Source of the DNA: a virus
Taxonomy: Duplodnaviria > Caudoviricetes
Length of the DNA stretch: 55,951 nucleotides
Virus record (IMG/VR): IMGVR_UViG_3300025828_000030
Coordinates: 1 to 55,951 of that record
Strand: one strand, 5' to 3'
The notes below the pieces were generated by a model. The model did not search any database. It was given only the letters and a program-made list of their open reading frames with translations, and was not told the DNA's origin. Positions 1 to 55,951 of this stretch are shown one piece after another; position 1 is the stretch's first letter, and each line of letters opens with the position of its first letter. A program made the translations under genes and the position numbers.

Positions 1-655
1 TAGGTGGTATTCCTCTTACAGCTATTTCTTGTATACCAACTTCATTGGTAGTAATGATATAAGTTCTTGCACCTGTAAGTGTTTTTAATACCTCTGTTCC
101 AAATGAGCTTACATAACCGTCAGGTGTTTTAAGTAATAATGGTATTCTTCTAACCAAGTTATCTATATCAACCGGTGCACTAGCAATACCTTGGTTTGCT
201 TTTGCTTGTAATATATCTATATTCTGTATAACACCAAGTATAGGCATACCGCCAACATCATTACCTTTTATAACAGTGCCAGTGGTTTTAGGATACTCAC
301 CGTTTGCATTTTCAAACATAGCTAAGACAGATGGTATATATTCAAGAGTAGTGGCAAACACTTCATCACCACCCATGCGATCAGCTTGTGGAAAACCTAT
401 AACCCAACCCACACCTATAGCACCTTCATTTATTAAATCTACTTGTATTTGTGCAAGTGTCCTTCTAGGAAATGGCCAACCTCCTTGTTCTTCAATGTCT
501 TCTTCTGTAATGTTCAAGACAACAAAATTACCAGATGGCTCTGGCGTAGTAACAAAAGCGTCAAATACTTTGAGTTTTAGTATTTCAGTTGGAGTGCTTT
601 GAAATATAAGTGGCAGTGATAATACAACTAATATAGGAAAGATAAGTTTATTCAT
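1..655 (-). CDS. CHASE2-domain adenylate cyclase, N-terminal part (continues across the circular join into 55824..54695; 594 aa in total)
   Basis: Not in the ORF track. ATG at 655 overlaps the FecR stop (ATGA). Manual translation: MNKLIFPILVVLSLPLIFQSTP...VVLNITEEDIEEQGGWPFPRRTLA...DIDNLVRRIPL, carrying CHASE2-type WPxPR and DxxVRRIPL motifs. 655+1130=1785 nt, in frame with the 3' part. Confidence 0.9.
   Translation of the reverse strand, partial: MNKLIFPILVVLSLPLIFQSTPTEILKLKVFDAFVTTPEPSGNFVVLNITEEDIEEQGGWPFPRRTLAQIQVDLINEGAIGVGWVIGFPQADRMGGDEVFATTLEYIPSVLAMFENANGEYPKTTGTVIKGNDVGGMPILGVIQNIDILQAKANQGIASAPVDIDNLVRRIPLLLKTPDGYVSSFGTEVLKTLTGARTYIITTNEVGIQEIAVRGIPP
2..127. repeat. Terminal direct repeat / circular assembly overlap (left copy)
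   Basis: 2-127 is identical to 55826-55951; base 1 (t) differs from 55825 (c). Confidence 0.95.
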
Positions 656-1749
656 TTACTTTGAGTGATTGTAATAACACTATCACTTCCTCCGTTTACT
701 TTGATTGTATTAGAAACACCATCTTGTATCAAAATTACTGTGTAAGCGTTACTACCGTTTAAATCTAATCTTACGCTTTCGCTTACTTGTCTTCTAAGGC
801 TTATTACGTTTCCTGTAATTAAAGTAGTTATTTGTGTATCTGGATCATTACCTATTAAAGTACCAACTATTTGTGTGCTTGTAGCAAGTGCTAATTGATC
901 CTCTTCTTTTTCTACAGCAAGTGCATCTATTACATCTAACAAGTCTTCAAGAAAGTTTACATCTAGGTAATTTATATCTAGCTCAGTAAATTCTAGTTGG
1001 TCTTCGTCCAAAAAGTCTTCTGCTAAATAGTCAATATCTAAGTCGTTAAAATCAAGCAAGCTGTTGGTTTGTGTAATTGTTGTTTCTTCAACCATTATTT
1101 CTTCTTCTTTTGGCGGGCTAACAATCAGCATATTATCTATAAGATCTAGAGTAAGATCCAAAATTACAGGCTTTGTAGGAGATGATTCAAATACACTCAC
1201 AGTCGTTGCTTGATAAGGTTTATTAAGCAAAACAGAACCAGTAGCTGTTACAACCTCTATTTCACCACTAGATAAACCAAATTTATCAGGTAATAAAATG
1301 ATAAGACTACGGCCTAATTCATCCACAGTAGCTGTAAAGTCAGTGCCTCTTATCGCTATATTAGCAGTTGGTGTTTTAAGTTGTATGTTTTGCTTATCTA
1401 TTCTATTTAAGTTGCCTGTTATAAACCTAGCTGTACCTAAACCAAAGGTTAGAGCCATCTTAGACTTTGATGGATCTGGATCGTAAATATATTCGTCAAT
1501 AAGTAATTGTGAGTGTTCTGTAAGTTTTACAGTGGACTCATCAAGGAAGGTAATAGCCATCCTGCCATCTTTTGTTATAGCTTCATCATTGCTTTGTATA
1601 GCAAATTCTAAATTAGCTTCGTATGGCTTATCTCTTAGTATTTGTGCAGAACCTCTAAGCTCAGATATATCTCCTATATCAACAGCCTGTTGAGGTTCCC
1701 CCATCGTTTTGAGTGATACAAATATTACTATTAGAAGTAGTGCTTTCAA
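652..1749 (-). CDS. Exported FecR-domain protein with acidic linker and curlin-like C-terminus
   Basis: N-terminal signal peptide; FecR-type motifs DEAITKDGRMAITFLDESTVKL and LKTPTANIAIRGTDF; D/E-rich linker; ends ILIQDGVSNTIKVNGGSDSVITITQSK. Confidence 0.85.
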   Translation of the reverse strand: MKALLLIVIFVSLKTMGEPQQAVDIGDISELRGSAQILRDKPYEANLEFAIQSNDEAITKDGRMAITFLDESTVKLTEHSQLLIDEYIYDPDPSKSKMALTFGLGTARFITGNLNRIDKQNIQLKTPTANIAIRGTDFTATVDELGRSLIILLPDKFGLSSGEIEVVTATGSVLLNKPYQATTVSVFESSPTKPVILDLTLDLIDNMLIVSPPKEEEIMVEETTITQTNSLLDFNDLDIDYLAEDFLDEDQLEFTELDINYLDVNFLEDLLDVIDALAVEKEEDQLALATSTQIVGTLIGNDPDTQITTLITGNVISLRRQVSESVRLDLNGSNAYTVILIQDGVSNTIKVNGGSDSVITITQSK

Positions 1750-2410
1750 TTTTTAACCAATCCCTAGCCAATGTAGATGCTTGTATGATGTTAAAAGTGT
1801 TACTGCTACCATCAAGATCCATATAAAAATAACCAGAATCAGATGATGTAGTGCCTGCATAACCACTAGCAGTAAAATTCACCACGTTGGAACCACCATT
1901 TATATCTACATAATTAACAGCATTAGCATAGTCAATGTCAAAATCAAACTCGTTTGAACTACCTAAAATAGTCCAATCTAAATCTAAGTAAGATGAATCG
2001 GAGCTTTCAGCAATTTTTAAATCAAACTCATTGCTACTACCTGTTACGTCTACGTATAAGTTTACATAGTCTGAACTTATTAAGCCTGTGCTGTTAAGCA
2101 ATATATCCATAATATTACTATCACCATCAAACTCAAAGAACCCAGTAAAGTTGTCGCCATCGATAGCGTCTGATCTAAATAAGTTGCTTGAACCGATTTG
2201 ATTTATATCTAGCGTCATGCTGACACCATCAAGGTCAAGAGCAGTCATTGTTCCAGAAACAGCTTCCGTACCACCAATAAGGTTGGAACTACCTAGCTGT
2301 TCTAAGTCAATGGATGCACTATTTCCACTCTGGTCTATGTATATTTCATTGTCAGCTGCAACGTGAACAAAAGAAAAAACAAGAAATAAGCACGTAAGTT
2401 TATTCTTCAT
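1679..2410 (-). CDS. Curlin-like (CsgA/CsgB-like) secreted beta-repeat protein
   Basis: Signal peptide ending VAA; repeats IDQSGNS, LEQLGSSN, INQIGSSN, FDGDSN, VTGSSN, ILGSSN, INGGSN, LDGSSN; directly downstream of csgG. Confidence 0.75.
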   Translation of the reverse strand: MKNKLTCLFLVFSFVHVAADNEIYIDQSGNSASIDLEQLGSSNLIGGTEAVSGTMTALDLDGVSMTLDINQIGSSNLFRSDAIDGDNFTGFFEFDGDSNIMDILLNSTGLISSDYVNLYVDVTGSSNEFDLKIAESSDSSYLDLDWTILGSSNEFDFDIDYANAVNYVDINGGSNVVNFTASGYAGTTSSDSGYFYMDLDGSSNTFNIIQASTLARDWLKIESTTSNSNICITQNDGGTSTGC

Positions 2411-3257
2411 TACTCGATTCTACTCCTACTTCTTCTGTTTGTAAAACCCAATACCCCTTGTCGAAACCCTGGTTTATTATCTCAAGAACACCACCCTCAA
2501 TAGCTTTCATTAACGCTATGGTAGACGATTCATTTCTAGCATTGCCTAGCTCTATCTCTACAAGCTCTGTGTCCATTTCAATAAATCTAAATACATCATT
2601 AGTTTTACCATAACTAAATATAGTTTTTTGACTAAGCACCTCTAATAAAACTTCTCCTGTAGCTACAGAAATCATGCGTAGACTTACAGTTATATTATCT
2701 TCTCTATACTGAACACTATTACCAATACCTAAATAACGAGCACCTGATCCACCAGATTCAAGGTTTGCTTCGTATGATATGACCGCACCTTCTATAAGTA
2801 TTCCTGCAAAGAGTAATGGTGCTAGTTGTTTTTTCTTTTCTTCTTCACTAGCAAACTGCTCTCTTGCTGATCTTATAAGCTGTCTTTCTTTAGTTAAATT
2901 ATCCAAACCAACTCTTTCTACAACTCTAAAAAACTGACCATTGCCAGCGTGTTTTAAGGCTCTTATAAGCAAAGCATTAGGTTGTTGAGTAATAGCTGTG
3001 CTAAATAAAGCGAATTCAGAGTTTGATTTACGTTGACCTGTTTGATCTGTAAAAGCCAAAGGATATACTGCAACAACGGGTCTAACTTTTGGTAAAGGTG
3101 CGTTTTTTAATTTATCGGATTGTAGCTCCTGGATAGAAACTATATTGTGTTGTTTAAACCTTTGCTCGTATGTATCTTCAAACTGATCAAATATAGAACA
3201 ACTAGAAAGTAAAAGAACCAATAGGCAAAGTAATCTCGGTGACGTTTCCATCAGCAT
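2400..3257 (-). CDS. csgG: Curli secretion outer-membrane lipoprotein CsgG
   Basis: Lipobox LLLSSC; CsgG motifs VAVY..FTDQTGQRK, FRVVERVGLDNLTKERQLIRS, GGSGARYLGIG, VSLRMISVATGEVL. Confidence 0.93.
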   Translation of the reverse strand: MLMETSPRLLCLLVLLLSSCSIFDQFEDTYEQRFKQHNIVSIQELQSDKLKNAPLPKVRPVVAVYPLAFTDQTGQRKSNSEFALFSTAITQQPNALLIRALKHAGNGQFFRVVERVGLDNLTKERQLIRSAREQFASEEEKKKQLAPLLFAGILIEGAVISYEANLESGGSGARYLGIGNSVQYREDNITVSLRMISVATGEVLLEVLSQKTIFSYGKTNDVFRFIEMDTELVEIELGNARNESSTIALMKAIEGGVLEIINQGFDKGYWVLQTEEVGVESSNEE

Positions 3258-3714
3258 CGGTTATCCGTAATGTAATAAATTGTCCATCAGATGTATATTC
3301 TATAATATTACCTTCAAGTTCTATAGTACCTTCATTTTGTGGTGTTTCGCCAAATAAATTATCTACAAGCTGTCTTGATAATTGTGCATATATTCTAGAT
3401 TCAAGATTTCTTAAAAATCTAGCTAAAGTAGTATTTTCTTTATCTCTTTCTATTTGTTCTTGTAAAGCTTTTATTTCTTCTTTAATTGTAAGCTTTCTTG
3501 TGTATTGTTGGTTCTCTATTGTTAGATAATGACTTGATGTACCAACGCCACTAAAACTTGGTGACTTAAACTTATGTACTATTTGATCTGCTTTTATTTG
3601 TTGCACAAAAATACCACCAAACAATAAAATACCTATAATTGTTACAATTTTAATAACAGTATCCTTTTCGGCTTCTTCTTTTATTGCTTGTTCTCTAGTC
3701 TTTTCTTTGGTCAT
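3202..3714 (-). CDS. csgF: Curli assembly protein CsgF
   Basis: Hydrophobic signal followed by ADQIVHKFKSPSFSG (resembles the CsgF N-terminal FxNPxFGG peptide); LESRIYAQLSRQLVDNLFG; C-terminal TEITLP; directly upstream of csgG. Confidence 0.85.
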   Translation of the reverse strand: MTKEKTREQAIKEEAEKDTVIKIVTIIGILLFGGIFVQQIKADQIVHKFKSPSFSGVGTSSHYLTIENQQYTRKLTIKEEIKALQEQIERDKENTTLARFLRNLESRIYAQLSRQLVDNLFGETPQNEGTIELEGNIIEYTSDGQFITLRITDADGNVTEITLPIGSFTF

Positions 3715-4045
3715 CTCTATCTGCTTTTGCTATTTTAGTGCTATCTATTAATTGTGGCACACCTAATATTGTCTTAATTAGTGTGTCCTGGCGTATAATT
3801 TCATTATCTAAACTACGCACTCTATCTATCAAGGCTACTAAAATACCATGTTGTGAGTCAAGTTTTGTGCCTAGGCGTTCTTCTATGGCTGCTATCTGTG
3901 ATTCTACTTTTTCATCAACAGTGTCTAATTTAGCCTCCATACCGTCTACGATACGTATGACCAACTTGTAAATAAACCAACCAAGTCCAACAGCCGCAGC
4001 TATTGGAAAACCGACTTCTTGAATAACTGTAACTGCTGAATCCAC
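3695..4045 (-). CDS. YvrJ-like single-TM coiled-coil protein (possible holin/anti-holin)
   Basis: N-terminal IQEVGFPIAAAVGLGWFIY TM segment followed by a coiled coil. Confidence 0.55.
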   Translation of the reverse strand: MDSAVTVIQEVGFPIAAAVGLGWFIYKLVIRIVDGMEAKLDTVDEKVESQIAAIEERLGTKLDSQHGILVALIDRVRSLDNEIIRQDTLIKTILGVPQLIDSTKIAKADRDDQRKD

Positions 4046-4839
4046 TATGCAGGAAAAGGTCTTTTTTCTATATAAATAAAATCTATAGCAGCAGATACCG
4101 CAAGATTTGCGTTTGAGCTACTAGCTATGGCTCTTACCTCTAAGTCAGTCTTTTCTGCAAACTTTATTGGATGTTTAAACTCTTGATGAATAATGTCTTG
4201 TGATAAAGCAAACTTATCCTTGACGTTAAAAACTCCGCCCTCTGGTCTTGCTACTAAGGATACTGTACCGTATTTATTAGCCACTTCAGTATTCATGCTA
4301 ATATCAACTTGATGTAAATAGGCGTTATAACCTCTAGGTACAGTCCAAAAACACATAAGCGTTTGATTATCACCTACAGCTATAGTGCCGTATTTATTAG
4401 CTGGTACGCCAGAACTTACTGTACCTGTACCTGCATATATAACTCCAGCGTTTTGACCACCAGATCCTGCTGTATCAACAACCATTCTAAATACTCTTAA
4501 AAAAGATTGAGTAGTATTAACTGCTGTTTGACCGTTCAAAGTAACGGATTCGCTTATCTCGTCATAGTTAGCATCAAGACCGTTAATAGTTATAGTCCTT
4601 GCACCAGTTCCTGCTGATGTATCATTTGCTGAAGAGCTAGATATTTTTAAAACTGTAGCGGAGGTTAAGTAACTATATAAACCACCTTCAGCCCATACGG
4701 TTTCTAAAGAATCGTCTATATCAGCATTAAAACCAAACTTAAATTGTGTTTTATGAAAAGCAACCTGCCCTCTTGATACTTGTAGTTCAAAAGGTTCTGT
4801 TGTGCCAACTCTAGATATTGATGAAACTTCTTGAGCCAT
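4045..4839 (-). CDS. Conserved phage protein, probably structural
   Basis: 264 aa, beta/Gly/Thr-rich, coupled to neighbours in the late operon. Confidence 0.55.
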   Translation of the reverse strand: MAQEVSSISRVGTTEPFELQVSRGQVAFHKTQFKFGFNADIDDSLETVWAEGGLYSYLTSATVLKISSSSANDTSAGTGARTITINGLDANYDEISESVTLNGQTAVNTTQSFLRVFRMVVDTAGSGGQNAGVIYAGTGTVSSGVPANKYGTIAVGDNQTLMCFWTVPRGYNAYLHQVDISMNTEVANKYGTVSLVARPEGGVFNVKDKFALSQDIIHQEFKHPIKFAEKTDLEVRAIASSSNANLAVSAAIDFIYIEKRPFPA

Positions 4840-5219
4840 TAATAATCACCCCAAACTTTAGTTTTAGTGCCACCATGATATTCAACTGCGTGACCTTCTT
4901 TGATAAGCATTTGGCATATATCTTTACCATCTTCAGTATATGGTATACCTAGTATGCGACCATACTTGCCTTTACCTAAAGATTTAATTTTAAATTTACC
5001 TGTGCAAAGTTCTTTGAGTCTTTCTTTTGCGGCTAGGCCTAATTTTTTTTCTGCTAAATCCCTGGTTCTTGACTCTGGTGTATCTATGCCGTGTAGACGA
5101 ACACGTTGTTTGTGTAGTTTTACGTCAAAGCCTAGATCGAGACAGCAATCAAAAGTATCACCGTCTACGATCCTTTCTAATGTTGCGTTATAAACAAACG
5201 CATCAGGAGATTTAGCCAC
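4839..5219 (-). CDS. Thermonuclease (staphylococcal nuclease-like)
   Basis: SNase motifs IVDGDT, RVRLHGIDTPE, KYGRILG; no signal peptide. Confidence 0.88.
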   Translation of the reverse strand: MAKSPDAFVYNATLERIVDGDTFDCCLDLGFDVKLHKQRVRLHGIDTPESRTRDLAEKKLGLAAKERLKELCTGKFKIKSLGKGKYGRILGIPYTEDGKDICQMLIKEGHAVEYHGGTKTKVWGDY

Positions 5220-5388
5220 TGTTGTCAGTAAAGCTTTTCTTTTTCTTTACTCTTTTAGTGGTATATGCTTCGTTAACATTTGGTGTAGATTTATCATCTG
5301 CAACGTAATGTCCTTTTTTGTTCCTGGCTCTTACTTTTACTTTTTCGGTGCCAGTAACTTTATCCCATAATTTTGCAAAAATACCCAT
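5212..5388 (-). CDS. Small basic phage protein (58 aa)
   Basis: Manual translation MGIFAKLWDKVTGTEKVKVRARNKKGHYVADDKSTPNVNEAY...; fills the gap between neighbours. Confidence 0.75.
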   Translation of the reverse strand: MGIFAKLWDKVTGTEKVKVRARNKKGHYVADDKSTPNVNEAYTTKRVKKKKSFTDNSG

Positions 5389-5389
5389 A

Positions 5390-5551
5390 CTAGTTACCCT
5401 TGTCTTTTGCTTTTAAAATGTTAAGAGCTAATAAATCTATAAATTTATACAGCTTACCAATCCAAGCATCATCTTTGGGTGTAGGAGTTGTTGCTGCAAC
5501 TATAGAAGCAACTGTGACAATAGTGGTTACCCACATAATTATATCTGCCAT
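5390..5551 (-). CDS. Small membrane protein (53 aa, possible holin-like)
   Basis: Manual translation MADIIMWVTTIVTVASIVAATTPTPKDDAWIGKLYKFIDLLALNILKAKDKGN; TAATG coupling to the upstream ORF. Confidence 0.75.
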   Translation of the reverse strand: MADIIMWVTTIVTVASIVAATTPTPKDDAWIGKLYKFIDLLALNILKAKDKGN

Positions 5552-5745
5552 TATTCATCTTCCTCTGGTTGTGGATCTTCTGTAAGATCCTGGGTTTCTT
5601 CTGGCTCAGCAAACTCTTTGAGTTGCTCAACCACCTCTTTTCTTAAAATAGCAACGCCTTCTAATTCATCACCATTCCAAGAACCTCTTTTAGTTGCTAC
5701 GTCAATAAGTTGTAACATACCTAATAAAAATTGTTTCTTCTCCAT
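5551..5745 (-). CDS. Hypothetical protein
   Basis: AGGAG RBS upstream; 64 aa with acidic tail. Confidence 0.7.
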   Translation of the reverse strand: MEKKQFLLGMLQLIDVATKRGSWNGDELEGVAILRKEVVEQLKEFAEPEETQDLTEDPQPEEDE

Positions 5746-5774
5746 TTTTTTCTCCTTTTTTTATATTATTAAAA

Positions 5775-6122
5775 TTAACTACCTATAGTCTTAGTAACGC
5801 TTGTTGGTGTGATGATTTCAGCTATCTTTGCATCTAATACTGCTTTTTTTTCTGCAACATCATCAGCTCCAAAAACTCCTTCAACCCAGCTTTGTACGTC
5901 AGAAGCTGTCAAATCTGCAAAAGCTGTAAAGCTTGAAATGTCTGAAGTATCTAAATCACAAGTCCCGTATGAAGTAGCAGTAATGTTGTTGCCATCAGCA
6001 TCCTGATTAGCATCGTCTTCTGCTGTTAATCTCCAATGCACGTTATAAACAACGTCTGCATTACCATCTAGTGTTGGGTATGTATCAACTGTTGAAACGT
6101 TCCAAGTATAATTAATTGCCAT
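5775..6122 (-). CDS. Tail-fibre-associated small protein (putative chaperone)
   Basis: 115 aa downstream of the tail fibre; YTW..VVYNVHWRL motif. Confidence 0.6.
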   Translation of the reverse strand: MAINYTWNVSTVDTYPTLDGNADVVYNVHWRLTAEDDANQDADGNNITATSYGTCDLDTSDISSFTAFADLTASDVQSWVEGVFGADDVAEKKAVLDAKIAEIITPTSVTKTIGS

Positions 6123-6124
6123 TT

Positions 6125-6418
6125 TTATTCTCCTGTGTTTTCGTTAGCGTTTCTTTTTGCAGTTTTAACTGCGTCTGTCCAAACTGTTGAAGCTATGCCC
6201 TGAACCTCTGTAGACTCTCCTGATACGTCTGTATCTGTATGAGTCCAAGTATCGTCATCATTCTTTACAGAGCTTACACATTCTAATGCGTGTCTATGAA
6301 AAGACCTACTAAGCTCTACGCCATCTTCTTTGATGACTGTAGCTGTTCTTACTTGTATAGTTTTGTAGTCTCCTACAACTTCTATTTTATCTTCTATTAT
6401 TTCTTTTGTTATTGCCAT
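6125..6418 (-). CDS. Tail-fibre-associated protein (putative chaperone)
   Basis: Start at MAITKE (6418) after an AAGGAG RBS is preferred to the ORF-track start; DKIEVV..IQVRTATVIKEDGVELSRSFHRH. Confidence 0.65.
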   Translation of the reverse strand: MAITKEIIEDKIEVVGDYKTIQVRTATVIKEDGVELSRSFHRHALECVSSVKNDDDTWTHTDTDVSGESTEVQGIASTVWTDAVKTAKRNANENTGE

Positions 6419-6472
6419 TCTATTTTCTCCTTTGTCCGTACCTAGCATCCACTAGGTATATTAGTTAAATTG

Positions 6473-9169
6473 TTATGTTGTTGTATAAGTTCCTGCAATA
6501 TTAATATAGTTATCATTAGCACCAGTTTGTGCATCTGCAACTGCTATTGTTGTTGTGCCATCTCTATACAAATTAATATATGCTGATGTTTCATGTACTC
6601 TAGCTGAAGTAGGGTTGTTAGCAGCATTCCAATTTGAACCAAATGTTACAGAAACAGCAGTATATTGGTCAGTTCCTGCTCCTGATACAGTAGCGGGTGT
6701 AAAAGGTAATCCACCAATTACAACTCCACCTGAAGCTGAACCTGCTGTAATTGCATCTGTAACTACTGTTAATTGAAAATGCACTAAACGACCAACTTTA
6801 GTATAAGAACCACCTGTTCTTGCATCATAAGTAACGCTTGTAAAATCTGTACCATCAGTTGTTAATGTAGGAGTAAAACTACCTTCTTCATAATCGTCAA
6901 GAACATTACCACTTGCATAAGCATCAAATTTAATGCCTAAACCTGCACCCATTTTAATGCCGTCACCATCAGTGCTGAATCTTGAAGATGTTATATCGCC
7001 TGAAAGGTAGAGGTCTTTAAATCTAACACCTGAATTTCCTAAATCAACTGCTGCATCTCTACTAGCACCTGTTGTACTATTCCAAGGAGTAATATTATCT
7101 AAATCACCTGCAATTAAAAGACCAGCATCACCGCTTCCTATATTTAATCTTGAGCTATTAGTACCAATACTTCCAACTGTTGTGCCGTCTTTGCGGAAAT
7201 CTACAATAGTTCCATCGCCATTTTGTCTGTTGAGATACATTAAAGTTCTGTTGTTTGCAGAAAATTGAGATTCTCCTGTAGGCTCAAATACCATTCCATA
7301 TTCATCAGAACTATCATTATATAAAGTTGTATCAGTAGTACCCACCAACAAGTTGCCTGATGAGTCTATTCTCATGGCTTCATCTGTGTCTACAAAAAAT
7401 TGCATACTAGAACCACCTTGAGCATTACCACCATCAGCTCTTATTTGCAAAACTCCGTTAGCACTAACAAACTGTGAATATGTTGAAGGAGATGAAGAAT
7501 CAGTCATACGGAAATTACAAGTACCATTTTCACTAACTTGAAGATTTACACCAGGATTACTCGTTCCAATTCCAACGTTGCCTGATGAGTCTATGGTCAT
7601 GCGGTCTACGGCAGCATTAGAATCTCTGAAAGCTAACGCTGTTGAGCCTGTAGTATGTCCTCTAAATCCAATCGTGGCTTTCGTATCTTTCTCAATACGT
7701 ATATCGCCATTTTCAATATGAAGTTTTGCAACAGGCGAATCAGTTCCAATTCCAACGTTTCCTGATGAGTCTATACGCATGTGTTCTGAAGTACCGTCTC
7801 CAAAAGCTAGTTGTTCACCAAAGAATGTATTTAATTGCCATGTTGGATTTGCAACACTTAAATCAGAACATACAATTTGAAAGCCACCACCTCCGCCTGA
7901 TGATGTTCTAAAAAGCGATTGATTAGTACCAGAGCTTCCACCTGCTACATGTAAAGGAACACTAGGACTAGTCGTTCCGATTCCAAGCGATTCAGCACTA
8001 GCATCCCAGTATAGAGCTTGAGTTGTGCCTGTATCTTCGTAGAAGGAGATGTCTCCGTTTTGAGCAACTTTTAAATGATTAACACCATCGGTCGCTAAAT
8101 ATAAGTCAGCCGTGTCAATAGCTTTAGCATCTATAGTAAATGCGGCGGCAGAAGCTGCGCTGTTTCCACCACTTAATTTATATGAGCCTGTGCCTAATGT
8201 TCTAAAAGAAACACCTCTAGTGGCACTTCCTAAATCTGTATCACCATCAACAAAAAGCCCATCAAAAGTTGGAGTTCCTGCAACGTTTAAACCTGTAAGC
8301 GTACCAACACTTGTAATATTAGGTTGAGCTGCTGTAGCTAGTGTACCTGTTATGTTTCCTGAAGATTGTATAGTACCTGTAATGTTTATGTTACCTGTAC
8401 CTGTTATATCGCTTGAACTTAAACTTATATCTGTACCACCTGTAGTGTTACCATTAGCAAGGATCTCGGCTAATGTATCTACTGTTCCTACCTGGCTATC
8501 TACATAGGCTTTGATGGATTCAGAAGTAGCAACTGTTGTAGCTGATGCTGTACCAAATGTATCGTCATCAATAAAGTTTGCAATATTAATGCTGCCATCT
8601 GATAAAGTACCAAAAGTAACTGTGCCTGTTGTTGTAATAGCTGATGAGCCATTATCTATAGATCCAAAACCTGATGTAATTGATCCACCATTCAATGCAC
8701 CTACGCTTGTTATGTTGGTTTGTGCAGGATCTGTAACTTTTAAATTGATAAAAGCATCTACAATAGCCGCACCTGAACCTGCTCCGTCTGAATAAACTAC
8801 TTTTACGTCCCCGTTAGGTATAGTTACGTTTGACCCGCTACCCTGGGATATATTAATTGATTGAGATCCAGATGTTGCATTTTCTATAATCCAGATTTTT
8901 GATACGGTATTAGGTGCAATAGTAAGAGTTCTGGTTGCTGTTAAACTAGCACCAGAAGTTACTTTTAAATATAAACTTCTAGCTGGATCCGTTGCACCGT
9001 CAGCTATAGTTGTTGTTGCATCTGCATCTGAGCTGAATGAAGCCTCAGTACCGTAACTAAATGCTTCTGCTATTAACTCTAAATTTGTGTTTGTAGATGC
9101 CCCCCAAGTTCCTGACTCGTCGCCTGTGGCTATTTCTTTTAACCTTAAATCATTTACGTATGTTGCCAT
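6473..9169 (-). CDS. Tail fibre protein
   Basis: 898 aa, G/S/T-rich; N-terminal TGDESGTWG..TNTNLELI; repeated RIDSSGNVGIGT; C-terminal LDDYEEGSFTP..YTKVGRLV domain. Confidence 0.9.
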   Translation of the reverse strand: MATYVNDLRLKEIATGDESGTWGASTNTNLELIAEAFSYGTEASFSSDADATTTIADGATDPARSLYLKVTSGASLTATRTLTIAPNTVSKIWIIENATSGSQSINISQGSGSNVTIPNGDVKVVYSDGAGSGAAIVDAFINLKVTDPAQTNITSVGALNGGSITSGFGSIDNGSSAITTTGTVTFGTLSDGSINIANFIDDDTFGTASATTVATSESIKAYVDSQVGTVDTLAEILANGNTTGGTDISLSSSDITGTGNINITGTIQSSGNITGTLATAAQPNITSVGTLTGLNVAGTPTFDGLFVDGDTDLGSATRGVSFRTLGTGSYKLSGGNSAASAAAFTIDAKAIDTADLYLATDGVNHLKVAQNGDISFYEDTGTTQALYWDASAESLGIGTTSPSVPLHVAGGSSGTNQSLFRTSSGGGGGFQIVCSDLSVANPTWQLNTFFGEQLAFGDGTSEHMRIDSSGNVGIGTDSPVAKLHIENGDIRIEKDTKATIGFRGHTTGSTALAFRDSNAAVDRMTIDSSGNVGIGTSNPGVNLQVSENGTCNFRMTDSSSPSTYSQFVSANGVLQIRADGGNAQGGSSMQFFVDTDEAMRIDSSGNLLVGTTDTTLYNDSSDEYGMVFEPTGESQFSANNRTLMYLNRQNGDGTIVDFRKDGTTVGSIGTNSSRLNIGSGDAGLLIAGDLDNITPWNSTTGASRDAAVDLGNSGVRFKDLYLSGDITSSRFSTDGDGIKMGAGLGIKFDAYASGNVLDDYEEGSFTPTLTTDGTDFTSVTYDARTGGSYTKVGRLVHFQLTVVTDAITAGSASGGVVIGGLPFTPATVSGAGTDQYTAVSVTFGSNWNAANNPTSARVHETSAYINLYRDGTTTIAVADAQTGANDNYINIAGTYTTT

Positions 9170-9172
9170 ATT

Positions 9173-10132
9173 TTATGCTACCTCTTCCCAGTTTGGGGTC
9201 TGTGTTTCATTGTTTTCAGCAAAGGATGAACTTTGGTCAGTATTTATATTAGCATAATTTTTAGTTTGTGTTTTATTAATATCGCTAAAACCACTAGTTT
9301 GATCGTCTGTAATATTAGTGTAACTCCTGGTTTGTTTGTCATCTACTAGAGACCATATTAATACACTTCCAACCGATCCTGTGCTTTCTACTCCTATTGG
9401 TGATACGTTTGCTTTAGCTATTGTTGATGTTTCTCCAACTGATCCTGTTGCTGATTGACCTGAAATAGAGAAGGTAACTCCAAGAGCAACATTTACAGAA
9501 CCTATAGCACTTGTTCCGGCAACACCTGCAAGCGTTATATTTCCAACACCAGTAGGAGTTATGGTTCCAACAGATCCGGTTGCTTCTTGGCCTGTAGGAG
9601 TTACATTGGCTTTTGCTATAGTTGTAACGCTACCAACAGCACTTGTAGAAGAAAGACCAGTAACATTAACAACTTCATTGTGATGAACTATTACAGATCC
9701 TACGCTAGCTGTTGAACTTAAGCCTGCTACAGGAACATTAGCTTCACCATCTACATCAACTGATACAGCTCCAACAGTGCCTATTGCACCTTGTATTGTT
9801 GCTATTGCTTGAGCATTTACACCTACTACAGGTGCATTGGTTGTGCCGACTAGAGATGCTGGAGTAACATTAGCTTTAGCAACTGTAGAAAGTGTGCCTA
9901 AAGCACTTGTTGCAACTTGAGATGCTAGTGTTTGATTTGCCTTTGCTACAACTGATAGTGTGCCAAGAGCACTTGTAGCTGATTGTCCTGTTAGTGTTAC
10001 ATTAGCTTCTGCGTCTGTAGATACAGATCCTAAAGCACTTGTGGCTGCTAATCCTGATAATGTGACAGATACGGCATCAGAAGACCAACCTTCTGATCCC
10101 CAGGCACCACGACCCCATCCTGCATCAGGCAT
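9173..10132 (-). CDS. Repetitive virion structural protein
   Basis: GWGRGAWG N-terminus and ~24-aa repeats (ATSALGT..AKANVT). Confidence 0.65.
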   Translation of the reverse strand: MPDAGWGRGAWGSEGWSSDAVSVTLSGLAATSALGSVSTDAEANVTLTGQSATSALGTLSVVAKANQTLASQVATSALGTLSTVAKANVTPASLVGTTNAPVVGVNAQAIATIQGAIGTVGAVSVDVDGEANVPVAGLSSTASVGSVIVHHNEVVNVTGLSSTSAVGSVTTIAKANVTPTGQEATGSVGTITPTGVGNITLAGVAGTSAIGSVNVALGVTFSISGQSATGSVGETSTIAKANVSPIGVESTGSVGSVLIWSLVDDKQTRSYTNITDDQTSGFSDINKTQTKNYANINTDQSSSFAENNETQTPNWEEVA

Positions 10133-10136
10133 AAGC

Positions 10137-10565
10137 CTAAGCTATTCTTATAATAGCTGTAGCTGCTGCGGCTGCTGGAAAAACTATAGTAAAGTCACCT
10201 GCTGTAGAAGTTTTATCTCCTCCAAAGTCTATTGTTGCAACAGAAGCATTAGTTGCAGATGAGTTATAGATCATACAACCTCTAGCTGTAATAGTAGCTG
10301 TACCAAAAGTTAAATCAGCAAAGTCTGTAAAACCTGTTGTACCACTTGATGTTGGATCTACTCTTGTTAGAGCGTTTCCACCTGAAGTGTAATTTGTACC
10401 ACTTGCTTGTCCTGTAGTAGTAAATGCTGTTGTAGTAGCACCTAGGGTAGCCGAACTTGTATACAAAGCTAATTTAAAAGTACCGCCTCCAGAGTTTTTG
10501 AAGTTATGAACTCCTTCTAAAAGCTGTTTTTTAAAGCTAGTTGTTAGTGTTGATGTTATAGCCAT
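10137..10565 (-). CDS. Virion structural protein (tail-associated)
   Basis: SFKKQLLEGVHNF..FKLALYTSSATL; late-operon context. Confidence 0.65.
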   Translation of the reverse strand: MAITSTLTTSFKKQLLEGVHNFKNSGGGTFKLALYTSSATLGATTTAFTTTGQASGTNYTSGGNALTRVDPTSSGTTGFTDFADLTFGTATITARGCMIYNSSATNASVATIDFGGDKTSTAGDFTIVFPAAAAATAIIRIA

Positions 10566-10566
10566 A

Positions 10567-10866
10567 TTATATCCTTTTTATTATATCAGCTAACTCAGCA
10601 TCACCAGATTTAACTAATTCTTGTACAAGAGTAGCTTTATAGGATTTTAACGCATTATTTATATAAATCAAACAAACCTTATAAATAAGTTCTTTATAGG
10701 CTCTAGCCTGCTCTTGTATATATGGATCGCTAGAGTCAGAAGAACTTACAATTTTTTCAGTAAGTCTCTCTGCCCAAAACTCAGGTGGGTGGCCGCCAAA
10801 ATTGGTAGTTTTAGCTTCTATAAGACCTAACCCAGGCATACCAGCTGGTGTTATTTCATCTACCAT
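10567..10866 (-). CDS. Hypothetical protein
   Basis: 99 aa, coupled to neighbours; GGHPPEFWAE motif. Confidence 0.65.
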   Translation of the reverse strand: MVDEITPAGMPGLGLIEAKTTNFGGHPPEFWAERLTEKIVSSSDSSDPYIQEQARAYKELIYKVCLIYINNALKSYKATLVQELVKSGDAELADIIKRI

Positions 10867-11591
10867 TTTTTAGGTTCTACTGGTTTTAGGTGTGTATCGT
10901 GCCTATCAATTAGTACAGGTTCTTGTGTTTTTTTAACTATTTCAAGGTCATTTATTCTTTCTAGTTTAATACCCTCTTCATCGACTAAAATGATATATGG
11001 GTTTTTTAACCTGTGATAACCGTAAAGCTTTTGTTCTGCTGGAACATCTGTATCTAGCAAACCTGAGGTATGTGCTACCTCTACTTGCATACCTGCTGAT
11101 ATGCATTTAGATAGCCAAAACTCTACACAACCTCTACCTGCTTCAGCAAAATGTAAGTTGCCCTTGTAAGAAAAATCAACACCAAACATTTTAATATTTG
11201 CTACTTCATTCCAATAAGCAAAAGCTACAGCATAAGCCACAGTGTTATTTAGATAATGACAGTTTGAGTAATTAACCACTTCTTCTAGTGGATACTCAAC
11301 TAATCCTGGACATCTATCATCAAGCTCACAGGTGTATATTGGACCTGGATGTTCTTGTAACATTTTTTTCATGCTTTCTGTTTGACCACCAGCATCATCA
11401 GTATCTAAGAACCTGGATGCAGGATCCATCATAAACACTCTGTCGTGATAGATTACAGAACCAACACCATTAATTACCCAAACTTCATCAAAGTGGACTC
11501 CGTGTGATTTTGCAAGATTATAATCAAACCAGCTTTTACCCATGCCAACGATGGCAACTGATTTACCTTTCAGACTTTCAATTTTTTCCAT
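10860..11591 (-). CDS. Putative glycosyltransferase-like protein (sialyltransferase/Maf-like Rossmann fold)
   Basis: VAIVGMGKS, DEVWVIN, TVAYAVAFA and MFGVDFSY pattern. Confidence 0.5.
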   Translation of the reverse strand: MEKIESLKGKSVAIVGMGKSWFDYNLAKSHGVHFDEVWVINGVGSVIYHDRVFMMDPASRFLDTDDAGGQTESMKKMLQEHPGPIYTCELDDRCPGLVEYPLEEVVNYSNCHYLNNTVAYAVAFAYWNEVANIKMFGVDFSYKGNLHFAEAGRGCVEFWLSKCISAGMQVEVAHTSGLLDTDVPAEQKLYGYHRLKNPYIILVDEEGIKLERINDLEIVKKTQEPVLIDRHDTHLKPVEPKKW

Positions 11592-11598
11592 GTATTTT

Positions 11599-12273
11599 TT
11601 ACGATACCGTTGACCTCAAAGAATCGTAACGGTATTCATCCCTCCTTCCGCGAGCTTCTGCAAGATTTTTCAATCTAGTTATTTCTAGTAAAAAGCGTTG
11701 CTCGTATTGCTGTTGCATATCGCTTTCACCCTTTAAAAATATATTAGCTTCCACTAATGAACCATATAATAAAGCATTTCTAGCGTTTTGTGAAAGCCAG
11801 GTTCCTGTAGTGTCAGTAACTAATGAATTTGGTTTGTAAAGATAATGTAATTCTACACTATAATCTTGATCTGGTACTGGGCTTACAATAAGCGTAGAAC
11901 CATTGTCAGACGCTGTAGAGAGTTCTTTATCAAAGTCTGCGTAATACAATGGTCTACCTCTTTCAGTAGCGTCTGTAGGGTCTACGGAGTATTCACGCAT
12001 AAAAGTAGTGTGTTTTTTGTCTAAATAATGATAATCACCATTACTATCAATAACAGCTAAAGAAAAAGACATTTGAAAGTCTGTTGGTGCTGTTAGATAA
12101 GTATTACCAGCAGTTAAAGAACCGGATACATTCTTACGGAAATAATCAAGCTGTATCAGTTCAAATATACGATCTTCAGCATTTTTAATAAAATCATCAA
12201 GAGTATTTACAAATGTAGTCTCTGAGTTCTCTACATAGTTTTGTATTAGTGTTTTTAACTCTGCTAATGTCAT
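11599..12273 (-). CDS. Head-tail adaptor protein
   Basis: LKTLIQNY..FIKNAEDRI, GRPLYYA, PVPDQDYSVELHY, ALLYGSLVEA; podovirus adaptor pattern. Confidence 0.75.
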   Translation of the reverse strand: MTLAELKTLIQNYVENSETTFVNTLDDFIKNAEDRIFELIQLDYFRKNVSGSLTAGNTYLTAPTDFQMSFSLAVIDSNGDYHYLDKKHTTFMREYSVDPTDATERGRPLYYADFDKELSTASDNGSTLIVSPVPDQDYSVELHYLYKPNSLVTDTTGTWLSQNARNALLYGSLVEANIFLKGESDMQQQYEQRFLLEITRLKNLAEARGRRDEYRYDSLRSTVS

Positions 12274-12608
12274 GTAACTATTGTAACCTCACCTAGTTCA
12301 CCTGTCATCTTAGCAACTGTGAAGTTAGCAGGTAATGTTGCTGGATTCATAAAGTCTGGTTTGAATATATTAGAATTTACCACAACTACAAAACCTTCAC
12401 CTTCTTCCTGGTCGTTATTAGGTCTTGGTTTATATAACGCCTCTGGATCTGCTGTAGCTGTAAGTGGTTCTAATTGTGGATGTTTGGGTTCGTAGCACTC
12501 TGAACAAACTTTAGCACCATTCCATTCTTCTCTTAGTTCACTTAGTTTGTATTCAAACGCACATCTATCGCATAGAGCTCGTGCAAATTTACCAAGAGCG
12601 TATGCCAT
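12270..12608 (-). CDS. Zn-binding structural-module protein
   Basis: CDRC...CSEC followed by EPKHPQL. Confidence 0.65.
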   Translation of the reverse strand: MAYALGKFARALCDRCAFEYKLSELREEWNGAKVCSECYEPKHPQLEPLTATADPEALYKPRPNNDQEEGEGFVVVVNSNIFKPDFMNPATLPANFTVAKMTGELGEVTIVT

Positions 12609-12609
12609 A

Positions 12610-13281
12610 CTATCTCATCCTTATATCTGGTCTAACCCTAAATGAAGCTCTGTCTTCATCTTGATCAGCAGCTCTACGGAACTCTTCTTCGTACATAGCT
12701 TTGAGTTGTGGCGTTAATTGTGGATTTTTCTTTAGTGATAAGTAATAAGCCAACCCTGCTACAAAACAAGGATAAAACCTAAATGGCATATCCATAGTAT
12801 TAGTTGCTTTGTCTGCATCATCCATTCTTACTAATTTATTAAACACTAATACATCAGTGCTGTTTTCAGGTGCAGGCCAGACCTTTAGAGCTGGTGTTGT
12901 TAATTTATCAAAGAAGAATTGTGATGGCCTGGCCTTTGTTTCTTTGTTTGGTATGTTGATATATTCAGATCTACTAATACGATTCATGCTTATATCAGTT
13001 TGTGTTTGGTTTACAGTTCTGCGTAAAACTACATCTAAGACATCAATAACATTAGAATTTAAAGAATAACTAGAAGTGCCTTCAGTAACAGTCTGTGTTG
13101 CTTGTTCTATTGTCCACTGGTTTAAACCACGATTAGCCCATTCAGCCAACATTAGATTTATAGACCTACGAGCTGTTTTTAAATCATAACCAGTTCTAAG
13201 TTCTAGTCCGCATCTTTCAAATGCTTCTTCTATAAACTCAGCTACATTTGGTTCAAAATCTGTGCTTCCTGATAATGCCAT
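12610..13281 (-). CDS. Head-tail connector/adaptor-like protein
   Basis: IEEAFERCG..ARRSINLMLAEWANRGLN, RPSQFFF, VWPAP, GLAYYLS. Confidence 0.7.
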   Translation of the reverse strand: MALSGSTDFEPNVAEFIEEAFERCGLELRTGYDLKTARRSINLMLAEWANRGLNQWTIEQATQTVTEGTSSYSLNSNVIDVLDVVLRRTVNQTQTDISMNRISRSEYINIPNKETKARPSQFFFDKLTTPALKVWPAPENSTDVLVFNKLVRMDDADKATNTMDMPFRFYPCFVAGLAYYLSLKKNPQLTPQLKAMYEEEFRRAADQDEDRASFRVRPDIRMR

Positions 13282-13956
13282 TTATTCCTCGTATAGGTTA
13301 TTAAATGTAATTGCAGGGTCTAAATAGCTTTCATGACCTTCAGCAGAATGAACCCATTGTGAGGGTTTAAAGTCTGGAGGTCCTTCGCCTGTAACCCACA
13401 AAGCAGGACTTGTAGCCCTTACTCTGTTGTTTGGTAAAGCAACTAAGTTGCCTTTCCATTTACAATCTTCTGTTATATATAATACATGAGATTGCTTGTG
13501 TTGTGCAGAATCATCTGCAATATGTGAATTTGTATAGTCTACAGTAAATAAATATTTAGCTTTGTAAAAGTCAGAACCTATCTTTGCTAACCATGGTGAA
13601 GAACTAACTCTATCCATAACAACTACTGAATGATCTCTTGATTCACAATCCCAGGGTTGTACTAAATGATCTTCCATGGGTTGTGGGTAATCCTCCATAG
13701 GAATATCGGCTACAAGACCTTGTATAGGCATCCTAGCCCACATTGCACCACCATGTATATTACCTTCGTCCCAGTCTTCGCAGTTAGCTTCTTCGCCTGT
13801 AAAAACCACTTGAAAGCTTAGAGATCTATCAGGAATTGTATTTACAGCAATAGCTAACGCGTGCAAATATTCGTCATGATAGTTTTCGTGATTGTTAGTA
13901 AATTCCCTTCTCACCCAACATTTAAAATGGGGAATATTACTTATAAGATAAGCCAC
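13282..13956 (-). CDS. Conserved phage protein
   Basis: 224 aa; GAMWARMPI, QPWDC, LVALPNNRV. Confidence 0.7.
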   Translation of the reverse strand: MAYLISNIPHFKCWVRREFTNNHENYHDEYLHALAIAVNTIPDRSLSFQVVFTGEEANCEDWDEGNIHGGAMWARMPIQGLVADIPMEDYPQPMEDHLVQPWDCESRDHSVVVMDRVSSSPWLAKIGSDFYKAKYLFTVDYTNSHIADDSAQHKQSHVLYITEDCKWKGNLVALPNNRVRATSPALWVTGEGPPDFKPSQWVHSAEGHESYLDPAITFNNLYEE

Positions 13957-13959
13957 TGG

Positions 13960-14115
13960 CTAACTATTATTCTGTCTTCTTCTGTTTGCGTTTCCAGCTA
14001 TTACAGATCCACCTTTAGACATTCTCATGATGCTTCCACCTTTTGATTTTCTCATAATGCTTCCGCCTTTAGACTTTTTCATCACTGAACTGCCTTTGCT
14101 ATTTTTATAACCCAT
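13960..14115 (-). CDS. Small basic SKGG-repeat protein (51 aa)
   Basis: Manual translation MGYKNSKGSSVMKKSKGGSIMRKSKGGSIMRMSKGGSVIAGNANRRRQNNS; AGGAG RBS. Confidence 0.8.
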   Translation of the reverse strand: MGYKNSKGSSVMKKSKGGSIMRKSKGGSIMRMSKGGSVIAGNANRRRQNNS

Positions 14116-14124
14116 TATATTCTC

Positions 14125-14526
14125 CTAGCTAATTGTAGTTACTTTTCTACGGTTATTCATAACTTTACCACAGCCTTTAGCTATAAAACCACCGTTTTCC
14201 TTTTTGACTCTATTTTGTTTTGCCATAGCTTTCTCTATAGCTCTGCCTCTAGCCTCTTCGTATGAAGATAACTTGCCGTCTTTGTTTAAGTCTGCTTTGT
14301 TTTTATTCATAGGTCCTCCTCTGGACTTTTTTTCCCAACTAATTCTACCAGGACCTTTTTTCTTTTTTTTAGCATCTGTACATTGTGCTTTTGTAGGCCT
14401 GCAAGCCGGATATGGTCTTTTTGATTTTGTTGCTGATTTTCTGCCACATGGTTTGCCAGTTTTACAATCAATCCATCCTTTGCCTTTATTGCGTGAAAAC
14501 CATTTTTTTAACCCTTCTTCAGCCAT
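14125..14526 (-). CDS. Basic protein with EF-hand-like loop
   Basis: K/R-rich; WIDCKTGKPCGR, YPACRP; DLNKDGKLSSYE loop. Confidence 0.75.
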   Translation of the reverse strand: MAEEGLKKWFSRNKGKGWIDCKTGKPCGRKSATKSKRPYPACRPTKAQCTDAKKKKKGPGRISWEKKSRGGPMNKNKADLNKDGKLSSYEEARGRAIEKAMAKQNRVKKENGGFIAKGCGKVMNNRRKVTTIS

Positions 14527-14741
14527 TATCTTAATCTGTTTGACATAACAGCACCTTGTCCTCTAACAGTAACAAAGCCACCGTTTGCTTTTTTTTGTCT
14601 TGATTTATTACCCCAATTTTTTGCACCAACTTTTCTACATTTAACTAAAGCACCACTTGCGTATGCAGATGGCCATTTAGTATATCTAGATTTGACTTTA
14701 TGGTAACAAGCGTCTTTTTTAGTTTTAGATTTTTTTGCCAT
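14526..14741 (-). CDS. Small basic protein
   Basis: DACYHKVKSRYTKWPSAYASGALVKCRK. Confidence 0.75.
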   Translation of the reverse strand: MAKKSKTKKDACYHKVKSRYTKWPSAYASGALVKCRKVGAKNWGNKSRQKKANGGFVTVRGQGAVMSNRLR

Positions 14742-15047
14742 TTAACACTTCCATCTTCTTCTTGCTTGTCTAATTCTTGAATTAGGATTGTTTCTTGTTT
14801 TTTTAGAGCTACGTTTAAGTTGCCCTAAAGATCTAGCACAGTAGGCTTTACGTCTTTTTGCTGCTTTAGATCCTTTTTTAACTTTACCTGTAACAGCTCC
14901 TTTAAGTTTAGAGCCAGGATTTTTTCTTCTATGTTCTTTTATGCCCTTACGGGTCATTCCCGCCCCTTTTTTAGTGGGGCGGTAATTACCACCTTTACCT
15001 GTTGTTCTGGCTATAGGTTTTTGTCTTCTGCTTCTAGTAGTAGCCAT
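14742..15047 (-). CDS. Small basic protein (DUF6321-like)
   Basis: GAGMT..NPGSKL..RRKAYCARS..SRIRQARRRWKC. Confidence 0.7.
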   Translation of the reverse strand: MATTRSRRQKPIARTTGKGGNYRPTKKGAGMTRKGIKEHRRKNPGSKLKGAVTGKVKKGSKAAKRRKAYCARSLGQLKRSSKKTRNNPNSRIRQARRRWKC

Positions 15048-15050
15048 TCA

Positions 15051-15452
15051 TTAATAGTTTTTATTCAAAACTAAAATAATAGAGTATGTGTCTCCGCTTG
15101 AATGTCCCACAGTCGTAAAGTCAATATCACCAGTAACACCTGAACCAGCATTATTAGGTATAGCACTAAATAAATCATAATACTCATCACCTGTGCTATC
15201 TGATGGTAAACCAGTTAATAACACGTTAGATGTAGCATCAAATTCAATATTTACACCCATACCTCTTGTAGCCCAGTATATTCTAGCAACAGAAACAGAA
15301 GTACAAGACTCTCCTGCACTATTTGGTGTTAGTGCAGAAACGTCTACCTTTTTTACAGCCGATTCACCTGTACCATCAGATACATTGGTGAACTTCATAA
15401 CAGCAACTCTTTCACCGTCTTGAATTGTTTGTGATGTTACTGCATCTGCCAT
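15051..15452 (-). CDS. Virion structural protein
   Basis: SDGTGESAVKKVDVSAL, GVTGDIDFTT; capsid module. Confidence 0.65.
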   Translation of the reverse strand: MADAVTSQTIQDGERVAVMKFTNVSDGTGESAVKKVDVSALTPNSAGESCTSVSVARIYWATRGMGVNIEFDATSNVLLTGLPSDSTGDEYYDLFSAIPNNAGSGVTGDIDFTTVGHSSGDTYSIILVLNKNY

Positions 15453-15462
15453 AATCTACTCC

Positions 15463-15972
15463 TTACGCGTCAGCGAATGGTGTTACTAAAGTTCCAGAAC
15501 CAATTAATAATGAGTTATGGACTAAGTATGTTGCTGCATCTATAGCTGTTACTTGAACAACACTACCAACTATACCGCCTTTAGTTGTGCCATTTAATGT
15601 AATGACATCATTATCTGCACTTGGTACGAAAGCTTTTTCAACACCGTCATCTACGGCTGTAAACACAGCACCTTTAAACTTGTCAGTACCATCAGTTTTA
15701 ATATCAAGATCAGTAGCTGCTGTTTCTATATAGAAATAGAAAGAAGCACCAATGTTGTTTAACTGATTTGGATCTGTTGGATCATTTGGTGTTGTTGTAA
15801 CGATTGAAGGTAAAGTAAATTTACCATCTGCATCATTACATAATAATATTTTTCCAGCATGAGCATCAACAGTTAATGTTGTGTCTGCTGTCAGACTAAC
15901 AGTGCTGTTAACACCTGCTGTAATAAATCCTGCCAATGACTTGACTGGACCTGAGAATGTCGATTTTGCCAT
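15463..15972 (-). CDS. Capsid-associated/decoration protein
   Basis: MAKSTFSGPV N-terminus; first gene after the major capsid gene. Confidence 0.6.
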   Translation of the reverse strand: MAKSTFSGPVKSLAGFITAGVNSTVSLTADTTLTVDAHAGKILLCNDADGKFTLPSIVTTTPNDPTDPNQLNNIGASFYFYIETAATDLDIKTDGTDKFKGAVFTAVDDGVEKAFVPSADNDVITLNGTTKGGIVGSVVQVTAIDAATYLVHNSLLIGSGTLVTPFADA

Positions 15973-15984
15973 AATTTCCTCCTA

Positions 15985-16056
15985 AGGAAATAAGTTCTAC
16001 CGTCTTGGCTTGTCTGCTAGGTCAGTCTGTAGAACAAGTTAATAAACCCTAGAACT
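15985..16056 (-). ncRNA. Structured RNA downstream of the major capsid gene (probably Mu-gpT-DE motif)
   Basis: Pairings GTTCTAC/GTAGAAC (15994-16000/16029-16035) and CTAGG/CCTAG (16017-16021/16048-16052) cross as a pseudoknot; core GACUGACCUAGCAGAC; lies 3' of a Mu-gpT-type capsid gene. Family name is recalled, not searched. Confidence 0.55.
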
Positions 16057-16077
16057 AAATCATATACCTTCTTTTAG

Positions 16078-16105
16078 AAAAAAGAAAGGGAGCCGAAGCT
16101 CCCTT
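16078..16105 (-). terminator. Rho-independent terminator after major capsid gene
   Basis: AAGGGAGC-TTCG-GCTCCCTT followed by TCTTTTTT on the minus strand. Confidence 0.85.
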
Positions 16106-16147
16106 AAGAATTGTAGTTGAGTTAGAAACGCTACAATAAATCGTTCC

Positions 16148-17050
16148 TTAAGCCCCTTGAGAACCGTAAACGGCTCTGAAGTTTGAATAACCGAAGCTAT
16201 AACGCTCTCTAGCTTTATATCTCATATTACCTGTATCGAAGTCACCCTCTAATGATGTTGACATTGGAGATCTTTCGAAATACTTAAATCCATCTGGACA
16301 GTCAGTTTTAATGAAATACGCATCAGTATCTGTTAGATAGTTATTTACAACATATCCTTCAGGTAGCATACCAGTATTGTTTATAGAATTTATGTCATTG
16401 TCAGATGTGCCAACTCTACCTGGAGAGTTAAGTAATCTGTCAGCCACAAATACTAATTGTGGTGGAATAATGAGCTTTGCACCTTTAAGAGCAATGTTAA
16501 GACCTCTATCATCTGTTAATGTAGAGATATTAATTAATGCGTCTTCAAGTGAAGTTTCATTAAGATCCGCCATAGTGGTAGCTCTGTTTGCTAAAGTACC
16601 GCCTCCCCCTAGAGGGTGAGCAGTGTTAATTAAAGATACGCCATCGCCACCTGCTGTACTAAACGCGTTGTTTAGAACAGATGCTGCTTTGATCTGTTTG
16701 GTATTAGCCATAGATCTTGCTAATGCTTTAGTATATCTTGCTCCTAGCCTGTCATACAGGTTATCTTCAACAGCTTCTTCAGTTAAAGCGAATGCTAAAG
16801 CCACTGTTTCGTGGGTGTAACGAGATGTATAACCTTCGTTAGCTGTATCAAATCTGACACCACTACCTTCAGCTTTTACTTCCGCATTACCAAACCCTAC
16901 GATTAGAGTTTCTTCTTCAAACGCTCTATCAGAAGTTTCTGTTTCATAAATTTCTGTATGTTGAGCTTCGTATCTAGCATATTCCATGCCGAACAAAGCA
17001 TTCAAACCTGGCTCTAGTTCTTTCGCTAATTGCGATCTATTAATTGCCAT
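16148..17050 (-). CDS. Major capsid protein (Mu gpT-like, HK97 fold)
   Basis: MAINRSQLAKELEPGLNALFG, DFDTGNMRYKARERYSFG; follows scaffold/minor capsid genes and precedes a terminator. Confidence 0.9.
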   Translation of the reverse strand: MAINRSQLAKELEPGLNALFGMEYARYEAQHTEIYETETSDRAFEEETLIVGFGNAEVKAEGSGVRFDTANEGYTSRYTHETVALAFALTEEAVEDNLYDRLGARYTKALARSMANTKQIKAASVLNNAFSTAGGDGVSLINTAHPLGGGGTLANRATTMADLNETSLEDALINISTLTDDRGLNIALKGAKLIIPPQLVFVADRLLNSPGRVGTSDNDINSINNTGMLPEGYVVNNYLTDTDAYFIKTDCPDGFKYFERSPMSTSLEGDFDTGNMRYKARERYSFGYSNFRAVYGSQGA

Positions 17051-17053
17051 TAT

Positions 17054-17614
17054 TTATACTCCTGTTGGATCGACATAAAAATGCTCATTAAATTTAACAA
17101 TCACATTCACGTTAGCTGAACCTGTTGTACTGTTATCTGGGTCACTCGAAAAGCCCATGATTCTGAACGTAGCAGTTGTAGCTGCTGTTGTTCCTGATAA
17201 TTCAACTGCTGACATACCAGTTTTGGTTGAGCCAGAAGTATAAGAAATATCAGCGTTCAAACCGACATCAGTTTGAGCTGGAGAACCTGCACTTTGAATT
17301 TCAAATACAGCATCAGGGTCATCTATTACGAATGCCTTAATATCAGACGATACAGTGCCATCAGGATAGTAAGAACTGAAAACAGTCTCACCCGCAGAGT
17401 TTGTAAAAGAACAACCTCTAAACACACCTAAAGCTTCATCACCAGCAGCAGCTACTAAAATAGTACCTGTGTTAGTCATTTTAACTAAATCGCCTGAAAA
17501 AATATTCCCAGAAGCACCTGAGGCAATTTCGTATTCTGTAGTACCGCCATTAGCAACACCAGAACCTAATTTGCCTACAACTCTTGCTCCAAACGGGGCA
17601 TTTTTGTTAGCCAT
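17054..17614 (-). CDS. Minor capsid/decoration protein
   Basis: MANKNAPFG, IFSGDLV, VIDDPDAVFEIQ; directly upstream of the major capsid gene. Confidence 0.7.
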   Translation of the reverse strand: MANKNAPFGARVVGKLGSGVANGGTTEYEIASGASGNIFSGDLVKMTNTGTILVAAAGDEALGVFRGCSFTNSAGETVFSSYYPDGTVSSDIKAFVIDDPDAVFEIQSAGSPAQTDVGLNADISYTSGSTKTGMSAVELSGTTAATTATFRIMGFSSDPDNSTTGSANVNVIVKFNEHFYVDPTGV

Positions 17615-17652
17615 AATAAGTCACCTTATATTTGTTATTAAAATTTTGATGA

Positions 17653-18138
17653 TCAACTACGTTGACCACCTCCAAAAGTTACTTTGCTTGACCTCTCCGG
17701 TTTTAAAATCGGTGAGTTAGGGTCAGACTCTCTAAGAAGATCATTGTCCACAGCATCTTGCTGGGTTTGAGCACGTGAAGCATAGTAGGAGTTTCTTTCT
17801 TCACGAGTTTCATTAGGAATCTTTGCCAAAAGCAAACCACCACGGGCTACTACTCCTGAATGTTTGCCTTCTTGTATAGAATCAAATTTGACCTGGAAAT
17901 TATCAGGTAACTCTTCTAATCTTACTAGGTCGAAACCTTCGCTTAATCTTGAAGTTACATTTTTCCTGTCTTCTTGACCTACATTTTCGGCTCTAATCCA
18001 CCTGTAGGTATAACCTTCAGGGGCAGGAGGAGCGTCCAACATTGATGGCGGGCTCCATGGTTTGCGAGCTTCTTTAGTAGCTCGAGTGTCGGCAGAACGT
18101 GGTGTTCTGTTTAAATTGTTGTTATCTTTTTCAGTCAT
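17653..18138 (-). CDS. Head-module conserved protein
   Basis: WSPPSMLDAP..GYTYRWIR, GGLLLAKIP..ERNSYY. Confidence 0.7.
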   Translation of the reverse strand: MTEKDNNNLNRTPRSADTRATKEARKPWSPPSMLDAPPAPEGYTYRWIRAENVGQEDRKNVTSRLSEGFDLVRLEELPDNFQVKFDSIQEGKHSGVVARGGLLLAKIPNETREERNSYYASRAQTQQDAVDNDLLRESDPNSPILKPERSSKVTFGGGQRS

Positions 18139-18143
18139 AACTA

Positions 18144-19079
18144 TTACCTTTTAACATATTTTGCGTACTCTGTTAAGGGTACGTTTAATCTTTTTGCCAT
18201 TTGAACTTCTGCTGGCGACAACTTAACTTGTCTTTTTGAGCTGGTATTACCTGCTACTCTGCCTGCCGAAGCCACCTTTTGTTGAGGCTTCGATTTAGCA
18301 GAAGACTCTTCAAACTTGTGTGGAAATTCTTGTCGCAATCTTTTATCAACTTCAGAGTAATACTCATCTGTTTTAGGATCGTATCCTTCTGCAACAAGTT
18401 TTTGATCTATGGTAAAAGCAGCCAACGTCATAATTTCGTCTTCACCAAACCATTTATTGTTCTCTACCCATGTTTCTTGTTTTTCATCTAGCTTAGGTGG
18501 AGCTTGGTATTGTGGTGCAGGTTGTTGTACGTTTTGCTGTATGTTTGTTGGTTGTACTGGTTGTTGTTCTATTGCTGTTTTTGAAGAAACAATCTTGTTT
18601 TCCTCCACAGCAATCTTAGCTAAAACATCTTGTGCTTTTGCAACCTTTTCATAATCTTGGTTTTCATGTGCAGCTTTTAAAGCAGTCATAGCTTGTTGTT
18701 TTTGTGACTTTAACCTGTTTTCAGCTTCCATAAGATAGGATCTGTCAAGGTTAGAACTTCTTGTTCTAAGCTGTTCATTCTCGGCAGCAGTCCTTTTTGC
18801 ATACTCGTATGCAGACTCTTGGCCTCTTTCAGCTTCTCTTAGTTTTCTAGTAAGCGTATTAATTCTTTTTTGAACGCTTTTAGAATAATCTTCTAATTCG
18901 TCTTCTTTTTTTGCTTCAGGTGTATCAGATACATCTTCTATCTGTTCATCTGCTTCTTTGTCTTCAGACTCCATAGGAATCTTCGTTTGTGTTTTTGCTT
19001 CTTCAACAGGTTCTATTTCAACAATCTCTCCTTCTTCTACTTCTGTTTCTTCTACAACCTTTGCATTTTCTTCAGCCAT
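18144..19079 (-). CDS. Capsid scaffolding protein
   Basis: Acidic N-terminus, coiled coil (YSKSVQKRINTLT), NKWFG, C-terminal VKLS..MAKRLNVPLTEYAK. Confidence 0.75.
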   Translation of the reverse strand: MAEENAKVVEETEVEEGEIVEIEPVEEAKTQTKIPMESEDKEADEQIEDVSDTPEAKKEDELEDYSKSVQKRINTLTRKLREAERGQESAYEYAKRTAAENEQLRTRSSNLDRSYLMEAENRLKSQKQQAMTALKAAHENQDYEKVAKAQDVLAKIAVEENKIVSSKTAIEQQPVQPTNIQQNVQQPAPQYQAPPKLDEKQETWVENNKWFGEDEIMTLAAFTIDQKLVAEGYDPKTDEYYSEVDKRLRQEFPHKFEESSAKSKPQQKVASAGRVAGNTSSKRQVKLSPAEVQMAKRLNVPLTEYAKYVKR

Positions 19080-19088
19080 TATTTCTCC

Positions 19089-19598
19089 TTATACTGCAAG
19101 AATATCGTCAGGATCTAAGATGGTAGCTATCACTTCATCATCGTTAATGATTCTGCATTCAGACTCATCACCAAGTTTGAAACGAGCACCAGCGTATCTG
19201 CCTATCAATACCCATTGTTTTTCCTGACACCAAGGATGATCAAACTTGCTTGCATCCTTGTAGCAATCAGGACCCATTTTTACTACATAGCCAACTACAG
19301 TAGCTAGAGATTCTCTATCTACAGTTGATTGAACTAAGTGGATTCCTCCTTCAGTAACTGCTTTACCTTTGTAAGGTAATATAAGTATCCGCCAACCTGT
19401 AGGCTGGGGCATACGATCTAAAAAAGATTTTTCTAAAAGTGTGGGGTCTAAAACCCTTGCTTGTTCTTTGACATAAGCAACATTTTCATTGCTTTCTTCG
19501 GTTTTTGTTTCTTCTTGTTGTTTTATCTCTTGTTGTTTCGCTTTTTGCTCTGCTTCAATCGATTTTGCAACATGATCAGGGATTTGTATCTTGCTCAT
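19089..19598 (-). CDS. groES: GroES/Cpn10-like co-chaperonin
   Basis: PTGWRILI..TEGGI, VVKMGPD, RYAG, RIINDDEVIA. Confidence 0.85.
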   Translation of the reverse strand: MSKIQIPDHVAKSIEAEQKAKQQEIKQQEETKTEESNENVAYVKEQARVLDPTLLEKSFLDRMPQPTGWRILILPYKGKAVTEGGIHLVQSTVDRESLATVVGYVVKMGPDCYKDASKFDHPWCQEKQWVLIGRYAGARFKLGDESECRIINDDEVIATILDPDDILAV

Positions 19599-19782
19599 CT
19601 TGTTGTATTTTTCCTAGCAGTTCTCTAAATATATTTTCTGCATCAGCTAGAGAACTGTAACGCCCACGCAGATATTCATATTGAGAAAAGTCTTTACACC
19701 CTGCTAACATAGCATCTTTGGTGTCCTCTCTCCTGGCTTCAAGTTCTTTTAAAAACTTGTTAGCCAGCCAAACTGGATCCAT
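19576..19782 (-). CDS. Hypothetical protein
   Basis: 68 aa, coupled to neighbours. Confidence 0.7.
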   Translation of the reverse strand: MDPVWLANKFLKELEARREDTKDAMLAGCKDFSQYEYLRGRYSSLADAENIFRELLGKIQQDEQDTNP

Positions 19783-19988
19783 TAATAGATGCCAGAAAAC
19801 TTGCCACCGAACTCGGCAGCACCCATACCTCTAGCTTTACCTTTGCCCATGCCAGGCTGAGGTTTAGTATTGGCTGAAAAAGTACCAGCTTTAGTTTTCA
19901 AAGATCCATTGCCTTTGTTGCTGTAGCTATTTTTGTTTTTCAAAACTTTGGGTGTTTTCTGTTGACTTATCTCTGTTCTTTTAATCAT
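19782..19988 (-). CDS. Small basic protein
   Basis: K-rich, C-terminal ARGMGAAEFGGKF. Confidence 0.7.
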   Translation of the reverse strand: MIKRTEISQQKTPKVLKNKNSYSNKGNGSLKTKAGTFSANTKPQPGMGKGKARGMGAAEFGGKFSGIY

Positions 19989-19995
19989 GTTTTTT

Positions 19996-20024
19996 ATTAT
20001 GTTTATTTATTTTGCAATTTGCAA
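19996..20024 (-). promoter_or_regulatory. Sigma70-like promoter (probably giving a leaderless mRNA)
   Basis: TTGCAA-N17-CATAAT, 7 nt before the ATG at 19988. Confidence 0.5.
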
Positions 20025-20027
20025 GTT

Positions 20028-22502
20028 TTAATTTTTATTTTGCATATCTAGCATTTTAAAACGTGCTTGTTGTTCTAGTCTTGCTCTAGCAGTTTCATCA
20101 CGTAAATCTGCTATATCTTCCATAGACTCTATTCTTTCTCTGTCAACATTAATACGTCTTTGTGCTTCCATTGCTTTACGTTTTTCTTCTTGTAAAAACT
20201 GTTGTTGTTCCATGGATAACTCTTGACCTTTGAGTGCAAGTTCTTGTTTTCTTATGGCTACTAATGGATCTTCATCACTTGGATCTTCTACCTGTTGACT
20301 GTATTGAGTAATAAGCTCTGCCATAATCGGTGCAGAGAACTGTGCCAATATATCACCTGCTTGTTGCACCATCTGTTGTGCTTCAGCAGGATTAGCCTGT
20401 TGAGCTTGCTGTTGTATTTGCTGGAACTGTTGCATAACCTCAGGTGGCATTTGTTGTTCGGCCATAGTATCTGCTTTCATTTGCAAATGTTGCATTATGT
20501 GTGAATGTATTAAAGCCTGGACCTGGGCGTTCATTTGCACAGGAGGTGTTTTTAACAAAGCGATATGCGTTGCTATATGTGCATCATGGTTCTGTTGACC
20601 AAAAGCTTGAGCTTGTTGGCCTAGTAATAACTTGTTGTTTTCAAAGCCAGCTTCTAATGGCGTAGGATCTTGTGGGGGTGGTGGTGTTAATATCTTCTCA
20701 ATATTATCTACACCAATAGCTGAGTACATTCTTTTGTATGCTTCATAAGTTCCATTAGGACCGTGCACCTCTGGATTAGATTGTACTAACTGCATCATTT
20801 CTTGAGCCATGGCAATGCGTTGAGATTGACTGAATATATCGGGGTTAGAGATGGGGAATATATCTATATTATCGTCAAAATCGGATAATTTTATCGCAGC
20901 ATTGCCACCAGCTACGGCATAAGGGTACTCAGGGGGGAGGTACTCCTTAAATACTTGTGCAAGTAACTTAAACTCTTTTTTCTGTGAATTATGCAATCTT
21001 TTGTGGATCGCACTTAAAACTTTAGTAGATCTTTCTAATAAAGCTAATGTTGTACCTACAGGTGCATTTGGATTGCCTTGACCTGTGTTAATTTCAGCAA
21101 TAGATGCAAACTTTTTACCACCGTCTACTAAAATACCTAAAAGGTTTAATAAAGTGCCACTAGGTTCTTTAAATGGTAGTGGTTGGATAGATTCTCTTAA
21201 TGATCCACCAGGAGCATCAACATCTCTAAACTCACCTGGTTGAATCGGTGTATCTTCATCTCTAATTCTTATACCTCTAGTTTTAAAACCAGCAGGTAAG
21301 TTAGCAAGAGTACCAGCGTCAATAAGCTGTCTTAGTATTGAGGTAGAAGCTTTAGATAAACCACCTATCATATGAGTTAAACCAAACCCATAAAAACCTA
21401 GTCCTGGTAAAAACTTAAAGTGGACAAAGTATTCAATCTTATTCTTCATAGGATCTTGTTCTTGGAAGTTTCTACGGATAGATAGTATTTCGTTAGATCC
21501 TGAGTCAATCGTTACGATATATGGAAGTTTTACACCTGTCAGCTCACCATTCTCATCTGTATCTTCGAAGCCATCTATGTCTAAATTACAATGAACCTCG
21601 TAAAGAATAGATACCTCTCCGTCATCGTAAGATGGCTCCATACCTGATAACTTGTTGATTTCTTCTTTAGCTTCAGAATACATATCAGGTTCTTCACCTG
21701 TATCTATATCTATCTTGCGGTAAAAACCAATAGCTTGAAGTTTTCTAACTTCGTTTTCTGGCATTTTGACTACGTTAGTAATTCTTGGGCAAGTCTCTAA
21801 GTCAGTTGTATAGTAAGGCACAATTAAATCTTCAGGTGCTACAAACTTAGATACAGCTCTACCTAAGGTTTCATCGTAGTAAATTTTCTTAAATGCAGAT
21901 CCTGCAAGTGGTAAGTAAAAGAGCATCTGATCTAATTCTTCATCAAACTCTTCCATCACATGAACAATTTGATAGTTCATAAAGTCTTTGACTCTTTGTG
22001 CTTGTTCTTCTACCGCAGTATCGTATGCACCAATAACTTGTGTTTTTACAGGTCCACCGGATGGTAATAATTCTTTGTATGCTTGTGCTTGGAAAGTTGT
22101 GACTGCTTCACCTAGTAACGGATGAATGACTCCAGATGCACCTTCAAAAGGCTCAGACCTTTCATCGTCAAACTTCATACCTAGATATTTCAGACCATCG
22201 GTGTAAGTCTTTTCCCAGTCTTCACGTGATGACTTGTCTCTATCAATACCGTCTACAAGTTCGTTAGCTATTCTTCCAAGATCTGAGTCGCTTAACATTT
22301 CAGCTAAGTTTTCGTTGAACCCTGTTTCCATGGGTTCTTGCATATCAGCTTCTAATATTGCACTGCCGTCTTCTTGCAACACAAAGTCTTCCATACCAGC
22401 TTCTTCAATTGCAGCTAATGCTACTTCCATTCCTTCATCACCTAAAGGCACTTGGTTTTCTTCGTTGAGAACTGTTGGATTAATTTCTTTATCTATCGCC
22501 AT
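20028..22502 (-). CDS. Portal protein
   Basis: 824 aa directly after TerL; HPLLGEAV..FQA, RVKDFMNYQI, GSAFKKIYYD, LIDAGTLAN, Q-rich tail. Confidence 0.9.
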   Translation of the reverse strand: MAIDKEINPTVLNEENQVPLGDEGMEVALAAIEEAGMEDFVLQEDGSAILEADMQEPMETGFNENLAEMLSDSDLGRIANELVDGIDRDKSSREDWEKTYTDGLKYLGMKFDDERSEPFEGASGVIHPLLGEAVTTFQAQAYKELLPSGGPVKTQVIGAYDTAVEEQAQRVKDFMNYQIVHVMEEFDEELDQMLFYLPLAGSAFKKIYYDETLGRAVSKFVAPEDLIVPYYTTDLETCPRITNVVKMPENEVRKLQAIGFYRKIDIDTGEEPDMYSEAKEEINKLSGMEPSYDDGEVSILYEVHCNLDIDGFEDTDENGELTGVKLPYIVTIDSGSNEILSIRRNFQEQDPMKNKIEYFVHFKFLPGLGFYGFGLTHMIGGLSKASTSILRQLIDAGTLANLPAGFKTRGIRIRDEDTPIQPGEFRDVDAPGGSLRESIQPLPFKEPSGTLLNLLGILVDGGKKFASIAEINTGQGNPNAPVGTTLALLERSTKVLSAIHKRLHNSQKKEFKLLAQVFKEYLPPEYPYAVAGGNAAIKLSDFDDNIDIFPISNPDIFSQSQRIAMAQEMMQLVQSNPEVHGPNGTYEAYKRMYSAIGVDNIEKILTPPPPQDPTPLEAGFENNKLLLGQQAQAFGQQNHDAHIATHIALLKTPPVQMNAQVQALIHSHIMQHLQMKADTMAEQQMPPEVMQQFQQIQQQAQQANPAEAQQMVQQAGDILAQFSAPIMAELITQYSQQVEDPSDEDPLVAIRKQELALKGQELSMEQQQFLQEEKRKAMEAQRRINVDRERIESMEDIADLRDETARARLEQQARFKMLDMQNKN

Positions 22503-23962
22503 TAGTAATATACCCTTCTAATCGGTGCTTTTTCCTCGTCCATATAATCATCATCCAGAGAAACTAAGCCACCCTCTCTAAATCTCATGAGGGCTTGAGT
22601 CATAGTATCACATAAATCATCATTTTTACCAAAAGGAAAAGACGCACATTCCTCAATCATTTCCTCAGCAAACTTACGTTCTGGTGCATAAACCAGGTTA
22701 GATTCAAATATAGGTGCAACCGAATGCATCCTGGTTGATTTATCGTGTCCTCTAGTTGGTGAATAATTCACAACAGGTATGCCGAGCCTTCTTAGTTCAT
22801 GAGTAAGGGGTGTACCAGAGGCTTTTGCCTCAATCAGTGTCATGTCCGGTTCCCAGTATTTATATTCGTTATAGGCTATACGTTTGAGTTCAGGAAAGTC
22901 CCATCTGCCTTTTTGTGCATCGAGCAAAATAATACAGTCCGGTGAATCAGGCGTTGGTCTAAAAATACCCCATGTGGATATAGCCGAGTAGTCAGCGTTC
23001 TCTTTTTTAGAAAAAGCCGTATCGTAGCTTTGAATGATATAGCTCACCGGTGGCATAGCTTCACTATCCCAGATGTTCCACCACTCACGCTTGATAATAG
23101 AACCTTCTTCTGAAGTAGGAGTCTGCATCCACTGTGCATTCCATTTCTGCACAGGTAGCGAGGCTTTTACTTTTTCTAGCTCAGATATTTCCCAGAACTC
23201 AGGCCATAAAGCATTGTTGGTTTCAGGAAAGATAGCAGGAAACTCTACAACTTCCCACTGATCAGCGTTATCTTCTTTCTGTGCGTCAAGCAGTTTTGCT
23301 GTCAAATCAATAGATGACCAACGTGTCATCACTAGAATAATAGCTCCACCTGGTTGCAAACGCTGTCTAGGTCCAGATGTGTACCATTCCCAACAAGATT
23401 CTAACGCACTAGGGCTCAAAGCGTCTTGTTCTGAATGTGGGTCGTCTATAATCAGCAGATCCGCACCACGACCTGTAATAGCACCACCGACACCAGCAGC
23501 GAAATACTCACCGCCTTTGTTCGTTTCCCAACGACCAGCAGATTTAGAATCAGCTTGCAGTTGTACTTCGGTAAAGATACGTTTATATCTGTCGGTATCC
23601 ATCATGTTTCTGACCTTACGACCAAACCTTACAGCTAGTTCGCCTGTGTGGGTGGTCTGCATAATCTTACGATTCGGCTGTTTACCCATGATCCAGGCAG
23701 GAAAATAGGTCGAACAAAACTCAGACTTGGTGTGTCTAGGTGGCATATTGACGATTAAACGGTTAATTTTGCCGTTTGCTACGTCTTCAAGCTTCTTTGC
23801 GAATATCTTGTGATGACGGCCACAAATGAACTCTGGCCACATATAATTAATGTATTCTAAGAAACTTTCTTGACATTTTGACTGTTTTTCAAGGGTTTGG
23901 AGGCGTTCTTTGAGAACCAGAGTTTCTTTTATCTCTTGATCCGATAAGTGTGCTAGGTTCAT
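22502..23962 (-). CDS. terL: Terminase large subunit
   Basis: NMPPRHTKS Walker A-like, LLIIDDP Walker B, VMTRW, RNase H-like SYDTAF..DYSA and NDDLCDTMTQAL. Confidence 0.95.
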   Translation of the reverse strand: MNLAHLSDQEIKETLVLKERLQTLEKQSKCQESFLEYINYMWPEFICGRHHKIFAKKLEDVANGKINRLIVNMPPRHTKSEFCSTYFPAWIMGKQPNRKIMQTTHTGELAVRFGRKVRNMMDTDRYKRIFTEVQLQADSKSAGRWETNKGGEYFAAGVGGAITGRGADLLIIDDPHSEQDALSPSALESCWEWYTSGPRQRLQPGGAIILVMTRWSSIDLTAKLLDAQKEDNADQWEVVEFPAIFPETNNALWPEFWEISELEKVKASLPVQKWNAQWMQTPTSEEGSIIKREWWNIWDSEAMPPVSYIIQSYDTAFSKKENADYSAISTWGIFRPTPDSPDCIILLDAQKGRWDFPELKRIAYNEYKYWEPDMTLIEAKASGTPLTHELRRLGIPVVNYSPTRGHDKSTRMHSVAPIFESNLVYAPERKFAEEMIEECASFPFGKNDDLCDTMTQALMRFREGGLVSLDDDYMDEEKAPIRRVYY

Positions 23963-26466
23963 AACTCAGCTAACATCCTGTCTATTTCTACAGGTCCACC
24001 TAGTTTGAAAGCGTCAATACCTTTATCTTTGATAGCTTCAACTAAATCATCAGTAAATTTAAGGTAAGTTCCATCGTATTCGCTATCTGTGCCCTCTACT
24101 TTAGAAATCATACCCTTTTGATTAGCTCTGTTTGGTATAAGTTCATCTAATATCTTTTGTATTTCTTTCTCACCGCTAGTGTATTGTTGTACGATTCTTG
24201 TTGGACTACCCTCAGTTTGTGCTTGTTTATTACCAATATGCACACCTTGTCTGCCTTTTCTGTAAGCATCAAGAACTCTGGCTCTTACAGGTAGCTTCAT
24301 ATACTTAGAATTACCGCCATCAAAGTATGGATCTATTTTCATGCCAAAGTCTTTAGCGTTAACACTAACAGCTTTCTTCAAAGCTTTAACACCGTCAGCT
24401 AATTCAAGCATGGTGCCTCCTTGTCCAGCTATATCATCAAAGTAAGCTTTAGCTAAGTCTGCTGGATTATTTGGAACATCAAAGTATTTTAGTCCTCCAG
24501 AACCATCTGGTGTATAAAATATCTCTTCTGTAGTTTTATCTAAAGATTCAGAGAAAGGTCTGCCTGTTATACGCTCTATATCTCTAGGTGTTATATCTAG
24601 CTTATCTATACCAAAACGCAACACATCTTCGTTCAGTGCGTCTGATATTTTATCTATGTCTACAGGAACGCCATCAGCAAGGGCTTTGTTTACTAGATCT
24701 ACTTGTTTGTTATAGTCTTTAAGCTTTTTAAGTACGGCTTTTTGTTGTGTTGGATCTACAAAACCACCTCTTGAGGCAGGTGATTTACCTAGTATTTTGT
24801 TTTGTATTTTGTTTATAGCAATACGTCTGTCGTATATTTCTTTAAGGACTGCACGTGTTTCTGCGTTGTCAGGATATATTTTATTAAGTTCTGTTCCAGG
24901 TGAGTTTAAAAAATAGAAATTTTCAGGAGTCATCTCTCTATATCCAGCCTTCCCTTTACCTTTTAAAGAATTACGGAATGCATCATCTGCAAACTCTGTG
25001 AATGAAAACTCTCTACCGTAATCATCACCTAATTTTTGTGACAAAGCGTAGAGTTCTCTATCGGGTGTAAAATACTTACCTGGTATTCTGTTAGCCAAAT
25101 CAGTGTCAGTAAATACTTTGAAAAGATCATCGCCTAAGAATTTTTTAACTTTGTCCATATCACCATTAACAAAAGCATCAACAAATTTAGGGTTTAAGTT
25201 TCTACCAAATGCTCCTGCTTGAGTGCTTGAACCCCCAAGCATTGTTTTCATTTCTTGGGCATAGCTAACACGTGCATTATTGATATTACGTAACTGTAGT
25301 GCATCTATGTTGCCAATCATGGATTTTGTGTCGTTAAACTCACGCACTTGTTTAGGCAAATAAGTATCAGCGACTTCTCCTTGGAAGTCTGATTGAACTC
25401 TGAAGATACTGTCTATTTGGTCGCCTTCTTTTAAATTTATCTCATCAAAAGCTTTTTGTATCTGTTTACCTTGGTCTATGTATTCTCTTGAAGTATCAAA
25501 GCCATAAACTAATTTGAATCTTGCAGCAGGATCGTTAGTGCCAACACCATCAAATACATAAGACTTGTTTGCGTCAGACATATCTGGATAAAGTAAATCT
25601 CTGTAATGATCTTTCTTACCTCTATATTCGCCTGAGCCTCTAACAAAATACACAGCTTGGCCTTGTGTTCTTTGTAAATCTCTATTAGCAAATCTAGTAT
25701 CAGGTGCTTCAAGGTTATCTTTTGGGACTCCACGCATTTGAATAGCATCTCTTTGCGATCTATCCATGTAATCGTCTAGGAACTCACGGGATACAGTTTT
25801 AGACCCTGCGGCTTCATTTAAGAACTTGGGATTGATTTCATTAGCCTCGTCTAGGATTCTTAGTAATCTAAGCTCTCCTTTAGGTATACCAGCGTCAACT
25901 AAACGCTTAACCCACTCTTCGGGTTTGAGGTTTTGAACTTTCTTACCCGGAGACTTAGGATGTAAGCCATTTACCCATTTTCTAGCTTTAGAGCCAAGTT
26001 TTATACGTGGTTGGCCTGTATTATAGGATATTTCATCTATACCTTTAGGTTGGAAAGGTTGTACTTCAGGGAGCTCAGGTTCTACTTTCTTAGGAGGTGC
26101 TGGTGGTAACTGCTCCTGTGTAGTGGGAGTAGGGGATTGTGGAGCATCTGCGGTTTTGCTTGCAGCTTTTACACCTCTAGCACCTCTAAGAAATCTAAAT
26201 AATGGTATTAAGCTTATGCCAGAAAGAGCAGCTAGGCCTGTATTTCCTGCCGCACCAAGGTAATCTTTGTCTTCTATGTTAGTTTTAGCCCTAGTACCAA
26301 ACTCTCCTACTTCATAGGCTGCAAGAACATCACCAACTCCAGGCGATATGCTAACGGCTATCTGGTCTACGACAGGTAAGTCTTCAAAAGTTCGGTAGGC
26401 TTCACGAATGTTGCCCTCAGCTATCTTGGAGCTTAGGTCTGAAAGTATCTCTTTTCTTTCAGCCAT
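23959..26466 (-). CDS. Large putative internal virion protein
   Basis: 835 aa; hydrophobic helix near aa 70-90; C-terminal FKLGG motif shared with other virion proteins. Confidence 0.55.
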   Translation of the reverse strand: MAERKEILSDLSSKIAEGNIREAYRTFEDLPVVDQIAVSISPGVGDVLAAYEVGEFGTRAKTNIEDKDYLGAAGNTGLAALSGISLIPLFRFLRGARGVKAASKTADAPQSPTPTTQEQLPPAPPKKVEPELPEVQPFQPKGIDEISYNTGQPRIKLGSKARKWVNGLHPKSPGKKVQNLKPEEWVKRLVDAGIPKGELRLLRILDEANEINPKFLNEAAGSKTVSREFLDDYMDRSQRDAIQMRGVPKDNLEAPDTRFANRDLQRTQGQAVYFVRGSGEYRGKKDHYRDLLYPDMSDANKSYVFDGVGTNDPAARFKLVYGFDTSREYIDQGKQIQKAFDEINLKEGDQIDSIFRVQSDFQGEVADTYLPKQVREFNDTKSMIGNIDALQLRNINNARVSYAQEMKTMLGGSSTQAGAFGRNLNPKFVDAFVNGDMDKVKKFLGDDLFKVFTDTDLANRIPGKYFTPDRELYALSQKLGDDYGREFSFTEFADDAFRNSLKGKGKAGYREMTPENFYFLNSPGTELNKIYPDNAETRAVLKEIYDRRIAINKIQNKILGKSPASRGGFVDPTQQKAVLKKLKDYNKQVDLVNKALADGVPVDIDKISDALNEDVLRFGIDKLDITPRDIERITGRPFSESLDKTTEEIFYTPDGSGGLKYFDVPNNPADLAKAYFDDIAGQGGTMLELADGVKALKKAVSVNAKDFGMKIDPYFDGGNSKYMKLPVRARVLDAYRKGRQGVHIGNKQAQTEGSPTRIVQQYTSGEKEIQKILDELIPNRANQKGMISKVEGTDSEYDGTYLKFTDDLVEAIKDKGIDAFKLGGPVEIDRMLAEL

Positions 26467-26472
26467 AGCAGG

Positions 26473-26802
26473 CTATATGGATATATCGTCTAGTATTCTA
26501 GATATTTGATCTTGTTGTGGAACTTGTTGCATTTGTGAACCCATTGGACTTGTAGCTATTTGTGCATTTGCTCTTTGACCTTGAATAGCTATTTTTTGTT
26601 GTTGCAACTTATCTATTTCATTAGCTACGGCTTGAGCTCTATCAAACTCTTGATTACGAACTACCATGTCATATTCTTGCATGAGGTTGTTAATCATAGA
26701 ATCAATGGTAAACATTTGACCTTCAGGTGTTCTCATTTCAAATCTAGGCTCGTTGTCGGACATAGTTCTTCCAGACTCACCTAACATATCTCGCATATTC
26801 AT
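26473..26802 (-). CDS. Q/M-rich hypothetical protein
   Basis: 109 aa, coupled to the upstream ORF. Confidence 0.65.
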   Translation of the reverse strand: MNMRDMLGESGRTMSDNEPRFEMRTPEGQMFTIDSMINNLMQEYDMVVRNQEFDRAQAVANEIDKLQQQKIAIQGQRANAQIATSPMGSQMQQVPQQDQISRILDDISI

Positions 26803-27071
26803 TAGATACCAAACATCTCCCTAGCCATCTGTAGTTCTTCCATAGTTACGCCAGCTTCTTTAAGAAAAGCCTGTATTTCTTCATCTGAGGCACCTTGAGA
26901 TACCATTTGTTGTAAAATATTTAATAATTGTATGAGGGCTTTCTTTGCCTCTTCTTGCTCAGAAACTGATATTTGATCTAATTCTTGTTGCATTTGACCA
27001 GCAGAATTTTGGGGGGCAGGAGTCCCTGGCATCATTACTGGGTCAACCTGCATATTCATGTCGTCATCCAT
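26802..27071 (-). CDS. Q/M-rich hypothetical protein
   Basis: 89 aa, GAGG RBS; first gene of this late block. Confidence 0.65.
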   Translation of the reverse strand: MDDDMNMQVDPVMMPGTPAPQNSAGQMQQELDQISVSEQEEAKKALIQLLNILQQMVSQGASDEEIQAFLKEAGVTMEELQMAREMFGI

Positions 27072-27268
27072 AGAGAACCTCTTAGTTAAAATCCGATATT
27101 AACATAAAAAAACTAGGTATGACTAGCATTGTGCTACAAATGTATTTTGTTTGTGTTTGTTATTAACCTTGTGTGTGTATATATACCGTAGGTACCAATT
27201 TGTCCCCCCACCCCCCAAATAATAGGATCCGACTCCGATATTTGTGTATCTAAAAGAATCCTAGACAT

Positions 27269-27293
27269 AAAAAAAGGGAGCGTATTGCTCCCT
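27269..27293 (-). terminator. Rho-independent terminator
   Basis: AGGGAGC-AATAC-GCTCCCT followed by T6 on the minus strand. Confidence 0.8.
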
Positions 27294-27316
27294 CATTCCT
27301 CCGACTATTTATTAGT

Positions 27317-27538
27317 TTAGTTCAACTCACCTTCATGAGTTAAAAGTTCTCCAACAGATACTCCGTCTCCATGTTGAATATTAGTTACAGCTTGAGATAA
27401 ATGTCTCATCTCAGCATGAACGCCACCTGCTTGGATGATGTGCATTCCATTGATGATTAGACTGTCACAGTTAGTCTCTATGGCTTTGCCAACAACCTGC
27501 GTGCCTGTTTCATCGTATAAGTTTATTTCTATCTTCAT
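27317..27538 (-). CDS. Hypothetical early protein
   Basis: GGAGG RBS; 73 aa; followed by a terminator. Confidence 0.7.
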   Translation of the reverse strand: MKIEINLYDETGTQVVGKAIETNCDSLIINGMHIIQAGGVHAEMRHLSQAVTNIQHGDGVSVGELLTHEGELN

Positions 27539-27589
27539 ATTAACCTCCTATTGGTTTTGTTTAAAAGATAATTCATTTTAAGTTATTAG

Positions 27590-27778
27590 TTACATTTTGT
27601 CTACTCTTTTATAGAACTTTCTTTTGCTGCCTAATTCATAGATGAACAACCCTTTCCTGGTCAGGTAGCCGGGCATCTTCCGGATAAATTCCTGGGCTTG
27701 TGTTTCGCACTCTTTCAAAGTAGAACCCCAAACCCGAGGTTTCCCGAGATGGCAGTACCCGACATACCCCAGCCTCAC
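27590..27778 (-). CDS. Hypothetical early protein
   Basis: 62 aa with GTG start and no clear RBS. Confidence 0.45.
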   Translation of the reverse strand: MRLGYVGYCHLGKPRVWGSTLKECETQAQEFIRKMPGYLTRKGLFIYELGSKRKFYKRVDKM

Positions 27779-27865
27779 CCGGCAGATCTCCAGGGCTTGT
27801 GTGTGTAAGGCTTATGTGCTGGCTGTAGGCCAGGACCAGGACTAATCACTAGACCCGACCCGACA
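27765..27865 (+). repeat. CCAG/AGATC - TGTGT - CCCGAC module (copy 2)
   Basis: cccagcc..agatctccagg, cttgtgtgtgta, cccgacccgac. Confidence 0.6.
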
Positions 27866-27917
27866 ATAGGAACACCAGCACATACACGCCAATTGTTATT
27901 AAGAACAATGTATCCAT
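27849..27917 (-). CDS. Micro membrane peptide (22 aa)
   Basis: MDTLFLITIGVYVLVFLLSGRV; abuts the upstream stop (TGAATG); resembles the peptide at 30678. Confidence 0.55.
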   Translation of the reverse strand: MDTLFLITIGVYVLVFLLSGRV

Positions 27918-28076
27918 TCATTCTTCCGTATAACCGTCAAACCAAACCCCTTCCTCCCGGGTGTCGTCTCTCTGGCAATGCTCCTGAGCTTCTTCTAAGG
28001 TCAACCCAGTTTTAACTGTTTCGCGAGCTGGACCTGGAAACCCGTCCTCTTTATAAAATCTAATTATTTTGTACAC
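27918..28076 (-). CDS. Small early protein (52 aa)
   Basis: AGGAGAAGTAAT-GTG start; MYKIIRFY..GLTLEEAQEHC..WFDGYTEE. Confidence 0.8.
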   Translation of the reverse strand: MYKIIRFYKEDGFPGPARETVKTGLTLEEAQEHCQRDDTREEGVWFDGYTEE

Positions 28077-28102
28077 ATTACTTCTCCTGTAATTAAAAGC
28101 TT

Positions 28103-28131
28103 ATTGAATCACACTGTATACAAAATGTCAA
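28103..28131 (-). promoter_or_regulatory. Sigma70-like early promoter
   Basis: TTGACA-N17-TTCAAT (weak -10), with TGTATACAAA in the spacer. Confidence 0.55.
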
Positions 28132-28134
28132 CAC

Positions 28135-28282
28135 CCTGCTCATCCAGGCCAGATCTACCCAGGCAGATCCAGATCCCCTGGTATTAGATCCTTGTGTCTG
28201 TAATATCTGTGTCTCTAGCTATGCTAGACCGAAAACCCGACAACCCGACTCCCGACATAAAAAAACCCGACACTAGGTCGGG
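28135..28282 (+). repeat. CCAG/AGATC - TGTGT - CCCGAC module (copy 3)
   Basis: ccaggccagatc..ccaggcagatccagatc; ttgtgtctg..ctgtgtct; four cccgac copies. Confidence 0.65.
28259..28282 (-). terminator. Rho-independent terminator
   Basis: CCCGAC-CTAGT-GTCGGG followed by T7 on the minus strand. Confidence 0.8.
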
Positions 28283-28304
28283 CTTCTCTCCTCTCATCTA
28301 TCTT

Positions 28305-28472
28305 TCACATAACTACCTCTCTCATAGTTTCAAAGTGTCTTGTGATATTAACACCAACTTCGTATTCACTTCCGCATGACTCACAATGCCATTCTTCTAC
28401 TTCGCCTGTAGCGATGTCTCTTTGATAACGTAATTCATCTTCATTACACTTGGGACAAACTTGCACACACAT
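28305..28472 (-). CDS. Zinc-ribbon protein (55 aa)
   Basis: Manual translation MCVQVCPKCNEDEL..WHCESCGSEYEV..; TAATG coupling. Confidence 0.75.
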   Translation of the reverse strand: MCVQVCPKCNEDELRYQRDIATGEVEEWHCESCGSEYEVGVNITRHFETMREVVM

Positions 28473-28891
28473 TACTTAGCTACCTCATCAACAATAGCCA
28501 TGATGATTTCTTTGACTCTTGCTTGTGCGTTTGGCTCTAGCAATGCTATAGCTAACTTATCGCTTACTTGCCTCTTAACATTCCAATCATCTTTGTGCCA
28601 ATTCAACATATACTTACCATCATAGCTAAAAACACTACTAACATTATAAGCACCATTCTTGCTCATAGTATTGTAATTGGCTATATCTTCGTTTACTGAC
28701 TTCTCTCGTAGATTAAGTTCTTGGCAAAGTATGTCAATTTTTCTTTTCATCTTTCGTAGCTCATCAGTCTTCTTAACTAACGCTTTGTAGTCAGCAGACT
28801 TCTTAGCTTTTTCTATTTGCTTGTCAGCTTTCTCACTAACACCCTCCATAATCTGATTGACTATGGCTTCTTGTTCAAATTTTCTAATCAT
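28472..28891 (-). CDS. Coiled-coil early protein
   Basis: AGGAGAAGTAAT RBS; 139 aa. Confidence 0.75.
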   Translation of the reverse strand: MIRKFEQEAIVNQIMEGVSEKADKQIEKAKKSADYKALVKKTDELRKMKRKIDILCQELNLREKSVNEDIANYNTMSKNGAYNVSSVFSYDGKYMLNWHKDDWNVKRQVSDKLAIALLEPNAQARVKEIIMAIVDEVAK

Positions 28892-28924
28892 ATTACTTCT
28901 CCTATAAAGTTAATTTGAGTCTTT

Positions 28925-28952
28925 AATATAACATAGTGGATACAAATTGCAA
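28925..28952 (-). promoter_or_regulatory. Sigma70-like early promoter
   Basis: TTGCAA-N16-TATATT with extended TG; TGGATACAAAT (plus strand) in the spacer. Confidence 0.6.
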
Positions 28953-28982
28953 CTCTTTATTAAAAGATGTTTTTTAGCTTAC

Positions 28983-29120
28983 TCCAGCAGCCAGAACCCA
29001 GCCGGAAGATCCCAGCCAGGTATGTGTTATCCGGTGTGGATCTGTGTTATATTGTGTGTATAGTCTTTCCCGACCCGACCCGACCCGATTAGCCCGACAA
29101 CCCGACAGATAGCCCGACTG
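28983..29120 (+). repeat. CCAG/GATC - TGTGT - CCCGAC module (copy 4)
   Basis: ccagcagccag..cccagccagg; four tgtg clusters; tandem CCGAC x3 + CCGAT, then three further cccgac. Confidence 0.7.
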
Positions 29121-29252
29121 TAGCCTGTTTTTGTTTAGCTTTTTTATGGAGAGAGTGGACGAGAGAGGGGACAGATGCGATTAATCCCCAAAATCCCTCC
29201 ATATAAATCCATTCTATTATATAAATAAGATACATTTTGTTTACTATAACTA

Positions 29253-29280
29253 TTGACATTATGGATACAAATAGTATCAT
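29253..29280 (+). promoter_or_regulatory. Sigma70-like early promoter
   Basis: TTGACA-N16-TATCAT; TGGATACAAAT in the spacer. Confidence 0.65.
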
Positions 29281-29286
29281 TAATAG

Positions 29287-29404
29287 GTGAGGTTAGCACA
29301 TAGAAGAGGTAAGCTATTAAATTGATACCTGTACTCTACTTGGTCGCCAACGCTTTCGAGCAAGTCGCCGATAGTATCAAACGAGATTATAAACAAAGCC
29401 TCAC
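29287..29404 (+). ncRNA. Candidate structured leader RNA
   Basis: Nested stems GTGAGG/CCTCAC, TTGATAC/GTATCAA and ACTTG.TCG/CGA.CAAGT, starting about 7 nt after the -10 box. Confidence 0.45.
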
Positions 29405-29439
29405 ACTTTATTAACCCTTAAACTTATAGGAGAGTAAAT

Positions 29440-29874
29440 ATGGGAACGAGAAGTAATATCGCTTACGAGCAACCAAACGGAAACGTAATAGTGACTTATT
29501 GTCATTGGGACGGCTATCCAACCTACAATGGTCAAGTATTAAACGACCATTATAACAACCCCAAGAAAGCAGAAGAGATAGCCAATCAAGGTTATATCAG
29601 TTCGCTTAAACCAACAGTAAAAGAGTCAATAGAGGATAGGGCTAATCATGATGAACCTATGTTGTATAACTCTTTGAACGCTTATCTTATGGATATGAAT
29701 TGGGACATAGAATACGCTTACATCTATTCACACAATCAATGGTATTGTAATGACCATAATCTTATGAATGTCGACCCTGATACCTTTGAAATTGATAAGA
29801 GCAACACACTCAAAGCATCACACTTTGAACCTTTATGGTCTGTGCTTGTGAGACACCAAAAGGAGTCAGCATAA
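29440..29874 (+). CDS. Conserved phage early protein (YCHWDGYP family)
   Basis: MGTRSNI..YCHWDGYP..IEYAYIY; AGGAG RBS. Confidence 0.8.
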   Translation: MGTRSNIAYEQPNGNVIVTYCHWDGYPTYNGQVLNDHYNNPKKAEEIANQGYISSLKPTVKESIEDRANHDEPMLYNSLNAYLMDMNWDIEYAYIYSHNQWYCNDHNLMNVDPDTFEIDKSNTLKASHFEPLWSVLVRHQKESA

Positions 29875-30255
29875 ATGGATAACCATAAACTTACATTTAG
29901 ATCTAATAAATCCCTAGTCAAATTGGCTAGGGAGACTCTCACTAACAGTAATTTTAAAATTGCTTATCGTGATAAATACACCACAGATAAATGCTTTTAC
30001 CTTGTCAAAGATGACGGCATATATCTTATGGAAGCATACGACACAACCAAGACACCTACAGAAAATGGAACTGTAGTCTATGCAAGTGGCTACAACCCCA
30101 AGTATAACGACAACGTATGGGAAGACTCATATCAAGTCAGTTCTGATGACTTTGCTGATAATATGTATTTTACTGATGAGCAGTTAGAACGCATTGCTAG
30201 TGGTGGAGATATAGAGATAACCATAACCCCTGATACATACGAGGTGAGAGCATGA
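29875..30255 (+). CDS. DUF3085-like protein
   Basis: LVKDDGIYLM..VVYASGYNP..DDFAD pattern. Confidence 0.65.
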   Translation: MDNHKLTFRSNKSLVKLARETLTNSNFKIAYRDKYTTDKCFYLVKDDGIYLMEAYDTTKTPTENGTVVYASGYNPKYNDNVWEDSYQVSSDDFADNMYFTDEQLERIASGGDIEITITPDTYEVRA

Positions 30256-30350
30256 GCAATATTGATAGAACCAAGATACCAAAACATTTACGCCACTTAT
30301 CCGAGTGGAGACTAAGAGCATTATTTTATTTATTTAGAGGGAGAGTTTAA
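30252..30350 (+). CDS. Micro protein (32 aa)
   Basis: MSNIDRTKIPKHLRHLSEWRLRALFYLFRGRV; GAGGTG RBS and ATGA overlap. Confidence 0.55.
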   Translation: MSNIDRTKIPKHLRHLSEWRLRALFYLFRGRV

Positions 30351-30352
30351 CC

Positions 30353-30688
30353 ATGTCAACATATTACCGACCAACAACACCGATACCATTACGTGCAATC
30401 AAAATTAACAAGAATTTAAAAGAGCTTGGTTTTGAAGTCATAGAAGATGAGAACGGCACTTATTTTCATCTTGAGGGCAACTATATACATTATGCAGTTG
30501 ATAACCGTGAAAACGTCATTGATGTATTTAGATATGGTGGCAACAATGCTTCCAAAGTATTAGAACCTCTTGAGCATGAGTTTGAAGTTAATTTTATCTC
30601 CGAGTATGACGAGGAATATAACGACTATGCTGATGAAGATACAGGAGTCATTCGTATTCATATAGGAGATTTAGTCAATGACAGTTGA
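30353..30688 (+). CDS. Hypothetical early protein
   Basis: 111 aa; GGGAG RBS. Confidence 0.7.
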   Translation: MSTYYRPTTPIPLRAIKINKNLKELGFEVIEDENGTYFHLEGNYIHYAVDNRENVIDVFRYGGNNASKVLEPLEHEFEVNFISEYDEEYNDYADEDTGVIRIHIGDLVNDS

Positions 30689-30752
30689 TACCATGTTCAT
30701 AATAACCATTGTATGCTACGTCATTGCATACATAGTCTCACAACCTGAATGA
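30678..30752 (+). CDS. Micro membrane peptide (24 aa)
   Basis: MTVDTMFIITIVCYVIAYIVSQPE; AGGAG RBS; ATGA coupling to the next gene. Confidence 0.6.
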   Translation: MTVDTMFIITIVCYVIAYIVSQPE

Positions 30753-30946
30753 GAAGATTTAACATTAAGATAATCTCATTTGACCCCGAGAAGTATGACT
30801 TGCAACGATACCAAAATATCGAGCAAGTCGGCTTCAAGGTAGGCTACTTAGTCTATGAAAATCAAAAACACACTCACACAGCTTGGTTTAAAAACCATAG
30901 ACAGCTTTTTAAACATTTAGATAAGTTCTTGAACAATCCAAACTAA
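30749..30946 (+). CDS. Hypothetical protein
   Basis: 65 aa, coupled to the upstream peptide. Confidence 0.6.
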   Translation: MRRFNIKIISFDPEKYDLQRYQNIEQVGFKVGYLVYENQKHTHTAWFKNHRQLFKHLDKFLNNPN

Positions 30947-30957
30947 TTTGCTATATT
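30929..30957 (+). promoter_or_regulatory. Sigma70-like promoter for the putative sRNA
   Basis: TTGAAC-N17-TATATT with extended TG. Confidence 0.55.
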
Positions 30958-30963
30958 CGGGCT

Positions 30964-31028
30964 AAGGCATAGTCTGATTTAGGTATTACTTCTCAATCCC
31001 TCTCCACCCAATCTTGTTATGCCTTTTT
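30964..31028 (+). ncRNA. Candidate anti-RBS small RNA
   Basis: Stem AAGGCATAG/TTATGCCTT with U-tract; pyrimidine loop ATTACTTCTCAATCCCTCTCC complementary to several phage RBS regions. Confidence 0.55.
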
Positions 31029-31169
31029 ATCTTTCTTACCCTCAGATACAACCTCATAGTGATTAACCTTGCCTTCTTTAATGGCCTTAGCAAAGAGTTT
31101 TTCTAGTTCTGGGTAAGTCTTGGCAATTAATTCTTCATCTGTGTATAAGACAGCTTTAATCCTGTTCAT
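31017..31169 (-). CDS. Small protein (50 aa)
   Basis: Manual translation MNRIKAVLYTDEELIAKTYPELEKLFAKAIKEGKVNHYEVVSEGKKDKKA; overlaps the end of terS. Confidence 0.55.
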   Translation of the reverse strand: MNRIKAVLYTDEELIAKTYPELEKLFAKAIKEGKVNHYEVVSEGKKDKKA

Positions 31170-31785
31170 CTTTCTCAGTCCAACCTTCTTCCCATGCTTC
31201 TTCTTCCTCTAAATCAGTCTCTTGGTCTATTGCTTCTTGTTCTTTCTCCTGCTGATCTACCAGGGCTGGATCCGGCTCCGGTTCAGTCTTATCTTCCAGG
31301 ACCACGTTGCCCATGAGCTGAGATAACCTGGCTTCGACTTCCTCCCGACTCATTTGATCTACCTTACCGAACATTACCTCTTTACGATCTACAATAAGAC
31401 CCCCGACCTTTAACAAAGAGTTTTGAGCTGAGATAGCTGCATTAAATGATCCAGCCTCCATAGCCTTATCACGTATATCATAGAGATCCTGGACAGCCCT
31501 GTCATAGTTTAGCTCATACTTCTTCTTAGCCTCATTCATCAAATAGTTATACTCCTTACGAATCAAGGGCTTGTTCATGAGTTTGTTTGCTGCTTGTCTT
31601 GGGGAAGTGTATCCAGCTTTGTAGGCACACTCTACTAAAGATAGCCTGGGATTATTGACTGCTATCCAAATAAAGTTTCGTTGTCGTCTGTTGAGGGAGT
31701 TATCGAGGTTGCAATATTCAATGGGAGCTTCTTCTTCCGCAGATATGATAGGTTCATACTCTAGTTTATTTTTTCTATTTCCCAT
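31156..31785 (-). CDS. terS: Terminase small subunit
   Basis: LNRRQRNF..ECAYKAGY..AANKLM HTH; AGSFNAAISA..GGLIVDRKEV; acidic tail. Confidence 0.75.
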   Translation of the reverse strand: MGNRKNKLEYEPIISAEEEAPIEYCNLDNSLNRRQRNFIWIAVNNPRLSLVECAYKAGYTSPRQAANKLMNKPLIRKEYNYLMNEAKKKYELNYDRAVQDLYDIRDKAMEAGSFNAAISAQNSLLKVGGLIVDRKEVMFGKVDQMSREEVEARLSQLMGNVVLEDKTEPEPDPALVDQQEKEQEAIDQETDLEEEEAWEEGWTEKDEQD

Positions 31786-31929
31786 GTATGTTTCGCATAT
31801 TAGAGTTTGGCGTAAGCTTAATAATACTTACCCCCACTTTACCCTAAAGTGTATTGAGAGGATACTTGAGAAGTATAGATCTAGTCAAGTATTTTATAAA
31901 TTATTTAGTAAGTTTTCTTCACTCTCTAA

Positions 31930-32045
31930 TGACAAAAATGAAAAAAATACAATAATCGTCAAAAGCCCATTCTTATCACGTTTTTAGCTGTCAGACACTT
32001 TTGACAATAATTGACAATAATCTATTTTGGGACTGTTTTGTCAAT
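31930..32045. repeat. TGACAA repeat cluster (possible origin or operator array)
   Basis: TTGACAATAA tandem x2 at 32001-32020, with further TGACAA/TGTCA copies near 31930, 31990 and 32039 in AT-rich DNA. Confidence 0.45.
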
Positions 32046-32261
32046 ATATTGAGCTAAAACCTCATCAACGAGCTTTGCAAGTTCTTTATCCTGGAACTCT
32101 AAACTTAGCTGTGCCAAGCAAAAACTGATGGTGGCCAAGGCAATGTTAAGTCTATCTTCGCCTCTATAAACCATGTTCTCAAACATACTATCTAAACGAC
32201 TAACGACTTCTTGTAGAGTGGGCTTACCCATTTTATCTTTAATCTCTACTATTTTTGCCAT
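32022..32261 (-). CDS. Hypothetical protein
   Basis: 79 aa; TATGAT -10-like box just upstream. Confidence 0.65.
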   Translation of the reverse strand: MAKIVEIKDKMGKPTLQEVVSRLDSMFENMVYRGEDRLNIALATISFCLAQLSLEFQDKELAKLVDEVLAQYIDKTVPK

Positions 32262-32293
32262 ATCGCATCATAACACGATATTTTAATAAATGG

Positions 32294-32479
32294 TTAATGC
32301 CTCTCCATGCGAGCTGGTATAACAACTTCCCAGTTGCATTGATCACAACAACGACCATTGTTTACAGGTTGTGCGTTATTACCTTGATCCCAAACCACCT
32401 CACCAACAGAATTACGCAATGGCTTGATATGTCCATTACAGATACTGCATCTTACCTTATCTAACTCAACTATCAGCAT
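32294..32479 (-). CDS. Small Zn-binding protein
   Basis: CSIC..GNNAQPV..GRCCDQCN. Confidence 0.7.
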   Translation of the reverse strand: MLIVELDKVRCSICNGHIKPLRNSVGEVVWDQGNNAQPVNNGRCCDQCNWEVVIPARMERH

Positions 32480-33659
32480 AATCCATCTCCTTTAATATGT
32501 GCTTGATAACCTCAACAGTCCAACCATTACCCAACATCTTGTATCTTTGCGTGTTTGATACATGGTTTGTATAGTTATCTGGAACTGTTTGCAGTCTTTC
32601 ACACTCTAAAGGCGTTAGTTTACGCCAATGCAGTTCATCAACACTGTCCCATTCATGTCTATCATAAGATCCTCTACCACCAGATCTAACTGTTTTAGAC
32701 TTAGATCTAATCTTAGATTCCTCTACTACAACACTATCTTTGCTTACTGTTGTAAGTGCGTTTGTCTTATTATCCTTTCGCAGTTCTAACATTTGTGTTG
32801 TTTTACCTGCAACTGAATCGCCAAATCTATCCATACGCTTACCATCTTTATCATAAGCTCTACCAACAATACGGCCACCAGTCACGACTTTCGGCTCACG
32901 ATTACCACCTTGGCAAGTGTTTACTGTAGGAGACTTACCATCTGGACTATAGACTCGTTTGAGTATGTCATGGCCATTTATGTCTGTAGCTGTTCCTATC
33001 TGCAATGGTTTATTTACTAACTGTCTTCGGTATTTATCTTTGTAATGATGTGGTTTTGCACCTGTTTTAGAGTAATTAGCATCAATACAATAGCTTTTGT
33101 CTCTATCACTATCGTAGTTATCTTCAAGAATATCTCTTAAAACTATGCCTTTATCCTCTGGTTGCTGTATTCCTGGAATGTTTGTCCAGTAATATCTTTG
33201 CCTTGACTGAGCAGATACAAGAGAACTGTTGATAAATATCGGCTCTATACCAAACATTATCTCTGGATAACATTCTGATACTTGCTCAGATATAACCTGT
33301 AAGTATTCTTTCTTCATTCTTACATTCTCTAATAAGAAATACTTTGGTTTGATTGCTTTGAGTAATCGTATGAACTCAAAGAACAATGCTGATCTAGGAT
33401 CATCAAAAGCAAGTTGTTTACCAGCAAAACTAAATCCCTGGCATGGTGAACCGGCAAGTATTAGATCTATGTCTTTGTAATCTTCTGGATCTAAGTCGCA
33501 AACATCTCCAACATGGATAGTATCTGGATAGTTTGCCTGTGCAACCTGGATAGCATACTTATCTATCTCACTTGCATAATATTTGTCTACAGGTATGCCA
33601 AGTTGATCCAATGCAATACGACCACAAGACATACCATCAAATAGACTTAGAACTTTCAC
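32466..33659 (-). CDS. DNA (cytosine-5) methyltransferase
   Basis: Motifs LSLFDGMSCG, GSPCQGFS, LLENV, QSRQRYYW, ERLQT, KMLGNGW. Confidence 0.93.
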   Translation of the reverse strand: MKVLSLFDGMSCGRIALDQLGIPVDKYYASEIDKYAIQVAQANYPDTIHVGDVCDLDPEDYKDIDLILAGSPCQGFSFAGKQLAFDDPRSALFFEFIRLLKAIKPKYFLLENVRMKKEYLQVISEQVSECYPEIMFGIEPIFINSSLVSAQSRQRYYWTNIPGIQQPEDKGIVLRDILEDNYDSDRDKSYCIDANYSKTGAKPHHYKDKYRRQLVNKPLQIGTATDINGHDILKRVYSPDGKSPTVNTCQGGNREPKVVTGGRIVGRAYDKDGKRMDRFGDSVAGKTTQMLELRKDNKTNALTTVSKDSVVVEESKIRSKSKTVRSGGRGSYDRHEWDSVDELHWRKLTPLECERLQTVPDNYTNHVSNTQRYKMLGNGWTVEVIKHILKEMDYADS

Positions 33660-33859
33660 AAGGCAGACTCTCTGCTGTTATCTTCGTCATAAAAGTTTAT
33701 AAGATCACCCTGCGGATCATAAGATTCCATACCTACATTTAATATATGGTATTTCTTGTATGCGGACAGCACTGAATCCACCTTTTTATTATTGTAATCA
33801 TCTACAGCTTGTTCATAAGATAGACGCATCATCATGTAAAGATTGTTTGATTTACTCAT
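33656..33859 (-). CDS. Hypothetical protein
   Basis: Start at MSKSNN after a GAGG RBS is preferred to the ORF-track start (33874). Confidence 0.6.
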   Translation of the reverse strand: MSKSNNLYMMMRLSYEQAVDDYNNKKVDSVLSAYKKYHILNVGMESYDPQGDLINFYDEDNSRESAL

Positions 33860-33964
33860 TATTTTACCTCTCAATGTTTCTTTTTGTGTAATTAATTGTT
33901 ACTCATTGTAGACATTATACATAAAATCAATTAAGATACAAACATACATATTAAGGAGAAGTAT

Positions 33965-34171
33965 ATGGCTAAATTAGAAAAAGATATATCTAATAATGTG
34001 TCTGATGTTATAGATGAAATTATTAGTATTACCAACCCATCTAAGGAAGACTTAGAGAAACAAATAGAGCAAGATAAGATCAACTATCTTGTATGGCAAT
34101 GTGGTGTTGCTATCAAAGAACTACAAGAAGCAGTTGATGAATTAGCTAAATCAAACAAGGAGGCATCATGA
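33965..34171 (+). CDS. Hypothetical coiled-coil protein
   Basis: AAGGAGAAGTA RBS. Confidence 0.7.
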   Translation: MAKLEKDISNNVSDVIDEIISITNPSKEDLEKQIEQDKINYLVWQCGVAIKELQEAVDELAKSNKEAS

Positions 34172-34434
34172 GTAAACAAGAATACTATGAGGCTAACAAC
34201 GATTTAGCTTTTAACTTAACTGTTGATGCACTTGGTAAATATGCAACTAAGTGTAAGAAAGATGAGAAACGCAAAATGATGGATCCGATTCTTGGATCTT
34301 ATTTGTTAACACATCAATTAGCTTGTGCATTGTTATATAAAGCAGAAGGTTATGAACAAGAGCTTGTAGACATTATGCAAGAAGCAATTAAAGATGCTAA
34401 AGAAGTTGTCAAAAATTCAAGGAGTGTGCAATGA
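34168..34434 (+). CDS. Hypothetical protein
   Basis: GGAGG RBS; ATGA overlap. Confidence 0.7.
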   Translation: MSKQEYYEANNDLAFNLTVDALGKYATKCKKDEKRKMMDPILGSYLLTHQLACALLYKAEGYEQELVDIMQEAIKDAKEVVKNSRSVQ

Positions 34435-35315
34435 GTGATGTAAAGCTACCAGATATGCTAGAGGATTATCCACATAAAAAGATTGGAGATGCTTTTTACT
34501 TTCCAAACCTGGATAACCAAACTTACCATAATGGACCTGGAATATCCTCGTCTAACATACGAAGATTCAGTCAGAGTCAGCTTCATGCTTTTGAAGAAGT
34601 AATAGAGCCAACACCTGCTATGAACTTTGGATCTGCTGCTCACTCTCTCATTGTTGAGGGAGAGGGTGCTTTCTTTACAGATGTCGTGACTATATCGGGA
34701 TCTCCATACACTAATACAAACAAAGCTTTAAAGAAAGAAAGTCTTGATAAAGGTTTGATTGTTATTAATGAAAAGGACAAAGATACCATATATAGCATGA
34801 ATAACAGCTTAGTAACGGAGGCGAGAGCTTATCTAAATCCAGATAAAGACTATCCCCAGGTTTTTGATTCACCCTACGAGGTGTCTATTTACTGGTATGA
34901 ACGAGGATTGCTATGTAAAACTAGAGCAGACGTGGTGCTGAATCCATTTCAAATGCCACAAGGAGAAAACTCTATTGTCCTTGTAGATTACAAAACTAGT
35001 AGCGATTGTTCTATTAGAGGATTTACTAATTCTGTTAGACGTTATTCTTACGACCTTCAAGCAGCTTGGTATAAACGTGGCTTTGAACAAGCAGGTTTTA
35101 AGGTGCATGACTTTGTTTTTGTAGCACAGGAAAAGAAAATACCTTATGCTAACAAAGTATTCAAAATGAACCATTCCGATATGGAAATAGGTTGGAACTT
35201 TCTTAGTGATCATTTAGAAGAATACAACAATGTTTTAAACGGTAAACCAGCTACTATATACAATAGTCCTAATGTTGTAGATATAGACACTGGTAATTTT
35301 TATAGAGAGGAATAA
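34431..35315 (+). CDS. RecE/exonuclease VIII-like PD-(D/E)XK nuclease (DUF3799)
   Basis: YH..ISSS, FGSAAH, KTRADV..LVDYKT, YDLQAAWY, FVFVAQEK. Confidence 0.85.
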   Translation: MSDVKLPDMLEDYPHKKIGDAFYFPNLDNQTYHNGPGISSSNIRRFSQSQLHAFEEVIEPTPAMNFGSAAHSLIVEGEGAFFTDVVTISGSPYTNTNKALKKESLDKGLIVINEKDKDTIYSMNNSLVTEARAYLNPDKDYPQVFDSPYEVSIYWYERGLLCKTRADVVLNPFQMPQGENSIVLVDYKTSSDCSIRGFTNSVRRYSYDLQAAWYKRGFEQAGFKVHDFVFVAQEKKIPYANKVFKMNHSDMEIGWNFLSDHLEEYNNVLNGKPATIYNSPNVVDIDTGNFYREE

Positions 35316-35319
35316 CACA

Positions 35320-35490
35320 ATGATAAAGAAGTTTTTTATCAAACTAGATAGATTTATTTATAAACACTGGAGCAGAACTGCCAGATCTATAATGCGTCTT
35401 TTTGGCATGAAGGTTGAACAAGACATAGACTGGTTGAATATGCACAACAATATGATGGAGGATGGAAAAAATGTTTCCAGAGATAGATAA
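35320..35490 (+). CDS. Small protein (56 aa)
   Basis: GAGG RBS; MIKKFFIKLDRFIYKHW... Confidence 0.55.
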   Translation: MIKKFFIKLDRFIYKHWSRTARSIMRLFGMKVEQDIDWLNMHNNMMEDGKNVSRDR

Positions 35491-35701
35491 CGTAAACCAC
35501 CCGGCACATTATAATGCAGGTGGCGTGGAGTGTATTGAGGCAATTAAGTCTGCACTTACAAGAGAAGAGTTCCATGGATATTTAAAGGCCAATGCCATGA
35601 AATATATTTGGAGAGAAAATTACAAAGGCAAAAACATTGAAGATCTACAGAAAGCAGTCTGGTATCTCAATCGCTGTATTAAGGAATTGGAGGAGATGTG
35701 A
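35462..35701 (+). CDS. DUF3310 (SaV / T7 gp1.7-like) protein
   Basis: VNHPAHY..ECIEAI..NAMKYIWR..KG..EDLQKAVWYL. Confidence 0.88.
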   Translation: MEKMFPEIDNVNHPAHYNAGGVECIEAIKSALTREEFHGYLKANAMKYIWRENYKGKNIEDLQKAVWYLNRCIKELEEM

Positions 35702-35775
35702 TAGATCTAAATTTACTCATTGGGCTTACAGTGTGTCTCCTTATAGCATACGCTTTCTCCCAACAAGAACCATAA
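35698..35775 (+). CDS. Micro membrane peptide (25 aa)
   Basis: MIDLNLLIGLTVCLLIAYAFSQQEP; GTGA overlap; ends just before a terminator. Confidence 0.45.
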   Translation: MIDLNLLIGLTVCLLIAYAFSQQEP

Positions 35776-35805
35776 GAAAAGGGGCATAAAGCCCCTTCTT
35801 TTTTT
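35776..35805. terminator. Bidirectional terminator between convergent operons
   Basis: AAGGGGC-ATAAA-GCCCCTT with an A-run before and a T-run after. Confidence 0.8.
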
Positions 35806-35814
35806 GTGCCTACC

Positions 35815-36276
35815 TTAGAAAGGTGGGACAGCTTCTTTTGGTGGACTCATGTTAGCATCAGCTTCTGGCAAATATAATCTGATCTTAGTCTTCTTAGTAT
35901 TTACCACACCGTTGTCACCTTGGAACTGATCATCAATCTGTTCAGTTTTAAGTATGAGTCTTTTACCTACAAAGTCTGTATGACTTTCAGGATACTTCTT
36001 AAATCCAACAGCTTTCGTAAGCCTGGTGAATATCTCCGTGCTTATTCTTTTGTTGTCTTCATTAGTAGCCCATAGGTTATACCATTCGTTGTGGTCTTTG
36101 TATTTACCACCGTCTAGTTGAAATGTAACTTTCAACGTCCAATTACCAGCATTAGATTTATATTTATCTGTAGCAATAACTTGTGCGTTATGCTCTCCAT
36201 CTGGTGCAAGAGGTGTGCTGTTAGATGACAGCTCCTCTAAGTTATCAAAAAATTCTACATCACCAAAATCAGACAT
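35815..36276 (-). CDS. DUF669-like single-stranded DNA-binding protein
   Basis: PDGEH..LKVTF..YNL; PPF C-terminus; downstream of a Sak4-like ATPase. Confidence 0.7.
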   Translation of the reverse strand: MSDFGDVEFFDNLEELSSNSTPLAPDGEHNAQVIATDKYKSNAGNWTLKVTFQLDGGKYKDHNEWYNLWATNEDNKRISTEIFTRLTKAVGFKKYPESHTDFVGKRLILKTEQIDDQFQGDNGVVNTKKTKIRLYLPEADANMSPPKEAVPPF

Positions 36277-36991
36277 TCGTTTCTCCTATATTATTATTGG
36301 TTAATGAAAACCCTAACTTTTCAATTAAGGCACTTATATTAGGTTTCTCAAAATTATCAAGTTTACCACTTCGGTCTTTAGCTTTGTAGCCTTGTCCGTA
36401 TGCGGTTTGCAACCACCTAGTTTGCACATTCTTACCATCCTCATCTTGATCTTCAATGATGCGTAAAGCAAGAACTTCGTCAAAGAAATATGTTATTGAT
36501 TCGCCTAACTTAGTTCCCACCATCTTAGGTGCGTGTCTAAGAACACCATCATCATTAACCACATCTTCTTTACATAAAAATAATACGTGCATATTTAGAT
36601 CTCTAAAAGCACGCATTAAATTAGTAACGGATTCCTGAACATTACCATATGCCATACGTGGATCTTTACTACGAGACTTCTCCCATACCAATAAAATCTC
36701 ACTTATTTCGGATACTGAATCCAAAACAACTGTGTCATATTGTAATTGACCAGACTTAAGAGCATTATGAAGTTCCATTACTTCAGCAGCTTCTTTAACT
36801 TCTATAGCATCAACATTGCCTGCATCTCTAATAGAGAGCAGTCCAGCTTCAGCACTTATTACAAGAACTTTACCTGGAGCAGTTTTAGCTAGAGTTGTTT
36901 TACCCGCTCCGGCCATTCCATATACCAAGATTTTTGCACCTTGATCCTGGACCAGCTTTTGCGGAGATACAATTCTATTTGATAATTCCAT
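36269..36991 (-). CDS. AAA_24 / Sak4-like recombination ATPase
   Basis: LVYGMAGAGKT, VVLDSVSE, AKDRSG. Confidence 0.85.
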   Translation of the reverse strand: MELSNRIVSPQKLVQDQGAKILVYGMAGAGKTTLAKTAPGKVLVISAEAGLLSIRDAGNVDAIEVKEAAEVMELHNALKSGQLQYDTVVLDSVSEISEILLVWEKSRSKDPRMAYGNVQESVTNLMRAFRDLNMHVLFLCKEDVVNDDGVLRHAPKMVGTKLGESITYFFDEVLALRIIEDQDEDGKNVQTRWLQTAYGQGYKAKDRSGKLDNFEKPNISALIEKLGFSLTNNNIGETNV

Positions 36992-37090
36992 TTCTCAATC
37001 TCCTTTAAATTAAAATTAACTTGCATATTATATACTAGATAGATACAATATGTAAAACTTATTTTTACAATATGTTGACAAGGAGAAGTA

Positions 37091-37438
37091 ATGGACAATA
37101 TAGATAAAGAAACCCACACCTGGCAGGCTAATTATTATTTTAGGACAAAGACATTAGCAACAAGAAAACTTAAGGAATTTGAAACCATGGGAATAAAACC
37201 AAATCATACTGATAGAAAGGTTAAGAAGTATACCCTTAGAGATTACATTGAGTTCTTAGGACAGAAGGAAGCTGCAAAACAGTTTGGATGTTCTGAGGCT
37301 TCTTGCAAGTCTTGGAGGTATGGGTATCGACAACCGACAATAAACCAAGCAAAGCAAATCATACGAGCAACTGATGGTAGATTAGATTATGAGTCTATTT
37401 ATGGACCTATAGCTGAAATACTAGAAACAGAAGCTTAA
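37091..37438 (+). CDS. Cro-like HTH regulator
   Basis: GQKEAAKQFGCSEASCKSWRYGYRQP..IIRATDG. Confidence 0.75.
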   Translation: MDNIDKETHTWQANYYFRTKTLATRKLKEFETMGIKPNHTDRKVKKYTLRDYIEFLGQKEAAKQFGCSEASCKSWRYGYRQPTINQAKQIIRATDGRLDYESIYGPIAEILETEA

Positions 37439-37439
37439 T

Positions 37440-39560
37440 GTGTTTGAGCTAAATATAACTGAGGATAATTCTTCCTTAGAGCAAGCACTCGCCTATTATG
37501 ATGAAGGCTACAATGTTGTGCCCTTGCAAAGGTCAAACAAAAAGCCACCATCTTTTCTTGGTAGTTGGGAACAATATAAAGAAACACGGCCATCGAGAGA
37601 GTTAGTAGAGTCTTGGTTTAAAGGTAGAGACAACCTAGTCGTTGCACTAGTTTGTGGTAAGTTTGTCGTTGTAGACGCAGACTCACCAGAGGCTATGGAT
37701 TGGGTTGAGAAGAATCTACCAGCCTGTCCTTACAAAGTTATTACAGGTAAGGGTATGCACTATTACTACAATAACCCAGAGAACTATACGACTTTTGCTA
37801 CAAGAAGAACTGCTGAAACACCTATAGAACGCTTAATAGATATACGGGGTGTTGGCGGATTAATAATAGCACCATACAACAGACACGCTAATGGTCAGGT
37901 ATATAAGCCTGTAACCTTTCCAGATTGGAAGATCTATGACCATAGTGATTTGCCAGACTTTACAGAGGTTGAGTTTCAAAAAATAACTGGTGTTCCTAAA
38001 ACTGATACAGGTGTTCAAACTGCACCCTTCTCACTAGATGGTGTATTAGAAGGATCCAGGAACGATCAAGCTGCACGTATTGCAGGGTATCTTATATCTA
38101 AGAATGTAAACTTAGAGTTTGTTAGGATCTTTTTGCAAAACTGGAATACCAACAATAACCCACCCTTACCACAATCAGAGATAGATGGCGTAGTAGAAAG
38201 CGTCAAGAACACACACGATAGAAAGAATCAGTTAGCACCATTATTTACCCAAGTTACAGAAACCATACAAAAACCAAAAGATCTATTCAATCCTCCAGGC
38301 CTGCTTAAAGATATGTTTAAGTTTTGTGAAGAGATAGCACAAGTGCCACAGCCTGAACTATCACTTGTAGGTGCATTAGCCCTAGCTAGTGTTACCTGTG
38401 GACGTATCTATAGAACCAATATGAATAACTTTTCTTCTATGTATTTCATGGGTATCGCTAAGTCAGGTCAAGGTAAAGAAAATATAAAAACATTTGTAGA
38501 GTCAGTATTAAACGCATCTGATTATGAAAAGCTTGTTGTAGGTGATGGTTATACATCAAGTGGTGCTGTTCACTCGGTATTAAAGATGCGTCCAACACAG
38601 ATAACCATTATGGATGAATTTGGTAAAAGATTAGAGGCTATAAGTAATTCAGGTAATACCAATAAAGAGGATGGTATACAAACACTCATGGAAGCCTGGG
38701 GTCGTTGTCATGGCACATTAAGACCTGATAACTACTCTTTAATGAATGTTCAAGAACAATATAAAGAAATGATGATGAGCCGTGTTACCCATAAACCAGC
38801 TATAACATTGGTTGGCTTATCAGTTCCTAAAAACTTTTATAGTGCGTTAAATGGTGGCAGGATTGCAGACGGGTTCCTAAACCGCTTTGTAGTCGTTGAA
38901 TCAACTGAGCCAAGGAGAGTGGGTGAACTCAAAAGATTCAAATCGCCACCAACCTCTATAGTCAACTGGGTCAACTACATAAGAAGACCCAGAGGAACTA
39001 TGAGTGATTTATCTAGGGACAATGCAGAAATGGATCTAGATCAGATTGTATTAGACTTTGATAGGGAGTCTGAAGAAATACTACAAGACTTTGCAAGAGA
39101 AATAATTAAAAGACAAGATATATTAGAAAAAGATAACCTAGAGCCTCTTCTAAGCCGTTCTAAGGAGAAAGCAATGCGTTTATCGTTGTTATGCACTCTT
39201 GCCTCTAATGCTGACGCTAAGATGATTACAGGAGATGTAACAAAGTGGGCTGTAGACTTTATTAGATATTATGACCTGTTATTCATAGAAGCTTGTAGAG
39301 ATAAGGTGGCTAGTAGTGCAACTGAATCTAAGATCAAGCAAGTATTATCCTTTATTAGATCCAGGAATGGAGAGGGTATATCTAAACGTGAAGTAGATAG
39401 ACACGAACTATTCCGTAGTATGAAGTCTTATGAAGTCAAAGAAATTATTGAAAGACTTAAGAATGCAGGAGAGATACAAGAGGTTGAGATAAAGATAGGT
39501 GGTAAAGGAAGACCTGCTAAACGCTTTGTAGCTGTAGATCCAAACTTCTTTGCTGATTAA
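37440..39560 (+). CDS. Bifunctional primase-polymerase (Prim-Pol + PriCT-1) fused to DUF3987-like helicase
   Basis: VVPL..KKP..W, VVDAD, GKGMHYYY, DIRGVGG, GSRND, PPL..E; P-loop AKSGQGKE, IMDEF, DGFLNRF. Confidence 0.88.
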   Translation: MFELNITEDNSSLEQALAYYDEGYNVVPLQRSNKKPPSFLGSWEQYKETRPSRELVESWFKGRDNLVVALVCGKFVVVDADSPEAMDWVEKNLPACPYKVITGKGMHYYYNNPENYTTFATRRTAETPIERLIDIRGVGGLIIAPYNRHANGQVYKPVTFPDWKIYDHSDLPDFTEVEFQKITGVPKTDTGVQTAPFSLDGVLEGSRNDQAARIAGYLISKNVNLEFVRIFLQNWNTNNNPPLPQSEIDGVVESVKNTHDRKNQLAPLFTQVTETIQKPKDLFNPPGLLKDMFKFCEEIAQVPQPELSLVGALALASVTCGRIYRTNMNNFSSMYFMGIAKSGQGKENIKTFVESVLNASDYEKLVVGDGYTSSGAVHSVLKMRPTQITIMDEFGKRLEAISNSGNTNKEDGIQTLMEAWGRCHGTLRPDNYSLMNVQEQYKEMMMSRVTHKPAITLVGLSVPKNFYSALNGGRIADGFLNRFVVVESTEPRRVGELKRFKSPPTSIVNWVNYIRRPRGTMSDLSRDNAEMDLDQIVLDFDRESEEILQDFAREIIKRQDILEKDNLEPLLSRSKEKAMRLSLLCTLASNADAKMITGDVTKWAVDFIRYYDLLFIEACRDKVASSATESKIKQVLSFIRSRNGEGISKREVDRHELFRSMKSYEVKEIIERLKNAGEIQEVEIKIGGKGRPAKRFVAVDPNFFAD

Positions 39561-42500
39561 AGTATAGGTCTACCAGCTACCTGTTCTGCAAAATCTAATC
39601 TTTCTTGCGATAAAGGATCTGTCGGTGTCTGTGGTGTTTGCACTGGTGCTATCTGTGGTAGTCCTGGTTGTGTAATGAGTGGTGCTAATACTCTTTCTCT
39701 TAGTTCCTGGAATGTTGACGCACCTTCTTGTGTTGCACCAGATACATCATCACCTGTAATACCAACAGCCGTTGCACTAGCACCTAGTCCAGCATCAACT
39801 AATCCTGTTAGTTCTTCTGTAAATGGTACGAGTTCACCATCAATAAATCTTACACCTGCTTGTCTTGCTGCTGTATTAAATATCTTCATGGCTTGTGCTA
39901 TAGATCCTTGATCAGTTTTTGACATAAGACTTACAAAAGTTCTGTTAGTAAATAAAGCTCTTACAATAGCTAAACTAGTTAATATAGGTAAGGTAGATAA
40001 AGGATTAAATACAACACTAGCTGCAATACCTGCAGCAACAAGACCACCAGCTCCACCACTTCTACCAGATTCACCAATAGTTAATACGTCTATTTCTTTT
40101 TGGAAGTTACGCAAACCTTTTGCTATATCTCTGCCAAACATAGCTTCTAGTGTTTCATCACCGTATGAGTCTAGTGCAGTCTTAAGGTTTTGATGTTTAA
40201 ATAAATCAGTAATTTTACCTTTACCATTGAAGTCAATAGACTTAGATAAAAGCTTTTGCATACTAGCTTGTTGTATGTTGTTAAACACATCAGGGCTAAC
40301 TGTAGCTTTTAATCTTTCAATATTACCTGCTGAACCAGGTCTAAAGATACTATTAACTGTTTCTTCTATACCTCTTTCAGGTAATTGAGATATGGCTCTG
40401 TTTGCTTCAAACTTGGCTCTCTCGTCAGAGGCTTCAGCTAATTCTTTCAATCCTTTAATAAACGCCTGGCCTTGTTGATTTGCATTTAAACCTTGACTAG
40501 CATTCTTAGTAGTAAAGTCATTTACAAGGTTTTTAAGTGCTTGTGGTTTAAGATTTGGACTAATCATGTTTAATTGATCAATCGTTTCTTTTACAAGCTT
40601 GCCAGAGGTTTGACCTGTAGTTGAGTCGGTAAAAAGTGAGTCAAACTTACCAACATTTTCCATGTCAAACTTTTTAATCTGTCTTGCAAACTCTGTAAAG
40701 TTTACATCTGTTAAACCATCTTTTGTTGCACTTTGAAAAGCATCTGCAAAAAGTCTTTGTTTTAGTTGTGCTTTTAGTGCATTCTCTGTAGTTATAAATT
40801 TACCTGCATCATCTGTACTTGCTTTACCAATTCTCTGAAGATAAAGATCATATTCACGTAATGCTTCAAAAACATTATCAAGCTGTGTTTTAGTTCCTTT
40901 GAGTATTGCATCTGAATAAACTCTGTCTGCGTTAATAGATCCTTTCTTTGCATTGGATATAAGTTTTTCCATTTGCAAAGTATCAAAAGGTTGCATCCTT
41001 TCAAAATGTAGTTTATTTGCGTCTCTAAGGTCTGATACGGCTCTTTTAATTAAAATGTCGTCTTCAGGTCTAAGTCTTAAACCATCTCTTGCTAAAGCTT
41101 CTTTAATTAACTTTGTACCGTCTCTTTCTAGTTCCGTAAGTATACTGTCACCATTATTAAGACTTCTACCGTTTACCATATTGTAGTCATCAAGTGTTCT
41201 CATAACATCTGTAAGTAACTTTCTTTCATGGGATGTTCCAATAACTTCTGTAGTAAAGTCCCTAATATTACTAATATCGTTTCTTATTTCTTGTAAGCTT
41301 ATTCCAGGTCCATCACCATCTATTGCTTTTTGAGCTCTTGCTGCCATGTTTTTTAAGATGCCATCTAGTTGCTCTACTACACCACCAGATATTTCTTGAC
41401 CCGGTTGTTTAAGTTTCCAAAAGTTACCACTTTGTTTGTAAGATGCTACAAGATCTTCTGCGACTCTTACGTGCTTGAGAATTACATTGTTTATAGCTTT
41501 GTTGATAATTCTTGCTTTTGTTTGATCTGTTTCATTTTTAAGAGATCCCACTATTGGGTTGCCTCTACCATCAATCTCTATTTTATTAGGGCTAGCAATA
41601 TCTAAGAATTTTTTATCTACAGCTCTATATCTTTCACCACTTTCTCTTGTGACTGCACCTCTAGCCGCAGATAAAGTATCTTTGAGAGTTTCACCAAAGG
41701 CTTGTCTTGATGGTACTGTGCCATAGTTACTTACCTCTAATATATCTTCGCCTATATCACCAAGTAGTTTTTTAAGTGTGTTGGTTACTTCAGCTTCTTG
41801 TAATCTTAGTTTCTGTAGAGCAGCATTTACTTGTTCGTCTAATCCTGCTTTGGAAGATTGCGATATATAAGAATTTAGAGCCTCTCTTTCATTTTTAATA
41901 CCAGACAAAATGTTATCTAGTTCAGCTCTTAATACAGCTGCATTAGCTTTATCTCTGTTATTACCAAGAGTTTGTTCGGCAAATTGTTGATATTTACCTG
42001 GGAGCATTCTTTCTAATGTTTGCTGTGATGGTATGGCACCTTTAGAGTAACTGTAATCAAATCTTTTTACTTTGCCATCTTTAATCGCTTTCTTGATTTC
42101 TCTTTCAGTCGCTTCTCTTCCTAAGCTTTCATCTAATTTCTTAACATCGTTCCAACTTCTGTTTTTAGTTAGCTGATATACAATCCTTTGATTTTCAATA
42201 GGAGCACGTTTGCCTAAAAACATTCTGTATACTTTTGCAGGTATTTCACCTAGAACACCTTGGCCAACAGATCCAATAATAAATTCTTCTTTTAATAAGT
42301 CACTTACTTCATCTGCATCTTGAAGTTGAAAACCCTCTTGTGCATCAAGATATTCTTCAGCAGCTTTACCACCAGAAGAACCAACACCAGCTGCAAGAGT
42401 GTTAGCTAGTGGTTTTCTACCACCTAATAAAGATGTTAAAACTTTTAAAACTCTTGTTTGAGGCATGAATGCAGCTATAGTTCCTATAACAGGTCCAGCA

Positions 42501-42979
42501 ATGCCTGATAAATCTGCTAAATCTCCTGTTGCTAGGTTAAAATCTTTTTCATCTATAACTGTGTTTAAGTTGATGATAGAGCCATCTTGTAATCGCCTTT
42601 GTTGTACTGGTTGCCCTAATAACTCCAAACCATAAGGAGTGAGTGCTAGTTGCCCTTTAGTATTTCTTACATAACCTTGTGGACCCACGGCATTATCCAT
42701 GATGTCTTCTTGTTCAATAGGGGACTTGGTGCTTTGTATCTTTTCTAATAGATCATTAAGTATCTTGTTTTCTTCTTGCTCTGTTTCAGCTCTACCCAAT
42801 CTTTGTCTTAGTTCTTGTGCATTTACACCAGTTTCGTAGTCAAAGAAAAGCTCATCATAAAATGGCGATACAGCACCTTTAGCTATCTCTGCTCTAGCTT
42901 TCTTTCTTGCTTCATCCTCGTTTGATGCGTCTATAAGTTGAGAAACACCTGGAGCTATATTAACTCTAAACCTTGGCAT
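39557..42979 (-). CDS. Large internal virion/ejection protein
   Basis: 1140 aa, helical, hydrophobic segment near the C-terminus; last of three large genes after the tail nozzle. Confidence 0.65.
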   Translation of the reverse strand: MPRFRVNIAPGVSQLIDASNEDEARKKARAEIAKGAVSPFYDELFFDYETGVNAQELRQRLGRAETEQEENKILNDLLEKIQSTKSPIEQEDIMDNAVGPQGYVRNTKGQLALTPYGLELLGQPVQQRRLQDGSIINLNTVIDEKDFNLATGDLADLSGIAGPVIGTIAAFMPQTRVLKVLTSLLGGRKPLANTLAAGVGSSGGKAAEEYLDAQEGFQLQDADEVSDLLKEEFIIGSVGQGVLGEIPAKVYRMFLGKRAPIENQRIVYQLTKNRSWNDVKKLDESLGREATEREIKKAIKDGKVKRFDYSYSKGAIPSQQTLERMLPGKYQQFAEQTLGNNRDKANAAVLRAELDNILSGIKNEREALNSYISQSSKAGLDEQVNAALQKLRLQEAEVTNTLKKLLGDIGEDILEVSNYGTVPSRQAFGETLKDTLSAARGAVTRESGERYRAVDKKFLDIASPNKIEIDGRGNPIVGSLKNETDQTKARIINKAINNVILKHVRVAEDLVASYKQSGNFWKLKQPGQEISGGVVEQLDGILKNMAARAQKAIDGDGPGISLQEIRNDISNIRDFTTEVIGTSHERKLLTDVMRTLDDYNMVNGRSLNNGDSILTELERDGTKLIKEALARDGLRLRPEDDILIKRAVSDLRDANKLHFERMQPFDTLQMEKLISNAKKGSINADRVYSDAILKGTKTQLDNVFEALREYDLYLQRIGKASTDDAGKFITTENALKAQLKQRLFADAFQSATKDGLTDVNFTEFARQIKKFDMENVGKFDSLFTDSTTGQTSGKLVKETIDQLNMISPNLKPQALKNLVNDFTTKNASQGLNANQQGQAFIKGLKELAEASDERAKFEANRAISQLPERGIEETVNSIFRPGSAGNIERLKATVSPDVFNNIQQASMQKLLSKSIDFNGKGKITDLFKHQNLKTALDSYGDETLEAMFGRDIAKGLRNFQKEIDVLTIGESGRSGGAGGLVAAGIAASVVFNPLSTLPILTSLAIVRALFTNRTFVSLMSKTDQGSIAQAMKIFNTAARQAGVRFIDGELVPFTEELTGLVDAGLGASATAVGITGDDVSGATQEGASTFQELRERVLAPLITQPGLPQIAPVQTPQTPTDPLSQERLDFAEQVAGRPIL

Positions 42980-44949
42980 TATAAATCTATATCTATTACA
43001 GAGGAGTTACCTGTTACTCCTGATGTTGTACCAGTGACACCTTCAGCAGGTTGACCGCTTATGATTCTTAATATGCTTTCAAGATAAGGACTAAGTGCCT
43101 GTATACCCACTCCTTGATAAGAAGGATTTTGTATTATTGAATACTTACCTTCAATAATTCTTTTCTTGTCTTCGTTGTTTCTAATTAGGTTAGCCCTAGC
43201 ATTTGCCAGTTTTTTCCTAATTTCTTTAGGATCACCAGTTAAATCTAATTCACCAAATACCTTGTCTACTATTTCTCTATCTAAGTTAGATATGGTTCTA
43301 CCAGACTCATTAAGTATTTCTCTAATGCTTCTTTGTTTTACTTGGTCAATATAGTTTTGTATTTTTGTAGAATCACTAACATTTGTATCTGTTGCACCCA
43401 TGAATGCTTTTAGTTTATCTACACCTCTAACTGCGTATCCTGGTAGACCTGTAATAGGCACACCGTCTTTAATAGCAGCATCAAATAAATCTATAGCTGA
43501 GTTCATAATATCTATAGATGCTTCTGTACCTTCGTAATCTTTTACAGTTGTACTTATTTCAGTTATGTCTGTTTGTAATGCACCTAGCTCTGATGGTTTT
43601 AATCCTGTACCACTGCTACCTTGATTTTTAACTTTCTGTACAGCTATTGCCATAGCAAGATCTCTTTGATATTTTTTCTCTTCTTGCTCTTTGAGTAACT
43701 CTCTTGCAGTTCTTTCCTCTGCAGCTTTTGCAGCTCCAGTAGCAAGTCCTTCACCCATTTGTCCAGTAGCAACAAGTTGTCCACCAACATTTCTAATAAA
43801 GTCTAAGAATCTATCAGAGCCAAACAAACCAGTAGTTTCTTTTGGTACTACAGGTATTCTAGCTGTATTCCTAGTTTCTTCATCTTCTTCTGTGACTGTG
43901 GTATCTACTTTGATAAGGTCTGGTTTTTCTATTTCAAAAGTACCATCAAATTTAGCTTGTGTATCTGCTATGGTATCAGCCTCTGATCTATCTATATCTA
44001 TCTTCATTTCTGCTGGTAAAATTTCTTTGATAGCTTGAGTTATTTCATCATCTTGTTCTAGTCTGCCAGTTGGTAAAGGATCTCCAAATTCATCTCTACC
44101 TATTAAGGATTTTTCATATTCCATTCTTCTAGCTTCAAGATCAAAACCACCAACTGTTCCTGGTGCATAAACTTGTCCTAATGTTTCACTTTCTGTTTTA
44201 GGTACAAGAACAGGATCAGGCAATAAGTCTTTATCTGTTGGTATTTCGTCTACAGGTATAGGATCTACTGAAGCAACTTCAGGTTCTGGTGCTTTTATTT
44301 CCTTTATCTCATTAGAGAAGTCTTGTATGTCACCGACACCTGATCTTGATAAAACATCAATCAAAGTTTTTTGTGGTATACCTTGTCTTAACATACCACC
44401 CCTATCATAGACATCTAAGAGGTCATAATCACTTGCAGCACCAGTTATAGTCTCTGTGCTGAAAGGCATTCTTTCACCGCCAATACCACCTGGATAAATA
44501 TCACTTGGAGTAAATCCTTCTTCCATTCTTTTTTTACCACCTTCTCCTAAACCTAAACCAAGTTTATTGAAAAGGTTAATGCCACTTTCGACAGTTCCAA
44601 TGGCACCTTGGGTTAAAGCACCTCCAAGATCTCTAAATCCTGCTCTAGCTGTTAAGTAGTCAGGTAACTGTTGACCAAATTTAAACGTATTTGGATCAAC
44701 GCTAGAAATACCGCTTTGTTTCTCATAAACAATTTTCCTTAATATTTCCTGTGTGGCTGGGCTATAAGTAACATCGGGATTTTGTACGAAGCTTGTAATG
44801 GTAAAAGCATCTGATCTACTTAAATCATTGTAAAGTTTTTCTGGGTCAATAAAAGTTTTGGTATTATTAATTTTATCAATGAAGTAGTAACGATTATCTA
44901 CAGTAGCTTCTCCTCCAGCTTGAAACATTTTACGATTTAAAAAGTTCAT
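42979..44949 (-). CDS. Internal virion/ejection protein
   Basis: 656 aa; N-terminal LNRKMFQAGG; C-terminal GRTISNLDRE. Confidence 0.6.
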   Translation of the reverse strand: MNFLNRKMFQAGGEATVDNRYYFIDKINNTKTFIDPEKLYNDLSRSDAFTITSFVQNPDVTYSPATQEILRKIVYEKQSGISSVDPNTFKFGQQLPDYLTARAGFRDLGGALTQGAIGTVESGINLFNKLGLGLGEGGKKRMEEGFTPSDIYPGGIGGERMPFSTETITGAASDYDLLDVYDRGGMLRQGIPQKTLIDVLSRSGVGDIQDFSNEIKEIKAPEPEVASVDPIPVDEIPTDKDLLPDPVLVPKTESETLGQVYAPGTVGGFDLEARRMEYEKSLIGRDEFGDPLPTGRLEQDDEITQAIKEILPAEMKIDIDRSEADTIADTQAKFDGTFEIEKPDLIKVDTTVTEEDEETRNTARIPVVPKETTGLFGSDRFLDFIRNVGGQLVATGQMGEGLATGAAKAAEERTARELLKEQEEKKYQRDLAMAIAVQKVKNQGSSGTGLKPSELGALQTDITEISTTVKDYEGTEASIDIMNSAIDLFDAAIKDGVPITGLPGYAVRGVDKLKAFMGATDTNVSDSTKIQNYIDQVKQRSIREILNESGRTISNLDREIVDKVFGELDLTGDPKEIRKKLANARANLIRNNEDKKRIIEGKYSIIQNPSYQGVGIQALSPYLESILRIISGQPAEGVTGTTSGVTGNSSVIDIDL

Positions 44950-47900
44950 TATCCTTGTCCCTGCCTTGGAGCCAAAGCACCATAAGCACTAAATGCAGCA
45001 CCAAGTCCTGCAGCTGATGGATCTGTTGGTAATCCGTATTGTGAACCAATCTGTGTACTACCTTGTTGATAACCTGGTAACATTGAACCTATTTGACCTA
45101 GGACACCTAATGGTCTTTCTTGCTGTCGTAACATTTGCTGGTATATTCTTGATAAGCCAGTCTCAGCAATACCTCTGCCAACACCACCAAATCCAGCTAG
45201 CTCGCCTCTTTGACCAGCTCTAAGCCCTTCTTGAGTTGAACCTATACCACCTATTTGACTACCATATCCAGCTAGTTGTTGACCTAATTGTGATGCAGCA
45301 CTACCTCTACCTACACCAATGCCCATAAGTCCTTGTGCACCGGTTCTCTTAGCTGCTTGCTGTCTTGCAAACTCACTCATACCTGTGCTTTGTGCTTCAC
45401 TAAATCCTCTTTGTCTAATAGCACCTAATGCTTGTGCTAGGCCTTCACCTAAAGCTTCTTGACGTTCCATAGCACCTAACCTAGCTCTACTACCACCAAA
45501 AGCACCAGCACTTATCTCACGGGCTCTAGAAGCTATATCTTGCTTCTCACCTGCTTCCATGACATCTTGTATAGTTTTGTCTACTACTGCTTGTTCAAAC
45601 GGGTTATAGAACTGCTGTGTCATGCTTGGGTCATAAGCACCCATAGTATCTTTATATATCTCTTCAGCTTGTGTGTAATAAGGATCTTGTAGTTCTTCAG
45701 CACGTCTTGATTGTGCGATAGCTTGTTCTACTAAGTCTCTGTTTTGTTGTAAGAATGGTTCAAAGCCACCAAGACCAGCTACTGCTTGTTGTCTTGCTAA
45801 TAGCTCTAATGGTGTTAAGCCTGCTGTTTGTTGTAATGGTACGTCTTGACCAATAAGGTTAGCACCAGCTTGTTGTAGCTGTTGATAGAATCCTGGTTGA
45901 TCTGCTGTACCAAAGTATAAAGCTCTTACTAATGGATCAGTAAGATTTTCTTGTGATGTTTGACCAAGTAATACAGGATCCAATGCTCCCACAGGCATAG
46001 GTTGGGGTTGAACCTCACCATCCGCTGCAGACGGTGTAGGAGCAGTGGTAACTGGGTCAGTTGTTGGTGCTGGGTTTGCTATAAGACCAGCAGCAGGATT
46101 AGGTGGTGGATTGATGCCTTGGTTACCTCGAAATTGTAAACCTTCAATATTTGTTCTTGGATCTGATATTCCAATTCTGTCAAAATAATCTTTATCAAAA
46201 ACTTCTTGTCCTGTTGTTGCTACAAAATCATCTAATCTAGGATCTGATGGTCTGTCATCAATAAATAGTTGGTCGTCTCTTTTTGGTGGTAATAAGTCTG
46301 CTTTTGTAGGACCTGTTGGTGGAGTAATCATACCACCAGTTACTTGATCAAATCCTCTTTGTGGTGGTACAAAACGGTCAACATCAATACGGTCACGCAA
46401 GCTGCCAGGACCTTTATTTTCTATATTTTTTACAAAATCTGGAGGAGTTACACCTGCTGGACCGATAATTCTTCCATCTGGTCCACGAATCTCTGTTGGT
46501 CTTATGCCTGGACCAAATCCAAAGTCTTGTGGTGGTATTGGTCTTATTGGCACTGGTCCACCAGGAGGTAAAGCTGGACCACCTCTTACTGGTCTTGGAC
46601 CTTGTATCATGCTTTCTGGTTTTGTAACAGATAACACATTTTGTTGATAGCTTTCCATAGCTGCTGGATTTGCATCTAAATATTCTTTAAGACTGTTTCT
46701 ATATCTAATGTCTGTAGAAGATCCTGTTTTTTGTTCTCCTGTAATCGGGTCTATATACATTCTTATATCCATCGTTCCTATTTGTGGACGTTGTGGTGCA
46801 TCAGGAAAAGCAGCTCTAAAAGCATCACCACCAGCTCTTAGCTGGTTGCTGTATTCAGTTCTAGCATTTCTATCTGCTACAACACCTGGATCTTCTGTAA
46901 TTGGTGTTACTTGAGGCAGCCTACCACCACCAATACCTCCTATTGACATAGGTGGTTCGGGTCTTCTTATAGGTAATCTATCCATAGGCTCTATTGGTTG
47001 TGGTTCAGGTAAAGTATAATCGTTTTCAAGTGGTGATGGTTCTGGTTGAGCTGGTGTTTGTAATTCACTTAATCTTTGCTCAAGTTCCTGTAATCTGTTT
47101 TGTAAAACACTTGGATCAAAAGCAGGTATGTTTCTGCTCTCTAACGCAGTCAATCTTTTTTGTAAATTGCTTGGATCAAAAGGATTTGAAGGTTGTGGGA
47201 TATCTATACCACCTCTTATATCCTCTATAAGTTTCTGCCTATCAAATGCAGGGGGTGTTGGTAATTCACTTCTTATATCACGTAATAAAGACTCTCTATC
47301 AAACTCTGGTATCTTGATACCGCCTCTTATATCTTCTATAAGTTTTTCCCTATCAAAAGAAGGAGGTTTTGGTATATCAATACCGCTTCTTATATCTTTT
47401 ATTAGAGCATCTCTGTCAAACCTAGGTATGTCTATACCACTACGTATGTCTTTAATTAAAGCTTCTCTATCTATAGAAGGAGGTTTTGGTATGTCTATAC
47501 CAGACCTAATATCTTCAATAAGTGCATCTCTATCAAAAACGGGAGGCTTAGGCGATACATCTATGCTTCCTCGCATTTTATCTAAAATCTCTTTTTCAAA
47601 AGCTTCTTTGTCAAAAGTTGGTATATCTTCTTTTCTTGCAAACCCACTTAAATCAGGAGCTTTATACTCAGGCATTTGTATACCTTCTCTAGCTATAGAT
47701 AAAAAGTCTTCTCTAAAGTCTCTTGGATCAAATTTAGGTAGATCACCAGCAGTTAAAAACTTGCTTGTATCTATTTGTGGTAAATCTTCTAATCGTGCAA
47801 AACCAGATAAGTCTGGAGCTTTGTATTCAGGTATATTAAGGTTGTCCAATCTATCTCTTAAACCAGCAATTCCAGATTGTAAGTTAGACGGATCAAATGT

Positions 47901-49208
47901 AGGTATTTCTCTACCCTCAAGTGCTTGTAACCTATCTCTAAGAGCTGAATCATCAAATTGTGGAATATTGCCCAATAGATCTCTGTTTGCTTGTATCTGT
48001 TGTTGTAACTGTGAAGGATCAAATTGTGGAATGTTTGCTAATCTATCTTCTAAACCTGCAATACCAGCTTGTAGTTGTGAAGGATCAAAAGTTGGTATTT
48101 CTCTTCCCTCTAATGCTTTTAATCTATTTTGCAATGACGTGTCATCAAATGTAGGTATTTCTCTACCTTCTAAAGACGCAAGTCTTTCTCTTAAAGCAGA
48201 GTCGTCAAACTGTGGTATGTTGCCTAATAAATCTTTATTAGCTTGTATTTGTTGCTGTAAACCAGAAGGATCAAACTGCGGAATATTTGCGAGTCTTTCC
48301 TCTATGCCACCAATCTGTGATTGTAAGTTGCTTGGATCAAACTGAGGTATATTAGATATACGATCACTTAAGCCAGCAATACCGGCTTGTAATTCTGACG
48401 GATCAAATTGTGGAATGTTGCTTAATAATTGTTTATTAGCTTGTATTTGCTCTTGCAAACCACTTGGGTCGAACTGAGGTATGTTACTAAGCAAATCTTT
48501 GTTAGCTTGTATTTGTGATTGTAATCCGCTTGGGTCAAATTGAGGTATTTCTCTACCTTCTAAAGACGCAAGTCTTTCTCTTAAAGCTGAATCATCAAAC
48601 TGTGGTATGTTGCCTAATAAGTTTCTATTAGCCTCAATTTGAGATTGTAAATTACTAGGATCAAACGTAGGCATTTCTCTTCCTTCAAGAGCTGATAATC
48701 TATCTCTCAATGCAGAGTCATCATATCCAGGTATGTTACCAATGCTTCTATTTAATTCATCAAACCCAGTTGTATATCTGTCCTCAATGGCACCAATTCT
48801 ATCTTGCAATGCTCTGTCATCATACTGAGGTATATTGGAAATACGTTCACTTAAACCAGAAATACCAGCTTGTAATTGTGATGGATCAAAAGTAGGAATC
48901 TCTTTATTCTCAAGAGCTGATAATCTATCTCTTAATGCTGTATCGTCAAAACTTGGTAGGTTAGATATTCTATCTTCTAAACCGCCAATCTGAGATTGTA
49001 AATTGCTTGGGTCAAAACTTGGTATGTTAGATAATAAATTTTTGTTTGCATCTATTTGTGCTTGAAGACCTGATGGATCAAAAGTTTGACCACCGCCAAC
49101 ACCACCTATAGACATTTGATCTCTGCCTGTTTGTTTTACTGGCATGTAGCCTACTGGAGTCAATCTCATTAACTGACCATTAATGATTTTTGTATCTCCG
49201 TATTGCAT
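44949..49208 (-). CDS. Repeat-expanded internal virion / DNA-transfer (pilot-like) protein
   Basis: 1419 aa; tandem FDPS/FDDS and FDR repeats; Pro-rich linker; C-terminal YNPF..AGAFGGSRA domain. Confidence 0.7.
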   Translation of the reverse strand: MQYGDTKIINGQLMRLTPVGYMPVKQTGRDQMSIGGVGGGQTFDPSGLQAQIDANKNLLSNIPSFDPSNLQSQIGGLEDRISNLPSFDDTALRDRLSALENKEIPTFDPSQLQAGISGLSERISNIPQYDDRALQDRIGAIEDRYTTGFDELNRSIGNIPGYDDSALRDRLSALEGREMPTFDPSNLQSQIEANRNLLGNIPQFDDSALRERLASLEGREIPQFDPSGLQSQIQANKDLLSNIPQFDPSGLQEQIQANKQLLSNIPQFDPSELQAGIAGLSDRISNIPQFDPSNLQSQIGGIEERLANIPQFDPSGLQQQIQANKDLLGNIPQFDDSALRERLASLEGREIPTFDDTSLQNRLKALEGREIPTFDPSQLQAGIAGLEDRLANIPQFDPSQLQQQIQANRDLLGNIPQFDDSALRDRLQALEGREIPTFDPSNLQSGIAGLRDRLDNLNIPEYKAPDLSGFARLEDLPQIDTSKFLTAGDLPKFDPRDFREDFLSIAREGIQMPEYKAPDLSGFARKEDIPTFDKEAFEKEILDKMRGSIDVSPKPPVFDRDALIEDIRSGIDIPKPPSIDREALIKDIRSGIDIPRFDRDALIKDIRSGIDIPKPPSFDREKLIEDIRGGIKIPEFDRESLLRDIRSELPTPPAFDRQKLIEDIRGGIDIPQPSNPFDPSNLQKRLTALESRNIPAFDPSVLQNRLQELEQRLSELQTPAQPEPSPLENDYTLPEPQPIEPMDRLPIRRPEPPMSIGGIGGGRLPQVTPITEDPGVVADRNARTEYSNQLRAGGDAFRAAFPDAPQRPQIGTMDIRMYIDPITGEQKTGSSTDIRYRNSLKEYLDANPAAMESYQQNVLSVTKPESMIQGPRPVRGGPALPPGGPVPIRPIPPQDFGFGPGIRPTEIRGPDGRIIGPAGVTPPDFVKNIENKGPGSLRDRIDVDRFVPPQRGFDQVTGGMITPPTGPTKADLLPPKRDDQLFIDDRPSDPRLDDFVATTGQEVFDKDYFDRIGISDPRTNIEGLQFRGNQGINPPPNPAAGLIANPAPTTDPVTTAPTPSAADGEVQPQPMPVGALDPVLLGQTSQENLTDPLVRALYFGTADQPGFYQQLQQAGANLIGQDVPLQQTAGLTPLELLARQQAVAGLGGFEPFLQQNRDLVEQAIAQSRRAEELQDPYYTQAEEIYKDTMGAYDPSMTQQFYNPFEQAVVDKTIQDVMEAGEKQDIASRAREISAGAFGGSRARLGAMERQEALGEGLAQALGAIRQRGFSEAQSTGMSEFARQQAAKRTGAQGLMGIGVGRGSAASQLGQQLAGYGSQIGGIGSTQEGLRAGQRGELAGFGGVGRGIAETGLSRIYQQMLRQQERPLGVLGQIGSMLPGYQQGSTQIGSQYGLPTDPSAAGLGAAFSAYGALAPRQGQG
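47060..49085 (-). repeat. Intragenic tandem repeat array (mostly 54-66-nt units)
   Basis: About 21 [FY]D[PD]SxL..IP units and 6-7 FDRxxLIxDIRxGIDIP units; 45-nt exact match between 48153-48197 and 48543-48587. Confidence 0.9.
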
Positions 49209-50512
49209 TAGGCTTGCCCTATCTTATTAAACTGCTCAAAAGTTTTCATAAGTTTATCCATGTTCTGAGCACCTTTTTGTCTGTCAGGTTTACCATTTGG
49301 TATAAGTTCTATGCCAGTTTCTGTTTTTGTTACTTTGAACCCACCTAAACCATTGTTTGCAGCAGATGTCATAACAAACTCACCATCGCTTAACATAGCA
49401 GGTATATCATCACTTGTGCCTGTTCCAGGACCAATGCTAGGACCACCACCACGCATATCTAACTCGTTAGCCATTGCAGATCTACCCATAGCAAATCTAG
49501 GTCGTTCTTGTAATCCACCCATAGCTGCTTGTTTTCTAATACCTAAGTCAAAGCCTGTAAACGTAGGAGCTGGCATTAGATCTGGTCTAACAGACTGTCT
49601 AATATCTCTCATGCCACCTTCTCTGTCTTTGTAGGATTCTTTAACTGCTTTACCATAAAGTCCTGCTAATCCCATGAGTGGCAACATACCGCCTAACCCA
49701 CCTCCGCTAGATTGACCTCCAAAAAAACTACCAAAAGGTGATCCCATTCCAGCATTAGCCATTTGTGTTAACTGTGCATATGCTTGTGGGTTTGCTGCAA
49801 TTTGTGCAGGTGTCATACTTGCCAATGCTTGTTGTGCTTGTTGGGCTGTTTGAGATGCAGTTATTTGTCCTGGTGTTCCACTGCCAAAACCAAATCTATT
49901 AGCTAAACCTTTTCCAGCAGCAGGTCCGCCTGCATAAGTAGATCCAGTTTTTCCAAACATACCACCAGCCAAAGGATTAGTTAATCCGCCCATAATCCCA
50001 CCAAAACCACCTGCTGTGCCACCTGCTATAGATGAAATACCAGGTATGCCAAGACCAGCAAGACCACTTGCTGCACTAGAAGCTAAACCACCTATACCGC
50101 TTGCAACACCACCTAAACCTGGTATTTTGCTTAAACCACTAACAACTCCTCCACCAAGCCCTCCAAGAACTCCACCTAAAGCTGTACCAACTCCAGGTAT
50201 AAATGCAGCAACTGGAGCTACTTTTTTAACTACTTTACCAATAGACTTAAATGTTTTCTTTAACCAACCAAACTCAGCCATACCCGTAATAGGGTTGATA
50301 GACATACCATCACCAACAGTATATTCGTTAGGATCAAGCCCTACTGCCATCATTTCTTTTTTAATTATTTCTTGCGTTTGTGGAGAGATAACTGGTGGGA
50401 CTACCATTTCTCCTGGTGCTACGTGGGCAAGCATAGTATCCTCTCCTCTTCCTAAACCTGCTATACCTTTACCTGAGTTGTCTATTCTATTCATGCTCAA
50501 ATCATTCCTCAT
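49208..50512 (-). CDS. Gly-rich internal virion protein
   Basis: GRGEDTMLAHVAPGE, INPITGMAEF, GPGTGTSDDIPAMLSDGEFV. Confidence 0.7.
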   Translation of the reverse strand: MRNDLSMNRIDNSGKGIAGLGRGEDTMLAHVAPGEMVVPPVISPQTQEIIKKEMMAVGLDPNEYTVGDGMSINPITGMAEFGWLKKTFKSIGKVVKKVAPVAAFIPGVGTALGGVLGGLGGGVVSGLSKIPGLGGVASGIGGLASSAASGLAGLGIPGISSIAGGTAGGFGGIMGGLTNPLAGGMFGKTGSTYAGGPAAGKGLANRFGFGSGTPGQITASQTAQQAQQALASMTPAQIAANPQAYAQLTQMANAGMGSPFGSFFGGQSSGGGLGGMLPLMGLAGLYGKAVKESYKDREGGMRDIRQSVRPDLMPAPTFTGFDLGIRKQAAMGGLQERPRFAMGRSAMANELDMRGGGPSIGPGTGTSDDIPAMLSDGEFVMTSAANNGLGGFKVTKTETGIELIPNGKPDRQKGAQNMDKLMKTFEQFNKIGQA

Positions 50513-51209
50513 TACATTTTAACCAAAATACCAATAAGTATCTATCTCCTGATTCTACTGCAAGTCCCCTATGCATGTGAGTAAAACTCGGAAAAATTAG
50601 AGCGTGGCCTGTAGGTAATGGCTCAACTGTACCACGTTTTAAAAATTCAGTTCCGCCACCTTTGTACTTTCCAGTATTCAAAGGAACTACCATACTAATA
50701 TCAGCACTGACATCATGATGCCAAGCACCTTGTTTTTTATCCTTTAAATTATAGTTGGCTATTTGTATTGCACCTGTATCTACGTGCCTATTCCAAATAT
50801 TCAAAAATATAGGATTACCTATAGTATATATCGTTTGCATCAAAGATTGGTAGATTTGTGGGCAATTATCTTGAAAAGTTATTTCTGGTATTTGCCGTAA
50901 ATCATCCTCTTCTGGGTTAGGTTTAAAGCCATAATGTGCTTCTAAATTCTTCATTTCGTCTAATAATATTTTGCAAAACTTCTCTGAAAAGAAAGGAACG
51001 GTGTACACATCTTTTAATGGTTCTTTTATGATTTTGTCTAGTTTTGTTTTTTCTCTATTGACAGTTCCACTTTGTTCATAAAAATCTACGATTGGCTTGA
51101 TGGAGTCCTTTACAGCATTAAATGTATCTTTTTGTATGTACCAATCACTAGGATAGGCTAGTAGAATATTTTTTAGTTCGTATCCAAGTTGTTCTGCTGT
51201 ATTTATCAT
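50502..51209 (-). CDS. 2OG-Fe(II) oxygenase (lysyl/prolyl-hydroxylase-like)
   Basis: HxD (WHHD), YKGGGTEF, distal H and R in HMHRGLAVESGDRY; DVYTVPFFSEKFC resembles the PLOD catalytic domain. Confidence 0.85.
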   Translation of the reverse strand: MINTAEQLGYELKNILLAYPSDWYIQKDTFNAVKDSIKPIVDFYEQSGTVNREKTKLDKIIKEPLKDVYTVPFFSEKFCKILLDEMKNLEAHYGFKPNPEEDDLRQIPEITFQDNCPQIYQSLMQTIYTIGNPIFLNIWNRHVDTGAIQIANYNLKDKKQGAWHHDVSADISMVVPLNTGKYKGGGTEFLKRGTVEPLPTGHALIFPSFTHMHRGLAVESGDRYLLVFWLKCNEE

Positions 51210-51532
51210 AAAGTAATGGTTGTACTGCCTGCTATATTAATAGTAACCTTGCCAACACTTGATGTCATTTCAAAACCTTGTGATAGCGTTCTTTCGCCAA
51301 TATCTAACCATTTGTTTCCAGTATAAACTTGTAAAACGCCTACAGTGGTATTCCAAATGATACTACCATCATTAAACTTCAACGTATTTTTTTCAGGATC
51401 ACTTATCTGTCTTACGTTATCTAGATCTACTGCACCTAGATTAATCTCAAGTATTCTTACTAATCTGTTAAAAATATCAGATGTAACTTGCTCAGATGCG
51501 AGTGGTAGTTGAGTTTGTAAGAGTTTGCTCAT
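51206..51532 (-). CDS. Small tail-associated protein
   Basis: GSIIWNTTVGVLQVYTGNKW motif; follows the nozzle gene. Confidence 0.6.
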   Translation of the reverse strand: MSKLLQTQLPLASEQVTSDIFNRLVRILEINLGAVDLDNVRQISDPEKNTLKFNDGSIIWNTTVGVLQVYTGNKWLDIGERTLSQGFEMTSSVGKVTINIAGSTTITL

Positions 51533-53397
51533 CTTCTACCATCAGGTTTTATATCTATGCGTGTTGCTCCTAATCTCCAACCAATACCAAGATTACCATC
51601 ATCAGTAGCATCATCGTTTGATTCAAATCTAAGTGCTATTTGTCTTGATCTGCTTCTTACATAAGCTTGTTGGGTGTTTGCACTTATTGCACTGGTTGAA
51701 TTGGTTGTAAGAGAATCGCCTGGGAAGTTTCTAGTTTTTAAAACTATATTTACATTACCTTGATTATCATCTTTTATAAATTTGTAATCAGGTATGATTC
51801 GTTTGATAAAGCTGAATTGTTCACCATCTCCAATATCCATGTCAGAACTTTCTATAAAGACGTTGGTCATTGGAGCACCATCAGCATCAAACCCTGTTTC
51901 TTGTCTATATAAATATCCATTATCAACAGCTCTTGGATAATTTACGATACCTGAATCAAGCCATGCTGTTCTTGATAGTTGGCCATAAAACCAAACTTGT
52001 TCTACATAGTTATATATGACATATCTATCTATCTCATCTGAGTCAGAAGAACAGTAAAACCAACCTACCTCGCTTTTATCTTTTATTGTAAAAGCATGAA
52101 TTTTAAATGATTGAATAAGGTTTATATCACCAAAAACATAATTATGGACAGAACATGGTAATGTTTGTACGCTACCATTATATGAATAAAAGTTGTTATA
52201 ACTCATCCAATAAACTCCACCAGGAGTCGTAACTGCTGCTTTTGGACCCACCAATCCAGTACCTTCATTTATTAGGTTTACACCAAAAGTAAAAGGCGGT
52301 CCTATAAACTGCATACTATATAAGGCTGTGTCAGTCCAAACTAATATTTCTTGTCTTGCTTTTACACCACCAATAATAGAAGAACCAGATGAAAGTCTAA
52401 GAGATCCTGCTGTATTAGTAGATAATGGTTCAAAATCTAAATCATTCTCTTGATCACTAAATGCAATGAGCATAGGATCAATCGCACCGGTTCTTGATGA
52501 ACCAGATATAGGATCAGCTCCTAAAACTATCAAGTGCCTATCTTTTTCTGAAGTAATTACTTGTAAACCTTTAGTTGGTACTAAATTTGCACCAGCAATA
52601 CTTGAAAGTTCTACAGCTCTTGTTGACAAACCATTGTTTTCAGTCCATTTGTAAATACCTGCATTCCTTTGGTTCATTATCAAATCTTCTCCAAAGTTGT
52701 CGTGTGTCCACAATCTAAGCTGGTTAGTGTCACTCAAAGCTGCTGTGCTACCAAAAGCACCTTGTCCCCATCCGTTTACACCCCAACCTGTACTAGGAAT
52801 ATAAACATCTAGACCTACATTTACTTGATAAGTACCTACTATAGAAGATCCTCCATTACCAGTGTCTGAAGAGTTAGCTGTTACAGTAGTGCCAGAGGTA
52901 TCTTTAGCTTCTATGGTGTAGCTATTTACGTTAACGATGGTTGTAATTTGGTATTCTTGATTTAAAACATCTGCTGTAATATTGCCACCTAAACTAACAG
53001 CACCTGAAAAAGTAACAAAATCATTTTTTACAGCTCCGTGTGCTGTGTCTGAAACAGTTATTGTAGCGTCACCATTTGACGCAGAGAATGTGACATCACC
53101 TGCTGCTGTAGTTGATCTTATAGGGGTAACATCATTAAAGGTACCACCAGATTCAATATAATATTTCCAAGTAGTTCCCAACCCTAAAAACTTTGTGCTT
53201 CCTAAAGAAATCCATGGATGTAAAGATCTAGTTGTACCTAGATAAGTATTAGAGGTAAGTTTTTGCCAACCTCCAAACTTTTCTGGTCTGCCTTTACGAA
53301 AACGCACCAGATTACAGTCAAACCAACCGCCTTCATTATCGTAAGCAGTTCCTTCTCTATTTATACCTGGCCTAAATGTAAGCTTCTGCAACGGCAT
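51529..53397 (-). CDS. Tail nozzle / stabilisation protein
   Basis: 622 aa; PGINREGT..WFDCNLVRFR.GRPEKFGGW, FSDQE, WTDTALYSM; beta-propeller-like. Confidence 0.75.
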   Translation of the reverse strand: MPLQKLTFRPGINREGTAYDNEGGWFDCNLVRFRKGRPEKFGGWQKLTSNTYLGTTRSLHPWISLGSTKFLGLGTTWKYYIESGGTFNDVTPIRSTTAAGDVTFSASNGDATITVSDTAHGAVKNDFVTFSGAVSLGGNITADVLNQEYQITTIVNVNSYTIEAKDTSGTTVTANSSDTGNGGSSIVGTYQVNVGLDVYIPSTGWGVNGWGQGAFGSTAALSDTNQLRLWTHDNFGEDLIMNQRNAGIYKWTENNGLSTRAVELSSIAGANLVPTKGLQVITSEKDRHLIVLGADPISGSSRTGAIDPMLIAFSDQENDLDFEPLSTNTAGSLRLSSGSSIIGGVKARQEILVWTDTALYSMQFIGPPFTFGVNLINEGTGLVGPKAAVTTPGGVYWMSYNNFYSYNGSVQTLPCSVHNYVFGDINLIQSFKIHAFTIKDKSEVGWFYCSSDSDEIDRYVIYNYVEQVWFYGQLSRTAWLDSGIVNYPRAVDNGYLYRQETGFDADGAPMTNVFIESSDMDIGDGEQFSFIKRIIPDYKFIKDDNQGNVNIVLKTRNFPGDSLTTNSTSAISANTQQAYVRSRSRQIALRFESNDDATDDGNLGIGWRLGATRIDIKPDGRR

Positions 53398-53399
53398 GG

Positions 53400-53843
53400 T
53401 TATACCTCATGCCATTCTTTGTTTTCAAATAACAAAGATTCTGCTTCTCTTCTCCTTATTAAACCCTGCAAAACTTTTCCACCAGCTTTGTTCCACCTTT
53501 TAATTTGTGCAGGGACACCTTCATAATCTTTTGCATTAAGCACTTTAAGTAAAGTTGATGCTTTTAAATTTGCAGGTCCTAAGTTAAATACCCAGGAAAC
53601 AAGTGCATCAAACTGATTTTGTTCTAAATCTACTTCTACTAAATCATTAATATAGCCCTCATACTCTTTCATTTCGTGTAAGAGTAAATTATCAGCTTCT
53701 TCTTGTGTGATTGTGTCACCTTCTTTTACACCTTTAGTAGAACCATATCCTATAGTCCATACTCCTGCTGCACATTTGTAAGCTTCTAGCTCACAGCCCT
53801 CAAACTTTTTAATTAAAGCCAAACCTTCTTGTGATATATTCAT
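53400..53843 (-). CDS. Endolysin, GH24 lysozyme
   Basis: LIKKFEG..AYKC..VWTIGYG, QFDALVSWVFNLG, GLIRRREAE; start at MNISQEG after GAGGAG preferred to the ORF-track start (53906). Confidence 0.93.
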   Translation of the reverse strand: MNISQEGLALIKKFEGCELEAYKCAAGVWTIGYGSTKGVKEGDTITQEEADNLLLHEMKEYEGYINDLVEVDLEQNQFDALVSWVFNLGPANLKASTLLKVLNAKDYEGVPAQIKRWNKAGGKVLQGLIRRREAESLLFENKEWHEV

Positions 53844-53844
53844 A

Positions 53845-54216
53845 TTACTGCTCCTCTGTGGTTGTAGTAACCTTTTTATAATAGACAACAACTTCTTTAA
53901 GTTCATTTATATACCTTTTTAATTCTTGCATATTATACGCCATAAGCTCATAATCGGGCACAGACATAGCTAAGAATACCACTTGACCGTGTTCTTTCTC
54001 AACTCTTGCTAAAAATTCATCTAGATTTTTGTCTGAAACGACATACCAATAAGGATCTTTTAAATCTATCTCTCTTGGCATTATGGGTTGCACAATGGTT
54101 CTTTCTAGTGGCTTTGCTGTTACTTCTATCTGTTTAGTTGGTAGCAGACTGCAACTGCAAGCCATTATCAAGACTGTCGATATTACGGCTGTCTTCTTCA
54201 ATACTATCGAATACAT
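53845..54216 (-). CDS. o-spanin (Rz1-like lipoprotein)
   Basis: Lipobox LIMACSC; overlaps the 3' end of the i-spanin gene. Confidence 0.7.
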   Translation of the reverse strand: MYSIVLKKTAVISTVLIMACSCSLLPTKQIEVTAKPLERTIVQPIMPREIDLKDPYWYVVSDKNLDEFLARVEKEHGQVVFLAMSVPDYELMAYNMQELKRYINELKEVVVYYKKVTTTTEEQ

Positions 54217-54529
54217 CTTTAGTTCCTTTATTTACCCTAGGTTCTATTAAACCAGGTTTAGCTGCTGCTAACTTAGTTAAATTATGTCTTTTGAATATAT
54301 CAAGGTATCTTGACATTTCTTGTTGTATTTCTTGATTTTTGTTTTGTAATTCTAAAAGACTTGTTGTTTGTAGTTGAAAATCGTTTTGTAAACTTTGTAT
54401 TGCTTCTTCTTGCGTAGCTACAGCACCTTCTAATGCCATGTTATTAGCTGTAAGTGTTTTATTTTGGTTATATAAATAAAAAGTTATAAGAGACATAACT
54501 AAGATTATGCCAATTAAAACTTTGCTCAT
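54134..54529 (-). CDS. i-spanin (Rz-like)
   Basis: N-terminal TM plus coiled coil; LAAAKPGLIE. Confidence 0.75.
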   Translation of the reverse strand: MSKVLIGIILVMSLITFYLYNQNKTLTANNMALEGAVATQEEAIQSLQNDFQLQTTSLLELQNKNQEIQQEMSRYLDIFKRHNLTKLAAAKPGLIEPRVNKGTKDVFDSIEEDSRNIDSLDNGLQLQSATN

Positions 54530-54708
54530 ACGAATCTAGATAAGACTACAGATAGCAGAATAAATGGATATACAGCCCATATCATGTTTTCAAGCTTATC
54601 AAAGCGTTTTGAACCATCATCTAACCTTTTTTCTATATTAGCGTATCTAATACTGCACTCTCTTTCATGTGCTTCGATTTTTGTTATTGCTTCCTTAGTT
54701 GTTGCCAT
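54526..54708 (-). CDS. Small coiled-coil/C-terminal TM protein (XhlA/holin-like)
   Basis: HERECSIRY..RFDKLENMIW followed by a TM segment. Confidence 0.6.
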   Translation of the reverse strand: MATTKEAITKIEAHERECSIRYANIEKRLDDGSKRFDKLENMIWAVYPFILLSVVLSRFV

Positions 54709-55951
54709 GATCCTGCTTATGTTTTGTATATATTTTTAAAGGTTTTGTTTTGCCTTTTACCTTTATAGATTCTAGCACTTCTAGTTTATAACCACAAAAC
54801 TTTTCTGTTTCCTCTCCTATTAGCAAATCAACTCCTCTTTCTTTAGTGGCTGATTCTAATCTTGCAGCAACATTGACAGGATCACCTATTGCAGAATAAT
54901 CAAATCTAGTATCACTACCCATATTACCAACTATTGCAGTTCCTGTATTTATACCAACTCCTATAGCCACAGATGGCAAACCTTCAACCTCCAACTCATC
55001 ACTTACTTGTTTTACATTATTAATAAGCTCAAGAGCACATTCATAAGCTACTTGTTCATGGTGTAACATATCTATAGGTGCATTAAATATATACATACCA
55101 GCATCTCCAATAAATTTATCAATACAACCATTATATTTTTGTACTGCATTTACTTGAGCTGTAAGAACTCTATTCATAATGTAAGTAACTTCTTCTGGCT
55201 CAACTGATTCACTTAGTGCAGTAAACCCACGCAAATCTGTAAACATAAAAGTGCATCTTCTTTTCTCGCCACCTAGTTTTAACAAGTCAGGATTGTTTTG
55301 TAATTGTTTAACTTGTCTTGGATCTAGATAATGTTCAAACTGTTTTTTGATTTGTTGTCGCAATTTGTACTGTTTTCTGTAGTTTATGTAGAAAGCAATA
55401 GCTCCAGTAATGAATTGTGAGATAAAAGTCCATGAAAAATCTATTAAATACCCCTTTTGAACGCTAAAAGCTCCTGTAAAGGCCGTAGTAAAGAGCAAAA
55501 TAACAGCAAGACTTACGCCCTTAGTTATACCAAGATAATTAATTACAAGCCACGTCAGAGACACAAAAATTCCAAAAATTAATATTTCCAACGCAAGAGC
55601 AAAATCTGGAACAAATGGAGAGTTTTCTATCAATATTGACTCAGATAATGCAGCTTGAATCTTATGTGGTTCTAATAATCCAGTCGGTGTTGCAAGTTGA
55701 GGCATAACACCTGGAGCAGTTACACCAACAAATACAAACTTACCAGCAACATCCATTTCTTCTAATGTTGTTTGTGGTGTATCAACCCAACTAATCCATT
55801 TACGACCAAGGCTATCTGTTTTAACAGGTGGTATTCCTCTTACAGCTATTTCTTGTATACCAACTTCATTGGTAGTAATGATATAAGTTCTTGCACCTGT
55901 AAGTGTTTTTAATACCTCTGTTCCAAATGAGCTTACATAACCGTCAGGTGT
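54695..55951 (-). CDS. CHASE2-domain adenylate cyclase, C-terminal part (3 TM + class III cyclase domain)
   Basis: The frame is open from the window end. End of CHASE2 (FVFVGVTAPG..TPTG), three TM helices, then FTDLRGFT, DKFIGDA, GVGINTG, GNMGS..DYSAIGDPVNVAARLES, VKGK. Confidence 0.93.
   Translation of the reverse strand, partial: TPDGYVSSFGTEVLKTLTGARTYIITTNEVGIQEIAVRGIPPVKTDSLGRKWISWVDTPQTTLEEMDVAGKFVFVGVTAPGVMPQLATPTGLLEPHKIQAALSESILIENSPFVPDFALALEILIFGIFVSLTWLVINYLGITKGVSLAVILLFTTAFTGAFSVQKGYLIDFSWTFISQFITGAIAFYINYRKQYKLRQQIKKQFEHYLDPRQVKQLQNNPDLLKLGGEKRRCTFMFTDLRGFTALSESVEPEEVTYIMNRVLTAQVNAVQKYNGCIDKFIGDAGMYIFNAPIDMLHHEQVAYECALELINNVKQVSDELEVEGLPSVAIGVGINTGTAIVGNMGSDTRFDYSAIGDPVNVAARLESATKERGVDLLIGEETEKFCGYKLEVLESIKVKGKTKPLKIYTKHKQDHGNN
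55826..55951. repeat. Terminal direct repeat / circular assembly overlap (right copy)
   Basis: Identical to 2-127. Confidence 0.95.

Follow-up and report, generated by a model that had tools for sequence, protein, structure and literature searches.

A further copy of the pelagiphage curli cassette, made up of a secretion module and a FecR-CHASE2 cyclase module

The closest described system is the viral type VIII secretion (curli) cassette of pelagimyophages and of nine HTVC023P-type Podoviridae genomes, for which Wittmers et al. (2022; PMC9599517) gave the order HK-CsgF-CsgG-CsgA/B-FecR-(second CsgA/B)-AC. According to the text of that paper, the cluster genes were detected in metatranscriptomes and a cellular localisation was proposed for their products; FecR is taken as an iron regulator and the upstream gene as a histidine kinase, FecR and AC are placed outside bacterial type VIII secretion operons, and CHASE2 has 0 occurrences. 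FecR has been associated with CHASE2 proteins in bacteria, in a cyclase cluster of Campylobacterota (PMC9239204) and, beside CHASE2 kinases, in the BiofilmReg operon of Burkholderia (PMC5192318); in both, an exported FecR-domain protein adjoins a CHASE2 sensor, as it does here.

The DNA analyzed (the window, 55,951 nucleotides) is the complete genome, with a unit of 55,824 bp, of a SAR11-type ocean podovirus. Its portal is 46-48% identical to those of 023Pt_psg01, HTVC027P, and HTVC023P, which places it, by predicted portal sequence, closest to the HTVC023P-type podoviruses. The cassette occupies about 5.7 kb of the 55.8-kb genome, and it and its surroundings comprise the following features:

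3695-4045, minus strand: p116 (116 aa), preceding csgF; phrog_18771 (7.4e-16); transmembrane segment 11-33 and coiled-coil tail
3202-3714, minus strand: CsgF homologue, 170 aa; PF10614 (E 6.3e-18, residues 30-164) and phrog_35372 (2.3e-46)
2400-3257, minus strand: CsgG homologue, 285 aa; PF03783 (E 2.4e-46)
1679-2410, minus strand: curlin-type subunit, 243 aa; signal-like N-terminus, Curlin_rpt in its family, all-beta AF2 model
652-1749, minus strand: FecR-like protein; PF04773 (E 8.8e-10, residues 59-144)
1150-1674, minus strand: FecR-fold domain, residues about 26-200; PF04773, AF2, and Foldseek
862-1122, minus strand: acidic FecR linker, residues about 210-296; pLDDT below 50 over 210-296
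655-861, minus strand: FecR C-terminal extension, residues about 297-365, with a curlin-like repeat at its end
2-655, minus strand: N-terminal 218 aa of the cyclase, with the first transmembrane segment (1-23) and most of CHASE2 (PF05226, E 9.3e-18)
54695-55951, minus strand: cyclase residues 177-594, with the end of CHASE2, a transmembrane block, and the class III cyclase domain (PF00211 Guanylate_cyc, 2.4e-19)
55826-55951, no strand: terminal repeat of 126 nt, equal to bases 2-127 (family D7, two copies, 100% identical, spacing 55824)
54526-54708, minus strand: p60, small membrane protein with a C-terminal transmembrane segment, overlapped by the cyclase gene
54134-54529, minus strand: Rz-like spanin, downstream of p60
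53845-54216, minus strand: lipoprotein spanin, downstream of the Rz-like spanin
53400-53906, minus strand: endolysin, at the end of the lysis block (53400-54708) that directly follows the cyclase

The first-pass annotation of this DNA had described five overlapping minus-strand genes (csgF, csgG, a curlin-like gene, a FecR-domain gene, and a CHASE2 cyclase), and the five open reading frames are indeed there, intact, mutually overlapping, and with the domains it had assigned. It had also proposed a 594-aa cyclase wrapping the contig end; because bases 2-127 are exactly the same as 55826-55951, the two pieces of this protein overlap by 42 aa and join across the repeat to that length. It had missed p116, the conserved sixth gene ahead of csgF, and while its FecR frame is real, the start that it used (TTG at 1749) is uncertain, since an ATG lies 15 codons downstream and is used in the Atlas record. 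By open reading frame coordinates, each gene from p264 through the endolysin overlaps its neighbour, and the cassette thus joins the lysis genes (phrog_739, 5.3e-16; phrog_812, 2e-11; phrog_7, 1.2e-66) without a gap.

The window block is one more copy of the published cassette, and its composition is not new: phage group by portal, gene set, and gene order are those given in the text of PMC9599517. The earlier statement that no podovirus system of this composition had been characterised holds as far as characterisation goes, but the system had been described, in the nine genomes mentioned above. The window has a single curlin gene and none between FecR and the cyclase, whereas the cluster of PMC9599517 lists a second CsgA/B there. 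Two T4-like myoviruses, the Pelagibacter phage HTVC008M (KC465899) and the Methylophilales phage Melnitz (MZ577097), which the first-pass annotation had correctly named as carriers of csgF and csgG, have the whole order CsgF-CsgG-curlin-FecR-...-CHASE2 cyclase, with proteins 33-47% identical to those of our podovirus and p116-like genes upstream. Unlike the window, both have another curlin-repeat gene after FecR and ahead of the cyclase (its HTVC008M version includes a PA14 domain), and their cassettes do not adjoin lysis genes. What we add to the published account is the finding of the whole cassette in two Caulobacteraceae chromosomes, the assignment of the AC to the CHASE2 receptor cyclases, the recognition of FecR and CHASE2 cyclase as a bacterial pair, a FecR extension confined to cassettes, and a p116 without kinase domain.

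Of 80 related IMG/VR loci, 49 have one p116 gene and 6 have two; the gene is absent from the bacterial cassettes. Against Pfam at E <= 1, none of 13 family members showed a histidine-kinase domain; the protein is predicted to be a small single-pass membrane protein, the conserved opener of the phage cassette and, judging from its position, probably the gene labelled HK in PMC9599517. CsgF has a hydrophobic segment at residues 17-42. CsgG matches E. coli CsgG chains over residues 49-275 (E 5e-47), and its N-terminus closes with LLSSC, a putative lipobox; it is a predicted outer-membrane lipoprotein pore. The stretch that aligns with E. coli KPYP-ASNFST, the segment that forms the pore constriction there, is altered and one residue longer. 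The locus thus shares with E. coli curli the CsgG and CsgF families and a repeat beta-solenoid subunit, but in sequence that subunit has little in common with CsgA, and the phage yielded neither CsgE (none at E <= 0.1, as had been noted before) nor a separate CsgB-type nucleator, so that the assembly of a fibre is itself a prediction.

The curlin-type protein could be placed mainly through its relatives and its predicted fold. With a cut-off of E <= 1, nine of the 12 proteins in its family matched Curlin_rpt (1.4e-7 for the strongest match and 0.028 for the window protein), and a six-frame search of the genome with this profile returned the curlin gene as its sole match (2.1e-4, below the cut-off). 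Its AF2 model is all-beta (pLDDT 78) and superposes on Pontibacter CsgA (8c50_A; Z 16.7, 23% identity over 194 residues), a structure that shares the top rank with SufBD-type beta-helices. The N-termini of the curlin and FecR proteins are short, signal-like, and kept in homologues, which, with the hydrophobic or transmembrane segments of CsgF, CsgG, and the cyclase, agrees with the export signal or membrane helix earlier ascribed to each gene. A secreted beta-solenoid subunit is the predicted identity of the curlin-like protein.

The FecR-fold domain is modelled with pLDDT 72-88 over most of its length (lower at residues 41-50) and resembles in Foldseek an anti-sigma factor (4m0h, 2.1e-5) and the cell-surface signalling domain of PupR (6ovk_R, 8.4e-5). 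It shares this periplasmic fold with FecIRA/PupR-type signalling, but the phage encodes neither an ECF sigma factor (PF04542) nor a TonB-dependent transducer carrying the STN domain (PF07660), with no match to either family at E <= 0.1, and the cytoplasmic anti-sigma part is likewise missing. The linker, rich in D/E and L and of conserved length among homologues, is probably disordered, judging from the model. The C-terminal extension is confined to ten cassette-type loci, and none of 70 other bacterial FecR loci matched past query residue 236. In hhalign it scored 24.8 against the curlin family (P 0.0017) and 30.4 against the second-curlin family (P 0.00025), with 0 of 100 column shuffles reaching either score. 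By profile comparison, then, this cassette-specific part resembles a curlin repeat.

Besides transmembrane segment 1-23, the cyclase has a hydrophobic block at full-length residues about 287-341, and the nearest solved relatives of its larger, C-terminal piece are 6fht, 2w01, and CyaB (3r5g). All six catalytic and specificity positions (D415, K455, D459, D527, N536, and R540) are intact, and the protein, the AC of the viral curli block, is a CHASE2 receptor adenylate cyclase that is predicted to be active. All 14 cassette cyclases compared share the D, K, D, and R. In a tree that also took in 18 bacterial FecR-adjacent cyclases, all of which fell outside, the cassette cyclases (10 podo-type, 5 myo-type, and 2 Caulobacteraceae) formed one clade with 100/100 support, within which the Caulobacteraceae and podo-type sequences grouped together (87/72).

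A FecR relative was encoded in 594 of 598 IMG/VR candidate stretches. The 80 related loci, with proteins 47-99% identical, all keep the cassette gene order, and 61 of them have all five genes, so that the co-occurrence sought by the first-pass annotation exists well beyond this phage. It extends to bacteria: two Caulobacteraceae MAGs (L087 and L088) carry a chromosomal CsgF-CsgG-curlin-curlin-FecR-CHASE2 cyclase series, with two curlin genes ahead of FecR where the window has one, and a full-length FecR that includes the extension (40% identity over residues 19-363). The L088 copy is flanked by methylmalonyl-CoA mutase, acyl-CoA dehydrogenase, amidohydrolase, and TetR genes, and the sole PHROG match among eight flank ORFs scanned is a metallophosphoesterase (2.1e-7); the L087 flanks have no match to the window phage ORFs. 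GC of the bacterial cassette is about 50%, against 55-61% in the outer flanks, and its FecR protein, used as query, found a full-length match only in its own genome among 301 searched in that bacterial order. Among the 70 bacterial FecR loci, spread over several phyla, 21 have a CHASE2 and/or cyclase match within 9 kb, 18 of these with both domains in one ORF, and none has CsgG or CsgF with the queries used. The FecR-CHASE2 cyclase pair is thus common in bacteria without curli genes; these pairs differ from the window in also lacking curlin (0/70) and the FecR extension, and their output may be a kinase. The cassette is made up of two bacterial modules, one for secretion (CsgG, CsgF, and curlin) and one for sensing (FecR and CHASE2 cyclase).

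Trans-envelope signalling by the cassette is plausible, because the FecR fold is of the anti-sigma cell-surface-signalling type, 21 of the 70 bacterial loci have a CHASE2 cyclase next to the FecR-domain gene, and the cassette-type FecR has an extra part resembling a curlin repeat. The cassette genes would be made late in infection together with the downstream lysis genes; once in the outer membrane, CsgG and CsgF would let the curlin subunit out of the cell; the FecR-fold protein would remain periplasmic as co-sensor of the CHASE2 domain, its cassette-specific acidic linker and curlin-like end letting it inform the cyclase of how the pore or fibre stands, and the cyclase would then set the cAMP level of the infected cell. 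Taken whole, as a published-type cassette of two bacterial modules with FecR-coupled cAMP signalling from pore or fibre, we regard this explanation as evenly poised between right and wrong. Several observations count against it. The curlin protein alone matched no Pfam family at E <= 0.01, and its model no solved structure in Foldseek at E <= 0.001; the curlin likeness of the FecR extension spans 43-50 aligned residues, in a part of low-confidence fold (pLDDT below 50); the phage encodes no cNMP-binding protein; and the RNA trace of the genome is one 260-nt contig from one library. In two myophage-type contigs (L090 and L092), moreover, the specificity Asp and the Asn of the cyclase are replaced, and cAMP output may therefore not be universal.

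A minority possibility, compatible with signalling rather than exclusive of it, is that curli-like fibres coat the infected cell for aggregation or shielding ("sibling capture" or a superinfection shield), as proposed in passages of PMC7029224 and PMC9599517, while cyclase and FecR regulate this or act separately on the host. CsgG, CsgF, and the curlin-type subunit are all there for it, but Buchholz et al. (PMC9004378) report no clumping with Melnitz in their cytograms or TEM, and fibres leave unexplained both why FecR and cyclase travel with the pore (in the 61 loci and the bacterial copy) and why FecR has a cassette-specific extension. The junction with the lysis genes, the endolysin found after the cyclase in 52 of the 80 relatives (gap 423-1193 nt), and the changed CsgG stretch would suit the proposal, in the same article by Buchholz et al., that a CsgG or CsgGF pore serves as a gated channel that triggers or times lysis. 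We consider this unlikely: the window already holds a complete spanin and endolysin set, the HTVC008M and Melnitz cassettes lie away from lysis genes and the bacterial copy has none, and, given the established topology of CsgG, an outer-membrane pore is unable to depolarise the inner membrane. Iron or nutrient uptake, in which FecR would regulate in the ferric-citrate manner and CsgG would serve for import, is suggested in PMC9599517 and by the Pfam domain name, but is very improbable for a protein in which the signal-like N-terminus is followed by the periplasmic FecR fold alone, in a phage without the sigma and STN partners, and with bacterial relatives that pair with CHASE2 cyclases. It is equally hard to credit that the cassette is passenger DNA without any part in infection: although the host clade is described as lacking curli genes (PMC9004378 and PMC9599517), the cassette takes up about 5.7 kb of the genome with intact frames, a gene order shared by all 80 loci, and invariant catalytic residues, and exact pieces are present in a marine run from another study.

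The cassette belongs to a longer minus-strand run that extends from p264 through the endolysin gene and in which each gene overlaps its neighbor (p264, p116, and p60 are ORFs named by their length in amino acids). The coordinates and domain calls of the first-pass annotation proved correct, CsgF, CsgG, FecR, CHASE2, and the class III cyclase all being matched by Pfam, and the identity of the cassette is near certain.

Genes of the overlapping run, with window coordinates and profile matches
4045–4839, minus strand: p264, head of the overlapping run
3695–4045, minus strand: p116, 116 aa, one transmembrane (TM) helix and a coiled-coil tail
3202–3714, minus strand: CsgF (Pfam PF10614, 6.3e-18)
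2400–3257, minus strand: CsgG (Pfam PF03783, 2.4e-46)
1679–2410, minus strand: curlin-like protein, below the Pfam cut-off by itself
652–1749, minus strand: FecR-domain protein (Pfam PF04773, 8.8e-10)
2–655, minus strand: cyclase, N-terminal 218 aa (CHASE2, PF05226, 9.3e-18)
54695–55951, minus strand: cyclase, residues 177–594 (class III cyclase, PF00211, 2.4e-19)
54526–54708, minus strand: p60, adjoining the cyclase gene downstream
54134–54529, minus strand: spanin gene 1 (PHROGs)
53845–54216, minus strand: spanin gene 2 (PHROGs)
53400–53906, minus strand: endolysin (PHROGs)

The two cyclase pieces overlap by 42 aa and make up a protein of 594 aa in total. Bases 2–127 are identical to bases 55826–55951, an exact direct terminal repeat of 126 nt that leaves base 1 outside; this gives a genome unit of 55,824 bp and allows the end-cut gene to be read across the record ends. 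IMG/VR classes the record as "linear, no end repeats" despite this repeat. Promoter scans of 1–6500 and 53000–55951 gave counts not above those of shuffles, and a terminator scan of the same regions found no convincing terminator within the cassette; operon boundaries cannot be drawn from these scans.

The genome (100% complete according to CheckV, GC 35–42%, no tRNA genes) encodes, among others, a portal, a large terminase, a tail fiber, a primase, and virion proteins. The portal is most similar to those of 023Pt_psg01 (46% identity) and of the Pelagibacter phages HTVC027P (48%) and HTVC023P (47%); judged by portal similarity, the phage is a distant member of the SAR11 HTVC023P-type podoviruses. 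It also carries a 2OG-Fe(II) oxygenase at 50502–51209 (phrog_61, 3.2e-31) and a DNA methyltransferase at 32466–33659 (phrog_116, 1.7e-75), and genes of these kinds are among the auxiliary genes of the group in the available text of Wittmers et al. (2022; PMC9599517). An ORF of 1419 aa at 44949–49208, whose sole PHROG match is a weak one to a head–tail adaptor, contains several internal direct-repeat families with units of 63–140 nt at 47.2–49.1 kb and probably encodes a repetitive internal virion or tail protein.

The cassette itself is already known, and the window belongs to the very lineage of its description. Zaragoza-Solas et al. (2020; PMC7029224) reported CsgF and CsgG together with three linked genes in pelagimyophages, and Buchholz et al. 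(2022; PMC9004378) discussed whether the pore of the myophage Melnitz could serve to time lysis. As far as the accessible parts of the paper go, Wittmers et al. (2022; PMC9599517) describe a cluster made of HK, CsgF, CsgG, CsgA/B, FecR, often a second CsgA/B, and AC, carried by nine HTVC023P-type Podoviridae genomes and by myophages; they put forward a localization model for its products, argue for an alphaproteobacterial origin followed by transfer between viral families, detect the genes at every one of the 65 GOV2.0 stations, give the share of the cassette among the viral proteins assembled from ocean viromes as ~0.1%, and report metatranscriptome matches for their own genomes. The earlier interpretation stands in part: its domain calls hold and its mention of csgF and csgG in Melnitz and HTVC008M was right, both having CsgF and CsgG within the cassette, but its statement that no system of this composition was known in a podovirus fails in view of the nine genomes just cited. 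Our literature searches for CsgG, phage, adenylate cyclase, and FecR returned this paper alone, and those combining CHASE2 and CsgG returned none. With co-located and co-oriented genes in an HTVC023P-type genome, the window holds the pelagiphage viral T8SS-FecR-AC cassette; by itself it adds nothing new, being one more carrier in the lineage of the first description.

With the FecR protein, the cyclase, and CsgG as tblastn queries, we recovered these genes from Pelagibacter phage HTVC008M and the four Melnitz isolates, where CsgF and CsgG are followed by a curlin-repeat protein, the FecR protein, a second curlin-repeat protein, and finally the cyclase; blastn of bases 1–3800 against the phage collection gave no match. 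Among 598 candidate IMG/VR stretches, at least 594 code for a protein related to FecR of the window. The best 80 of these loci, at 81–97% identity, were fetched; all 80 keep the gene order of the window as far as their contigs extend, and in 61 the set from CsgF through the cyclase is complete at five genes. Among the same 80 loci, p116 was detected in one copy in 49 and in two copies in 6, with no hit in 25, and an endolysin follows the cyclase in 52, after a gap of 423–1193 nt. A curlin match between FecR and the cyclase was found in none of these podovirus-type loci, two of which (L051 and L053) have gaps of ~350 and ~200 nt there.

Several of the phage loci have features of their own. In L004–L006, close relatives of the window, CsgG is 99% and FecR 97% identical to the window proteins, CsgF 88%, and the cyclase only 77–79%, a mosaic divergence that suggests recombination within the cassette. 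The cyclase of another locus (L031:3049–4682) is split over two overlapping frames, by a frameshift or a sequencing error. In the myophage-type locus L092, the second curlin gene is separated from that of the cyclase by a gene at 5767–6321 similar to the NADH-quinone oxidoreductase 20-kDa subunit (PF01058, 1.1e-28), and the second curlin-repeat protein of HTVC008M (L003:7064–8389) also has a PA14 domain (2.7e-6), a domain that is often carbohydrate-binding.

Among the secretion components, CsgG aligns with E. coli CsgG chains over its whole mature domain (residues 49–275, 5e-47). Its N-terminus carries LLSSC, which we take to fit the lipobox consensus, and opposite the E. coli segment KPYP-ASNFST, presumably the pore constriction, it is altered and one residue longer; we identify the protein as the outer-membrane lipoprotein pore of a T8SS. 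The accessory protein CsgF scored 65.6 bits against PF10614 (cut-off 25.8), and a phmmer search with it against solved chains found no CsgF. For the T8SS component CsgE (PF10627), nothing in the phage scored at E ≤ 0.1, in line with the absence of csgE noted at first pass; alphaproteobacterial curli systems likewise lack it, according to the published papers.

The curlin-like protein matched Curlin_rpt below threshold (E 0.028; 14.8 bits for a cut-off of 20.7), and the repeat was matched at E ≤ 1 by 9 of the 12 members of its family (best 1.4e-7), the Melnitz homolog being above the cut-off. Its AlphaFold model is an all-beta solenoid (pLDDT 78). In a wide structural search with this model, Pontibacter CsgA (8c50_A; Z 16.7, 23% identity over 194 residues, rmsd 9.0) tied at the top with SufBD-type beta-helices; Foldseek against the PDB gave nothing at E ≤ 0.001, and the best hit of the family profile against solved chains (0.015) was to an unrelated protein. 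We read the protein as a predicted, divergent curlin-type solenoid.

The cassette opens with p116, a conserved protein that spans the membrane once and has a coiled coil; it is not found in the bacterial cassette described below. By its position and its copy number of one or two, it would be the "HK" of PMC9599517; in Pfam searches at E ≤ 1, a kinase domain (HisKA or HATPase_c) was matched in none of the 13 members of its family, and we infer that, if the two are the same, the histidine-kinase label is unsupported. Weak YvrJ-like matches were obtained for 7 of the 13.

A scan of the FecR family across 185,579 species genomes yielded 391 relatives, of which the best 80 were fetched. Ten of these bacterial-genome loci match the FecR protein well past the FecR domain, to query residue 326–364, except that L086 stops at residue 224, at a contig end. 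Seven of the ten (L084–L086 and L089–L092) were rejected as bacterial carriers because they are contigs of phage type that ended up in MAG bins, with p116 and with flanks like those of podovirus or myophage loci, one pair being the two ends of a single 60.8-kb contig. An eighth, L093 from a Polynucleobacter bin, was rejected as a third bacterial carrier, its flanks encoding Hsp20, ClpS, heme oxygenase, bilin reductase, and radical SAM proteins with PHROG matches, which we take to be typical T4-like phage auxiliary genes. That leaves L087 and L088, on contigs of 32 and 83 kb from Caulobacteraceae MAGs, with CsgF, CsgG, two curlin-type genes, FecR, and a CHASE2 cyclase. L088 is flanked by genes for methylmalonyl-CoA mutase, acyl-CoA dehydrogenase, an amidohydrolase, a TetR regulator, and other cellular proteins, and the one PHROG match among the eight flank ORFs scanned was a metallophosphoesterase (2.1e-7); the flanks of L087 had no match to phage ORFs. 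A complete cassette, FecR and cyclase included, exists within a bacterial chromosome. Its GC content in L088 is ~50% versus 55–61% in the outer flanks, and when the L088 FecR was searched against 301 genomes of the same order, the sole full-length match was its own genome, two others matching in the FecR domain only.

In the remaining 70 bacterial loci the match is limited to the FecR domain and never passes query residue 236. A CHASE2 and/or cyclase match lies within 9 kb of FecR in 21 of them; 18 of these have both domains in one ORF and 11 lie within 100 nt of the FecR gene. Carriers of the pair include Alphaproteobacteria, Myxococcota, Omnitrophota, Elusimicrobiota, Planctomycetota, and Kiritimatiellota. 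With the window proteins as queries, CsgG, CsgF, curlin, and p116 were found near FecR in none of the 70. A FecR–CHASE2 link is in print for Campylobacterota cyclases (PMC9239204) and Burkholderia CHASE2 kinases (PMC5192318), in the accessible parts of both papers.

The cyclase has an N-terminal TM segment (1–23), the CHASE2 domain, a hydrophobic block at ~287–341, and the catalytic domain, an arrangement consistent with the CHASE2 sensor layout (TM, periplasmic CHASE2, and a TM block ahead of the output domain). PF05226 also matched the C-terminal piece slightly under the cut-off (2.6e-5, 24.4 bits), and the complete CHASE2 domain of the L088 homolog scored 1.5e-37. The catalytic domain contains D415 and D459, which we take to be metal-binding, K455 and D527, presumably substrate-defining, and N536 and R540, presumably acting on the transition state, within the motifs FTD, IGD, IDK, RFDY, VN, and AARLES. 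In class III cyclases the Lys and Asp pair denotes adenylate specificity, and the adenylate cyclase fusion 6fht has K where its near-identical relative 2w01 has E. Having all six catalytic and specificity positions, the protein is predicted to be a class III adenylate cyclase. All 14 cassette cyclases compared share the D, K, D, and R, while 11 of them keep the specificity Asp and 12 the Asn. In the myophage-type L090 and L092, the specificity Asp is replaced by S or G and the transition-state Asn by S, the other four positions being kept; these cyclases may make a different product or be impaired. No cNMP-binding domain was found in the phage.

In a tree of 35 cyclases, with rows chosen by hand and the window represented by its C-terminal piece only, the cassette cyclases (10 podovirus-type, 5 myophage-type, and 2 Caulobacteraceae) form one clade with 100/100 support, and 18 bacterial FecR-adjacent cyclases fall apart from it. 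Inside the clade, support for grouping the Caulobacteraceae pair with the podovirus cyclases is only 87/72, too low to tell donor from recipient.

The FecR-like protein has four parts: a signal-like N-terminus, kept in all homologs (its Atlas record begins at an ATG 15 codons downstream); a FecR-fold domain, with pLDDT of 72–88 over most of its length and Foldseek matches to the anti-sigma structures 4m0h (2.1e-5) and PupR 6ovk_R (8.4e-5), at probability 1.00; an acidic linker of ~85 residues, disordered in the model; and a C-terminal part of ~70 residues modeled with low confidence. The C-terminal extension is present in 10 of 10 cassette-type loci and in 0 of the 70 other bacterial loci, among the best 80 of the 391 relatives. 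In profile comparison, its last 43–50 residues align with the final repeat in the curlin-like family (score 24.8, P 0.0017) and with a repeat of the myophage second-curlin family (score 30.4, P 0.00025), which passes the Pfam Curlin_rpt cut-off. Over 100 column shuffles the scores peaked at 17.8 and 16.4, respectively, below both observed values, and control comparisons made with the FecR domain and with the linker yielded P 0.65 and 0.52. An ESM Atlas look-up with the C-terminal 81 residues gave no usable match. Given the short aligned stretch and the uncertain fold, the resemblance of the tail to a curlin repeat, which would link the secretion and sensor modules, is no more than suggestive.

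The cassette brings together an intact CsgG pore with CsgF, a curlin-type protein, a FecR-fold protein, and a CHASE2 cyclase complete in its catalytic positions, all in co-oriented, overlapping genes, followed in this lineage by lysis genes. We propose that the pore would export the curlin-type protein, that the FecR-fold protein would be the periplasmic partner of the cyclase CHASE2 domain, as suggested by the gene neighborhood of its bacterial relatives, that its cassette-specific tail would couple it to the pore or fiber, and that cAMP would be the output. This mechanism as a whole is a fair conjecture whose chances we place somewhat short of even. A complex prediction for CHASE2 22–286 and FecR 22–215 of the L004 pair, run on 14-row alignments without controls, scored 0.00, which weighs neither for nor against the pairing.

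The published reading, in which the products serve in fibers and aggregation, is compatible with this mechanism. A role in lysis timing agrees with the adjacency of the cassette to lysis genes in the window, but neither the myophages nor the bacterial copy show such an arrangement. A bolder version of the proposed mechanism, which we consider improbable, makes the FecR-like protein a physical tether across the envelope that turns the state of the fiber into cAMP: the FecR domain would bind the CHASE2 domain in the periplasm, the ~85-residue linker would enter or cross the CsgG/CsgF pore, and the curlin-type C-terminal repeat would template or cap the secreted fiber, replacing the missing CsgB and CsgE. 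On this view cAMP would report directly on how the fiber grows, on its load, or on whether the pore is occupied, and the cassette would be a self-contained bacterial "surface-amyloid sensing" system, as found in Caulobacteraceae chromosomes, captured whole by phages of at least two families. A reading of the FecR-like protein as an iron regulator of the FecIRA kind fails, since of that system we found the periplasmic FecR-fold domain (PF04773, 8.8e-10, and Foldseek) but no cytoplasmic anti-sigma domain, the signal-like segment standing directly ahead of the FecR domain, and, at E ≤ 0.1, no match in the phage to ECF sigma (PF04542) or to the STN domain (PF07660) of a TonB-dependent transducer.

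We know of no input signal for the CHASE2 sensor family. A curli-type exporter joined to a FecR–CHASE2 receptor cyclase offers a concrete model, testable in E. coli, and the bacterial copy of the whole cassette opens the same test in a cell. Four secondary points may be new: the CHASE2 identity of the cyclase together with its standing pairing with FecR in bacteria, the chromosomal copy of the whole cassette, the cassette-specific curlin-like FecR tail, and the unsupported "HK" label.

In public RNA data, a seawater library (X20) contained one 260-nt contig at 1959–2218, inside the curlin gene, with 1 mismatch, a weak hint of transcription; two other runs (X21 and X23) held only fragments of 35–62 nt with 90–95% likeness, from relatives, which together is too little to claim transcription of the window genome. 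SAR11 phages rank among the most abundant viruses of the sea. Near-identical DNA was present in runs of 14 studies labeled freshwater, marine, or seawater metagenome, two of which runs may be the source, and exact pieces of the window were found in one marine run from another study. For window positions 1–4100, fractions of 0.48–0.99 of the sampled words were recovered in both freshwater and marine or seawater metagenome runs.

Follow-up and report, generated by a model that had tools for sequence, protein, structure and literature searches.

We have identified an element at positions 30929-31028 of a phage genome in which a promoter, a hairpin and an exposed loop are conserved among relatives, and whose loop is complementary, in a lineage-specific manner, to the start regions of two genes. 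The chances appear about even that it is an sRNA gene of the DapZ-like 3'-end type, the product of which would occlude the starts of genes 29440 and 28891 and possibly those of other family members. It would then be a new family of a known kind of regulator.

The window, by which we mean the whole stretch of DNA analysed, is a complete phage genome of 55,951 bp in a single contig with ~37% G+C. Judged by the large terminase (TerL), its nearest cultured relatives are the Pelagibacter phages HTVC027P (57% identity) and HTVC023P (56%). No DNA-level similarity to cultured phages, near or distant, was found, and the 161-nt element gave only chance matches to them. The element lies between converging gene blocks, namely the plus-strand operon 29440-30946 and the minus-strand 50-aa ORF and terS (Table 1). 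The terS product matches Terminase_2 at 24.6 bits, under the cut-off of 26.1, and an ORF homologous to the 65-aa ORF that ends the plus-strand operon is present in relatives.

Table 1. Positions of the promoter, hairpin, neighbouring genes, candidate targets and motif clusters in the window, with the ranks of start regions among the 86 compared
Feature	Position	Strand	Description	RNAduplex rank	Co-folding rank
Small-RNA promoter	30929-30957	+	TTGAAC-N17-TATATT, 9 of 12 consensus matches		
-35 hexamer TTGAAC	30929-30934	+	Overlaps last codons of ORF 30749-30946		
TG before -10 hexamer	30949-30950	+	-10 hexamer TATATT at 30952-30957		
Predicted small RNA, ~65 nt	30964-31028	+	Single long hairpin ending in U5 (folding)		
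Closing stem	30964-30972 with 31017-31025	+	Folding		
Inner pairs	30976-79 with 31010-13; 30982-84 with 31006-08	+	Folding		
CU-rich loop, proposed seed	30984-31005	+	UAUUACUUCUC AAUCC CUCUCC		
Operon of four genes	29440-30946	+	Small RNA at 3' end		
65-aa ORF, last gene of operon 29440-30946	30749-30946	+	Final codons contain -35 hexamer		
50-aa ORF, converging	31169..31017	-	Stop inside hairpin 3' arm		
terS, small terminase subunit	31785..31156	-	phrog_51, 1.6e-7		
Large terminase	22502-23962	-	TerL, 60% identical to phage 023Pt_psg01		
Best candidate target, gene 29440-29874	29429-29458	+	SD GGAGAG at 29429-34 and codons 1-6 at 29442-58	1	5
Second candidate target, start region of divergent gene 28891..28472 (139 aa)	28882-28901	-	Duplex pairing	9	25
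Possible weaker target, start of gene 33965-34171	33956-33963	+	GGAGAAGTA, 8-nt string match	4	7
Possible weaker target, start of Cro-like gene 37091-37438	37083-37092	+	GGAGAAGTAAT motif, 10-nt string match	21	9
Possible weaker target, start of gene 28076..27918	28077-28086	-	GGAGAAGTAAT motif, 10-nt string match	26	14
Start regions 33859/33874				11/20	21/19
Start region 36991				22	29
CCCGAC clusters	29069-29118, 28236-28282, 27758-27864	+	Motif count		

Promoter and hairpin at the 3' end of an operon

The promoter string reported in the preliminary description is present at the positions given there, as is the ~65-nt hairpin that begins at 30964 and ends in a U-tract. The -10 hexamer lies after the stop codon of ORF 30749-30946 and outside any ORF. 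Promoter-like sites as such occur in the window at chance level (42 observed, 41.8 expected). In order to extend the comparison to relatives, the sequence beside terS was searched with the pattern TTG[ACT][AT][ACT]-N17-TA[TC]A[AT]T, which matched in 76 of 81 sources; the hexamers and the 17-nt spacing are constant, and the sequence of the spacer is variable. The first paired base of the hairpin falls 6 nt past the -10 hexamer in 36 of 40 distinct RNAs, and 6-7 nt past it overall.

The hairpin spans 30964-31025, with an unpaired stretch at 30985-31005 and U5 at 31024-31028. In the window its fold z-score is -1.29 against dinucleotide shuffles and -2.9 against mononucleotide shuffles. Transcription of the element and any processing of the transcript are predictions from this layout. 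Assembled RNA-library contigs of relatives cover 30853-31026, one of them starting at ~30949; these contigs do not show strand or ends and may be DNA. Six RNA-library runs share small parts of the stretch, and in the four examined all were contigs.

Rfam yielded no match at the gathering score across the whole window, and at E values up to 10 the only match within 30850-31150 was fstAT (E = 4.9, 31083-31150), outside the element. ARAGORN found no tRNA. With regard to a type I toxin-antitoxin system, no peptide of the kind that accompanies the hairpin in one group of relatives (group 3, below) turned up when all six frames of the window were searched by pattern.

Variation of the element among relatives

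A protein search with terS returned 80 viral contigs (75-100% identity), and BLAST with 30900-31060 located the element downstream of terS in 52 of them. A third form occupies the equivalent position in 26 of the remaining 28; of the last two, one contig is cut inside the element and the other lacks sequence at that position. Another 13 contigs, obtained in a further scan, carry new group-1 variants of like build, and the element is present on many marine viral contigs.

Group 1, which contains the window, has the stem AAGGCAUA/UAUGCCUU, or GAGGCAUA/UAUGCCUC in two types, and a loop of the form ..AUUACUUCUC..CUCUCC... Group 2 pairs GGCGUGUC with GACACGCC or GAUACGCC and has an extra inner hairpin; one of its types (L044) has a wholly different 15-bp stem, and the exposed stretch reads CAUACUU(A)CUCCUC. 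Group 3 has the promoter TTGCTA-N17-TACAAT, the stem GUGGUACUU/GAGUGCCAC (GAAGCAGUA/UACUGCUUC in L071 and L072) and the loop AUCUUCUACUCUCCUAAAAG. A U-rich tail follows the hairpin in groups 1 and 2 and is missing from group 3.

Hairpin length ranges from 61 to 78 nt across relatives. The 40 distinct RNAs contain 12 different 8-bp closing-arm pairs, every one of which pairs at 8 of 8 positions, against an average of 4.06 of 8 when the arms are swapped across types. Fold z-scores lie between -2.9 and -5.2 in all 23 sequences tested. Within group 1 the stem is nearly invariant: 8 of 16 pairs never vary, one pair has changed on both sides, and the covariation score is reached by 47 of 500 shuffles. 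The covariation of the stem is therefore between groups, and depends on groups 1-3 being positional homologues. Structures were taken from per-sequence folds; RNAalifold gave only 5 pairs, since MAFFT, when aligning the groups together, puts the group-2 5' arm in the wrong place.

The CU-rich stretch remains single-stranded in all folds. Compared column by column, 21 distinct group-1 sequences hardly differ in UUACUUCUC and CUCUCC, and the bases between these motifs are variable; the 5' arm GGCAUAGUCUGAUUU is also near-invariant, and the 3' inner arm varies. In the predicted folds the proposed seed is conserved and single-stranded, as in a DapZ-type sRNA. The hairpin is retained in loci without the 50-aa ORF, in loci whose upstream ORF is different (L012, L018) and in loci where terS ends within the loop, so that what is conserved is not the overlap with terS. 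Since promoter, hairpin and exposed loop are kept together in relatives, a real RNA gene is likely, and the discrete sRNA gene of the preliminary description is well supported by comparison.

A model built on group 1 (R1) finds a single copy of the element in the genome. It has no match at the terS loci of HTVC027P and HTVC023P, and groups 2 and 3 are also not reached by it. A 16-mer searched against prokaryote genomes gave 118 matches in unrelated taxa; 80 of those loci were scanned with R1 and gave one weak match (E = 0.0023, 26 bits), and therefore no host or prophage copy was found.

In group 3 a conserved hydrophobic ORF of 21-24 aa, which ends in [DG]RP[KN] and has no SD in front, lies between hairpin and terS, on the strand of the promoter and hairpin (loci include L029, L041, L049, L050, L056, L058, L071 and L073). 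The peptide (e.g. MSFLFYLALFLYILVFILDRPNQN) occurs in five variants at 20 of the 23 loci with a called ORF, another frame having been picked at the other three. It lies downstream on the strand of the hairpin and is not antisense to it. This may be an RNA with two functions, or the hairpin may serve as the structured leader of a small membrane protein.

Start regions complementary to the loop

The loop was originally described as antisense to a family of operon-first start regions, and our comparison supports this. Its opposite strand resembles the start regions of the genome, with AGGAG, an A-rich spacer and ATG. The best candidate target, absent from the original list, is the start of gene 29440-29874 (144 aa, phrog_1987), which opens the plus-strand operon with the RNA at its 3' end. 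An 11-nt match at 29448-29458 (codons 3-6) is accompanied by a match to the SD at 29429-29434, and the loop and this start region form inverted repeat I4 (17 nt, 88%). Among 22,362 windows on both strands, 29416-29465 is the best non-self partner of the loop by RNAduplex, at -30.0 kcal/mol; the runners-up reach -28.6 and -28.2, and the mean of all windows is -9.0 (sd 3.9). The predicted pairing consists of 11 bp in codons 3-6, 4 bp in codon 2 and 5-6 bp at the SD, with the AUG looped out. In addition to its ranks among 86 (Table 1), this start region is first in a set of 47.

The second candidate is the start region of the divergent gene 28891, for which pairing of 19 mRNA bases (-9 to +10) with RNA positions 30974-30994 is predicted, in two blocks (12 and 7) and with a bulge of 3 nt. 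This pairing also uses the conserved 5' inner arm. The start regions of 28891 and 29440 are 80% identical over 25 nt (inverted repeat I2). For the proteins of both genes, Pfam and PHROGs give nothing or 'unknown function', and the protein atlas gives unnamed viral clusters for 29440 and no match for 28891.

Several further features of this region were observed. The two arms of I2 lie at 28889-28913 and 29418-29442, and the coding sequence of gene 29440 contains, at 29448-29459, an exact copy of the 12-mer 28890-28901 (I9). Relatives whose proteins are only 40-100% identical keep codons 1-6 of this gene nearly invariant in nucleotides. A GA-rich block, GGAGAGAG-N-GAGAGGGG-ACAGATGCGATTAA (29147-29183, plus strand), is kept in the divergent intergenic region of relatives, lies upstream of a plus-strand promoter at 29253 and is complementary to CU-rich sequence. 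In some loci it forms the best duplex with the RNA (e.g. -48.5 kcal/mol with the full RNA in L031); on the minus strand it would place a CU-rich stretch in the leader of gene 28891.

The complementarity was followed through the lineages of the element. When all 50-nt windows of each locus were compared, the 29440 homologue came first in 5 of 23 RNA types and among the top five in 14; in five (L023, L063, L074, L066 and L079, mostly group 2) it was 31st or lower among the clustered top windows, or unranked. Among SD-bearing start regions it came first in 12 of the 23 types and among the top three in 15. With ties counted, the longest perfect match in 19 of 23 lineages falls on the 29440 homologue or the gene divergent from it; in 12 it is strictly the longest. 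The register of pairing differs between groups, being GAGAAGUAAUA plus GGAGAG (11+6 nt) in group 1a, ACUUUUAGGAGAGUA (15 nt, matching both divergent genes) in group 3 and, in part of group 2, AGGAGAAGUAU (11 nt, to the 28891 homologue). Matches within a lineage are longer than matches across lineages (10.16 versus 8.63 nt, 0 of 2000 permutations, and in a second comparison 9.4 versus 8.58 nt, 1 of 2000, with relatedness ignored in both). Clear single-position compensations between loop and target are few (L004; GUAU in group 2 versus GUAAU in group 1). Across the loci compared, complementarity that tracks lineage concerns the two genes 29440 and 28891.

The wider regulon of six targets that had been proposed is not supported. 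All six complementary strings are letter-perfect, as is a further copy at 31866-31875, with 33864-33875 pairing only if G-U is allowed. The sites do not stand out among 86 start regions, whether ranked by RNAduplex or by co-folding of the full RNA with 80-nt start regions (Table 1), and the two sets of ranks differ; target prediction from the single genome is therefore not robust, and the ranking across lineages is steadier. Judged from the window by itself, none of promoter, fold and match number is significant. The number of matches is not above chance: six matches of at least 10 nt occur genome-wide against a mean of 2.3 (sd 1.9), six being reached by 64 of 1000 shuffled loops, and ordinary start-region 32-mers share at least 10 nt with up to 10 other sites. 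The count is at chance because the opposite strand of the loop reads like the start regions of this genome, and this likeness means that the loop may itself be a relic of duplication or inversion.

The start regions of 28076, 28891, 33965 and 37091 have GGAGAAGTA in common, and that of 29440 has GGAGAGTAA. On the gene map, each of these five genes appears to head a transcription unit. The shared motif may come from duplicated promoter-leader modules, for which the CCCGAC arrays of this genome offer a comparison. CCCGAC occurs in 16 copies against 3.3 expected (0 of 100 shuffles), mostly in three plus-strand clusters, two of which lie ~160-230 nt upstream, in the minus-strand sense, of the GGAGAAGTAAT-start genes 28891 and 28076. 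The arrays are also present in relatives and may be an operator or iteron array. A minus-strand hairpin with a U-run at 28247-28296, GCCCGAC...GTCGGG, is built from the same units and is likely a terminator between gene 28472..28305 and gene 28076. Within the small-RNA locus, TCGGGCTA is the reverse complement of the array units (inverted repeat I6).

Alternative readings and known regulators

The hairpin might be a transcription terminator only, for the plus-strand operon or for both converging units, with the start-like loop an inert relic (e.g. the joint of an inversion or duplication between similar start regions) and the promoter kept for other reasons. We consider this unlikely, although a G+C-rich stem (AAGGCAUAG/UUAUGCCUU) stands directly before U5, as in an intrinsic terminator, and exactly between the converging genes. 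A terminator replaced in situ would give an equal between-group pattern of stems, covariation within groups is weak, the number of loop matches is at chance, and start-region-like copies flank the plus-strand operon as inverted repeats (I2, I4, I9). However, the interior between the closing arms is 44 nt long, whereas the clear terminators elsewhere in the genome have 5-nt loops, and a terminator scan admitting loops of 3-8 nt made no call here. A terminator would also leave unexplained why a -10 hexamer that lies outside ORFs holds its distance from both the -35 hexamer and the stem, why the loop motifs are near-invariant while the neighbours vary, and why the loop tracks the start regions of its own lineage. 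In group 3 the hairpin lacks a U-run and leads into the conserved small ORF, so it is not a terminator there.

Action in cis, as an antisense RNA to the 3' end of the converging terS-operon mRNA (like lambda OOP on cII) or through transcription interference, with no effect on distant starts, strikes us as rather improbable. Complementarity to the minus-strand transcript is perfect by construction, the minus-strand ORF stops within the 3' arm (group 1) or the loop (group 2), and read-through is likely on the minus strand, where no U-run follows the hairpin. The overlapped gene nevertheless varies, being the 50-aa ORF or the tail of terS, and in group 3 the peptide ORF of the plus strand separates hairpin and terS. 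The lineage-specific match to the starts of 29440 and 28891 would be left unexplained.

It is very unlikely that the minus strand is the functional one, the start-like loop downstream of terS serving as a mini-ORF, a re-initiation site, or a decoy that titrates a start-binding repressor or the RNA itself. That strand does carry an SD and a start codon (GGAGAGGGA-TTG in the window, GGAG(T)AAGT-ATG in group 2), and the group-2 ATG occurs in all distinct sequences examined, 2-12 nt past the terS stop. Read by eye from the sequences, however, the mini-ORFs vary in frame and in length (5 to ~21 codons), with indels of 1, 2 and 4 nt, and group 3 members have no start codon there; neither the plus-strand promoter nor its fixed distance from the stem would be accounted for.

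A DNA-level site, operator or packaging site, in place of an RNA is scarcely credible: the element adjoins terS, TCGGGCTA between the -10 hexamer and the stem mirrors the array units at 29069-29118, and a copy of TTGAGAAGTA lies in the terS promoter spacer, but the between-group compensatory changes of the stem point to a folded single strand and the loop motif tracks mRNA start regions. That copy (31866-31875), put forward earlier as a possible operator, sits in a variable spacer and is retained by only 8 of the 47 distinct upstream sequences, and therefore counts neither as operator nor as target. In the same 47 sequences, a 44-nt block on the minus strand (31822-31865, 37-80 nt upstream of terS) is nearly invariant. 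It follows TTGACT and the variable 17-nt spacer, contains a 7-bp hairpin (CACTTTA GGG TAAAGTG) and may be a late promoter or leader, or a packaging-related signal.

A trans-acting sRNA thus remains our preferred reading, and it has counterparts among known regulators. DapZ of Salmonella has a conserved promoter just upstream of the dapB stop codon (PMC9438474). DapZ, MicX and MicL resemble the present element, as predicted, in having a promoter at the end of the upstream coding sequence, a terminator in common with the parental mRNA and a short base-pairing RNA as product. Its -35 hexamer lies in the last codons of ORF 30749-30946 and its -10 hexamer after the stop, an arrangement of the DapZ type. 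The element differs from these RNAs in being phage-encoded, in being a single hairpin whose loop is the proposed seed, and in having as its proposed main target the first gene of its own parental operon; it has no sequence relation to them (no Rfam match).

The proposed regulatory logic resembles that of P1 c4. In the immI operon of P1 and P7, C4, Icd and Ant are related in that c4 controls ant expression (PMC8201110). Like the present element with its proposed main target, c4 is a phage RNA that shares both strand and operon with the gene it acts on. The loops of c4 reportedly pair with the ribosome-binding region of icd, in work attributed to Citron and Schuster in 1990, and c4 is cut out of the operon transcript by RNase P. 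In contrast to c4, which lies upstream of its targets, the element lies ~1.5 kb downstream of the 29440 start; it has a promoter to itself, and a divergent gene is matched as well.

P22 sar and lambda OOP are short phage RNAs, each with a promoter and a terminator hairpin, encoded in intergenic or gene-end positions. Both repress a phage mRNA at the level of translation or stability, and act on the opposite-strand transcript of their own locus. Here, in contrast, the conserved complementarity is to starts 1.5-2.1 kb away and the locally overlapped gene varies. T4 RegA is a protein, a single phage factor that recognises the start regions of several early mRNAs. The six-target model followed a like logic; in the present case two start regions are supported comparatively.

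For the sRNA that we favour, the following mechanism can be hypothesized. A sigma-70-like promoter that straddles the stop codon of the last plus-strand gene would direct synthesis of a ~65-nt RNA that starts at ~30964 and ends at the U-run 31024-31028. The closing stem would double as the intrinsic terminator of the upstream operon, and the large loop would expose UAUUACUUCUC...CUCUCC. Loop and 5' inner arm (UCUGAUU) would then pair in vivo with the initiation regions of two divergent operon-first genes, at 29440 via the SD and codons 1-6 and at 28891 via -9 to +10. The direction of the effect would be repressive: pairing would occlude the ribosome-binding site, so that translation would fall as the RNA accumulates. 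The other GGAGAAGTAAT start regions (28076, 37091, 33965) would be possible weaker targets. The 29440 operon would be placed under a negative feedback loop, because the RNA would be made from or at that operon's own 3' end.

A broader view, which we hold to be speculative and on balance unlikely, is that a family of riboregulators in abundant, pelagiphage-related ocean podoviruses co-evolves with the start region that the operon-first genes have in common. It would be an RNA analogue of T4 RegA and, on accumulating, would stop early translation. Its natural sponge would be the late terS transcript that converges on it, and in one lineage the RNA would also be the mRNA of the 21-24 aa membrane peptide. 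Full-text searches on pelagiphage antisense RNA and on phage-encoded anti-Shine-Dalgarno sRNAs yielded no RNA regulator for this phage group, and Rfam is without a family for the element. If the RNA is real, it would be a compact case of a phage RNA that controls translation of the phage's own early operons, for which the natural variants across lineages offer ready combinations of seed and target.
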